From: Planctomycetota bacterium
GTDB lineage: Bacteria > Planctomycetota > B15-G4 > SIAN01
Reading direction: 5' to 3'
Assembly (NCBI GenBank): GCA_016872815.1
Contig: VGYY01000002.1
Location: 1 to 48,198, forward strand
DNA length: 48,198 nucleotides
Positions 1 through 48,198 of this stretch are shown in pieces (the stretch's first letter is position 1; every line of letters begins with the position of its first letter). A program made the position numbers and the translations under genes. The notes beneath the pieces were generated by a model. That model had not been told where the DNA came from. It did not search any database and saw nothing but the letters and a program-made list of their open reading frames with translations.

Positions 1-2257
1 CACCGCGCTCGCCCCGCTCGCCGCCGTGGCCGCCGCCGTGCGCTCCGCCCGGAGCGCCACGGCCGCCTTCGCCGCGCGGCGCCTCCTTCTTCGCCGTCAG
101 CGCGATGCGCTTGCGCTCGAGGTCGACCTCGAGCACCCGCACCTGCAGCTTGTCGCCGACCTTCACCACGTCGCTCGGCGCCTCGACGAACTGGTCGGCC
201 AGCTGCGACACGTGCACCAGTCCGTCCTGGTGGACGCCGATGTCGACGAACGCTCCGAAAGCGGTCACGTTCGTCACCACGCCCTCGAGCGCCATGCCCG
301 GCTTCAGGTCCTCGAGCCGGGTCACGTCCTCGCGGAAGCGCGGCGGCTCGAACTGGCTGCGCGGATCGCGGCCGGGCTTCTGCAGCTCGGCGAGGATGTC
401 GCGCAGCGTCGGCTCGCCGACGTCGCCGCCCAGGTACTTCTTCGGCTCGATCTTCGCGGCGGCCGCGTCGTTGCCGACCAGCTCCGCGACCGCGACGCCG
501 ACGTCCGCTGCCATCTTCTCGACCAGCTCGTAGCGCTCGGGGTGGACCGCGGACGCGTCGAGCGGATGCTGGCCGTCGCGGATGCGGAGGAACCCGGCGC
601 ACTGCTCGAAGGTCTTCGGGCCCATGCCGCCGACCTCGAGCAGCTGCTTTCGCCCCTTGAACGCGCCGTGCTCCTCGCGGTGCTTGACGATCCGGGTCGC
701 CAGCGCGCCGCCGATGCCGGCCACGCGCGCGAGCAGCGGCGCAGACGCGGTGTTGAGCTCGACGCCGACATGGTTCACGCAGCTCTCGACCACGTCGTCG
801 AGCTTGCCGGCCAGCAGCGGCGCGTGGACGTCGTGCTGGTACTGCCCGACACCGATCGACTTGGGATCGATCTTGACCAGCTCGGCCAGCGGATCCTGCA
901 GGCGACGCGCGATCGAGATGGCGCCGCGGATGGTGACGTCGAGGTCGGGGAACTCGGCGCGCGCGACGTCGGATGCCGAGTAGACGCTGGCGCCCGCCTC
1001 GTTGACCGGCGTGACGATCACCTGCTTCAGCTCCGGCTTCTCGACGGCGAGCCCGGCGATCATCTGCCGCACCAGGCTCTCGGTCTCGCGGCCGTGGGTG
1101 CCGTTGCCGATGGCGATCGCCACCGGCGGATGCGCCAGCACGAACTTCGCCAGCTCGGCCTTCGCCTTGGTCTCGTCGCGCACCGGGAAGATCGTGGTCG
1201 CGTCGAGGTACTTGCCGGTGGCATCGACCGCGACGCACTTGCAGCCGGTGCGCACGCCCGGATCGATGCCGATGACCGACTTCCCGCCGAGCGGGGCCGC
1301 CAGCAGCAGGTGGCGCAGGTTGTCGGCGAAGACGTCGACGGCGAGGCGGTCGGAGCGGAGCTTGAGCTCGACGCGCAGCTCGGTCTCGATCGAGGGCTGG
1401 AGCAGGCGCCGGTAGCCGTCGGCGACGGCGGCGCGCAGCTCGCCGGCGAACGGCGACGCGGGCAGGAGCTTCAGCTCGGTCTCGAGCTTCGGCAGCACGC
1501 GCGTCTCGTCGGCCTCGAGGTGGACCGACAGCGCACCCTCCTGTTCGCCGCGGCGCACGGCGAGGAAGCGATGCGACGGGATCTTCACGATCGGTTCGCG
1601 GAAGTCGTAGTAGGCCTCGAAACGGGTCGGCTGCTGCGTCTTCTCCGCGACGCGCGTCGACACCAGCACCGCCTCGCGGCCCCAGTGTTCGCGGACCATC
1701 CGGCGCAGCCCGGCGTTCTCGGCCACGGTCTCGGCCACGATGTCGCGTGCGCCTTGCAGCGCGGCGGCGGCATCGGGCACGCCCTTCTCGGCGGCGACGA
1801 ACTTCGCCGCCTCGGCGGCCGGGTCACCGGCGGCGGGCTGCTCCAGCAGTCGCTGCGCCAGCGGCTCGAGGCCGCGCTCGCGGGCGATGATCGCGCGGGT
1901 GCGCCGCTTCGGCCGGAACGGCAGGTAGAGGTCCTCGAGCGCCGCCTTGGTCGTGACCGCGCGGAGCTTCGCCTCGAGCTCGGCGGTCAGCTTGCCCTGC
2001 TCGCCGATCGACTTGAGGACGGTGGCGCGGCGCTCCTCGAGGTCGGTCAGGTACGCGACCCGCTCGCCGATGGTCCGGATCGCCACCTCGTCGAGTTCGC
2101 CGGTCGCCTCCTTGCGGTAGCGCGCGATGAACGGCACCGTCGCCCCTTCGCCGATCAACCGGAGGACGGCAGCGACGCCCGCGGCCGGGAGCGCGAGCTC
2201 CGCGGCGATCACGGGCGCGAAGTCGGGGGCGGGAGCGGTGGCGGAAGCGCGGTCCAT
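1..2257 (-). CDS. tex: Tex-like transcription accessory protein (S1 RNA-binding domain at C-terminus); 3' end runs off the window
   Basis: Reverse-complement translation from the ATG at 2257 gives MDRASATAPAPDFAPVIAAELALPAAGVAAVLRLIGEGATVPFIARYRKEATGELDEV... The left edge reads ...GMALEGVVTNVTAFGAFVDIGVHQDGLVHVSQLADQFVEAPSDVVKVGDKLQVRVLEVDLERKRIALTAKK, a typical S1 domain. It is absent from the ORF track because no stop lies inside the window. The listed + ORF 26..2263 is its antisense shadow. Confidence 0.9.
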   Translation of the reverse strand, partial: MDRASATAPAPDFAPVIAAELALPAAGVAAVLRLIGEGATVPFIARYRKEATGELDEVAIRTIGERVAYLTDLEERRATVLKSIGEQGKLTAELEAKLRAVTTKAALEDLYLPFRPKRRTRAIIARERGLEPLAQRLLEQPAAGDPAAEAAKFVAAEKGVPDAAAALQGARDIVAETVAENAGLRRMVREHWGREAVLVSTRVAEKTQQPTRFEAYYDFREPIVKIPSHRFLAVRRGEQEGALSVHLEADETRVLPKLETELKLLPASPFAGELRAAVADGYRRLLQPSIETELRVELKLRSDRLAVDVFADNLRHLLLAAPLGGKSVIGIDPGVRTGCKCVAVDATGKYLDATTIFPVRDETKAKAELAKFVLAHPPVAIAIGNGTHGRETESLVRQMIAGLAVEKPELKQVIVTPVNEAGASVYSASDVARAEFPDLDVTIRGAISIARRLQDPLAELVKIDPKSIGVGQYQHDVHAPLLAGKLDDVVESCVNHVGVELNTASAPLLARVAGIGGALATRIVKHREEHGAFKGRKQLLEVGGMGPKTFEQCAGFLRIRDGQHPLDASAVHPERYELVEKMAADVGVAVAELVGNDAAAAKIEPKKYLGGDVGEPTLRDILAELQKPGRDPRSQFEPPRFREDVTRLEDLKPGMALEGVVTNVTAFGAFVDIGVHQDGLVHVSQLADQFVEAPSDVVKVGDKLQVRVLEVDLERKRIALTAKKEAPRGEGGRGAPGGAHGGGHGGERGERG

Positions 2258-2597
2258 CGATGAGTGCCTGCGGGGACGGGGAGGGTGGAGCGAGGGTCGT
2301 TGCGCCGGGCAGAAGGCCCGGCACCTGGAACGGAAGGCCGAGAGGATCGAAAAGTCGAGGGCGTTCGTCGAGGGGGAAGGGGCGAGCGCTGCGGCGGCGC
2401 GAGCCGGGGGCGCGCGCGGCGGGCCGCCCAGCGTACGCCATCCGCGCTCACGCCATGGCCGTGTGGTCGCCCCGTCGCCGGCGCCCGCGGCGGCAGCTCC
2501 GGGCTCACCCGCCAGCAGCGGCCGCGCCGGCGCGGGTGGCGTTGCACCCGCGCGGCGAGCCCGTCGCGCGAGGCAGCTCAGTCCGGATCCGCCCGAA

Positions 2598-3008
2598 TCA
2601 GTCCGGATAGACGAACGTCACCGGTCGCTCGATCGCAGGGTTGACGCTCAGGTGGACCGGACAGGTCAGCGCCGCCTGCTCGAGGATCGGGCGTGCTTCC
2701 TTCGGCAGGCCCGGCGGCAGCTCGATGCGGATCGGCAGGCGACCGATGCGCCGCTGCGGGTCGGCCACCATCTGTTTCTCGACGAAGCCGCGCGCGCCTT
2801 CGAGCTTCCAGCCGTGCTTGCGCGCCGCGATCCCCATGATTGTCAGCATGCAGGTGACCAGCGCCGTCGCCAGCAGGTCAGTCGGCGAAAAACTCTCGCC
2901 AAGGCCCTGGTTGTCTTTCGGCGCGTCAGTTGCGAGCTTCGCGCCAGACGGGCCGTGAGTGGCGCTGCAACGCAGGCCGCCGGAATAGTCGATTTGGATG
3001 GAGACCAT
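2598..3008 (-). CDS. OsmC/Ohr family peroxiredoxin-like protein
   Basis: 136 aa of OsmC-like size and pattern (SGGLRCSATHGPSGAKLATDAP...ESFSPTDLLATALVTCMLTIMGIAARKHG...LTCPVHLS) with two conserved Cys contexts. Confidence 0.85.
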   Translation of the reverse strand: MVSIQIDYSGGLRCSATHGPSGAKLATDAPKDNQGLGESFSPTDLLATALVTCMLTIMGIAARKHGWKLEGARGFVEKQMVADPQRRIGRLPIRIELPPGLPKEARPILEQAALTCPVHLSVNPAIERPVTFVYPD

Positions 3009-3129
3009 CGAGTGCCCTCATGATCGGCGCCGTCGCACCCTCACCGCGCGGAGCGTGCGAGCGTGACGATACGCCTGCGGTAGCGTCGCGCGCCGCATCC
3101 TCACACTTGTGCCGGCCCGGGAGTCCCTC

Positions 3130-3924
3130 ATGTCCGACCGCCGCGCCTTCTCCGTCGCAATCTTCGCGCGCCATCGCGGGCGGGTGCTGCTGATCCAGCA
3201 CAAGCGCCTCGCGACGTGGCTGCCGGTGGGCGGCGAGATCGAGGCGGGAGAGACGCCGCTCGAGGCGGCGGCGCGGGAGCTCAGGGAGGAGACCGGGCTC
3301 GACGGGCGGTTCGTGGCGGCGCCGGGAACGACGCGGGTGACCGGAACGCCGGCGGGGTTGCTGGCCTACGAAGAGCACCCGGCGGGGAGCAAGGGGCTCC
3401 ACCTCAACTTCTGCTTCGTGGCCGACGTCGACTCCGACCGGGTCGTCGGCGACGACTCCTTCGGCGAGCATCGCTGGGTTGAGTCGACGGCAGGCCTCGA
3501 CTGCCCGCCGAACGTGCGCGAGTTGGTGGCGCTCGCGCTGGCGGCGCCGGCGACTGACGGTCCGCTCGTCGCCCTGGCCCGGGCCTGGCTCGCCGCCTTC
3601 AACGAGCGCGCGCTCGACCGCCTGCTCGCGCTCTACGCCGACGACGCACGCCATTTCTCGCCGAAGCTGCTGGCGCGCCGGCCGGAGACCGAGGGGCTCG
3701 TGATCGGCCAGGCGGCGCTGCGCGACTGGTGGGCCGACTGCTTCGAGCGGCTGCCGGGCCTCCACTACGCCGAGCGGTCGATCACCACCGCGGGCGACGG
3801 CTTGGCCGGCCACGTCGTGATCGAGTACGAACGGACGGTCCCGGGCGAGCCGGCACTGGCGGTCGCCGAGGCGTACACGGTGCGCGACGGCCGCATCGCC
3901 GAGTCGCGCGTCTTCCACGGGTGA
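3130..3924 (+). CDS. NUDIX hydrolase fused to a SnoaL/NTF2-like C-terminal domain
   Basis: NUDIX box GGEIEAGETPLEAAARELREETGL. The C-terminal half (LARAWLAAFNERALDRLLALYADDARHFSP...YTVRDGRIAESRVFHG) looks SnoaL/NTF2-like. The ATG at 3130 is preceded by GGGAG; a GTG at 3109 is an alternative start. Confidence 0.8.
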   Translation: MSDRRAFSVAIFARHRGRVLLIQHKRLATWLPVGGEIEAGETPLEAAARELREETGLDGRFVAAPGTTRVTGTPAGLLAYEEHPAGSKGLHLNFCFVADVDSDRVVGDDSFGEHRWVESTAGLDCPPNVRELVALALAAPATDGPLVALARAWLAAFNERALDRLLALYADDARHFSPKLLARRPETEGLVIGQAALRDWWADCFERLPGLHYAERSITTAGDGLAGHVVIEYERTVPGEPALAVAEAYTVRDGRIAESRVFHG

Positions 3925-3947
3925 TGGGCGCGGTGAGGAGCCGGGGG

Positions 3948-4817
3948 ATGGCACGATCGTCGGCGCCCATCGCCGGGTTCCTGGCGCTGGCGCTGGCCGG
4001 TGCCGGTTGCCGACAGTCGCAACCGGACCGCGCGGCAGCACAGCTCACGGCCACGAGTCTGCGCGCCATGAGCTGCAACGTCCGCTACGGCACCGCGGAC
4101 GACGGCCCGGATGGCTGGCCGTTGCGGCGCGCGCGACTGGCGACGGCGATCGCCGCGGCGGACCCCGAGGTGCTGGGCGTGCAGGAGGCGCTCGATTTCC
4201 AGCTCGAAGCGCTGGCGACCCTGCTCCCCGACCACGTGCGCATCGGCGTGGGGCGCGACGGCGGCGCACGCGGCGAACATGCCGCCCTGTTCATCGATTC
4301 GCGCGCGTGGAGGATCCTGGAGCACGGCGACTTCTGGCTGAGCGAAACGCCCGCGACGGTGGCGTCGATCGGCTGGGATGCGGCGCTGCCGCGGATCTGC
4401 ACCTGGGCGCGGCTCGAGTCCTGCGCGACCGGCGAATCGATCACGGTCTGGAACGCGCACTTCGACCATCGCGGCGAGCGCGCACGCCTCGAGAGCGCGC
4501 GGTTGATCGCGCAGCGGATCGCGACGGCGACGGGCCCGCGGCTGCTGCTCGGCGACCTCAACTGCGGCGAGGCGAGCGCGCCGCTCGTGGTGCTGCGCGC
4601 GGCCGGGCTGCGCGACACGTTCCGCGACGTGCATCCCGCAGCGACGGCGGTCGGCACGTTCCACGCGTTCCGCGGCGGCACGACCGGCGAGAAGATCGAC
4701 TACGTGCTGGCGTCGACGGGCGTGCGCACGCTCGGGGCGGAGCTGCTGACGGCTCCCGCCGCCGACGGCCGCTGGCCGAGCGATCACCACTTCGTCATGG
4801 CGACGGTCGAGTTCTGA
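3948..4817 (+). CDS. Endonuclease/exonuclease/phosphatase (EEP) family lipoprotein
   Basis: Lipobox signal MARSSAPIAGFLALALAGAGC. EEP-like motifs follow: LRAMSCNVRYG, LGVQEA, NAHFDH, LLLGDLN, IDYVL, SDHHFV. GAGGAG lies upstream of the ATG at 3948. An alternative ATG at 3924 overlaps the NUDIX stop (ATGA). Confidence 0.8.
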   Translation: MARSSAPIAGFLALALAGAGCRQSQPDRAAAQLTATSLRAMSCNVRYGTADDGPDGWPLRRARLATAIAAADPEVLGVQEALDFQLEALATLLPDHVRIGVGRDGGARGEHAALFIDSRAWRILEHGDFWLSETPATVASIGWDAALPRICTWARLESCATGESITVWNAHFDHRGERARLESARLIAQRIATATGPRLLLGDLNCGEASAPLVVLRAAGLRDTFRDVHPAATAVGTFHAFRGGTTGEKIDYVLASTGVRTLGAELLTAPAADGRWPSDHHFVMATVEF

Positions 4818-4871
4818 CGCCGCGGGGCGGCAGGTCGCGACCCGAACACGCCCGCTCCAACCGAAAGCGGC

Positions 4872-4919
4872 GGCCGGCGCGGTCCAGAGGCGCGCGTCGC
4901 CGGAGTCGCCGCGCCGGCC
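4872..4919. terminator. GC-rich hairpin between the convergent EEP and VTC genes (possible bidirectional terminator)
   Basis: 11-bp perfect arms GGCCGGCGCGG (4872-4882) and CCGCGCCGGCC (4909-4919) with a 26-nt loop. No clear U-tract. Confidence 0.3.
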
Positions 4920-4946
4920 TGATCCCCGCGCCGACCCGGCGTCGCC

Positions 4947-5690
4947 TCAGCGCACCAGCCCGGCCGCCTCGACCGCCCGGCAGTACTTGCTGATCCGCTC
5001 GAGCTTCAGGTCGTGGCGGTTGAGCGCGGTGCAGAGCCAGCTCGGCAGCACGCGGTCGAACTTGACCTCGAGGATGCACCAGTCGGGCGGGAGGAACCAG
5101 CGACCGCGCGTCGGGTCGCCCTGGATCGAGAGATCGTGCGACCGCCATTTCATGTTGCGGTCGAGCGTGATGCGCAGGTCGCGCCGCCAGGAGTCGAAGA
5201 ACGCCGCGCGGTTGTAGCTGACCACGACGGTCGGCCGCAGCCGCTCCGTCTTCGCCAGCACGGAGGCCTCGTCCAGCACGGCATCGCCCGGCTGGTGGCG
5301 TCCGGCGCAGAGTTCGCGCACGGTCCGCTCTGCGGCGGCCACCGGCAGCTTGGTGCGCCGCTTGGCCACGCCGAGGTTGAGCCGCTGCTTGATCTCGACG
5401 AATGCATGGCTCGCGCCGGCGCCGTAGGTGCGCACCCGCACCTTGCGCCGGTACTTCTCGCCGTCCTGCTTCTCCCAGTAGGCGTCGAGGCCCGGGGAGT
5501 CGAGGTAGAGCGAGGTGATCTTGTAGAAGCCGTCGGCGCCGGCGTTGGCGTCGCGGCGCACGTAGGGCGCGATGGTGTCCAGCACCGCCTGCGCCTGCCG
5601 CACCTGCAGCAGGTACTTGAGCTCGTACCGATCGAACAGGAGCAGGTCGGCCTTCTCGTCGCGCCGCTGCCGCACGAGGGACGCGCTCAT
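4947..5690 (-). CDS. VTC-domain (polyphosphate polymerase-like, triphosphate tunnel/CYTH-type) protein
   Basis: MSASLVRQRRDEKADLLLFDRYELKYLL...ITSLYLDSPGLDAYWEKQDGEKYRRKVRVRTYG...FVEIKQR...VVVSYNRAAFF...LRITLDRNM...CILEVKF is the pattern of bacterial VTC-domain proteins. The start at 5690 overlaps the CotH stop (ATGA at 5687-5690). The longer track ORF (to 6218) lies inside the CotH gene and is rejected. Confidence 0.8.
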   Translation of the reverse strand: MSASLVRQRRDEKADLLLFDRYELKYLLQVRQAQAVLDTIAPYVRRDANAGADGFYKITSLYLDSPGLDAYWEKQDGEKYRRKVRVRTYGAGASHAFVEIKQRLNLGVAKRRTKLPVAAAERTVRELCAGRHQPGDAVLDEASVLAKTERLRPTVVVSYNRAAFFDSWRRDLRITLDRNMKWRSHDLSIQGDPTRGRWFLPPDWCILEVKFDRVLPSWLCTALNRHDLKLERISKYCRAVEAAGLVR

Positions 5691-8431
5691 GGCGCGCCCG
5701 CCATCGCCGGCAGCACCACGAACCGGCCGGGGTCGAGCTTCGCCGGCAGCTCGAACCTGCCCTCGGTGGTGGTGTCCTCGAGCGTCAGCGACGACTGGTC
5801 GTCCATGCGCACGTCGACCTCGTTGCCGCGCAACCCGCAGCGAACCAGCCGCCCGAGCCCGCCGCCCGGGTAGCGCCAGTTCTTGTCGTAGGAGGAGACG
5901 CCGACCTTGCAGTCGAAGATGGCCGTGTCGAACACCTGCGGGTCCGAGCCGTCCTTGATGCCGATGCCGGTGACGCAGCCGCGCAGCAGCGCGTCGCGGA
6001 TAATCGGGTGCGAGCCCTCGCCGACCGAGATCCCCTTGTCGCCGGCGCCCTCGACCCGGATCCGTTCGAGCGTGACGCTGCAGGTCATCAGGTCGAAGCC
6101 GTCGTTCAGCGGCTTCACGATGGTGATGTCGGACGCCGTGCCGTCGCACAGGTCGAAGTCGATCGCGTCGGCGATGGCGCGTTCCACCGTGACCCGCTCG
6201 AAGACGACGCGCCGGCACTTGCCGAGCCGCACGCCGTCGTCGCCGAGGCGATTGTCGGCGAAGCGGCAGTCGCGCACGACGAGGTCGTCGACCAGGTGGG
6301 CCGAGAACATCCCCGAGTAGTACAGCCAGCCGATCGTCGCCTCGCTGCCGCCGACGATCGACACGCGCTCGAGCAGGCTGCCGTCGCAGCCGTGCCCCTG
6401 CAACGCGACCACGCCGAACGGCTGGCCCGGATCGAGCCGCTCGAAGCGCACGTCACGCCATGCGACGCGCGACGCGAGCTGCAGCGACACGCCCGGTCCG
6501 AGCTTCACCACGCTGCCGGGTGCGATGGCGAGCGTGTCGGCCGGTCCGAGCCGCAGGCTCTCCGTAACCGCCACCGCACCCGACCAGGCGAGCGCGCGCG
6601 GCGCCGCCGGCGCGTCCCGCCGCCACGGATGCACGCTGTCGGTGGCGACGTAGCCGTGCGGCGGCCCTTCGCGCACCTCGACGGCGCCGGCGCCGACCGT
6701 CCGCTCGCAGGCGAGCGCAAGCACGCGCGGCACCGAACCACCCGCCGGCGCACGCAGCAGGAAGCGGCTCTCGAGCGCCGCCAGCCGCGTGAACGCGCGG
6801 TGCTGCGAGAACGTGTCCTGCCCTTCGCTCGGCCGGTCGCGGAACGAGGCGGTGAAATCGCGCCCGACGTGGAGCGCCGCGGCGGGATCGTCGACGACGA
6901 GGCGATGCCCTTCGAGGCGCGTCGCCACGCGCCGATCCGCCGGTCCCAGTGCCCCGTCGAAATCGCGATCCTCGTGGAGCTCGAGCGCCGTCGGGGCGGT
7001 CTCCAGATCGATCGCGGCGAGGCGCAGCGACGCGACCGCCGTGGCATGCACCGAGAGCGCCGCCTGCGCTGCGTCCGCGACACCGTCGGCGCCGGCTCGC
7101 GCCGGCTCGCGCTGCCACGCCACCTCCGCCACCGCGTGCTGCTGCCGGACGGTCTGATGGCGCTCTTCGAGCTTGCGGGCCATGCCGCGGAACGCCACGT
7201 CGAGCCAGCGGTCGACCGGCATGCCGGCCGCCTCGATCGCACGCCGCGTCCGCTCCAGCACCGCGAGCTGCCGCGCCGGCGCCTCGTCGCGCAGGCAATC
7301 GGCCGCGACGATCGCGGCGACGCGATCGAGGAAGCGCGGGTCCTGCGCCAGGCGCAGGAAGAGCCGGTTCGCCGTCGACTCGACGCCTTGCCCCGCCGGC
7401 ATGTTGAGCAGCGGGTTCCACAGGTAGCCCGACAGCTTCCCGGCCAGCAGGTCGAGTCCGATCTTCCAGTTGTGCGAATGGTCGACGTGCTGGTCGCCGT
7501 GGTAGGCGAGGACGGCGCAGTAGCGGGCGAAGCTCGGGTCGAGGATCGCATCGAGGCGGTCGAGGCCGCGCGCCGTCGGGTCGTGGGCGGCGTCGAGCAG
7601 CTCGGACAGCCACGGCCGCCACGACTCCTCGTACCGGTTCCAGCGGTCGTTCTTCTCCCACAGGTGGGGATTCCACGACAGCTCCCATGACGAGTGGATC
7701 GGCACGTCGGGCACGAACAGCTCGCCGTAGAAGACGTCGCCCGGCATCTCGCCCACGCGCCGCACGAACGACTCGTCGACCTGCTCCTCCTGCAGGTAGA
7801 GCCCCTCGTCCTCGAGGTTGACGTAGAGGCGGACCACGCGCGTGAGCGGCGCCGGCAGGCCGATCTCGCGTGCCAGCTCGAACGTGACCAGGCTCGACAG
7901 GCGATCCTCGAGCGGCGTCAGGTTCAGCACGCGCTGCTCGTCGACGAACTCGCGCTTCTTCGTGCGCAGCTTCCACGACTTGCGCGCGAAGAAGAAGTTC
8001 TCCATCCGCTGGCCGCGCCAGCTGGCGTCGACCTCGTAGCTCTCGGCGTCATTGACCTCGAGCAGCGCGTTCTGGCGCTGGCGGGCCGATTCCGGCAGGT
8101 CGGCGGCGAGCGCATCGAGCGCGGGCCCGTCGATGCGCAGGTCGTAGACGTCGACCGGTGGCAGCGGGTCGGCGGCTGCCGGCGCGACGCGCACGGGCCG
8201 CGCCAGCGGCAGGAAGCGCTTCGGCGCGCCGCCGAAGACTTGGCGGATCGCCTGGTTGATCATCAGGCGCAGCGTCCCGACGCGCTGGTCACGCACCAGC
8301 TCGCCGTGGAAGTTGCGGATCTCAGCGTTCCAGAAGCTCGAGAGCGCGGCACCCCACAGCCAGAGCGACAGCACCAGGAACGGCGTCGCGAGGAAGACGA
8401 CGTCGCGCAGCACGTTGCGCGGCCGGCGCAT
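5687..8431 (-). CDS. Membrane-anchored CotH-family kinase-like protein with a C-terminal right-handed beta-helix (PbH1-like) region
   Basis: N-terminal TM segment VVFLATPFLVLSLWLWGAALSSF. The central region is CotH-like (ESYEVDASWRGQRMENFFFARKSWKLRTKK...VRLYVNLEDEGLYLQEEQVDESFV...HVDHSHNWKIGLD). The C-terminus has repeated beta-helix-like turns (DAIDFDLCDG...NDGFDLMTC...GDKGISVGEGS...GIGIKDGS). Confidence 0.8.
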   Translation of the reverse strand: MRRPRNVLRDVVFLATPFLVLSLWLWGAALSSFWNAEIRNFHGELVRDQRVGTLRLMINQAIRQVFGGAPKRFLPLARPVRVAPAAADPLPPVDVYDLRIDGPALDALAADLPESARQRQNALLEVNDAESYEVDASWRGQRMENFFFARKSWKLRTKKREFVDEQRVLNLTPLEDRLSSLVTFELAREIGLPAPLTRVVRLYVNLEDEGLYLQEEQVDESFVRRVGEMPGDVFYGELFVPDVPIHSSWELSWNPHLWEKNDRWNRYEESWRPWLSELLDAAHDPTARGLDRLDAILDPSFARYCAVLAYHGDQHVDHSHNWKIGLDLLAGKLSGYLWNPLLNMPAGQGVESTANRLFLRLAQDPRFLDRVAAIVAADCLRDEAPARQLAVLERTRRAIEAAGMPVDRWLDVAFRGMARKLEERHQTVRQQHAVAEVAWQREPARAGADGVADAAQAALSVHATAVASLRLAAIDLETAPTALELHEDRDFDGALGPADRRVATRLEGHRLVVDDPAAALHVGRDFTASFRDRPSEGQDTFSQHRAFTRLAALESRFLLRAPAGGSVPRVLALACERTVGAGAVEVREGPPHGYVATDSVHPWRRDAPAAPRALAWSGAVAVTESLRLGPADTLAIAPGSVVKLGPGVSLQLASRVAWRDVRFERLDPGQPFGVVALQGHGCDGSLLERVSIVGGSEATIGWLYYSGMFSAHLVDDLVVRDCRFADNRLGDDGVRLGKCRRVVFERVTVERAIADAIDFDLCDGTASDITIVKPLNDGFDLMTCSVTLERIRVEGAGDKGISVGEGSHPIIRDALLRGCVTGIGIKDGSDPQVFDTAIFDCKVGVSSYDKNWRYPGGGLGRLVRCGLRGNEVDVRMDDQSSLTLEDTTTEGRFELPAKLDPGRFVVLPAMAGAP

Positions 8432-8432
8432 C

Positions 8433-9533
8433 TCAGCCGCCCTCCGCGAGCGCCGGCGCGAGGTTCTCGCGCGCCTTGCGGATCACGCGCTGCGAATGCG
8501 TCGACAGCGACGCCTGCGGGATCCGGCAGCGCAGCGCGACGCTCGCCACCTGGTTGCCGGGGATGCCGGTGAACAGCTCGGCGTATGCCCCGACGCCCGA
8601 GCCGGCGCGATGGAGCAGCGCCACTTCGGGCAGCCGGGTCTCGCGCGAGCCGTCGCGGCGCGCCACTTCGCAGCCGGTGACGGCGAATCCGTCCCACAGG
8701 TTCTCGATGCGCAGCTGCACGACGAGCTCTTCGCGCCACGGCCATGGTTCGAACATCGCCGCCGGGAACTCGATGCGCACGTCCTCGCCGCGCGGCAGCG
8801 CCCACAGCTCCTGATGGCGGAAGAAGCGCGCGTGCTCGACCGGCACGCCGACGGCGCCGAGGACGTCGCGCTCGAGCGGCCGGCGCGGGATGCCGGCCTT
8901 GATCAGCCCGCGCGGCGCACCGCGCACCTGCGCCCGGTCCCACTCGTCGGCCGCCGCTGCCACCTCGGCGTAGGCATTCAGCTCGCCGAGCGCCGCAAGG
9001 TAGTCGTCGAGGACTCCGGGGTGGGTCAGCGTCAGCTCGAACGCGCGCCGGAGCGATCTCGCCGCCGCCTTGAAGTCGCCGTCCGCGTCGAAGGCGCGTC
9101 CCTGCGCCCACCAGAGCTGGTAGTCGGTCGGCAGCCGTTCGAGCAGCGGGACCAGCGCCTCCGCGCCGCGATTCGGCCGCCCGAGCGCGACCCACGCCTC
9201 GGCCAGCTGCACTCCGGCCCGGCTCACCGCGTGGGTCCACCGCTGCGCCGGCTGGATGCGCGGATGGTCGGCGAGGAAACGCTCGAGGCGATCGCGCGCG
9301 GTCGCGTGGTCACCCGCCGCCGCCTCCGCGCGCGCCGCGTCCGGTTCGGCGAAGGTCCGCTCGTGGAACCAGGCGCGGGCGGCGATGGTGAGGCCGAGGT
9401 CGACGTCGTCGGGCACCCAGGCGACGTAGGCCCACAGGCCGCCACCGGTGATCAGCGTCAGCAGCAGGTAGGCCGCCGCCAGCACCCGACGGTGGGAATA
9501 GGCGAAGCTGCGCAGCCGCCCGAGGACGGTCAC
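8433..9533 (-). CDS. Hypothetical membrane-anchored protein with a TPR-like helical region and a beta-rich C-terminal domain
   Basis: 366-aa ORF in the coding-type frame. TM segment VLAAAYLLLTLITGGGLWAYVAWV, followed by helical-repeat-like sequence. Its stop at 8433 lies 1 nt from the CotH start codon at 8431, which suggests operon membership. Confidence 0.6.
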   Translation of the reverse strand: MTVLGRLRSFAYSHRRVLAAAYLLLTLITGGGLWAYVAWVPDDVDLGLTIAARAWFHERTFAEPDAARAEAAAGDHATARDRLERFLADHPRIQPAQRWTHAVSRAGVQLAEAWVALGRPNRGAEALVPLLERLPTDYQLWWAQGRAFDADGDFKAAARSLRRAFELTLTHPGVLDDYLAALGELNAYAEVAAAADEWDRAQVRGAPRGLIKAGIPRRPLERDVLGAVGVPVEHARFFRHQELWALPRGEDVRIEFPAAMFEPWPWREELVVQLRIENLWDGFAVTGCEVARRDGSRETRLPEVALLHRAGSGVGAYAELFTGIPGNQVASVALRCRIPQASLSTHSQRVIRKARENLAPALAEGG

Positions 9534-9579
9534 GCGCGACTCCGGACGCCGCCGGCCGGCGCTGCCGTCGCCGGCCCGC

Positions 9580-10284
9580 TCACAGCTGGATCTGCGAGTG
9601 GCCCAGCACCAGCTGCGCGTGCGCCGTCGGGGCGACCCGCTTCAGCTCGGCCAGCAGCGCCTGCTCGGCGCCGGGCTTGCGCGGGACGATCGACCAGACC
9701 ACCTCGATCCGGCCCGAGCCGTCGCTGTCGACCGACAGGAGGTCGGAGGCCTGGAGGTGGGCGTAGAACGCCTGATTGAACGCGGTCTGGTAGTCGACCT
9801 TCTCGTCGATGAGCAGCTTGAGCAGCACCTCGACGCCGGGCTTGGCGCCGACGTTGAAGCGGACCAGGGCGTAGAGGATGGCGCACGCGAGCAGCGTGAA
9901 GAGGAGCGCCACCGCGCCGAAGCCGGTGCCGCACGCCATGCCGATCGCAGTGGTCAGGAAGAAGAACGCGACGTCACGGCTCTCCTTGACGGCGTTGCGG
10001 AAGCGGATGATCGAGAGCGCGCCGACCAGGCTGAACGCGCGCGCGATGTTGGTGCCGATGATCTGCATCATCAGCGCCACGCAGATGGCCATGATCACCA
10101 TCGTGTGCACCGTCGTCTGCGAATACGACGGCCCGGCGTGGGTCACCTTGTAGACGTAGCCCACCAGCAGCGAGAGCACGAACGCCCAGCCGACGGCACG
10201 GAGCATGTCCAGGACGGGCAGCGTGTCGACGCCCGCCGTCGTCGGGAAGAGCCACTGGAAGAAGTCGTTCGGCGCGGTCGGCAC
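9580..10284 (-). CDS. DUF4956-family integral membrane protein
   Basis: ...NDFFQWLFPTTAGVDTLPVLDMLRAVGWAFVLSLLVGYVYKVTHAGPSYSQTTVHTMVIMAICVALMMQIIGTNIARAFSLVGALSIIRFRNAVKESRDVAFFFLTTAIGMACGTG... matches the DUF4956 pattern as I recall it. I place the start at GTG 10284, with GGAG 9 nt upstream. The 436-aa track ORF extends upstream into low-complexity sequence and is not believed. Confidence 0.75.
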   Translation of the reverse strand: MPTAPNDFFQWLFPTTAGVDTLPVLDMLRAVGWAFVLSLLVGYVYKVTHAGPSYSQTTVHTMVIMAICVALMMQIIGTNIARAFSLVGALSIIRFRNAVKESRDVAFFFLTTAIGMACGTGFGAVALLFTLLACAILYALVRFNVGAKPGVEVLLKLLIDEKVDYQTAFNQAFYAHLQASDLLSVDSDGSGRIEVVWSIVPRKPGAEQALLAELKRVAPTAHAQLVLGHSQIQL

Positions 10285-10466
10285 GGCGAGGAACTCCGGC
10301 GACGAGAGAAACGTGCGAGTGCGAGCGGCCGGCCGTGCGGCAGCCGTGCCGGATCCGTTCGCCCATCGACGACCTGAAGATCGACCGGATGGTAGCCGAG
10401 GCGTGAATCCGACCCTCCCCGAGGCACGGGGGGAAGCGCGAACCTGACGGAGCGCGGCGGGCAGGC

Positions 10467-11549
10467 TCAGCGCTTGAGCCAGTGGGCGTACTGGATCGGC
10501 AGGAGCGCCTGCGGCTTGTCGACCTTCAGCGCCTTGGCCGCGTGGAACGGCCAGTAGGCGTCCTTCAGCATCTCGCGTGCGAGGATCACCACGTCGGCGT
10601 GGCCCTCGGCGATGATCGCCTCGGCGGCGGCCGGCTCGCTGATCATCCAGCCGGCGCCGCACGGCAGGCCGACCTCGCGGCGGATGCGCGCGGTGGTCGG
10701 CACCATGAAGCCCGGCCCCCACGGGATCTTCGAGATGTCGGGGGTGATGAACCCCTGGCTCACGTCGATCAAGTCGAGCCCGCGCGCCTTCAGCTTGCGC
10801 AGCAGCTCGATCGACTCCTCGACCGTCACGCCGCCCTCGATCCAGTCGGTCACCGAGAGGCGCACCGCCAGCGGCAGGTGCTCGGGCCACGCCGCGCGCA
10901 CCGCGTCGAACGTCTCGACCAGGAAGCGGCAGCGGTTCTCGAAGCTGCCGCCGTACTCGTCGGTGCGCTGGTTAGCGAGCGGCGAGAAGAACTCGTGCGC
11001 GAGGTAGCCGTGCGCGAAGTGGAGTTCGAGGAAGCGCACGTCGGCCGCCAGCGCGCGCCTTGCCGCCGCCGCGAAGTCGCCGCGCACGCGCGCGATCTCC
11101 TCCTTCGTCATCGCCTTCGGCGCCACCGGCAGGTAGGCGCCGAACGCCAGCGCCGACGGCCCGAGGATCGGCCACGGCTTCTCGTTCGGTCCGAGGTGCT
11201 GGTCGCCCTCCCACGGCCGTTGCGCGCTGGCCTTGCGGCCGGCGTGGCCGATCTGGAGTCCCGCGACCGCGCCGTGCTGTTCGATGAAGCGGTTCACGCG
11301 GGCGAGCGGCTCCACGTGCGCGTCGGACCAGATCCCGGCGTCGCCGTGACTGATCCGCCCTTCAGGCGAGACCGCGGTCGCCTCGTCGATCACGAGACCG
11401 GCGCCGCCGACGGCGCGCGACCCCAGATGGACCAGGTGCCAATCGGTCGCCATGCCGTCATCCGAGGAGTATTGGCACATCGGCGAAACGACGACGCGGT
11501 TGCGCAGCGTGACCGACTTGAGGGCGAGCGGAGTGAAGAGAGCGGCCAT
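10467..11549 (-). CDS. Old Yellow Enzyme family NADH:flavin oxidoreductase (YqjM/NamA-like)
   Basis: MAALFTPLALKSVTLRNRVVVSPMCQYSS...WHLVHLGSRAVGGAGLVIDEATAVSPEGRIS...LQIGHAGRKAS...LELHFAHGYLAHEFFSPLANQRTDEYGGSFENRCRF. Only the 3' third of track ORF 10467..13268 is real. Confidence 0.9.
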   Translation of the reverse strand: MAALFTPLALKSVTLRNRVVVSPMCQYSSDDGMATDWHLVHLGSRAVGGAGLVIDEATAVSPEGRISHGDAGIWSDAHVEPLARVNRFIEQHGAVAGLQIGHAGRKASAQRPWEGDQHLGPNEKPWPILGPSALAFGAYLPVAPKAMTKEEIARVRGDFAAAARRALAADVRFLELHFAHGYLAHEFFSPLANQRTDEYGGSFENRCRFLVETFDAVRAAWPEHLPLAVRLSVTDWIEGGVTVEESIELLRKLKARGLDLIDVSQGFITPDISKIPWGPGFMVPTTARIRREVGLPCGAGWMISEPAAAEAIIAEGHADVVILAREMLKDAYWPFHAAKALKVDKPQALLPIQYAHWLKR

Positions 11550-11693
11550 CGGGGAGCGCGACTCCGGCGTGGAAGGGGTGCGGCACGCTACCGACTCGAG
11601 GTCTGCGCTTCGTCTCAGGTCGTGGCGTTCCGATTCCCGACGGTGCCACCTTGAGTTCGCTGCCCGCCCCCCCTGGATGCTGAGAGTCCGCGG

Positions 11694-13487
11694 ATGACCT
11701 GGGAGTCGTGGTTCACGACGGCGGTGCTGCTGCTGATGGTGGCGGCGCTGATGAAGAACTTCGCCACCGACATGGTGATGGTGGCGACGCTGGCGTGCTT
11801 CATGACCGCCGGGATCTGGAGCAGCAAGTTCCCGAGCCCGGCAAAGCTGGTCGCGGGGCTCGGCAACGACGCGCTGGTCACGGTCGCGGTGCTCTACGTC
11901 GTCGTGACCGGACTGTCGCGCACCGGCGCGATGCAGATGCTGACGCGGCCGCTGCTCGGCACGCCGAAGTCGGTCAGCTCGGCGCAGCTGCGCCTGATGC
12001 TGCCGTGCGCCATCCTCTCGCCCTTCCTCAACAACACGCCGATCGTGGCGATGTTCCTGCCGGTCGTGAGCGACCTCTGCAAGCGCACCCGCATCTCGCC
12101 CTCGAAGCTCTACATCCCGCTCTCGTTCTCCACCGTGCTCGGTGGCATCTGCACGCTGATCGGCACCAGCACCAACATGGTGGTCGCCGGCCTCGTCATC
12201 GCCGAAACCGGGCGGCGTGATCTGCTGCGGATGTTCGACCTCGCGTGGGTCGGCGTGCCGTGTGCGGTGGTCGGGATCGCCTTCCTGGTGCTGACCGGAC
12301 GCTGGCTCCTGCCGAATCGCAAGTCGACGCTCGACGTCGGCGGCGATCCGCGCGAGTACACGGTGGAGATGGAGGTCGAGCCCGGGAGCCCGCTTTCCGG
12401 CAAGACGATCGAAGCGGCCGGCCTGCGCGGACTGCCGGGCGTCTACCTGGCGGAGATCGAGCGGCGCGGCCACCTGCTGCCGGCCGTCGCGTCGACCGAC
12501 CTGCTGGAGGCGGGGGATCGCCTCATCTTCGTCGGCATCGTCGACTCGGTCGTCGACCTGCAGAAGATCCGCGGGCTGCGCCCCGCCACCAACCAGATCT
12601 TCAAGCTCGACGCGCCGCGCGCCGAGCGCTGCATGATCGAGGCCGTCGTCTCGAGCCAATGCCGCCTGGTCGGCATGACGATCCGCGACGGCAAGTTCCG
12701 CAGCGTCTACAACGCCGCCGTCATCGCGGTGGCGCGCTCGGGCCAGCGGCTGAAGCAGAAGATCGGCGACATCGTGCTGGAGCCGGGCGACACGCTCCTG
12801 CTCGAGGCGCACCCCGATTTCGCCGACCAGCAGAAGAACTCGAAGGACTTCTTCCTGGTCTCGAAACTGGCCGATTCGACGCCGCCGGGCCACGAGAAGG
12901 CGTGGCTCGCCGCCGGTCTCACCGTCGCGATGGTCGTCGCCGCCGGCTTCGAGTGGCTGTCGATGATGCACGCCGGGCTGCTGACGGCGATGGCGATGCT
13001 GCTGACCGGCTGCTGCAACACTCAGGCGGCGCGGCGCAGCCTCGACTGGGAGGTGCTGATCACCATCGCCGCGGCGCTCGGCATCGGCGAGACGATGCGC
13101 TCGACCGGCCTCGCGACCACCATCGCCAACGGCGCGGTGAGCCTGGTGCAAGGCAGTCCGTGGGCCGCGCTGGTCGTGATCTACTTCACGACGATGGTGC
13201 TGACCGAACTCCTGAGCAACAACGCCACCGCCGCTCTCATGTACCCCATCACCATGGCGACCGCGCAATCACTCGGCGCCGATCCGAAGCCGTTCCTGGT
13301 CGCGATCATGATCGCGGCGTCGTGCGGCTTCGCGACGCCGTTCGGCTACCAGACCCACCTCATGGTCTATGGCCCGGGCGGGTACAAGTTCTCCGACTTC
13401 CTGCGCGTCGGCATCGCCCTCGACCTGCTGGTGATGGCGGTGACCGTCACGGTGGCGCCGCTCGTCTGGCCGCTGGTGGCGAGCTGA
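11694..13487 (+). CDS. SLC13/DASS-type permease with two central TrkA-C (RCK C-terminal) domains
   Basis: 597 aa. Multiple TM helices flank two TrkA-C-like segments (EMEVEPGSPLSGKTIEAAGLR...GDRLIFVG and EAVVSSQCRLVGMTIRDGKFR...GDTLLLEA). The C-terminal permease half carries NNATAALMYPI. Confidence 0.85.
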   Translation: MTWESWFTTAVLLLMVAALMKNFATDMVMVATLACFMTAGIWSSKFPSPAKLVAGLGNDALVTVAVLYVVVTGLSRTGAMQMLTRPLLGTPKSVSSAQLRLMLPCAILSPFLNNTPIVAMFLPVVSDLCKRTRISPSKLYIPLSFSTVLGGICTLIGTSTNMVVAGLVIAETGRRDLLRMFDLAWVGVPCAVVGIAFLVLTGRWLLPNRKSTLDVGGDPREYTVEMEVEPGSPLSGKTIEAAGLRGLPGVYLAEIERRGHLLPAVASTDLLEAGDRLIFVGIVDSVVDLQKIRGLRPATNQIFKLDAPRAERCMIEAVVSSQCRLVGMTIRDGKFRSVYNAAVIAVARSGQRLKQKIGDIVLEPGDTLLLEAHPDFADQQKNSKDFFLVSKLADSTPPGHEKAWLAAGLTVAMVVAAGFEWLSMMHAGLLTAMAMLLTGCCNTQAARRSLDWEVLITIAAALGIGETMRSTGLATTIANGAVSLVQGSPWAALVVIYFTTMVLTELLSNNATAALMYPITMATAQSLGADPKPFLVAIMIAASCGFATPFGYQTHLMVYGPGGYKFSDFLRVGIALDLLVMAVTVTVAPLVWPLVAS

Positions 13488-13702
13488 ACGAGCGACGCGG
13501 GTCGCGCGGCGCTCAAGCAAGTTCCGCCGCGCGCCGCGAACCAGGCGCGGATCACCTGGTTGCCGAAGCGGTCGGGGAGCGCGTCGGCGAGGAGGCCCGG
13601 CAGCCCTTCGAACGCGGGCTGCGGCAGCAGCTCGTCGAAGGCGAGCGGTCCGCGGCGCGACGTCGCCAGGCTGGTACCGCCTCTGCACGCACCCCGAAAC
13701 GA

Positions 13703-13734
13703 CGCGGGTCGCGCCTGTTCTGGCGCGACCCGCG
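13703..13734 (-). terminator. Stem-loop about 50 nt downstream of the hppA stop
   Basis: Perfect 13-bp arms CGCGGGTCGCGCC and GGCGCGACCCGCG with a 6-nt loop. On the minus strand it is followed by TCGTTTCGGGG. Confidence 0.45.
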
Positions 13735-13783
13735 ATTCAGCTCGCTGTGCTCGACCACGCGCCGCCGCGGCGGCGCGCCCGTC

Positions 13784-15874
<2,091 letters not shown>

Positions 15875-16223
15875 GGGGACTCTCGGGACGTGGAGAACCC
15901 GGGGAGGCGCGGACGGTCCAACGCCTTCCCGGGCGCGAAATGAGGGCGGGAAAGTTAGCCGGGGTCCCCGGGCAGTCAATGTGCCGGCGATTCGCGCGAC
16001 CGGGAATCACCGGGGTGCGAACAACCTTTCTCTGGGGGCGCGCGGCCAGCTGGCCGGCGCAAGTGCGGCCCCCTCTGCTTCCACTTGGGACCGATCGGAA
16101 GTCGCCGACCGTGCCCCGGGAACGGTCGCCGTCGTTGCTGAAGTAAAGCTCCGGTTGCCGTCGGCGAGCACTAGCCACGGCCAGTCCCGCAATGAGCGGC
16201 CGCCAGACGCCGCGCCCGTTTGC

Positions 16224-16673
16224 TCAGGGGAAAGCGGCGCGGTCGCCTTGAAGCGCCTCGATCCGCCAGATCCCCTGCGGGCGCGGCTTCGTGGCGAAGT
16301 GCTCGAAGCGATCGTCGCGACGGATCGCAGGCCAGATCCACGGCAGCGCCGCCAGCCGGCGATAGGTCGCCATCGGTTTGCGGTGGAAGCGCTCGAGTTG
16401 CGTCGCCCGGCCGTCCTCGGCGCGGGCCACCTAGTCGAGCCACTGCTCGCGCAGCGAGCGTTCGAGCGCACGGTTGTCGCCGAGTTTCAGCACCTCGCGC
16501 CAGTTGACCAGCACCGTCGTGCCCGGAGCCGGCGCCGCCGGCAGCTCCGCCCCGCCCGCTTCCTCGAGCGAGCGCAGGGTGAACGGCAGCGCGGGCCCGA
16601 AGGCGAAGCGCAGCACCTGCGCCGTCCGCGCTGTAATGAGACCCGCAGACTTGACATACGCGAGTTCTGTCAC
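16224..16673 (-). pseudogene. 149-codon hypothetical reading frame interrupted by one in-frame TAG (16431-16433)
   Basis: Track ORFs 16431..16673 and 16224..16430 are in the same frame and directly abut across a TAG. Both halves have G/C-rich third positions. I recognise no family. Confidence 0.4.
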
Positions 16674-16874
16674 GCTTTCGGCGCGACCAAGCTCGATCGC
16701 GTGGTCCTCCGGCTGACCTCGCGTGGTTGCGCTCCTCGCGAGATCGCGCGGCGACTGAACCGAACCCCGGGGTCGATCCGGTCGCGCCTCTCGCGACTGC
16801 GGTACCGAATCAATCCCCCGTAGCCGATCGAGATCTGCTGTCGTCTCGGCGCCTTTTGGCTGGCCGCGTTGCGT

Positions 16875-17903
16875 TCATGCCCCCATCGCCCGCGCCGCTT
16901 CCGGCGGCGCGCTCGCGGCGGCCGCGCTGATCCCCGCCGCGGTGCTCGCGGTCGCACCGTTGCTGGTCTCGCCGCTCGCCGCCTTCTCGGCGGCGCTGAG
17001 TTCGCGGCGGTCGCGCACGATCAGCGTGCCCGAGCCCTCGTTGGTGAAGATCTCGGTCAGGAGGCTGGCGCGCTGGTTGCCGATGACGTGCACGCGCGCC
17101 ACGCCCTGGTCGAGCGCCATGCGGATGGCGCTGATCTTGGGCAGCATGCCGGTCGTGACCGAGCCGTTCTCGACCAGCTCTTCGAGGCCGCGCAGATCGG
17201 TGCAAGAGATCAGCGAGCTCGGGTCGTTCCGGTCCTCGAGGATGCCCGGCACATCGCTGACGAAGACGAGCTTCTCGGCGCAGAGAGCGCGCGCGAGGGA
17301 CGCCGCCACCGTGTCGGCGTTGATGTTGAGGACGTTGCCCTGCTCGTCGGCCGAGAGCGGGCTCACCACCGGCAGGTAGCCGGCGGCCAGCAGGCTCTTC
17401 AGCAGCGTCGGGTCGACCTGCTCCACGTCACCGACGTGGCCGAAGTCGACCATCTGCGGCGCACCGTCGACGATCACGCTGCGCGGCGCGCGCCGGCGCG
17501 CCTTCACCAACCCGGCGTCGAGGCCCGACACCCCCACCGCCTGCAGGCCGACGGCGCGGCACGCGGACAGCACCGCGGTGCCGACCGAGCCATTCATCGT
17601 CATCACCGCGACGTCGAGCGCCGCGGCGTCGGTCACGCGCCGCCCCTCGATCATGCGCGGCTGCAGGCCGAGCTTCTTCGACAGCTCGGTCGTCTGCGGG
17701 CCGCCGCCGTGCACCAGCACGACGTGGACTCCGAGCTCGCGCACCACCGAGAGCTGCTCGGCGAGTTCGCGCAGCTGGGCCGGCTCGCTGCACGGCGCGC
17801 CGCCGATCTTCACGACGAAGGTCTTGCCCTTGAACAGTCGGACATACGGCAGCGCGCGCTTCAACGCGTCCATGGTGGCGCTGCGGTCATCGGCGAACGT
17901 CAT
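16875..17903 (-). CDS. argB: Acetylglutamate kinase
   Basis: MTFADDRSATMDALKRALPYVRLFKGKTFVVKIGGA...HVVLVHGGGPQ...NINADTVA...VSDVPGIL...GMLPKI. The start at 17903 overlaps the argD stop (ATGA). It has an Ala/Ser-rich C-terminal tail. Confidence 0.9.
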   Translation of the reverse strand: MTFADDRSATMDALKRALPYVRLFKGKTFVVKIGGAPCSEPAQLRELAEQLSVVRELGVHVVLVHGGGPQTTELSKKLGLQPRMIEGRRVTDAAALDVAVMTMNGSVGTAVLSACRAVGLQAVGVSGLDAGLVKARRRAPRSVIVDGAPQMVDFGHVGDVEQVDPTLLKSLLAAGYLPVVSPLSADEQGNVLNINADTVAASLARALCAEKLVFVSDVPGILEDRNDPSSLISCTDLRGLEELVENGSVTTGMLPKISAIRMALDQGVARVHVIGNQRASLLTEIFTNEGSGTLIVRDRRELSAAEKAASGETSNGATASTAAGISAAAASAPPEAARAMGA

Positions 17904-19117
17904 CGAGAGTTCTCCAGTGCGGCCTGCCGCGGCAGGCTCGCGAGCGCAGCAGCAAGCTGCGCGACATGTTCTTCTTCCACGACCAGCGGCGGCAGGAGGC
18001 GCACGACCTTCGGGTCGTGGCTGCTGCCCGCCAGGATTCCGCGGGCGCGCAGCTCGGCGAGGACCTCCTTCGCCGGGCGCGTGCACTTCAGTCCGAGCAG
18101 GAGCCCGAGCCCCTGGATCGCTTCGACCGGGCCGACGCGGCACGTCTCGAGGATGCGCTTCGAGACGCGGCGCACGCGCTCCAGCACGCGATCCTCCTCG
18201 ATCGCCTGCAGCGTCGCCTCGACCAGCGCGCAGGCGAGCGGCCCGCCGCCGAACGTGGTGCCGAGCTGCCCCTTCTTCAATTGCGCCGCGAGCGCGTCGC
18301 CCACCAGCAGCGCGCCGCACGGGAAGCCGCCGGCGATGCCCTTCGCGGTCGTCAGCACGTCGGGCAGCACGCCGTAGTGGTCGGCGGCGAAGCCGTGCCC
18401 CGAGCGGCCGACGCCGATCTGCACCTCGTCGAGGATCAGCAGCGCGCCGGCCTGCGTGGCCGCGGCGCGCGCCGCCTGGACGAAGTTGCGCGACAGCGCG
18501 CGCGCGCCGGCGACGCCCTGCACCGGCTCGAAGATCACCGCGGCGGTGTCGCGATCGACGGCCGCACGCAACGCCGCCACGTCGTCGAACGGCACCCAGC
18601 TGACGTCGAATGGCATGCGCGGGAAGGCGTACCAGGTCTCGTGGTGGTCGGTGATGGCGGCCGCGGCGGCGGTGCGGCCGTGGAAGGCGCCGCTCACCGC
18701 GACCACCTTCGGCCGCCGCGTCACCAGGAACGCGATGCGCAGCGCGTTCTCGTTGGCCTCGGCCCCCGAGTTCACGAAGAAGACCTTGGTGAGCCCCTTC
18801 GGCGCGATGCGCACCAGCGCCGCCGCGGCGCGCGTGCGCACCTCGAGGTCGACCGCATTGCTCTGGAAGAAGAGCCGCTGCGCCTGACCGGTCAGCGCAT
18901 CGAGCAGCCGCTGGTGGCCGTAGCCGAGCGAGGCGACCGCGTGGCCGCCGTAGAAGTCGATGTAGCGTCGCCCGGTCGAGTCCTCGACCGTGACGCCATC
19001 GCCGAGCGCGACGGTCATGCCCATCCGATCGAAGACGTCGAGCAACGGACCGGCGCCGGCCGCGCTCGAAGCGGCCGGCGTGGACGCTGCCTGCGTGGCC
19101 GCGGACTGCGCGCTCAT
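17900..19117 (-). CDS. argD: Acetylornithine (class III) aminotransferase
   Basis: YIDFYGGHAVASLGYGH...FFVNSGAEANENALR...ILDEVQIGVGRSGHGFAADHYGVLPDVLTTAKGIAGGFPCGA. The start at 19117 overlaps the argC stop by 1 nt (TGATG). Confidence 0.88.
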   Translation of the reverse strand: MSAQSAATQAASTPAASSAAGAGPLLDVFDRMGMTVALGDGVTVEDSTGRRYIDFYGGHAVASLGYGHQRLLDALTGQAQRLFFQSNAVDLEVRTRAAAALVRIAPKGLTKVFFVNSGAEANENALRIAFLVTRRPKVVAVSGAFHGRTAAAAAITDHHETWYAFPRMPFDVSWVPFDDVAALRAAVDRDTAAVIFEPVQGVAGARALSRNFVQAARAAATQAGALLILDEVQIGVGRSGHGFAADHYGVLPDVLTTAKGIAGGFPCGALLVGDALAAQLKKGQLGTTFGGGPLACALVEATLQAIEEDRVLERVRRVSKRILETCRVGPVEAIQGLGLLLGLKCTRPAKEVLAELRARGILAGSSHDPKVVRLLPPLVVEEEHVAQLAAALASLPRQAALENSR

Positions 19118-20370
19118 CAGTACCACCCCCATCCCGGCAGCTCGAGGCCCGTGGTGTCGGGCAGGCCGAACAGCCGGTTCATCCATTGCACCGCGCCGCC
19201 CGCGGCGCCCTTGGTCAGGTTGTCGATCACCGCCGTCACGACCAGCGTGCGGCCGCGCGTGGCGATGCCGAGGCGCACCTTGTTGGTGCCGACCACCTCG
19301 GTCAGCTTCGGCGGCGCGGTCGAGGCGACGACGAATGGAGTTCCGCCCGCCACGCGCGCGCGGTCGGCGTAGAGCGCGTTCACCTTCGCCACCAGCTCGG
19401 CGGCCGCGACCGGCTCACGCAACGCGAGGCGCAGCGTCGCGTGGATGCCGCGGACGAACGGCCCGGAGTGCGGGACGAACTCGACGTCGGGTTCGCAGCC
19501 GCGGCACGCTGCGCCGATCAGCCGGCGCATCTCCGCCTCGTGGCGGTGCGTCAGCGCGTTGTAGGCGTGGAGCGTCGCGTGGCGTTCCGGATGGTGCGTG
19601 TTCGCGGCCGGCGTGCGACCGCTGCCGGAGCTGCCGGTCACGGCGCTGACGAAGACATCGCCCTCGACCAGGCCGAGCTTGAAGAACGGCCAGGCGGCGC
19701 AGGTCACCGCCGTGGTGAAGCAGCCGGGTTGCGCGGCGTGCGCGGTGGCGAGCCGCTCGGCGTGCTCGGGCACGGCGCAGGTGAACTGCGCCAGCAGCGC
19801 GGGCGCCGGATGCGGCTTGCCGTAGATCGCCGCCCATTGCGCGGCGTCCGGGAAGCGGAAGTCGGCGGAGAGGTCGACCACGTGGAACGGGTCGTCGCGG
19901 TCGCCGAGACCGGCGGCGAGACGCGCGCCGATCACCTGCTGCGCCAGCGGCGCTGCGGCACCGTGCGGCGTGGCGAGGAAGACGGCCGTGGCGCCGGCGC
20001 GTGCGGCGCTGGCGACGGCATCGGCCTCACTCACGAACGTCAGCGAATCGAGCCGCGTGCCACCGAGGTGCGGGAACACCGTGACCACCCGCTCCCCCAC
20101 CTGGCTGGTGGAGGCAACGGCGGCCGGCGCGAAGTTCGGGTGATGCGTCAGCAGTCGCAGCAGTTCGCCGGCGACGTAGCCCGAGCCGCCGAAGACCACG
20201 GACGGGACCGTCGCCAGGTCGTAGCGGCGCTCATCGAGGATGCGGGCGAGGCGGGTGCGCGCCGGGGCACGTCCAGTGGCTGCGCCGGACCTCGCCGGCG
20301 CAGCCGGCGTCGCCGGAGCGAGCGCCTGCGCCGTGGCATTCGCCTCGTCGTTGCGTCCCTTAGAGATCAT
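19117..20370 (-). CDS. argC: N-acetyl-gamma-glutamyl-phosphate reductase, with an Ala/Pro-rich N-terminal extension of about 45 aa if the ATG at 20370 is used
   Basis: VVFGGSGYVAGELLRLLTHHP...AQPGCFTTAV (catalytic Cys context)...VIDNLTKGAAGGAVQWMN. The ATG at 20370 overlaps the 3' end of the upstream P-loop gene by 11 nt. Confidence 0.88.
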   Translation of the reverse strand: MISKGRNDEANATAQALAPATPAAPARSGAATGRAPARTRLARILDERRYDLATVPSVVFGGSGYVAGELLRLLTHHPNFAPAAVASTSQVGERVVTVFPHLGGTRLDSLTFVSEADAVASAARAGATAVFLATPHGAAAPLAQQVIGARLAAGLGDRDDPFHVVDLSADFRFPDAAQWAAIYGKPHPAPALLAQFTCAVPEHAERLATAHAAQPGCFTTAVTCAAWPFFKLGLVEGDVFVSAVTGSSGSGRTPAANTHHPERHATLHAYNALTHRHEAEMRRLIGAACRGCEPDVEFVPHSGPFVRGIHATLRLALREPVAAAELVAKVNALYADRARVAGGTPFVVASTAPPKLTEVVGTNKVRLGIATRGRTLVVTAVIDNLTKGAAGGAVQWMNRLFGLPDTTGLELPGWGWY

Positions 20371-29165: not shown

Positions 29166-30341
29166 GTGCTTCCCGAAGCCGCCGCCACCGCCGCCATCCG
29201 CGCCGACCGCACCGCGGGCCCCACGTCGCTCTACGTGCACGTGCCGTTCTGCATCCGCCGCTGCGCTTACTGCGATTTCGCCACGGCTCCCTACGACGCC
29301 GACAGCGCGAGGGCGTACGTCCCGCGGCTGCTGACCGAACTGGGTCGCGTGCCGCGCGACGCGCCGATGCGCACGGTCTACTTCGGCGGCGGGACGCCCA
29401 CGGCGCTCGAGGAGCGCGAGCTCGAACTCCTGCTCGCCGCGGTGCGCGACCGGATCGCGCCGCAACCCGGCTTCGAGTGGACCTGCGAGGCGAACCCGGA
29501 GTCGGTCACGCCGGCCAAGGCGGCGCTGCTGCGCGCGCACGGCGTCGACCGGGTGAGCCTTGGCGCGCAGTCGTTCCAGCCGTCGGTGCTGGCGGCACTC
29601 GGCCGCGACCACGCGCCCGACCACGTGTTTCGCGCGCTCGACGTGCTGCGCGCGGCCGGCTTCTCGCGCCTCACGCTCGACCTCATGTTCGCCGCACCCG
29701 GCGAGTCGGTCGCCGACCTCGAACGCGACCTGGCGACGCTGGACGCGCTGCGACTGGACCACGTGTCGGCCTATTGCCTCACCTACGAGACCGGGACGCC
29801 GCTGACCCGCATGCGCGCCGAGGGGCGGGTGACGCCGCAGGACGACGACGCCGAGCTGGTGCAGTACCGCCTCGTCCGCCAGCGCCTGGCCGCCGCCGGT
29901 CTCGCGCACTACGAGATCTCGAACTACGCCCGCCGAGGTGAGGAGTCGCGCCACAACCTGGTCTACTGGCGCGGCGAGGAGTACTTCGGCCTCGGTCTCG
30001 GCGCCGGCAGCTACGAGCACGGCACGCGCCGCACCACCACGCGCCTCCTGTCGCAGTACCTCGGCGATTGGGACGGCTCGCCGTGGCCGCCGCACGAGGC
30101 GGAGACGCTCGACCCGGCGGCGAAGGCGCGCGAGCGCGTCATCCTCGGACTGCGGCTGCGTGCCGGCATCGATCCGCACGAGTTCACCCGCGAGCGGGGG
30201 GGCGCGCTGGCCGACCTCTACCGCGACGACGAGCTCGAATCGCTGCGGCGCCGCGGACTCCTCGAGTCGCGCGAAGGCCGCCTCCGCCTCACCGACCGCG
30301 GCCTCGAGTTGGCGGACGAGGTCTTCGTCGAGCTGGTGTGA
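29166..30341 (+). CDS. hemW: Radical SAM heme chaperone HemW (HemN-like, oxygen-independent coproporphyrinogen oxidase family)
   Basis: LYVHVPFCIRRCAYCDF (CxxxCxxC)...VYFGGGTP...HNLVYW... Confidence 0.9.
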   Translation: MLPEAAATAAIRADRTAGPTSLYVHVPFCIRRCAYCDFATAPYDADSARAYVPRLLTELGRVPRDAPMRTVYFGGGTPTALEERELELLLAAVRDRIAPQPGFEWTCEANPESVTPAKAALLRAHGVDRVSLGAQSFQPSVLAALGRDHAPDHVFRALDVLRAAGFSRLTLDLMFAAPGESVADLERDLATLDALRLDHVSAYCLTYETGTPLTRMRAEGRVTPQDDDAELVQYRLVRQRLAAAGLAHYEISNYARRGEESRHNLVYWRGEEYFGLGLGAGSYEHGTRRTTTRLLSQYLGDWDGSPWPPHEAETLDPAAKARERVILGLRLRAGIDPHEFTRERGGALADLYRDDELESLRRRGLLESREGRLRLTDRGLELADEVFVELV

Positions 30342-30451
30342 GGACGGGTGGGCAGGGGGACGCCGCCCGGCCTCGCGCGCCGTCGTGTAACGACCGCCGC
30401 CGGCTCCGGAAGTAGCGCGGGACCCCTTTCTCCCCGCACCCGGAGTTTGTC

Positions 30452-30730
30452 ATGCATTCCTCGCTCGTCCCGCCGGCGCTGCTGCTGGTCGGCACGCAGA
30501 CGGCGGCCAACCCCTACAAGGGCGGCACGATCCTGGTCAACGCCGACATCACCGCGACCCTCTTCCCGCTCGACGCGGCAGGCGTGCTGCTGAGCGAGGA
30601 CGTGCCGTACGACGCCTCCCTCTGCTTCGCCGACTTCTACCTGCAGGTGCTCGAGGCCGACCCGTCCGCGGTGAAGAAGGTCTCGATGACGCCGGGCCTG
30701 CAGGTGCACGTCGGGCTCGACTTGTTCTGA
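30452..30730 (+). CDS. Small hypothetical protein (92 aa) with a hydrophobic N-terminus
   Basis: ATG start, almost all third positions G/C, and it does not overlap a better gene. No family recognised. Confidence 0.5.
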   Translation: MHSSLVPPALLLVGTQTAANPYKGGTILVNADITATLFPLDAAGVLLSEDVPYDASLCFADFYLQVLEADPSAVKKVSMTPGLQVHVGLDLF

Positions 30731-30922
30731 CGGTTTTCCTCGAACGGCCCGCACCGGCGGGCCCGGCGCCGCCCTCCCGCGGCGCTGCCGGAGGATCATG
30801 AGGCCCGGGGTCGCCGTACGCGCGGCGATCCCGGGCTGCTTCGTCTTCACGCGCCACCGGCCGCCGCGCGGGAGCACCGCTACGATCGCACGCCGTTTCC
30901 CGCGATCCGACGGAGCGCGCGC

Positions 30923-31846
30923 GTGGCCGCGAATCACCCCTTCGACCGCCTCGACGAGCTGTGCCGGAAGACCCGCTCGGCGGTCTGCGTCGGCCTCGAT
31001 CCGCACGATGCCCTCATGCCGCCCGACACCCGGGGGCGCGGTCTCCTGCTGCAGGTGCGCGACTACCTGCACGACGTGCTCGACGCGATCGCCGACGTGG
31101 TGCCGTGCGTCAAGCCGCAGATCGCCTTCTTCGAGGCGCTCGGGCCGGACGGCTACACGCTCTACTTCGAGATCGTGCGCGCCGCCCATCGTCGCGGCCT
31201 GTTCGTCGTCGGCGACATCAAGCGCGGCGACATCGGCACGACGGCGGCCGGCTACGCCAAGGGGCATCTCGGTCCCGACGACGGCTCGGCGGTCGACGCC
31301 GTGACGCTCAACCCCTACCTGGGCGTCGACGGGATCAAGCCGTTCCTCGAAGTGGGGCGGGCGAAGGGGCGCGGCGTCTTCGTGCTGGCGCGCACCTCGA
31401 ACCCGTCGGGCAAGGAGATCCAGGACGTCGGCGCGGCCGGCGCCGGCGTCGAGCAGAGCGAGGGGGCGCTCTACCGGCGCGTGGGCGCGCTGCTCGAGCA
31501 GTGGGGGGCGGCGTGCCGCGGCGCGCGCGGCTATTCCGACGTCGGCGCGGTGGTCGGCGCCACTCACCCCGACGAGGGCGCTCTGCTGCGCCGCGAGCTG
31601 CCGCACACCTGGTTCCTGGTGCCGGGCTACGGCGCGCAGGGCGGCACCGCCGCCGACGTCGCGCGCACCTTCGACGCGCAGGGCGGCGGCGCGATCGTCA
31701 ACTCCTCGCGCGCGATCGTCTTCGCCTGGAAGGAGCAGGAGAAGTCCGGTGGTGCCGCCCGCTGTGCCGAGCTCGCGCGCGCCGCCGCGATCGCGACGAC
31801 GGAGGCGATCCGTGCCGCTGTCGCGGCGCGCAAGGTCGCGAAGTAG
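30923..31846 (+). CDS. pyrF: Orotidine 5'-phosphate decarboxylase (long, type 2)
   Basis: SAVCVGLDP...VKPQIAFFEALG...VVGDIKRGDIGTTA...DAVTLNPYLG...VLARTSNP...PGYGAQGG. Confidence 0.9.
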   Translation: MAANHPFDRLDELCRKTRSAVCVGLDPHDALMPPDTRGRGLLLQVRDYLHDVLDAIADVVPCVKPQIAFFEALGPDGYTLYFEIVRAAHRRGLFVVGDIKRGDIGTTAAGYAKGHLGPDDGSAVDAVTLNPYLGVDGIKPFLEVGRAKGRGVFVLARTSNPSGKEIQDVGAAGAGVEQSEGALYRRVGALLEQWGAACRGARGYSDVGAVVGATHPDEGALLRRELPHTWFLVPGYGAQGGTAADVARTFDAQGGGAIVNSSRAIVFAWKEQEKSGGAARCAELARAAAIATTEAIRAAVAARKVAK

Positions 31847-31894
31847 CCGAAGCCGCCGCGCTGTTGCGTGGTCGGTGGCGGCTCGCGTCGGCGC

Positions 31895-32341
31895 TCAACC
31901 GCCGAAGCGGTACTCGCGGCCGTACGCGGCGATCTCGACGCGGTCCGCGCGATGGGGGGCGCCCGGCGCGGCGAGACGCGCGCCGAGCTGCGCCACGATC
32001 TGCTCGTGCCACTTGGCCTTGAGGTGGAAGGCGATCACCGTCAACTCCGGTCGGCCGAGCTTCTCGAGCTCCTCGACGAAGAGGCGCGGCGTCAGGTGGC
32101 CGACCTTGCGGGCGAGCTCCTCGCGATCGTCCGGGAACGAGAGCTCGAGGAACGCGGCGCGCAGCCGCGGCGTCGCGCCGCTCGTCGATCACGTTCTCGA
32201 GGAAGATCGGCAGCAGCCCGGTGTGGTCGGCGTGCGCATGGGTGAGGAAGACGTCGCGAACCCGCGCCTGCTCGACCGGCGTCCGCATCAGCCCGAGCGC
32301 GCCGGCGCCTGCGGCGAGCTCTGCAACAGCTCGATCTTCAT
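31895..32341 (-). pseudogene. Decayed MBL-fold class-II 3',5'-cyclic-nucleotide phosphodiesterase-like gene
   Basis: Three frames hold consecutive pieces: MKIELLQ..., then AGAGALGLMRTPVEQARVRDVFLTHAHADHTGLLPIFLENVIDE (HxHxDH motif), then FLELSFPDDREELARKVGHLTPRLFVEELEKLGRPELTVIAFHLKAKWHEQIVAQL. Only about 150 codons remain where roughly 250 are expected, so there are at least two frameshifts plus internal deletions. Confidence 0.6.
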
Positions 32342-32417
32342 GGAGCCGTCTTCGACAGGCCGACCGCACCGGTCGAAGCGCCCCTGACGCGACTCCCTGC
32401 GGACGACGTCCGCCGGA

Positions 32418-34544
32418 TCACGACCCGTGGTTCGCCGCGGCGGCGCGCGCCGGCATCCGCCGGGTGCGCGCCCACTCGGCGAGGTCGCGGTCGAGCGGCT
32501 CGCTGGCGAGGAAGCGCGCGAACCAGTCGACGTGCGCACCGTAGTAGAACAGCATCTCCTGCCAGCCGGGCCAATGGCCGGCGTCGGGGAAGACGACCAG
32601 GCGCGACTCGACGCCGCGCTCCTGCAGCGCGGTGAAGTACTGCAGGCTCTGCGTGTAAGGCACCCGGTAGTCCTGCTCGCCGGTGATCACCAGCGCGGGC
32701 GTCCTGAAGTCGTGGACGAAGTTCGAGGGCGACCAGCGTTCGTACTGGTCGCTGTGCCACGGGACGCCGCCGAGATCGCGTTCCGGGAACCAGAGCTCCT
32801 CGGTCGCGCCGTAGAAGCTCCGCAGGTCGTAGAGGCCCATCATCGCGACCTGGCACTTGAAGCGGTCGGTGTGGCCCTGCATCCACATCATCATGTAGCC
32901 GCCGTACGACCAGCCCATCGCGCCGAGGCGGTCGCGATCGACCCAGGGCAGCTCGCAGAGCTGGTCGGTCACCTTCATCAGGTCGCGGTAGACGCGACCG
33001 CCCCAATCGCTGCCGATCGCGTCGCAGAACTCCTGGCCGTAGCCGGTCGAGCCGGTCGGATTGCAGAAGGCGACGATGCAGCCCTTGCCGGGATACACCT
33101 GCCAATCGCCGCGGAACGCGTCCTGGAACTGGCTCTGCGGGCCGCCATGGACGTTGAGGATCAGCGGGTACTTCTTCGCCGGATCGAAACCGTGCGGCGT
33201 GATCACGAAGGTGTGGACCTTGCTGCCCGGCACGTCGCCGTCGAGCCAGAGCTCCTGCGCCGGCCGCAGGTCGATCGCAGCCTCGAACGCGGCGTTGAAC
33301 CGCGTGAGCCGCGTCGGCGCCGTCGCGTCGGCGCGCTTCACGCAGAGCTCGTGCGGCTCGACGATGCCGCGCCGCGCGTAGACCAGCGAGCCGTGGTCGT
33401 CGAGCAGCTCGAAGCCGTCGATCGACGCGTGCGTGTGGACCTGCTTCGGCGCGCCGCCGCCGAGCGGGAGGCGGAAGAGCGGCGTGCGGCCGTGGTGCTC
33501 GGCCTGGAAGAAGAGGGCGGGCTCGTTCGCGGCGAAGCGGAGATCGAGCGCGTTCTGGTCGAAGCCGCCGCGTTCGGTGAGGTAGACGGTCCGCCGGCTC
33601 GAGAGCTCGAGCAGCGCGACGCGCTTCAGGTCGGACTCGTAGCCGGCGGTCTGCTGGCTGACGTACGCGATCGTCTTCCCATCCGGCGAGAAGAGCGGCA
33701 GGCCATCCCAGCCGTCGCAACCGTCGGTCAGGTTCACCGGCGCGTCGGGGCGGTCGAGCTCGACCAGGAACAGGTCGGAGTTGGTGGAGCTCGCCGGATC
33801 GGGATCGTGGTTCGACATGAAGACGAGCCGGCGGCCGTCGGGCGAGAAGTCGTAGGCGCGGCCGCCGCCGAGCACGAACGGCGGGCTGTCGAACGGCCCG
33901 GGCGTGAGGTCCCTCACGACTTCGCCGGTCCTCGCGTCGACCAGAAGGACATGGGCGACCTTGCCGTCCTCCCAGCTGCTCCAATGGCGGTAGAGCAGCG
34001 AGTCGTACATGCGGACGGCGAACTTGCCGGCGGCGATCGCGTCGTCGCGCGACTGCTGCGCCGCGGCGGCGCACGGCAGGTCGGGCCACACTTCACTGGT
34101 CACGGCGACGAAGCGCCCGTCGCGCGACTGCCGCGGCGCCGAGACCCCGCCCGGCCAGCGGGTGAGCTGGCGCGGCTCGCCGCCATCGACGGCCAGCGTC
34201 CAGAGCTGCTCGCTGCCGCTGCGGTTCGAGAGGAAGAGGAGCGCCGCGCCGTCCGGCGTCCACTGCGGATCGTGGTCGCCTTTCTGCGCGAACGTCAGCT
34301 GGCGCAGCCCCGCGCCGTCGACGCCGACCAGCCAGAGCTCGCTCCAGCTGGTGGCGGCCGCCACGTCGAATCGCTTCACCGCGAAAGCGACGCGGCGGCG
34401 GTCGGGCGCGAGCGCCGGTGCCTGCACTTGGGCGACGCCGTAGACGTCGGCCACGTCGAAGGCGCGGCGCCCTTCGGGCGCCGCCGTAGCGTCGGCTCCG
34501 AGCGTGGCGGCGGCCCACCCACAGCACCAAGTGGCAATCAGCAT
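32418..34544 (-). CDS. S9 family serine peptidase (beta-propeller plus alpha/beta hydrolase; acylaminoacyl/dipeptidyl peptidase-like), secreted
   Basis: N-terminal signal-like MLIATWCCGWAAATLGADA. Propeller-like repeats (SPDG...). Catalytic GWSYGGYMM motif and C-terminal ...TGEQDYRVP...HW. Confidence 0.9.
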   Translation of the reverse strand: MLIATWCCGWAAATLGADATAAPEGRRAFDVADVYGVAQVQAPALAPDRRRVAFAVKRFDVAAATSWSELWLVGVDGAGLRQLTFAQKGDHDPQWTPDGAALLFLSNRSGSEQLWTLAVDGGEPRQLTRWPGGVSAPRQSRDGRFVAVTSEVWPDLPCAAAAQQSRDDAIAAGKFAVRMYDSLLYRHWSSWEDGKVAHVLLVDARTGEVVRDLTPGPFDSPPFVLGGGRAYDFSPDGRRLVFMSNHDPDPASSTNSDLFLVELDRPDAPVNLTDGCDGWDGLPLFSPDGKTIAYVSQQTAGYESDLKRVALLELSSRRTVYLTERGGFDQNALDLRFAANEPALFFQAEHHGRTPLFRLPLGGGAPKQVHTHASIDGFELLDDHGSLVYARRGIVEPHELCVKRADATAPTRLTRFNAAFEAAIDLRPAQELWLDGDVPGSKVHTFVITPHGFDPAKKYPLILNVHGGPQSQFQDAFRGDWQVYPGKGCIVAFCNPTGSTGYGQEFCDAIGSDWGGRVYRDLMKVTDQLCELPWVDRDRLGAMGWSYGGYMMMWMQGHTDRFKCQVAMMGLYDLRSFYGATEELWFPERDLGGVPWHSDQYERWSPSNFVHDFRTPALVITGEQDYRVPYTQSLQYFTALQERGVESRLVVFPDAGHWPGWQEMLFYYGAHVDWFARFLASEPLDRDLAEWARTRRMPARAAAANHGS

Positions 34545-34659
34545 CGATGCGTCCTCACGTCGTCAGCCGGCAGCGGCACCGGCGCCAGGTCGAGCCCAAG
34601 GTACGCCGCGCGATCGCCGTCGCGACGGGATTCCGGATGGAGGGGTAACCTCGCCTGTC

Positions 34660-36051
34660 ATGTCGTCGCCGTCCACGGTTGCCGCGCTCGATCTCCCACC
34701 GGGAGCCAAGGTCGTAGTCACCGGCCAGCAGGTCGGACTGCTGACCGGACCGCTGTTGACCGTGCTCAAGGCAGCGCGGGCCATTTCGTACGCCGCCGAG
34801 GTCGCCTCGTCCCCGGCGACAGCGGCCGTCGTGCCCCTCTTCTGGGCTGCTGCCGACGATCACGACCTGGCCGAGGTGCACCACACCTACGCACTCAATG
34901 CTCAAGAAGAAGCACAGAAGTTCAGGATCGATCTCCCACTTGAATCAGCCGCTGCGAGTGAAGTTGAGATTCCGCCAGATTCCGCCAGGCGACTGCTGGA
35001 GGAGTTGTTCGCCGCGGCCGGGGTCGAGCCGGCGGCGTTCCCCCTCACGCCATTCCTGCCGGTGGGAGGGGACACCCTCGCCAGCTGGTTCTGTCGGGCG
35101 CTGCGCGCCGTGCTCGGCACCCATGCGCCCCGGATCGTGGTCCCGGCGCAGCTGAACCGAGCCGGCCGCTCCGTCTACGACCAGGCGTTGCGCGACGACG
35201 GCGCCATCCGCGATGCGCTCGCGGCCGGCGCGGCCGCCAATCAGGCCGCCGGCCTCGCGACACCGCTGCCGGTCGACGCCGACCCGCCACTGTTCGTGAT
35301 CGAGCGCACCGCCCGCTGGCGCGTCCGCCACGGATCGCGGAGCGGCGAATTCCGGGTCGGCGAGAAGACGCTGAGCCGGGCGGCGCTGCTCGATCTCGCG
35401 CACGACGGCACGCCGCGCCTCTCGGCCAACGTCGCGCTGCGGACCATCCTCCAGGCCGCGACGTTGCCCTGCATCGCCTACGTCGCCGGCCCGACCGAAC
35501 TCCTCTACTACCGGCAGCTCGAGCCGCTCCATCGCCTGTTCGCGGTCCCGTTCCCGACGCTGGTCCGTCGCCCCCATGCGACGTTGCTGACCACCGCTGC
35601 TGCCCGCGCCGCACGCAAGCTCAACCTCGAGCCCGACGCGCTCCGCGCCGCCCTCGATGCGCGCGCCGCCGCCGGGCCGGACCGCGCCGCGGCTGACCCG
35701 CTCCTCGCGCGCGGCGAGCAGTTGCGCGGCGAGGTCGCGGCATGGCTCGCGACGCTGCAGGAGGGCCGCCCCGCGCTGAAGAGCGCCACCGAGCGGCGTT
35801 CCACCCAACTGCTGCAGAGCTTCGACGGCGCGCTCGAACGGGCGCGCGCGACCCTCGCCGATGGCGCGCTCCACGCTGGCGCGCGCTGGTCGACGCTCGA
35901 GCGGTGCGTCCGCCCGCGCGGCCGCCCGCAGGAGCGCGTCCTCAACATCCTGCCGTTCCTCGCCGAGCGCGGCCCGGCGCTGATCGAGCAGCTCCTCGCC
36001 CTGCGCGGGGAACCGGGAGCGGACGGCGTCGTGCCCCACTCCGTCCTCTGA
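34660..36051 (+). CDS. bshC: Bacillithiol biosynthesis cysteine-adding enzyme BshC (short N-terminus)
   Basis: VVTGQQVGLLTGPLLTVLKA, VPLFWAAADDHDLAEV, NVALRTILQAATLPCIAYVAGPTELLYY and PQERVLNILPFLAERG parallel the conserved BshC blocks. The start is ATG 34660 with GGAGGGG upstream. Confidence 0.85.
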   Translation: MSSPSTVAALDLPPGAKVVVTGQQVGLLTGPLLTVLKAARAISYAAEVASSPATAAVVPLFWAAADDHDLAEVHHTYALNAQEEAQKFRIDLPLESAAASEVEIPPDSARRLLEELFAAAGVEPAAFPLTPFLPVGGDTLASWFCRALRAVLGTHAPRIVVPAQLNRAGRSVYDQALRDDGAIRDALAAGAAANQAAGLATPLPVDADPPLFVIERTARWRVRHGSRSGEFRVGEKTLSRAALLDLAHDGTPRLSANVALRTILQAATLPCIAYVAGPTELLYYRQLEPLHRLFAVPFPTLVRRPHATLLTTAAARAARKLNLEPDALRAALDARAAAGPDRAAADPLLARGEQLRGEVAAWLATLQEGRPALKSATERRSTQLLQSFDGALERARATLADGALHAGARWSTLERCVRPRGRPQERVLNILPFLAERGPALIEQLLALRGEPGADGVVPHSVL

Positions 36052-36083
36052 TCGCGTCCCTCTGCCCGCCGGAGTCCGTTGCC

Positions 36084-36812
36084 ATGGCCGATGTGCTCGC
36101 CTTCGGTGCCCACCCCGACGATCTCGAGATCGGCTGCGGCGGAACGCTCGCGCTGCTGGCGCAGCAGGGTCGCTCTGTGGTGATGGTCGACTTCACCCGC
36201 GGCGAGCTCGGCACGCGCGGCACCGTCGCCGAGCGGCGCGCCGAGGCCGCTGCCGCCGCCAAGGTGCTCGGCGCCGCCGCCCGCCTGAACCTCGAGCTGC
36301 CCGATGGCTTCCTGCCCTTCGCCGATCCGCAGAGCGGTCACTCCGCCCGCGAGCTCGCCGTCACCCGGGTCGTCGACCTGATCCGCGAGCAGCGCCCGCG
36401 CCTGCTGCTGGCCAACTTCCCGCGCGACGCCCATCCCGACCACGTCATCGTCGGCGATGTGGTGAAGCAGGCGCGCTACCTCGCCGGCCTGCGGAAGTTC
36501 CAGCCCGGCCGCGAACGCCACCGTCCCGCGCTCCTGCTCCACTACTTCGAGCATGAGCAGCACCCGCCCACCTGCGTGGTCGACATCTCGGCGGTGATCG
36601 AGCAGAAGCTGGCCGCCATCCGCTGCCACCGCTCGCAGCTGCACGACCCGACGCGCGCGGAACCGCAGACCGCGCTGTCGCGCCCCGATTTCGTCGAGCG
36701 GCGCGCCGCGCGCGACCGCTTCTTCGGCGCGCAGGCCGGCGTCGACTGGGCCGAGCCGTTCTTCACCGACGGCCCGCCGAAGATCGCCGATCCGATGAGC
36801 CTCTTGCCATGA
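36084..36812 (+). CDS. bshB: N-acetyl-alpha-D-glucosaminyl L-malate deacetylase BshB (PIG-L/LmbE family)
   Basis: MADVLAFGAHPDDLEIGCGGTLALLAQQG..VVMVDFTRGELGTRGTVAERRAEA...HPDH... Confidence 0.85.
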   Translation: MADVLAFGAHPDDLEIGCGGTLALLAQQGRSVVMVDFTRGELGTRGTVAERRAEAAAAAKVLGAAARLNLELPDGFLPFADPQSGHSARELAVTRVVDLIREQRPRLLLANFPRDAHPDHVIVGDVVKQARYLAGLRKFQPGRERHRPALLLHYFEHEQHPPTCVVDISAVIEQKLAAIRCHRSQLHDPTRAEPQTALSRPDFVERRAARDRFFGAQAGVDWAEPFFTDGPPKIADPMSLLP

Positions 36813-36819
36813 GGTGCGC

Positions 36820-37989
36820 ATGAACGCCGGCATCACCGACTTCCCGCTCAAGATCGGCATCGCCTGCTATCCGACGCATGGCGGGAGCGGCGTGCTGGCG
36901 ACGGAGCTCGGCGTGGCGCTGGCGGAGCGCGGCCATGAGGTCCACTTCCTCGCCTACAGCAAGCCGCCGCGCCTCTCGCGCTTCCACCCGCGCATCTTCT
37001 GCCATCTGGTCGAGGTGTCGGAGTACCCGCTGTTCAAGTACCCGCCCTACGACCTTGCGCTGGCGTCGAAGATGATCGAGGTGATCGAAGAGCGGCGCCT
37101 CGACGTGCTGCACGTCCACTACGCGATCCCGCACTCGATCAGCGCCTACCTCGCGCGCCAGCTGATGCCCGCGCGCCGCTTCGGCATCGTGACCACGCTG
37201 CACGGCACCGACATCACGCTGGTCGGCAGCGGCAACTCCTACCGCGACGTGACCCGCTTCGGCATCGAGCAGAGCGACGAGGTGATCGCCGTGTCCGACT
37301 GGCTGAAGAAGGAGACGCAGCGGATCTTCGGCGCGACCAAGGAGATCCAGGTCGTCCCGAACTTCGTCGACGTCGCGCGCTTCCGGCCGCGCGAGGGACG
37401 CGCGTCGCCGCTGCTGTGCGTCTGCGCCGAGGCGCCGATCGTGATGCACGTGTCGAACTTCCGGCCGGTGAAGCGGCTCGCCGACACGGTGCGCGCGTTC
37501 GCCGATGCGACCACCGGCAGCAAGGCGCAGCTGGTGCTGGTGGGCGACGGCCCCGAGCGCGCCGCCGCCGAAGCGCTCGTCGCCGAGCTCCATCTCGGGG
37601 AGCGGGTCCAGTTCCTCGGGCTGGTCGACGACGTCTCCGACCTGTTGCCGTTCGCCGACGTGCTGGTGGTGTCGAGCGAGAGCGAGAGCTTCGGCCTGGC
37701 GGCGCTCGAGGCGCACGCGTGCGGCGTGCCGGTGGTGGGCTACGACTCGGGCGGCATGCGCGAAGTCGTCGAGGACGACAAGAGCGGCTTCCTCGTCCGC
37801 TTCGGCGACGTGCCGGCGCTGGCGGCGCGACTGCGGGCGCTGCTGTCCGACGTGACGCTGCGCCGCGACTTCGGCGCCCGCGGCCGCGCGCGCGCGGTCG
37901 AGCAGTTCGACCTGGTGCGCCTGCTGTCGGTGCACGAGCGCGTCTACCACGCGGCGATCGCGCGGCGCGGCCAGGCCGCCCGCGCCTGA
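36820..37989 (+). CDS. bshA: N-acetyl-alpha-D-glucosaminyl L-malate synthase BshA (GT4 glycosyltransferase)
   Basis: LKIGIACYPTHGGSGVLATELGVALAERGHEVHF...EVSEYPLFKYPPYDLALASKM...LHVHYAIPHSISAYLARQ...IVTTLHGTDITLVG closely parallels BshA. The ATG at 36820 has GAGG 5 nt upstream; GTG 36814 is an alternative. Confidence 0.9.
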   Translation: MNAGITDFPLKIGIACYPTHGGSGVLATELGVALAERGHEVHFLAYSKPPRLSRFHPRIFCHLVEVSEYPLFKYPPYDLALASKMIEVIEERRLDVLHVHYAIPHSISAYLARQLMPARRFGIVTTLHGTDITLVGSGNSYRDVTRFGIEQSDEVIAVSDWLKKETQRIFGATKEIQVVPNFVDVARFRPREGRASPLLCVCAEAPIVMHVSNFRPVKRLADTVRAFADATTGSKAQLVLVGDGPERAAAEALVAELHLGERVQFLGLVDDVSDLLPFADVLVVSSESESFGLAALEAHACGVPVVGYDSGGMREVVEDDKSGFLVRFGDVPALAARLRALLSDVTLRRDFGARGRARAVEQFDLVRLLSVHERVYHAAIARRGQAARA

Positions 37990-38000
37990 GCGCCGCCATC

Positions 38001-39152
38001 GTGTCCGCCGACCGGCCGCTCTATTTCGACTGGGCCGCCACGGCACCGCTGCGCGATGAAGCGCGCGCCGCCTGGCTGGCGGCGAGCGAACCGGAGTTCG
38101 CCAACGCATCGAGCCTGCACCAGTGGGGACGCCGCGCCCGCGCCGAACTGCAGCGGGCGCGGCGCGGTTTCGCCGCGGCGCTCGGGTGCCAGCGCGATGA
38201 CCTCTTCTTCACCGGCAACGGCAGCGAGGCGAACCTGCTTGGCCTCGCCGGCGCCGTCCAGGCGCTCCTGCCGCACCGGCGCCATGTCCTCCTCTCCGCG
38301 GTGGAGCACCCGAGCGTGGTCGCCCCCCTCGAGCGGCTGGCGAAAGCCGGGGCGATCGAGCTCGAACGGGTGCCGGTCGACCGGCGCGGACGGGTTGATC
38401 CTGAGAGTTTGGAGGCGCGTTGCCGCCCGACGACCGGCCTGGTCGCGCTGCAGGCGGCGAACCACGAGATCGGGACGGTGCAGCCGGTCGCGGCGGTGGC
38501 CGCACGCCTGCGCCCACGCGGGGTGCTGCTGCACTGCGACGCGACGCAGGCTCTAGGGAAAATCCCGTGCACGCTGCCGGCTCTCGACTGCGACCTGCTG
38601 GTCGTTTCGCCGCACAAATTCGGCGGGCCGCGCGGCGTCGGCGTCCTCGCGCGCCGCGCCGGCGTGGCGCTGAGCACGCCGCTCTCTCCGGAACGGCAGG
38701 AGCAGGGGTTGCGCGGCGGCACGGAAGACGTGGCCACGATCGTCGCAGCCGCGGCGGCGTTGCACGCGACGCTGCGCGACCAGGATGAGGTCGCCCTGCG
38801 CCTGACCGCCCTGGCGCGTCGATTCGCAGCGCAGCTGACGACCGCGCTGCCCGACGTAACTCTCTATTCCGACGTCGAGTACGCGCTGCCGGGCCTGGTC
38901 AACTTCGCGCTGCCCGATCTGCGTGGCGACTGGTTGGTGACTGAACTCGATCGGCGCGGCGTTGCGGTCAGCCATGGCGCGGCCTGCGCCTCGCTGGCGG
39001 CCGTTCCGTCACCGGTCCTGCTGGCGATCGGCGCGTTGGAACTCGCCGCCAACGCGATCCGCGTCTCGATGGGACGTACGACGACCAGCGACGACGTCGA
39101 CCTGCTGGTGGCGCGCGTGGTCGCTGCAGTGGTTCAACTTCGTCATCGCTGA
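38001..39152 (+). CDS. Cysteine desulfurase family (class V PLP aminotransferase, NifS/IscS-like)
   Basis: LYFDWAATAPL...FTGNGSEANLL...SAVEHPSV...ANHEIGTVQP...HCDATQALGK...VSPHKFGGPRGVG...GGTEDV...SHGAACAS. The start is placed at GTG 38001. Confidence 0.85.
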   Translation: MSADRPLYFDWAATAPLRDEARAAWLAASEPEFANASSLHQWGRRARAELQRARRGFAAALGCQRDDLFFTGNGSEANLLGLAGAVQALLPHRRHVLLSAVEHPSVVAPLERLAKAGAIELERVPVDRRGRVDPESLEARCRPTTGLVALQAANHEIGTVQPVAAVAARLRPRGVLLHCDATQALGKIPCTLPALDCDLLVVSPHKFGGPRGVGVLARRAGVALSTPLSPERQEQGLRGGTEDVATIVAAAAALHATLRDQDEVALRLTALARRFAAQLTTALPDVTLYSDVEYALPGLVNFALPDLRGDWLVTELDRRGVAVSHGAACASLAAVPSPVLLAIGALELAANAIRVSMGRTTTSDDVDLLVARVVAAVVQLRHR

Positions 39153-39704
39153 TTTTTTTTCGGAGTCGCAACGTCGCTGCAACTCGCGCCTCGTCACGAC
39201 TTGCACGCACGAAGAAGAACGGGTGCCGAACGCGTCGTGGTCGAGAGGTCGTTGACGATCCTCATTCTCACCGCCTAAAACTTGTGCCCTCGCGGTGAAG
39301 AGGGGAGCGAGCGAAGCGTGTTCGGGGCGCGTTTCAGCGCCGAACGCGACCGCTGAACCCCGCGGCAGCGCGAGCGCGACGGAACCGGTGGTGGCGATCA
39401 CTGGATACGTCGTGGACTGGTCGCGGGAAAGGTTGGCGAACCCTTCTCGCGGCCGGGTCGAAGAGCGCGGGGATCGCGGCTGCGGCGTAGCGCCGGAGTC
39501 GTCCCCCGCCTCCGTGGGAAACAGGTGAGGCGAACGCCTCACCCCCTGGTTCGAGCCGTCCGCAGGTCCCGCCATCCGTGGCCCCGCCCGCAACCGCGCG
39601 TTGCGCCGGCGGCCCCGGGGGCTTCCCCGTGGCCGGCACGAACGATTTCCGAGCCCGTTGCTTCCCGGGTGGGCGACCCGGGGCCGAGGGGGGGGAACCG
39701 TCCG

Positions 39705-41216
39705 ATGCTGCCCGCCAAAGCGGTCTCACTCTGGCACGCCGTGCTGGAAAAGGTCGAGCAGAAGACCACGCCGCAGCAGTTTGCGACGTGGTTCCGCAAC
39801 CTCGAGGTTGCCGAGCTGGGTGACCGGCGGGTGGTGCTGCGGGTGCCGAGCAAGTTCCACCGCGACTGGATCGTCACCTACTACCGGGAAGTGGTCGAGG
39901 AAGCCGTTGCGGCCGTGCTCGGCGGCGCGCGCGAGCTCCACCTCGAGATCGGCGGGAAGTCGCCCGACGCGTTGAGCGCGCGGCAGGCGGCGCTGGCGGC
40001 CGCGCCGACGAAGCCGGGTGGCACCGCGAACGGTGGCGCCACTGCGCCGCCGAGCGCGGCAGAGGCCGGGCGGTCGGAGCGACGTCCGCCGCTGCGCAGT
40101 GACGGCACGCGACCGAATGGCGCCGTCACCGCGACGGCGCGGGTGGGTGCCGGCGCGGCCGCCGTCGGTGTCCGAACCTGCGGTGACCTGCCGCTCACCG
40201 AAGGCTTCGACTTCGCGCGCTTCGTCATCGGCCCGAGCAACCAGCTGGCGGCGGCCGCCGCCCGTTCGCTGGCGACGGCTACGACCGCCGCTCTCGACTT
40301 CCACACGCTGTTCGTGGTCGGCGCCACCGGCACCGGCAAGACGCACCTGCTGCAGGCGGCCGCGCGCGCCGCCGCCGAGCCGGCCGACGGCCGTCAGGTC
40401 GCCTACGTCCGTGGCGAGAACTTCCTGAACGAGTTCGTGACCGCCTGCGCCCAGGGTGCCGAGGCGACCCATCGCTTCCGCGAGCGCTGGCGCAGCCTCG
40501 ACGTCGTCTGCTTCGACGACCTCCAGCTGCTGGCGGGCAAGAGCGGCACGCAGCAGGAGCTGGTCCATACGCTGAACGCGTGGAGCGACCGCGGCGCGCG
40601 GCTGCTCTTCGCCGCTTCCTGCGCCCCGGGGGAGCAGCTGGCGCTTGATCCCGCGCTGCAGGCGCGCCTGGCCGGCGCCTACCGGCTCACGCTGCGCGCG
40701 CCGGACCGCGAGACGCGGCGGGAGCTGCTGGCGGCAAAGAGCCGCCAGCGCGGTGAGGGGCTCGCCGGTGACGTGCTCGACTTCCTGGCCGACCTGCCGA
40801 CGGGCAATGTCCGCGAGCTCGAGGGCGCGCTCACCAGCGTGATCGCCGGCGCCAAGCTGACCGGCACCGCCATCTCGCTCCGGACGGCCCGCGCGGCGCT
40901 GGAAGAGGATGCGCTGATGCAGCGGCCGGCCTCTTCGCCGGACAGGATCCTGAAGGCTGTTTGCAACCACTTCGAGGTGACGATGGCGGACATTTGTTCG
41001 CCGCGTCGCCCGCAGGCGCTCTCCTTCGCCCGACAGGCGGCGATGTACCTGTTGCGCGAGCGCACGGAACTCTCGCTGTCCGAGATCGGGGCGCTGCTTG
41101 GCGGGCGCGACCACACCACGATCCTGCACGGCATCCGCAAGATCGAGGAGGCCGACGGCAGCGACGGTCGGGTGCGTGACCACCTCACCCGCCTGCGGAG
41201 CCTGCTCGAGCGGTGA
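39705..41216 (+). CDS. dnaA: Chromosomal replication initiator DnaA
   Basis: MLPAKAVSLWHAVLEKVEQKTTPQQFATWFRNLEV...FARFVIGPSNQLAAAAA...VGATGTGKTHLLQA...NVRELEGAL...PRRPQALSFARQAAMYLLRERTELSLSEIGALLGGRDHTTILHGIRKIE. The ATG at 39705 is preceded by GAGGGGGGGG. Confidence 0.93.
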   Translation: MLPAKAVSLWHAVLEKVEQKTTPQQFATWFRNLEVAELGDRRVVLRVPSKFHRDWIVTYYREVVEEAVAAVLGGARELHLEIGGKSPDALSARQAALAAAPTKPGGTANGGATAPPSAAEAGRSERRPPLRSDGTRPNGAVTATARVGAGAAAVGVRTCGDLPLTEGFDFARFVIGPSNQLAAAAARSLATATTAALDFHTLFVVGATGTGKTHLLQAAARAAAEPADGRQVAYVRGENFLNEFVTACAQGAEATHRFRERWRSLDVVCFDDLQLLAGKSGTQQELVHTLNAWSDRGARLLFAASCAPGEQLALDPALQARLAGAYRLTLRAPDRETRRELLAAKSRQRGEGLAGDVLDFLADLPTGNVRELEGALTSVIAGAKLTGTAISLRTARAALEEDALMQRPASSPDRILKAVCNHFEVTMADICSPRRPQALSFARQAAMYLLRERTELSLSEIGALLGGRDHTTILHGIRKIEEADGSDGRVRDHLTRLRSLLER

Positions 41217-41256
41217 CGGCGCGCAACGCCGGTTCGACACCAGCAAAGCTTCTGGA

Positions 41257-41287
41257 GCGGGTGGCAATCGACGCGGTTGCCACCCGC
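41257..41287 (+). terminator. Stem-loop 40 nt downstream of the dnaA stop
   Basis: Perfect 11-bp arms GCGGGTGGCAA and TTGCCACCCGC with a 9-nt loop, followed by CGTTCGTTTCAG. Confidence 0.4.
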
Positions 41288-41775
41288 CGTTCGTTTCAGC
41301 CGGCCGCGGCGCTGGCGGCCCTCCAGAGCCCGGGGATAGCTGCGGGACAACCCGGTCGGCAGTGGTCTTGAGCTTCTGCGTTGCTCCACCGCCCATCGCG
41401 CCGCTGCCGCCGGCGCCGCCGCTCACGCGGCATTTCTGGATTGGAGTCCACCAGCTGCCCCCGCGAGCCATGGTCCCTCCGGTGCTCGCAACTCCTTTCG
41501 ATTCAATGAGATGAAGCTTCGGCCGCCGTGCTTGTCCCAATTTGTGAGAGGGCAATGACAGGAACACGAAGGAGATTTCCTTCTCTTTCTTCTTTCAGCG
41601 CGGCCCCACTCCACCCGGCACGCGAAACGGCGTTCGCCCGGTCTGACCACCCACCTCGTCGAAGCCGCGTGTTCCCGCCGACTCGCTACGGGGCGCATGA
41701 ACCAGGAGGGCTAGAATCTCGCGCCATTCGCGCAGCGCGGCGCGGGCGTCGGCAGAGGGGGATCAAGGGGGAGGC
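41288..41775. other. Candidate oriC or dnaN regulatory region in the dnaA-dnaN spacer
   Basis: 559-bp non-coding spacer in total. It contains a locally AT-richer core around 41480-41600 (TTTCGATTCAATGAGATGAAGC, TTGTCCCAATTTGTGAGAG, GGAGATTTCCTTCTCTTTCTTCTTTCAG). Several degenerate DnaA-box-like TCCAC motifs are present (TTGCTCCACC, GAGTCCACC, CACTCCACC, TTGTCCCAA). There is no perfect TTATCCACA. Confidence 0.3.
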
Positions 41776-42869
41776 ATGAAGCTTCGCTGCGATCGTCGTG
41801 CGCTGCAGGAGATCGTCGGCATCGTCGGCGGCGTCACCGCCAGCCGGGGGACGCGCCCGATCCTGCAGCACGTCCTGATGAAGACGCAGGGGAGCGAGGT
41901 CGAGTTCCTCGCCACCGATCTCGAGGTGGCCCTGCGCTGCCGCCATACCCCGATCCTGATCGAGGAGCCGGGCGTGCTGGCGCTCCCGGCCGCGACCCTC
42001 GGCAACATCCTCCGCGAGGCGCAGGGCGAGACGATCGACCTCGCCACCGACGGCAACGTCGCGCTGTTGCGGTCCGGGCGCGGGCAATTCCGCGTCAGCG
42101 GGGAGAACCCGGCCGACTTCCCTGAGGTTGCCGTCGGCGAGGCGACCGACTTCGTCGACTTGCCGGCACCGCTGTTCCGCGAGCTGGCCGAGCGCACCGA
42201 GTTCGCCGCCAGTCGCGAGCTCGGGCGCTATGCCATCGACGGCCTGCTGGTCGAACTCGAGGGCAAGACGATCCGGATGGTCTCGACCGACGGCCGCCGC
42301 CTGGCGCTGGCCGAGGCGACGCTCGAACAGCCGGTCGCGAACTCGGTGAAGGAGATCGTCCCGCTGAAGGGCGTGACGCACTTCCTGCGGGCGCTCGGGC
42401 CGACCGCCGAGGTGGTGGGGCTGCACCTCAGCAAGCGGCGGGCGTTGCTGCGCTGCGGCAACACGGTCCTCACCGCCACTTCGCGCGACGCCGAGTTCCC
42501 CGACTATCGCGGCGTCGTCCCCACCGACGACGCCGGCACGCAGGTGCGCCTCGACCGCGACGAGTTCTTCCATTGCGTGCGCCAGGTGAACGTCATGGCC
42601 GGCGACGACGCGCCGGCGATCACGCTGACCTTCGGCGAAGGCAGCCTGGTCTTCGCCGGCAAGCACGAAGGCCGCGGGGACGCCCGCAGCGAGATGCCGG
42701 TCGACTATGTCGGGCCGGAGGTGAAGATCTCGTTCAACCCCGCGTTCCTGCTCGACTTCGGCAAGCTGAAGCTGCCCGAGCAGCTGCCGTTCACCTTCCG
42801 TGACGCGACCGCGGCCTGCGCGTTCCGTCCGGGCCAGGGGTTCGTCTACGTCGTGATGCCGATGAGCCT

Positions 42870-42873
<4 letters not shown>
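41776..42873 (+). CDS. dnaN: DNA polymerase III beta sliding clamp
   Basis: MKLRCDRRALQEIVGIVGGVTASRGTRPILQHVLMKTQGSEVEFLATDLEVAL...; 365 aa at the canonical position after dnaA. Confidence 0.93.
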
Positions 42874-45720
<2,847 letters not shown>

Positions 45721-45823
45721 GCGGGCCGGGCCGGAGGCCGCCCCCCGTCGCGACCGGGAAGGAGTTGCCGCTCGCTCAAGCCGGGACGCCCGCGGCGTCG
45801 ATCGGGAACGACGAGGTTCACCG

Positions 45824-46321
45824 ATGCGCACCGCGACCAAGATCTCGTCCGTGAACGCCGGGCAGGTGCTCCGCGCCGAGGGGCTCCTCACGCCCGAGCA
45901 GCTCGATGAAGTGCAGCGTGAGGCGGCGACCACCGGCGAGCGGATCGCCGACGTCATCCTCGCCCGCGGCCTCGCCACCGAGTACGACCTCGCCAAGGCG
46001 ATGGTCCACCAGCTCTCGCTGCCCTACATCAGCGCCAGGAACTACGACCCGCCAAAGGACGTCCGCGCGATCGTGCCGCCGCAGACGCTCCACCAGCACC
46101 GGCTGCTGCCGCTCGACGTGTTCGGCGAGGTGGCGCTGTTCGCCACCTTCACTGACCTCGACCCGCAGGTGGTGGCCGACCTCGAGGCGGAGACCGGCAA
46201 GCGGCTCGCCTTCGTCATCGCCCAGAAGGGCGAGCTCGAGGCGGTCCTGAACGAGCGCTACCCGCCGGAAGACCTCGGCAAGCAGGTGGCGAGCCGCCTC
46301 GACCAGCTCTTCGGCCAGTAG
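45824..46321 (+). CDS. Stand-alone T2SS-E N-terminal (MshEN-like) domain protein
   Basis: 165 aa with two MshEN-like helices: NAGQVLRAEGLLTPEQLDEVQREA, spacer ATTGE, then RIADVILARGLATEYDLAKAMVHQ. These are followed by LSLPYISARNYDPPKDVRAIVPPQTLHQHRLLPLDVFGEVALFA, typical of GspE/PilB N-terminal domains. No ATPase domain follows. Confidence 0.8.
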   Translation: MRTATKISSVNAGQVLRAEGLLTPEQLDEVQREAATTGERIADVILARGLATEYDLAKAMVHQLSLPYISARNYDPPKDVRAIVPPQTLHQHRLLPLDVFGEVALFATFTDLDPQVVADLEAETGKRLAFVIAQKGELEAVLNERYPPEDLGKQVASRLDQLFGQ

Positions 46322-46429
46322 TCGCACCGCCCTGCCGCGCGGCGGCGGACGTCGACCGGATCGCGCCCTTTACCTGGCGCCATCACCTCGGCTCCCTTGC
46401 GGACTCACCGTCCCCGCGAGGAGGTCGCC

Positions 46430-46900
46430 ATGCCGAGGAACACGGGTATTCGGGCGCGTGCCGGCGTCGCGTTCGCCGCCCTCCTGCTCGCGGCCGGCTG
46501 TCTCACGGCCGAGTCCGGGGGCTCCGCCGGATCGGCCTCGCTGGGCACCGTCCCCGCCTACGCGATCACGCTGCCCGAATTCACGGCGGGCGTGACCACG
46601 GTCGGCGATCTCGCTGCGCGCTCGATCTTGACCGCGACGTCGCCCAAGGTGTCGCTGAACGTGGTCTGGGTCGACGGCGGCGTGATCGTCCAGCAGTCGC
46701 TCGCCGACTTCAAGGCGGCCTACTCGAACTGGGACAAGTTCCTCGTGAAGGCGTGGACGCCGGGCTTCTCGATGCCGACGCCGACGATCACCATGTCGAA
46801 CCAGTACCGCCTCATCGTCGCCTCGCTGGCGTCGAAGGGCGGCGATGTCGGCGTGGTCATCGAGCCGCCGGCGGAGGGGCCGAAGAAGCGGACGCCGTGA
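46430..46900 (+). CDS. Hypothetical lipoprotein
   Basis: [24 protein letters not shown] lipobox, with GGAGG upstream of the ATG at 46430. No family recognised. Confidence 0.6.
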
Positions 46901-46923
46901 ACGGACGGACCGGCCGCCGCCCG

Positions 46924-47036
46924 CGCGCCAGCCCCCAGTCCATGACGCAGACCTCGCCGAAGCGGCCGACCATGAGGTTGCCCGGCTTCAGGTCGCGATG
47001 GATGACGCCCTTGCTGTGCGCGTAGGCGGCTGCCGC
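46924..47036 (-). pseudogene. Ser/Thr protein kinase remnant (catalytic loop to DFG-like segment only)
   Basis: The minus-strand frame reads [38 protein letters not shown] (HRDLKPxN motif). Flanking sequence in that frame is not kinase-like, and the 3' side runs into the lipoprotein gene on the other strand. Confidence 0.6.
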
Positions 47037-47232
47037 TCTCGAGTTGGGATCGAGGCGACGCCATGGCCGTCTCCGCACGGCTCCGGCGCTTGGGGGGAGC
47101 GCCGGCACCATGGAGAGCAGCGGGAGCCGGTCGCGGGCGTCACCCTTAAGGGGCTGGCAGTCGGGCGCCGCAGGGGGAAAACTCCGCCTTACCGTACCTC
47201 TCGGTGCGGCGGGCGCTCGAGGCGGCGGACAC

Positions 47233-48198
47233 TTGGACCTGCTTGGCAACACGGCGTGGCTGGTGCGGGTCGCTTCCCGCGTCGATCCGGAGGGGTTGGC
47301 GCAGGTGCGGGCGGTCGCTCGGGCGCTCTGCGAGCGGCCTCCGGCTGGCGTGAGCGACATCGTCGCGGCGTACGCGACGGTGACGGTCCATTTCGATCCC
47401 GCCGTCGTGGCGCGCGCGGCGGTCGGCGCCTGGATCGACGCCGTGCTGGCGCGCGGTGCGGCGACGCCGGGCGCGGCCGCCACCGCCACCACCGCCCACG
47501 TCCTGCCGGTCCGCTACGGCGAGCCGTTCGGTCCCGATCTCGCCCTCGTCGCCGAGCGCTCGGGGCTCTCCGCGGCCGACGTGATCGAGCGCCACGCGGC
47601 CGGTCGCTACGTCGTCGCGGCGATCGGTTTCACGCCCGGCTTCGCCTACCTGGCCGGCCTCGCTCCGGAGCTGGCCACGCCGCGCCGCGCGACGCCGCGA
47701 CTCGAAGTCGCGGCCGGCAGCGTGGCGATCGGCGGGGCGCAGACCGGCGTCTACCCGCTGCTGTCGCCGGGCGGCTGGAACGTGATCGGCCGCACCAGCG
47801 AGCGCTTGTTCGATCCGGCGCGCACGCCAGCGGCGCGGCTCTGCGGCGGCGACTCGGTGCGCTTCGAGCCGGTCGCCGCGCGGCGGTTCGCCCGGCGGTT
47901 GCGGACGGTGGCGCTACCACCAGCGGCGCGTGCCGCCCCCCTGGCCCGCGCGATGAAGCGCGCCGCCGCCTTCGAGGTGCTCGAGCCCGGCACGCAATCG
48001 TCGCTGCAGGACCGCGGTCGTTCCGGCCACGCGGCGCAGGGCGTCGCGCCTGGGGGCGCGCTCGATCCGCTGGCGGCGGCGGTCGCCAATCGCCTGGTCG
48101 GCAATGCGCCCGCGGCCGCGGTGCTCGAGTGCGCGCTGACCGGGCCGCGGCTGCGCGTGCTCCGTCCCGTGCGCGTCGCGCTCGCCGGCGCGCGCGTC
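47233..48198 (+). CDS. pxpB: 5-oxoprolinase subunits PxpB (KipI) and PxpC (KipA) in one continuous reading frame; runs off the right edge
   Basis: My own translation gives ...[15 protein letters not shown]...[64 protein letters not shown] (PxpB). With no stop it continues into ...[60 protein letters not shown] (PxpC). The start is uncertain: TTG 47233 with GAGG upstream, or in-frame ATG 47110. It is not in the ORF track because there is no stop in the window. Confidence 0.8.

What the first reader, a model, noticed from the sequence alone, without database searches (positions are those of the whole stretch)
4947..10284. Translationally coupled DUF4956 / helical-repeat / CotH-beta-helix / VTC operon: a candidate bacterial VTC-like polyphosphate machine
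Four minus-strand genes are packed end to end. The TPR-like stop at 8433 is 1 nt from the CotH start at 8431, and the CotH stop and VTC start share ATGA at 5687-5690.

The operon combines four parts:
- a soluble VTC/triphosphate-tunnel domain, which is the catalytic fold of the eukaryotic Vtc4 polyphosphate polymerase;
- a multi-pass DUF4956 membrane protein;
- a membrane-anchored CotH atypical-kinase domain fused to a parallel beta-helix;
- a membrane-anchored helical-repeat protein.

In eukaryotes the VTC tunnel domain is covalently joined to a transmembrane channel that translocates the nascent polyP chain. Here the tunnel and a membrane module are separate, co-translated genes, which suggests a split bacterial analogue. 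To my knowledge no function has been demonstrated experimentally for such a module. CotH could phosphorylate or regulate it, and the beta-helix suggests an extracytoplasmic polymer or glycan partner. A membrane pyrophosphatase (hppA) and an anion-type SLC13 permease lie within 5 kb, but that proximity may be coincidence.
Basis: partly seen in the sequence, partly recalled or inferred. Interest (0 to 1): 0.8.

Follow-up and report, generated by a model that had tools for sequence, protein, structure and literature searches.

The report
Bacterial VTC-type polyphosphate envelope operon
A planctomycete carries a tightly packed four-gene operon that pairs a yeast-type polyphosphate-polymerase domain with a membrane protein and two periplasm-facing proteins. 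The core gene set is conserved across many bacterial phyla and had already been noticed beside Pel biofilm operons, but what it makes is still untested.

Summary
Four minus-strand genes lie at 4947-10284: DUF4956, a TPR protein, a CotH/beta-helix protein and a VTC protein.

The VTC protein keeps the Vtc4 tunnel and catalytic residues I checked. DUF4956 has five TM helices plus a cytoplasmic ACT-like domain. It resembles MgtC, not the Vtc1 channel. The CotH and TPR proteins are N-terminally anchored and face the periplasm.

The same four-gene order recurs on 13 distinct Planctomycetota contigs with different flanking genes. Among 51 VTC loci from many phyla with 5 kb or more on both sides, 49 have an adjacent DUF4956 and 39 have a CotH gene. 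Myxococcota-type loci add an OprO/P-family porin.

hppA and the SLC13-type permease are not conserved neighbours.

The CotH/VTC/DUF4956 triad was already reported beside Gram-positive pel operons. Knockouts in S. intermedius gave modest phenotypes, and no biochemistry exists.

In most of this CotH/beta-helix subfamily the metal-binding Asp of CotH is Asn, so canonical kinase activity is doubtful.

Most likely this is an envelope-spanning phosphate-polymer module. PolyP synthesis and export are inferred, not shown. I class it as a new variant of a known but uncharacterised gene set.

The parts
4947..5690 (-). VTC-domain protein (247 aa). Soluble triphosphate-tunnel enzyme and putative polyphosphate polymerase.
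   Evidence: Pfam VTC 4e-40. The family profile hits yeast Vtc4 (3g3q) at 2e-14, against Vtc2/3 at 1e-6 to 1e-5. Invariant residues K25, R85, R87, K101, Y159, R161, R173, E208, S234 and K235 align to Vtc4 K200, R264, R266, K281, Y359, R361, R373, E426, S457 and K458. No TM segment.
5687..5690 (-). ATGA overlap: CotH stop TGA and VTC start ATG.
   Evidence: Read directly. The same 4-nt overlap is present in L001, L003 and L004.
5687..8431 (-). Membrane-anchored CotH-like / beta-sandwich / right-handed beta-helix protein (914 aa).
   Evidence: Pfam CotH 3e-12 and Beta_helix 3e-7. AF2 model mean pLDDT 80. Foldseek hits B. cereus CotH 5jda at E 2e-10 with TMt 0.70. The C-terminal half resembles GH87, capsule lyases, tailspikes, AlgE4 and NosD.
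8345..8413 (-). N-terminal TM anchor of the CotH protein (residues 7-29). Preceded by MRRPRNVLRD, which implies N-in and C-out.
   Evidence: Hydropathy. AF2 helix 7-41. C739, C819, C841 and C865 in the beta-helix are invariant or nearly invariant, which fits an extracytoplasmic location.
7133..8152 (-). CotH-like domain (residues about 94-433). Catalytic-loop D317...N321 is kept. The residue equivalent to the metal-binding Asp is Asn339.
   Evidence: Profile alignment to 5jd9. Multiple alignment of 66 CotH domains. D228 and D251 are the B. subtilis catalytic residues according to PMC7821199.
5711..6595 (-). Right-handed parallel beta-helix (residues about 613-907), CASH/NosD-like.
   Evidence: AF2 strands with pLDDT above 90. 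Foldseek hits to polysaccharide lyases, hydrolases and epimerases. Pfam Beta_helix.
8433..9533 (-). Membrane-anchored TPR protein (366 aa). TM at residues 17-37, TPR region about 60-200, and an unassigned C-terminal domain of about 170 aa.
   Evidence: Hydropathy. Family profile A5 matches consensus TPR and OGT TPR chains over positions 103-192. 18 of 19 members hit Pfam TPR_14. Only 34 representative clusters among 1.84 billion proteins. Found only in the Planctomycetota form of the operon.
9580..10284 (-). DUF4956 membrane protein (234 aa; alternative start at 10206). Five TM helices (residues 24-142) plus a C-terminal ferredoxin-like ACT/PII-like domain (residues 153-226).
   Evidence: Pfam DUF4956 1.4e-14, and MgtC 5e-4 below its cutoff. 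AF2 mean pLDDT 80. Foldseek gives only weak hits, to ACT and PII domains and to the MgtC C-terminal domain 2lqj. No Vtc1 or Vtc4 hit. No sequence hit to any PDB chain.
9973..10005 (-). Most conserved stretch of DUF4956: the basic loop RFRNAVKESRD (R94, R96, K100, R103 and D104 invariant). Predicted to be cytoplasmic.
   Evidence: Invariant columns of the 31-sequence alignment A2. The topology is inferred from the positive-inside rule and the AF2 helix boundaries.
10375..10397 (-). Conserved upstream motif GGCTACCATCCGGTCGATCTTCA. Candidate promoter (-10-like TACCAT) or operator of the operon.
   Evidence: The core CTACCATCCGGTCGATCTTCA is identical upstream of DUF4956 in L001 and L008. A lower-GC version occurs in L011 and L016. 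It occurs once in the window, with 0 expected. Its function was not tested.

Best explanation
The four genes form one operon that encodes an envelope-spanning module. Its core is a catalytically competent VTC-type triphosphate-tunnel enzyme and its near-obligate membrane partner DUF4956.

**Most likely mechanism**
- The soluble VTC protein sits on the cytoplasmic face of DUF4956, at its conserved basic loop and ACT-like domain. There it polymerises phosphate from a nucleoside triphosphate.
- DUF4956 tethers and gates this activity. It may also pass the anionic product, or its phosphoryl groups, to the periplasmic side.
- On the periplasmic side, the anchored CotH-like/beta-helix protein, scaffolded by the anchored TPR protein, binds or modifies a cell-envelope polymer (glycan or protein).

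**Shown**
- Operon structure and its conservation.
- Domain identities.
- Conservation of the Vtc4 catalytic residues.
- Inside/outside layout of the four proteins, by prediction.
- Lineage-specific envelope accessories: the TPR protein here, and an OprO/P-family porin plus a small anchored protein in Myxococcota.

**Inferred**
- PolyP synthesis.
- VTC-DUF4956 contact.
- Any translocation.
- The substrate of the CotH/beta-helix protein.
For: **Operon**
- Coupled junctions.
- The order DUF4956-TPR-CotH/BH-VTC is conserved on 13 distinct Planctomycetota contigs with unrelated flanks.
- A conserved motif lies upstream of the first gene.

**VTC**
- 41 invariant residues across 16 sequences at 39-74% identity, including the Vtc4 catalytic set.
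- The profile is closer to catalytic Vtc4 than to Vtc2/3.

**VTC-DUF4956 linkage**
- DUF4956 is present in 72 of 80 loci and in 49 of 51 loci with 5 kb or more on both sides.
- These loci span Planctomycetota, Chloroflexota, Myxococcota, Cyanobacteria-like lineages, Gemmatimonadota, Acidimicrobiia and Alphaproteobacteria.
- The pair stays adjacent although the gene order differs between clades.

**CotH linkage**
- CotH is present in 39 of 51 loci, and the same CotH + sandwich + beta-helix architecture in 31 of 51.

**Layout**
- VTC has no TM segment. The basic loop and ACT-like domain of DUF4956 are predicted cytoplasmic.
- The CotH and TPR proteins have positively charged N-termini followed by one TM segment. 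The beta-helix carries conserved cysteines.

**Envelope link**
- A Porin_O_P-family gene sits in the same operon in 26 loci. 15 of 16 members tested hit Pfam Porin_O_P.
- L063 is a clean five-gene operon with overlapping junctions.

**Literature**
- Deleting the CotH and DUF4956 homologues in S. intermedius changes Pel levels and aggregation (PMC12345266).
Against: - No biochemical data exist for any bacterial VTC protein.
- The S. intermedius VTC deletion had no phenotype.
- DUF4956 shows no sequence or fold similarity to the Vtc1/Vtc4 channel. Its relative MgtC is, from my own knowledge, a regulator rather than a transporter.
- The bacterial VTC motif is R-x-E-x-K where Vtc4 has R-x-T-x-K. 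A hydrolase or another triphosphate-tunnel chemistry is therefore not excluded.
- The CotH domain lacks the canonical metal-binding Asp, and its catalytic loop is one residue shorter than in B. cereus CotH.
- About a quarter of well-flanked loci, mostly Chloroflexota, have VTC-DUF4956 without a nearby CotH. The periplasmic arm is therefore not obligatory.
- I could not run a complex prediction.
Confidence: 0.45

Rival explanations
1. PolyP is made but stays in the cytoplasm. DUF4956 is an MgtC-like membrane anchor or regulator whose ACT-like domain senses a metabolite, and it is not a conduit. The periplasmic CotH/beta-helix and TPR proteins act separately on an exopolysaccharide or surface protein. 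They are co-expressed only because both respond to the same condition, such as phosphate or matrix state.
For: - DUF4956 is MgtC-like with an ACT/PII-like domain and shows no resemblance to Vtc channels.
- Many Chloroflexota loci have VTC-DUF4956 without CotH, often with a HisKA_3 kinase and a LuxR-type regulator.
- The preprint version of the S. intermedius study (bioRxiv 10.1101/2024.04.20.589940) suggested that the polyP may remain cytoplasmic.
Against: - The CotH stop and VTC start overlap, and the overlap is conserved.
- CotH/BH stays next to VTC-DUF4956 through rearrangements across phyla.
- An OprO/P-family porin lies inside the same operon in 26 loci, which is hard to explain if nothing anionic crosses the envelope.
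Confidence: 0.25
2. The VTC-domain protein is not a polymerase. It is another triphosphate-tunnel enzyme, such as a tripolyphosphatase, polyP or NTP hydrolase, or a cyclase-like enzyme. The module then senses or scavenges phosphate or polyphosphate taken in through the envelope, rather than making and exporting it.
For: - VTC belongs to the CYTH/triphosphate-tunnel superfamily, whose members mostly hydrolyse (my own knowledge).
- The bacterial proteins keep a Glu in the ExExK-like motif (R21-Y-E23-L-K25) where Vtc4 has Thr.
- From my own knowledge, OprP and OprO are uptake porins, and MgtC affects phosphate homeostasis.
Against: All Vtc4 residues implicated in polymerisation and chain binding that I checked are invariant. 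The profile is closest to catalytic Vtc4.
Confidence: 0.15
3. The CotH/beta-helix protein is a pseudokinase or pure binding module. It recognises an envelope glycan through the beta-helix and signals across the membrane to VTC/DUF4956, so the module is a sensor and not a biosynthetic line.
For: - The metal-binding Asp is replaced by Asn, Gly, Ser, Ala, Lys or Glu in 30 of 42 CotH/BH proteins. It is kept in 17 of 21 CotH paralogues that lack the beta-helix.
- Some loci (L004, L005, L013) carry a second, canonical CotH next door.
Against: - The catalytic-loop Asp and Asn, and many other charged residues of the CotH domain, are invariant within the clade.
- The single TM anchor has no obvious cytoplasmic signalling domain.
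Confidence: 0.1
4. The four genes are adjacent by chance and share no function.
For: None beyond the absence of experiments.
Against: - Overlapping start and stop codons.
- The order is conserved at 40-90% identity with changing flanks.
- Cross-phylum co-occurrence.
Confidence: 0.01

Closest known systems
Eukaryotic VTC polyphosphate polymerase complex (yeast Vtc4/Vtc1/Vtc2/3; PDB 3g3q, 7ytj, 8i6v)
   Same: - The triphosphate-tunnel domain is homologous, and the Vtc4 catalytic and tunnel residues are conserved.
- A catalytic domain is paired with a membrane component.
- In yeast, the product is delivered to the non-cytosolic side of the membrane (my own knowledge).
   Different: - No SPX domain and no DUF202/Vtc1-type three-helix transmembrane domain.
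- The membrane partner is a separate MgtC-like five-TM protein with an ACT-like domain.
- The motif is R-x-E-x-K instead of R-x-T-x-K.
- Extra periplasmic CotH/beta-helix and TPR partners are present.
- Neither activity nor translocation has been shown.
cotH / 'poly-phosphate polymerase' / DUF4956 accessory genes of Gram-positive pel operons (S. intermedius SIR_1594, SIR_1593, SIR_1592; Whitfield et al. 2020; mBio 2025)
   Same: The same three families lie contiguous. CotH is predicted to be extracytoplasmic. DUF4956 was described as an MgtC-like TM region plus an ACT domain.
   Different: - Here there are no pel genes anywhere in the 48-kb window.
- The host is a diderm planctomycete.
- CotH is fused to a beta-sandwich and beta-helix instead of FN3.
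- A TPR protein is inserted.
- There is no DUF4832 or DGC/PDE gene.
- The mBio paper states that the three-gene synteny was not found outside Pel loci. The 80 loci examined here show that it is widespread outside them.
Bacillus CotH spore-coat kinase (PDB 5jd9/5jda)
   Same: Same fold (Foldseek E 2e-10, TMt 0.70). The profile alignment covers residues 4-321. The catalytic-loop Asp and Asn are present.
   Different: - The residue equivalent to the metal-binding Asp (B. subtilis D251) is Asn339.
- The catalytic loop is one residue shorter.
- A conserved Trp-rich insert of about 35 residues (236-271) is modelled with low confidence.
- The protein is membrane-anchored and fused to a beta-helix.
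- There is no sporulation context.
MgtC family (Salmonella and Mycobacterium MgtC; C-terminal domain PDB 2lqj)
   Same: A multi-helix membrane domain followed by an ACT-like ferredoxin-fold domain. There is a weak Pfam MgtC hit and a weak Foldseek hit to 2lqj.
   Different: - The Pfam MgtC score of 20.9 is below the 31.4 cutoff.
- DUF4956 has its own signature (GxNIARAFSLVGALSIIRFRNAVKESRD).
- It is genetically tied to VTC, not to Mg2+ transport loci.
Clostridium perfringens NELoc-2 locus
   Same: [quoted passage not shown]
   Different: It lies in a Gram-positive pathogenicity locus with a glycosyltransferase, a polysaccharide deacetylase and a sigma/anti-sigma pair. I did not compare it at the sequence level.
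OprP/OprO phosphate- and polyphosphate-selective porins
   Same: A Porin_O_P-family gene is part of the same operon in Myxococcota-type loci.
   Different: No such porin is in this window. The Pfam hits cover only part of the model, and I did not examine selectivity residues.

Membership tests
Eukaryotic-type VTC polyphosphate polymerase complex | Triphosphate-tunnel (VTC, PF09359) domain with the catalytic Lys and the basic tunnel residues | tested here: met
   Pfam 4e-40. K25, R85, R87, K101, R161, R173, E208 and K235 align to Vtc4 K200, R264, R266, K281, R361, R373, E426 and K458 and are invariant.
Eukaryotic-type VTC polyphosphate polymerase complex | Vtc1-type (DUF202) three-helix transmembrane domains that form the polyP channel | tested here: not met
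   The VTC protein has no TM segment. The partner is DUF4956/MgtC-like. There is no Foldseek or HMM similarity to Vtc chains.
Eukaryotic-type VTC polyphosphate polymerase complex | SPX regulatory domain | tested here: not met
   Only the VTC domain was found, covering residues 21-242 of 247.
Eukaryotic-type VTC polyphosphate polymerase complex | ATP-dependent polyP synthesis coupled to membrane translocation | not testable with these tools
   Needs enzymology and reconstitution.
CotH / VTC / DUF4956 conserved gene set (as described beside Gram-positive pel operons) | The three families encoded contiguously on one strand | tested here: met
   The set recurs in 39 of 51 well-flanked loci.
CotH / VTC / DUF4956 conserved gene set (as described beside Gram-positive pel operons) | Contiguity with pelDEA(DA)FG | tested here: not met
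   The neighbours are Tex, OsmC, NUDIX-SnoaL, an EEP-family gene, an OYE-type gene, a permease, hppA and arg genes. The only GT4 in the window lies next to a BshC-like gene. L001, L003, L004 and L063 also show no Pel families.
CotH protein kinase family | CotH fold | tested here: met
   Pfam CotH 3e-12. Foldseek 5jda E 2e-10, TMt 0.70.
CotH protein kinase family | Catalytic Asp (B. subtilis D228) with the catalytic-loop Asn | tested here: inconclusive
   D317 and N321 are invariant. HMMER aligns them to B. cereus D224 and N229. However, the spacing is one residue shorter, MAFFT shifts the Asp, and AF2 confidence for 315-319 is below 50.
CotH protein kinase family | Metal-binding Asp (B. subtilis D251; D251A is inactive) | tested here: not met
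   Asn339 in the window. The position is Asn in 10 of 12 planctomycete proteins and non-Asp in 20 of 30 other CotH/BH proteins, but Asp in 17 of 21 CotH paralogues without a beta-helix. The residue roles come from PMC7821199.
CotH protein kinase family | Protein Ser/Thr phosphorylation with ATP | not testable with these tools
   Needs a kinase assay.
MgtC family | Pfam MgtC (PF02308) above the gathering score | tested here: not met
   20.9 bits against a cutoff of 31.4. Some homologues carry both PF16316 and PF02308 hits.
MgtC family | Polytopic N-terminal domain plus a C-terminal ACT-like domain | tested here: met
   AF2 gives five helices (24-142) and a beta-alpha-beta-beta-alpha-beta domain. 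Foldseek rank 8 is 2lqj, together with ACT and PII domains, all at E of about 1e-2.
TPR proteins | Tandem 34-residue helical hairpins detectable by TPR profiles | tested here: met
   Family profile against consensus TPR chains, with the best stretches at positions 103-192. 18 of 19 members hit TPR_14. The window sequence alone scores below threshold.

The most novel reading that the evidence does not exclude
VTC plus DUF4956 is a bacterial machine, non-homologous in its membrane part to the yeast one, that synthesises polyP and threads it across the inner membrane. The periplasmic CotH-like enzyme has an altered metal site (Asp to Asn). It uses that polyP instead of ATP, which is absent outside the cytoplasm, as a phosphoryl or polyphosphoryl donor to modify an envelope glycan held by its beta-helix. 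In other diderms, an OprO/P-type porin in the same operon carries polyP onward to the cell surface. This would give a first export route for bacterial extracellular polyP and a solution to the energy-source problem of extracytoplasmic kinases.
Probability: 0.15. Interest if true: 0.9.

Novelty: new variant of a known kind. Interest (0 to 1): 0.6.

Why it matters
- Bacterial polyP synthesis is attributed to PPK1 and PPK2, and reviews treat VTC as the eukaryotic enzyme. A working VTC-type polymerase in bacteria would add a third route.
- Its strict pairing with a membrane protein, together with periplasmic partners and a phosphate-porin relative, points to phosphate-polymer chemistry at or beyond the inner membrane.
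- That bears on two open questions: how bacteria put polyP outside the cell, and what extracytoplasmic CotH-type kinases use as a donor.
- The module is widespread. DUF4956 alone has more than 4,400 relatives at E 1e-5 or better in the protein collection. It also occurs in pathogens' biofilm and virulence loci.
- The hypotheses are directly testable with a few constructs.
- The data also correct a published statement that the three-gene synteny is confined to Pel loci.

Tried and rejected
- **Vtc channel similarity.** I looked for fold or sequence similarity between DUF4956 and the Vtc1/Vtc4 transmembrane domains. There was none. Foldseek gave only ACT, PII and MgtC C-terminal domain hits at E of about 1e-2. 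The profile against PDB gave nothing meaningful.
- **TPR protein versus Myxococcota accessories.** I tested whether the planctomycete TPR protein is related to the small anchored protein or to the porin of Myxococcota loci. hhalign probabilities were below 1%.
- **hppA and SLC13-type permease link.** Rejected. These genes are absent from the relatives' loci.
- **Pel association.** Rejected for this locus. There are no pel genes in the window.
- **Promoter and terminator scan of 4700-10700.** It found nothing, which is uninformative at 72% GC.
- **RNA genes.** The Rfam and tRNA scans of the window were empty.
- **Second copies.** A search of the window for further copies of any module family, a porin or the small anchored protein found none.
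- **Literature.** The CotH structure paper (PMC4922149) is not held, so the roles of D228 and D251 were taken from PMC7821199. One literature search was wasted because 'polyP' matched by prefix.
- **Gene calling.** GC3-based gene calling failed on lower-GC loci, so I used plain ORF lists instead.
- **Complex prediction.** A VTC+DUF4956 prediction could not be run.
Full report
**1. What is in the sequence**

The window is 72% GC. Between 4947 and 10284 the minus strand carries four ORFs with third-position GC of 0.92-0.97:
- DUF4956, 9580-10284, starting at GTG. An alternative ATG at 10206 gives the 208-aa form that the public collection holds as P0143.
- A TPR-like protein, 8433-9533.
- A CotH/beta-helix protein, 5687-8431.
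- A VTC protein, 4947-5690.

I read the junctions directly:
- The CotH stop and VTC start share ATGA at 5687-5690.
- The TPR stop is followed by one base and then the CotH ATG.
- DUF4956 and the TPR gene are separated by 46 nt, with a GGAG 8 nt before the GTG.
- A 182-nt gap separates the operon from the upstream OYE-type flavin oxidoreductase gene.

The one nuance is that two of the three junctions, not all three, are overlapping or near-overlapping.

**2. Domain identities**

Pfam gives VTC (4e-40), CotH (3e-12), Beta_helix (3e-7) and DUF4956 (1.4e-14, with a sub-threshold MgtC hit). NCBIfam adds nothing.

*TPR protein.* The TPR hits are sub-threshold for the window sequence alone. An exhaustive HMMER search found only 34 related representative clusters among 1.84 billion proteins. 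In an alignment of 19 of them, 18 hit TPR_14. The family profile matches consensus TPR and OGT TPR chains over positions about 103-192. The C-terminal 170 residues or so match nothing.

*Membrane segments.* Hydropathy shows one N-terminal TM segment in the CotH protein (after MRRPRNVLRD) and one in the TPR protein (after a similarly basic N-terminus). DUF4956 has several, and VTC has none.

**3. The VTC protein looks catalytically competent**

Sixteen VTC proteins at 39-74% identity share 41 invariant residues. The profile hits yeast Vtc4 (3g3q, 2e-14) better than the non-catalytic Vtc2/3 (about 1e-6 to 1e-5).

Counting along that alignment gives these equivalences:

| Window residue | Vtc4 residue |
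|---|---|
| K25 | K200 |
| R85 / R87 | R264 / R266 |
| K101 | K281 |
| Y159 / R161 | Y359 / R361 |
| R173 | R373 |
| E208 | E426 |
| S234 / K235 | S457 / K458 |

That these Vtc4 residues are the functionally important ones is my own knowledge of the Vtc4 structure work.

One difference stands out. The N-terminal motif is R-Y-E-L-K where Vtc4 has R-Q-T-T-K. The bacterial proteins therefore keep one Glu of the ancestral ExExK motif. No bacterial VTC structure is in the PDB.

**4. DUF4956 is MgtC-like, not Vtc1-like**

The AF2 model was built on 31 sequences and has a mean pLDDT of 80. It has five helices (residues 24-142) and a C-terminal beta-alpha-beta-beta-alpha-beta domain.
- Foldseek against the PDB gives only weak hits (E of about 1e-2). 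They are to ACT domains, PII-like proteins and the MgtC C-terminal domain 2lqj. None are to Vtc chains.
- A profile search of PDB sequences finds nothing.
- The most conserved stretch is TM3 and the following loop, GxNIARAFSLVGALSIIRFRNAVKESRD. R82, R94, R96, K100 and R103 are invariant there.

By the positive-inside rule, that loop and the ACT-like domain face the cytoplasm, where the VTC protein is. This is an inference. It fits either a docking or gating site or a regulatory contact, and it does not show a channel.

**5. The CotH/beta-helix protein**

The AF2 model was built on 20 sequences and has a mean pLDDT of 80. Foldseek matches B. cereus CotH (5jda, E 2e-10, TMt 0.70). The C-terminal half matches beta-sandwich plus right-handed beta-helix enzymes that act on polysaccharides: GH87 glucanase, capsule lyases, tailspikes, AlgE4 and NosD.

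In B. subtilis, D228 and D251 are the residues whose mutation inactivates CotH (PMC7821199).
- In the profile alignment to 5jd9, D317 and N321 of the window protein align with the catalytic-loop Asp and Asn.
- The 'WD' metal-binding Asp aligns with 'WN', that is Asn339.

I then aligned 66 CotH domains from the collected loci. Counts are over unique sequences.

| Group | Sequences | Asp | Asn | Other |
|---|---|---|---|---|
| Planctomycete CotH/beta-helix | 12 | 2 | 10 | 0 |
| Other CotH/beta-helix | 30 | 10 | 12 | 8 |
| CotH without a beta-helix | 21 | 17 | 0 | 4 |

The catalytic loop is also one residue shorter in this subfamily, and AF2 models it with low confidence. Many other charged residues are invariant, so the domain is under selection. 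It is probably not a canonical Mg-ATP kinase.

The basic N-terminus, the single TM segment and four conserved cysteines in the beta-helix argue for a periplasmic location. This too is an inference.

**6. Conservation**

*Planctomycetota relatives.* The CotH/beta-helix protein has only about 20 close relatives, and the sources that name an organism call them Planctomycetes MAGs. Context look-ups show DUF4956-TPR-CotH/BH-VTC with the same 4-nt CotH/VTC overlap. The flanking genes differ: an MCP and an AAA_14 gene in L001, radical-SAM and DUF2238 genes in L003, and Nramp, MMPL and a second LTD-CotH-TIG protein in L004. hppA and the permease are not there, so their proximity in the window is coincidental.

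*Wider scan.* A scan of one genome per GTDB species with the VTC profile returned 80 loci. They come from Planctomycetota, Chloroflexota, Myxococcota, Cyanobacteria-like lineages, Aminicenantes, Gemmatimonadota, Acidimicrobiia, Desulfobacterota and Alphaproteobacteria. I built HMMs from the window proteins and iterated them on the six-frame ORFs of all loci.

| Feature | All 80 loci | 51 loci with 5 kb or more on both sides |
|---|---|---|
| DUF4956 | 72 | 49 |
| CotH | 54 | 39 |
| CotH + sandwich + beta-helix architecture | 43 | 31 |

- The TPR protein occurs only in the planctomycete form, which is found on 13 distinct contigs.
- The gene order differs between clades. DUF4956 comes first in Planctomycetota and last elsewhere. 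VTC and DUF4956 nevertheless stay adjacent.
- These 80 loci are the ones most similar to the query, so the percentages describe this part of the family and not all VTC proteins.

**7. A lead from the other phyla**

I clustered all ORFs of the loci. This revealed two further recurrent genes in Myxococcota-type operons.
- A protein of about 400 aa lies upstream of CotH in 26 loci. 15 of 16 members tested hit Pfam Porin_O_P, the OprP/OprO family.
- A protein of about 200 aa with an N-terminal anchor and no known domain lies between CotH and VTC in 28 loci.

L063 (Polyangia, 51% GC) shows a clean five-gene operon with overlapping junctions: porin, CotH/BH, small anchored protein, VTC, DUF4956.

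The family name does not prove phosphate selectivity. Still, an outer-membrane anion-porin relative inside the operon links the module to something anionic crossing the envelope.

Two literature items are reminiscent:
- B. thetaiotaomicron lists a DUF4956 gene beside a DUF2490 gene (PMC10434189).
- C. perfringens NELoc-2 combines two VTC proteins, a CotH protein and a HEAT-repeat membrane protein (PMC11677781).

**8. What was already known**

- Whitfield et al. described cotH, a 'poly-phosphate polymerase' gene and DUF4956, with DUF4832 or a DGC/PDE gene, as conserved accessory genes downstream of Gram-positive pel operons (bioRxiv 10.1101/768473).
- The S. intermedius study (PMC12345266) modelled SIR_1593 as VTC-like and SIR_1592 as an MgtC-like TM domain plus an ACT domain. 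It then deleted each gene. The CotH-FN3 and DUF4956 mutants aggregated less and had altered Pel levels. The VTC mutant showed no change.
- The authors state that they could not find the three-gene synteny outside Pel loci. The present window and the loci whose neighbours were annotated here (L001, L003, L004, L063) carry no pel genes, so the synteny does occur outside them.
- No paper in the searchable library reports enzymology, structure or localisation for a bacterial VTC or DUF4956 protein. Reviews treat VTC as the eukaryotic polyP polymerase.

**9. Interpretation**

The best-supported reading is an envelope-spanning module with these parts:
- A cytoplasmic VTC-type enzyme that is probably a polyP polymerase.
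- An obligate MgtC-like membrane partner.
- In this lineage, two periplasm-facing anchored proteins: a diverged CotH domain fused to a glycan-type beta-helix, and a TPR scaffold.

The operon, the domain identities, the catalytic-residue conservation, the linkage statistics and the predicted topology come from tool results. PolyP synthesis, VTC-DUF4956 contact, translocation and the substrate of the periplasmic arm are inferred.

The main rivals are:
- Cytoplasmic polyP synthesis, with DUF4956 acting as a regulator.
- A non-polymerase triphosphate-tunnel activity in a phosphate-sensing or scavenging system.
- A pseudokinase sensor.

The most novel reading not excluded is polyP export feeding a polyP-dependent extracytoplasmic phosphotransferase. 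I give it about 15%.

**10. Verdict**

- The locus is a new variant (free-standing, diderm, TPR-containing, with a CotH-beta-helix fusion) of a gene set that is known but functionally uncharacterised.
- It is a good experimental target rather than a demonstrated new system.

Noticed in passing
window 10375-10397 (-): A 23-nt motif, GGCTACCATCCGGTCGATCTTCA, lies 91-113 nt upstream of the DUF4956 start. Its core is identical upstream of the orthologous operons in L001 and L008, and a lower-GC version (GTCTATTATCCGA...) occurs in L011 and L016. It could be a -10-like promoter element or an operator.
   Followed up: partly
L063:2631-9453 (also L017, L020, L022 and 22 other loci): In Myxococcota-type loci the module is a five-gene operon. 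It starts with an OprO/OprP-family (Porin_O_P) outer-membrane porin gene, and a small anchored protein with no known domain lies between CotH and VTC.
   Followed up: partly
window 7415-7417 (Asn339 codon of the CotH gene); alignment of 66 CotH domains: The metal-binding Asp of CotH kinases (B. subtilis D251) is Asn in the window protein. It is non-Asp in 30 of 42 CotH/beta-helix proteins but is kept in 17 of 21 CotH paralogues without a beta-helix.
   Followed up: yes
L004:11609-18467, L005:10254-16623, L013:8706-13604: Some Planctomycetia carry a 1,558-aa LTD-CotH-TIG protein directly downstream of VTC, and its CotH domain keeps the metal-binding Asp. In L004 and L005 a large TPR protein follows it. 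This suggests two CotH types working in one locus.
   Followed up: no
window 7619-7726 (CotH residues 236-271): A Trp-rich insert relative to B. cereus CotH (GELFVPDVPIHSSWELSWNPHLWEKNDRWNRYEESWRPW) has many invariant residues, yet AF2 models it at pLDDT 33-50. It could be a partner- or ligand-binding loop.
   Followed up: no
window 23054-23929 (-), 39669-41216 (+), 41776-42873 (+), 43240-45720 (+): ParB, DnaA, DnaN and GyrB are encoded in the window, so the operon lies about 30 kb from the probable chromosomal replication origin.
   Followed up: no
window 2-4817 compared with L001:13935-18721 and L002:8995-10787: The downstream neighbours (an EEP-family nuclease/phosphatase, a NUDIX-SnoaL fusion, OsmC and Tex) are syntenic in the closest relatives. 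Those relatives have an extra AAA_14/DUF4143 ATPase gene and a 225-aa ORF inserted between VTC and the EEP gene.
   Followed up: no
window 23960-25995: This stretch has lower GC (0.68-0.70). Its ORFs of 170-340 aa have no Pfam hit at 1e-4 and did not pass the GC3 coding filter.
   Followed up: no
window 6008-7690 (+), 8256-9779 (+), 6453-7976 (-): Long ORFs lie antisense to or out of frame with the operon genes. They are artefacts of the 72% GC content (Arg/Ala/Pro/Gly-rich translations that did not pass the GC2/GC3 coding filter) and should not be annotated.
   Followed up: yes
Chloroflexota loci, e.g. L019:3404-7219, L029: Many Chloroflexota loci have VTC-DUF4956 without CotH. Instead they carry a HisKA_3 histidine kinase with a LuxR-type response regulator, and in some a GH99/GH71-SH3 protein.
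   Followed up: no
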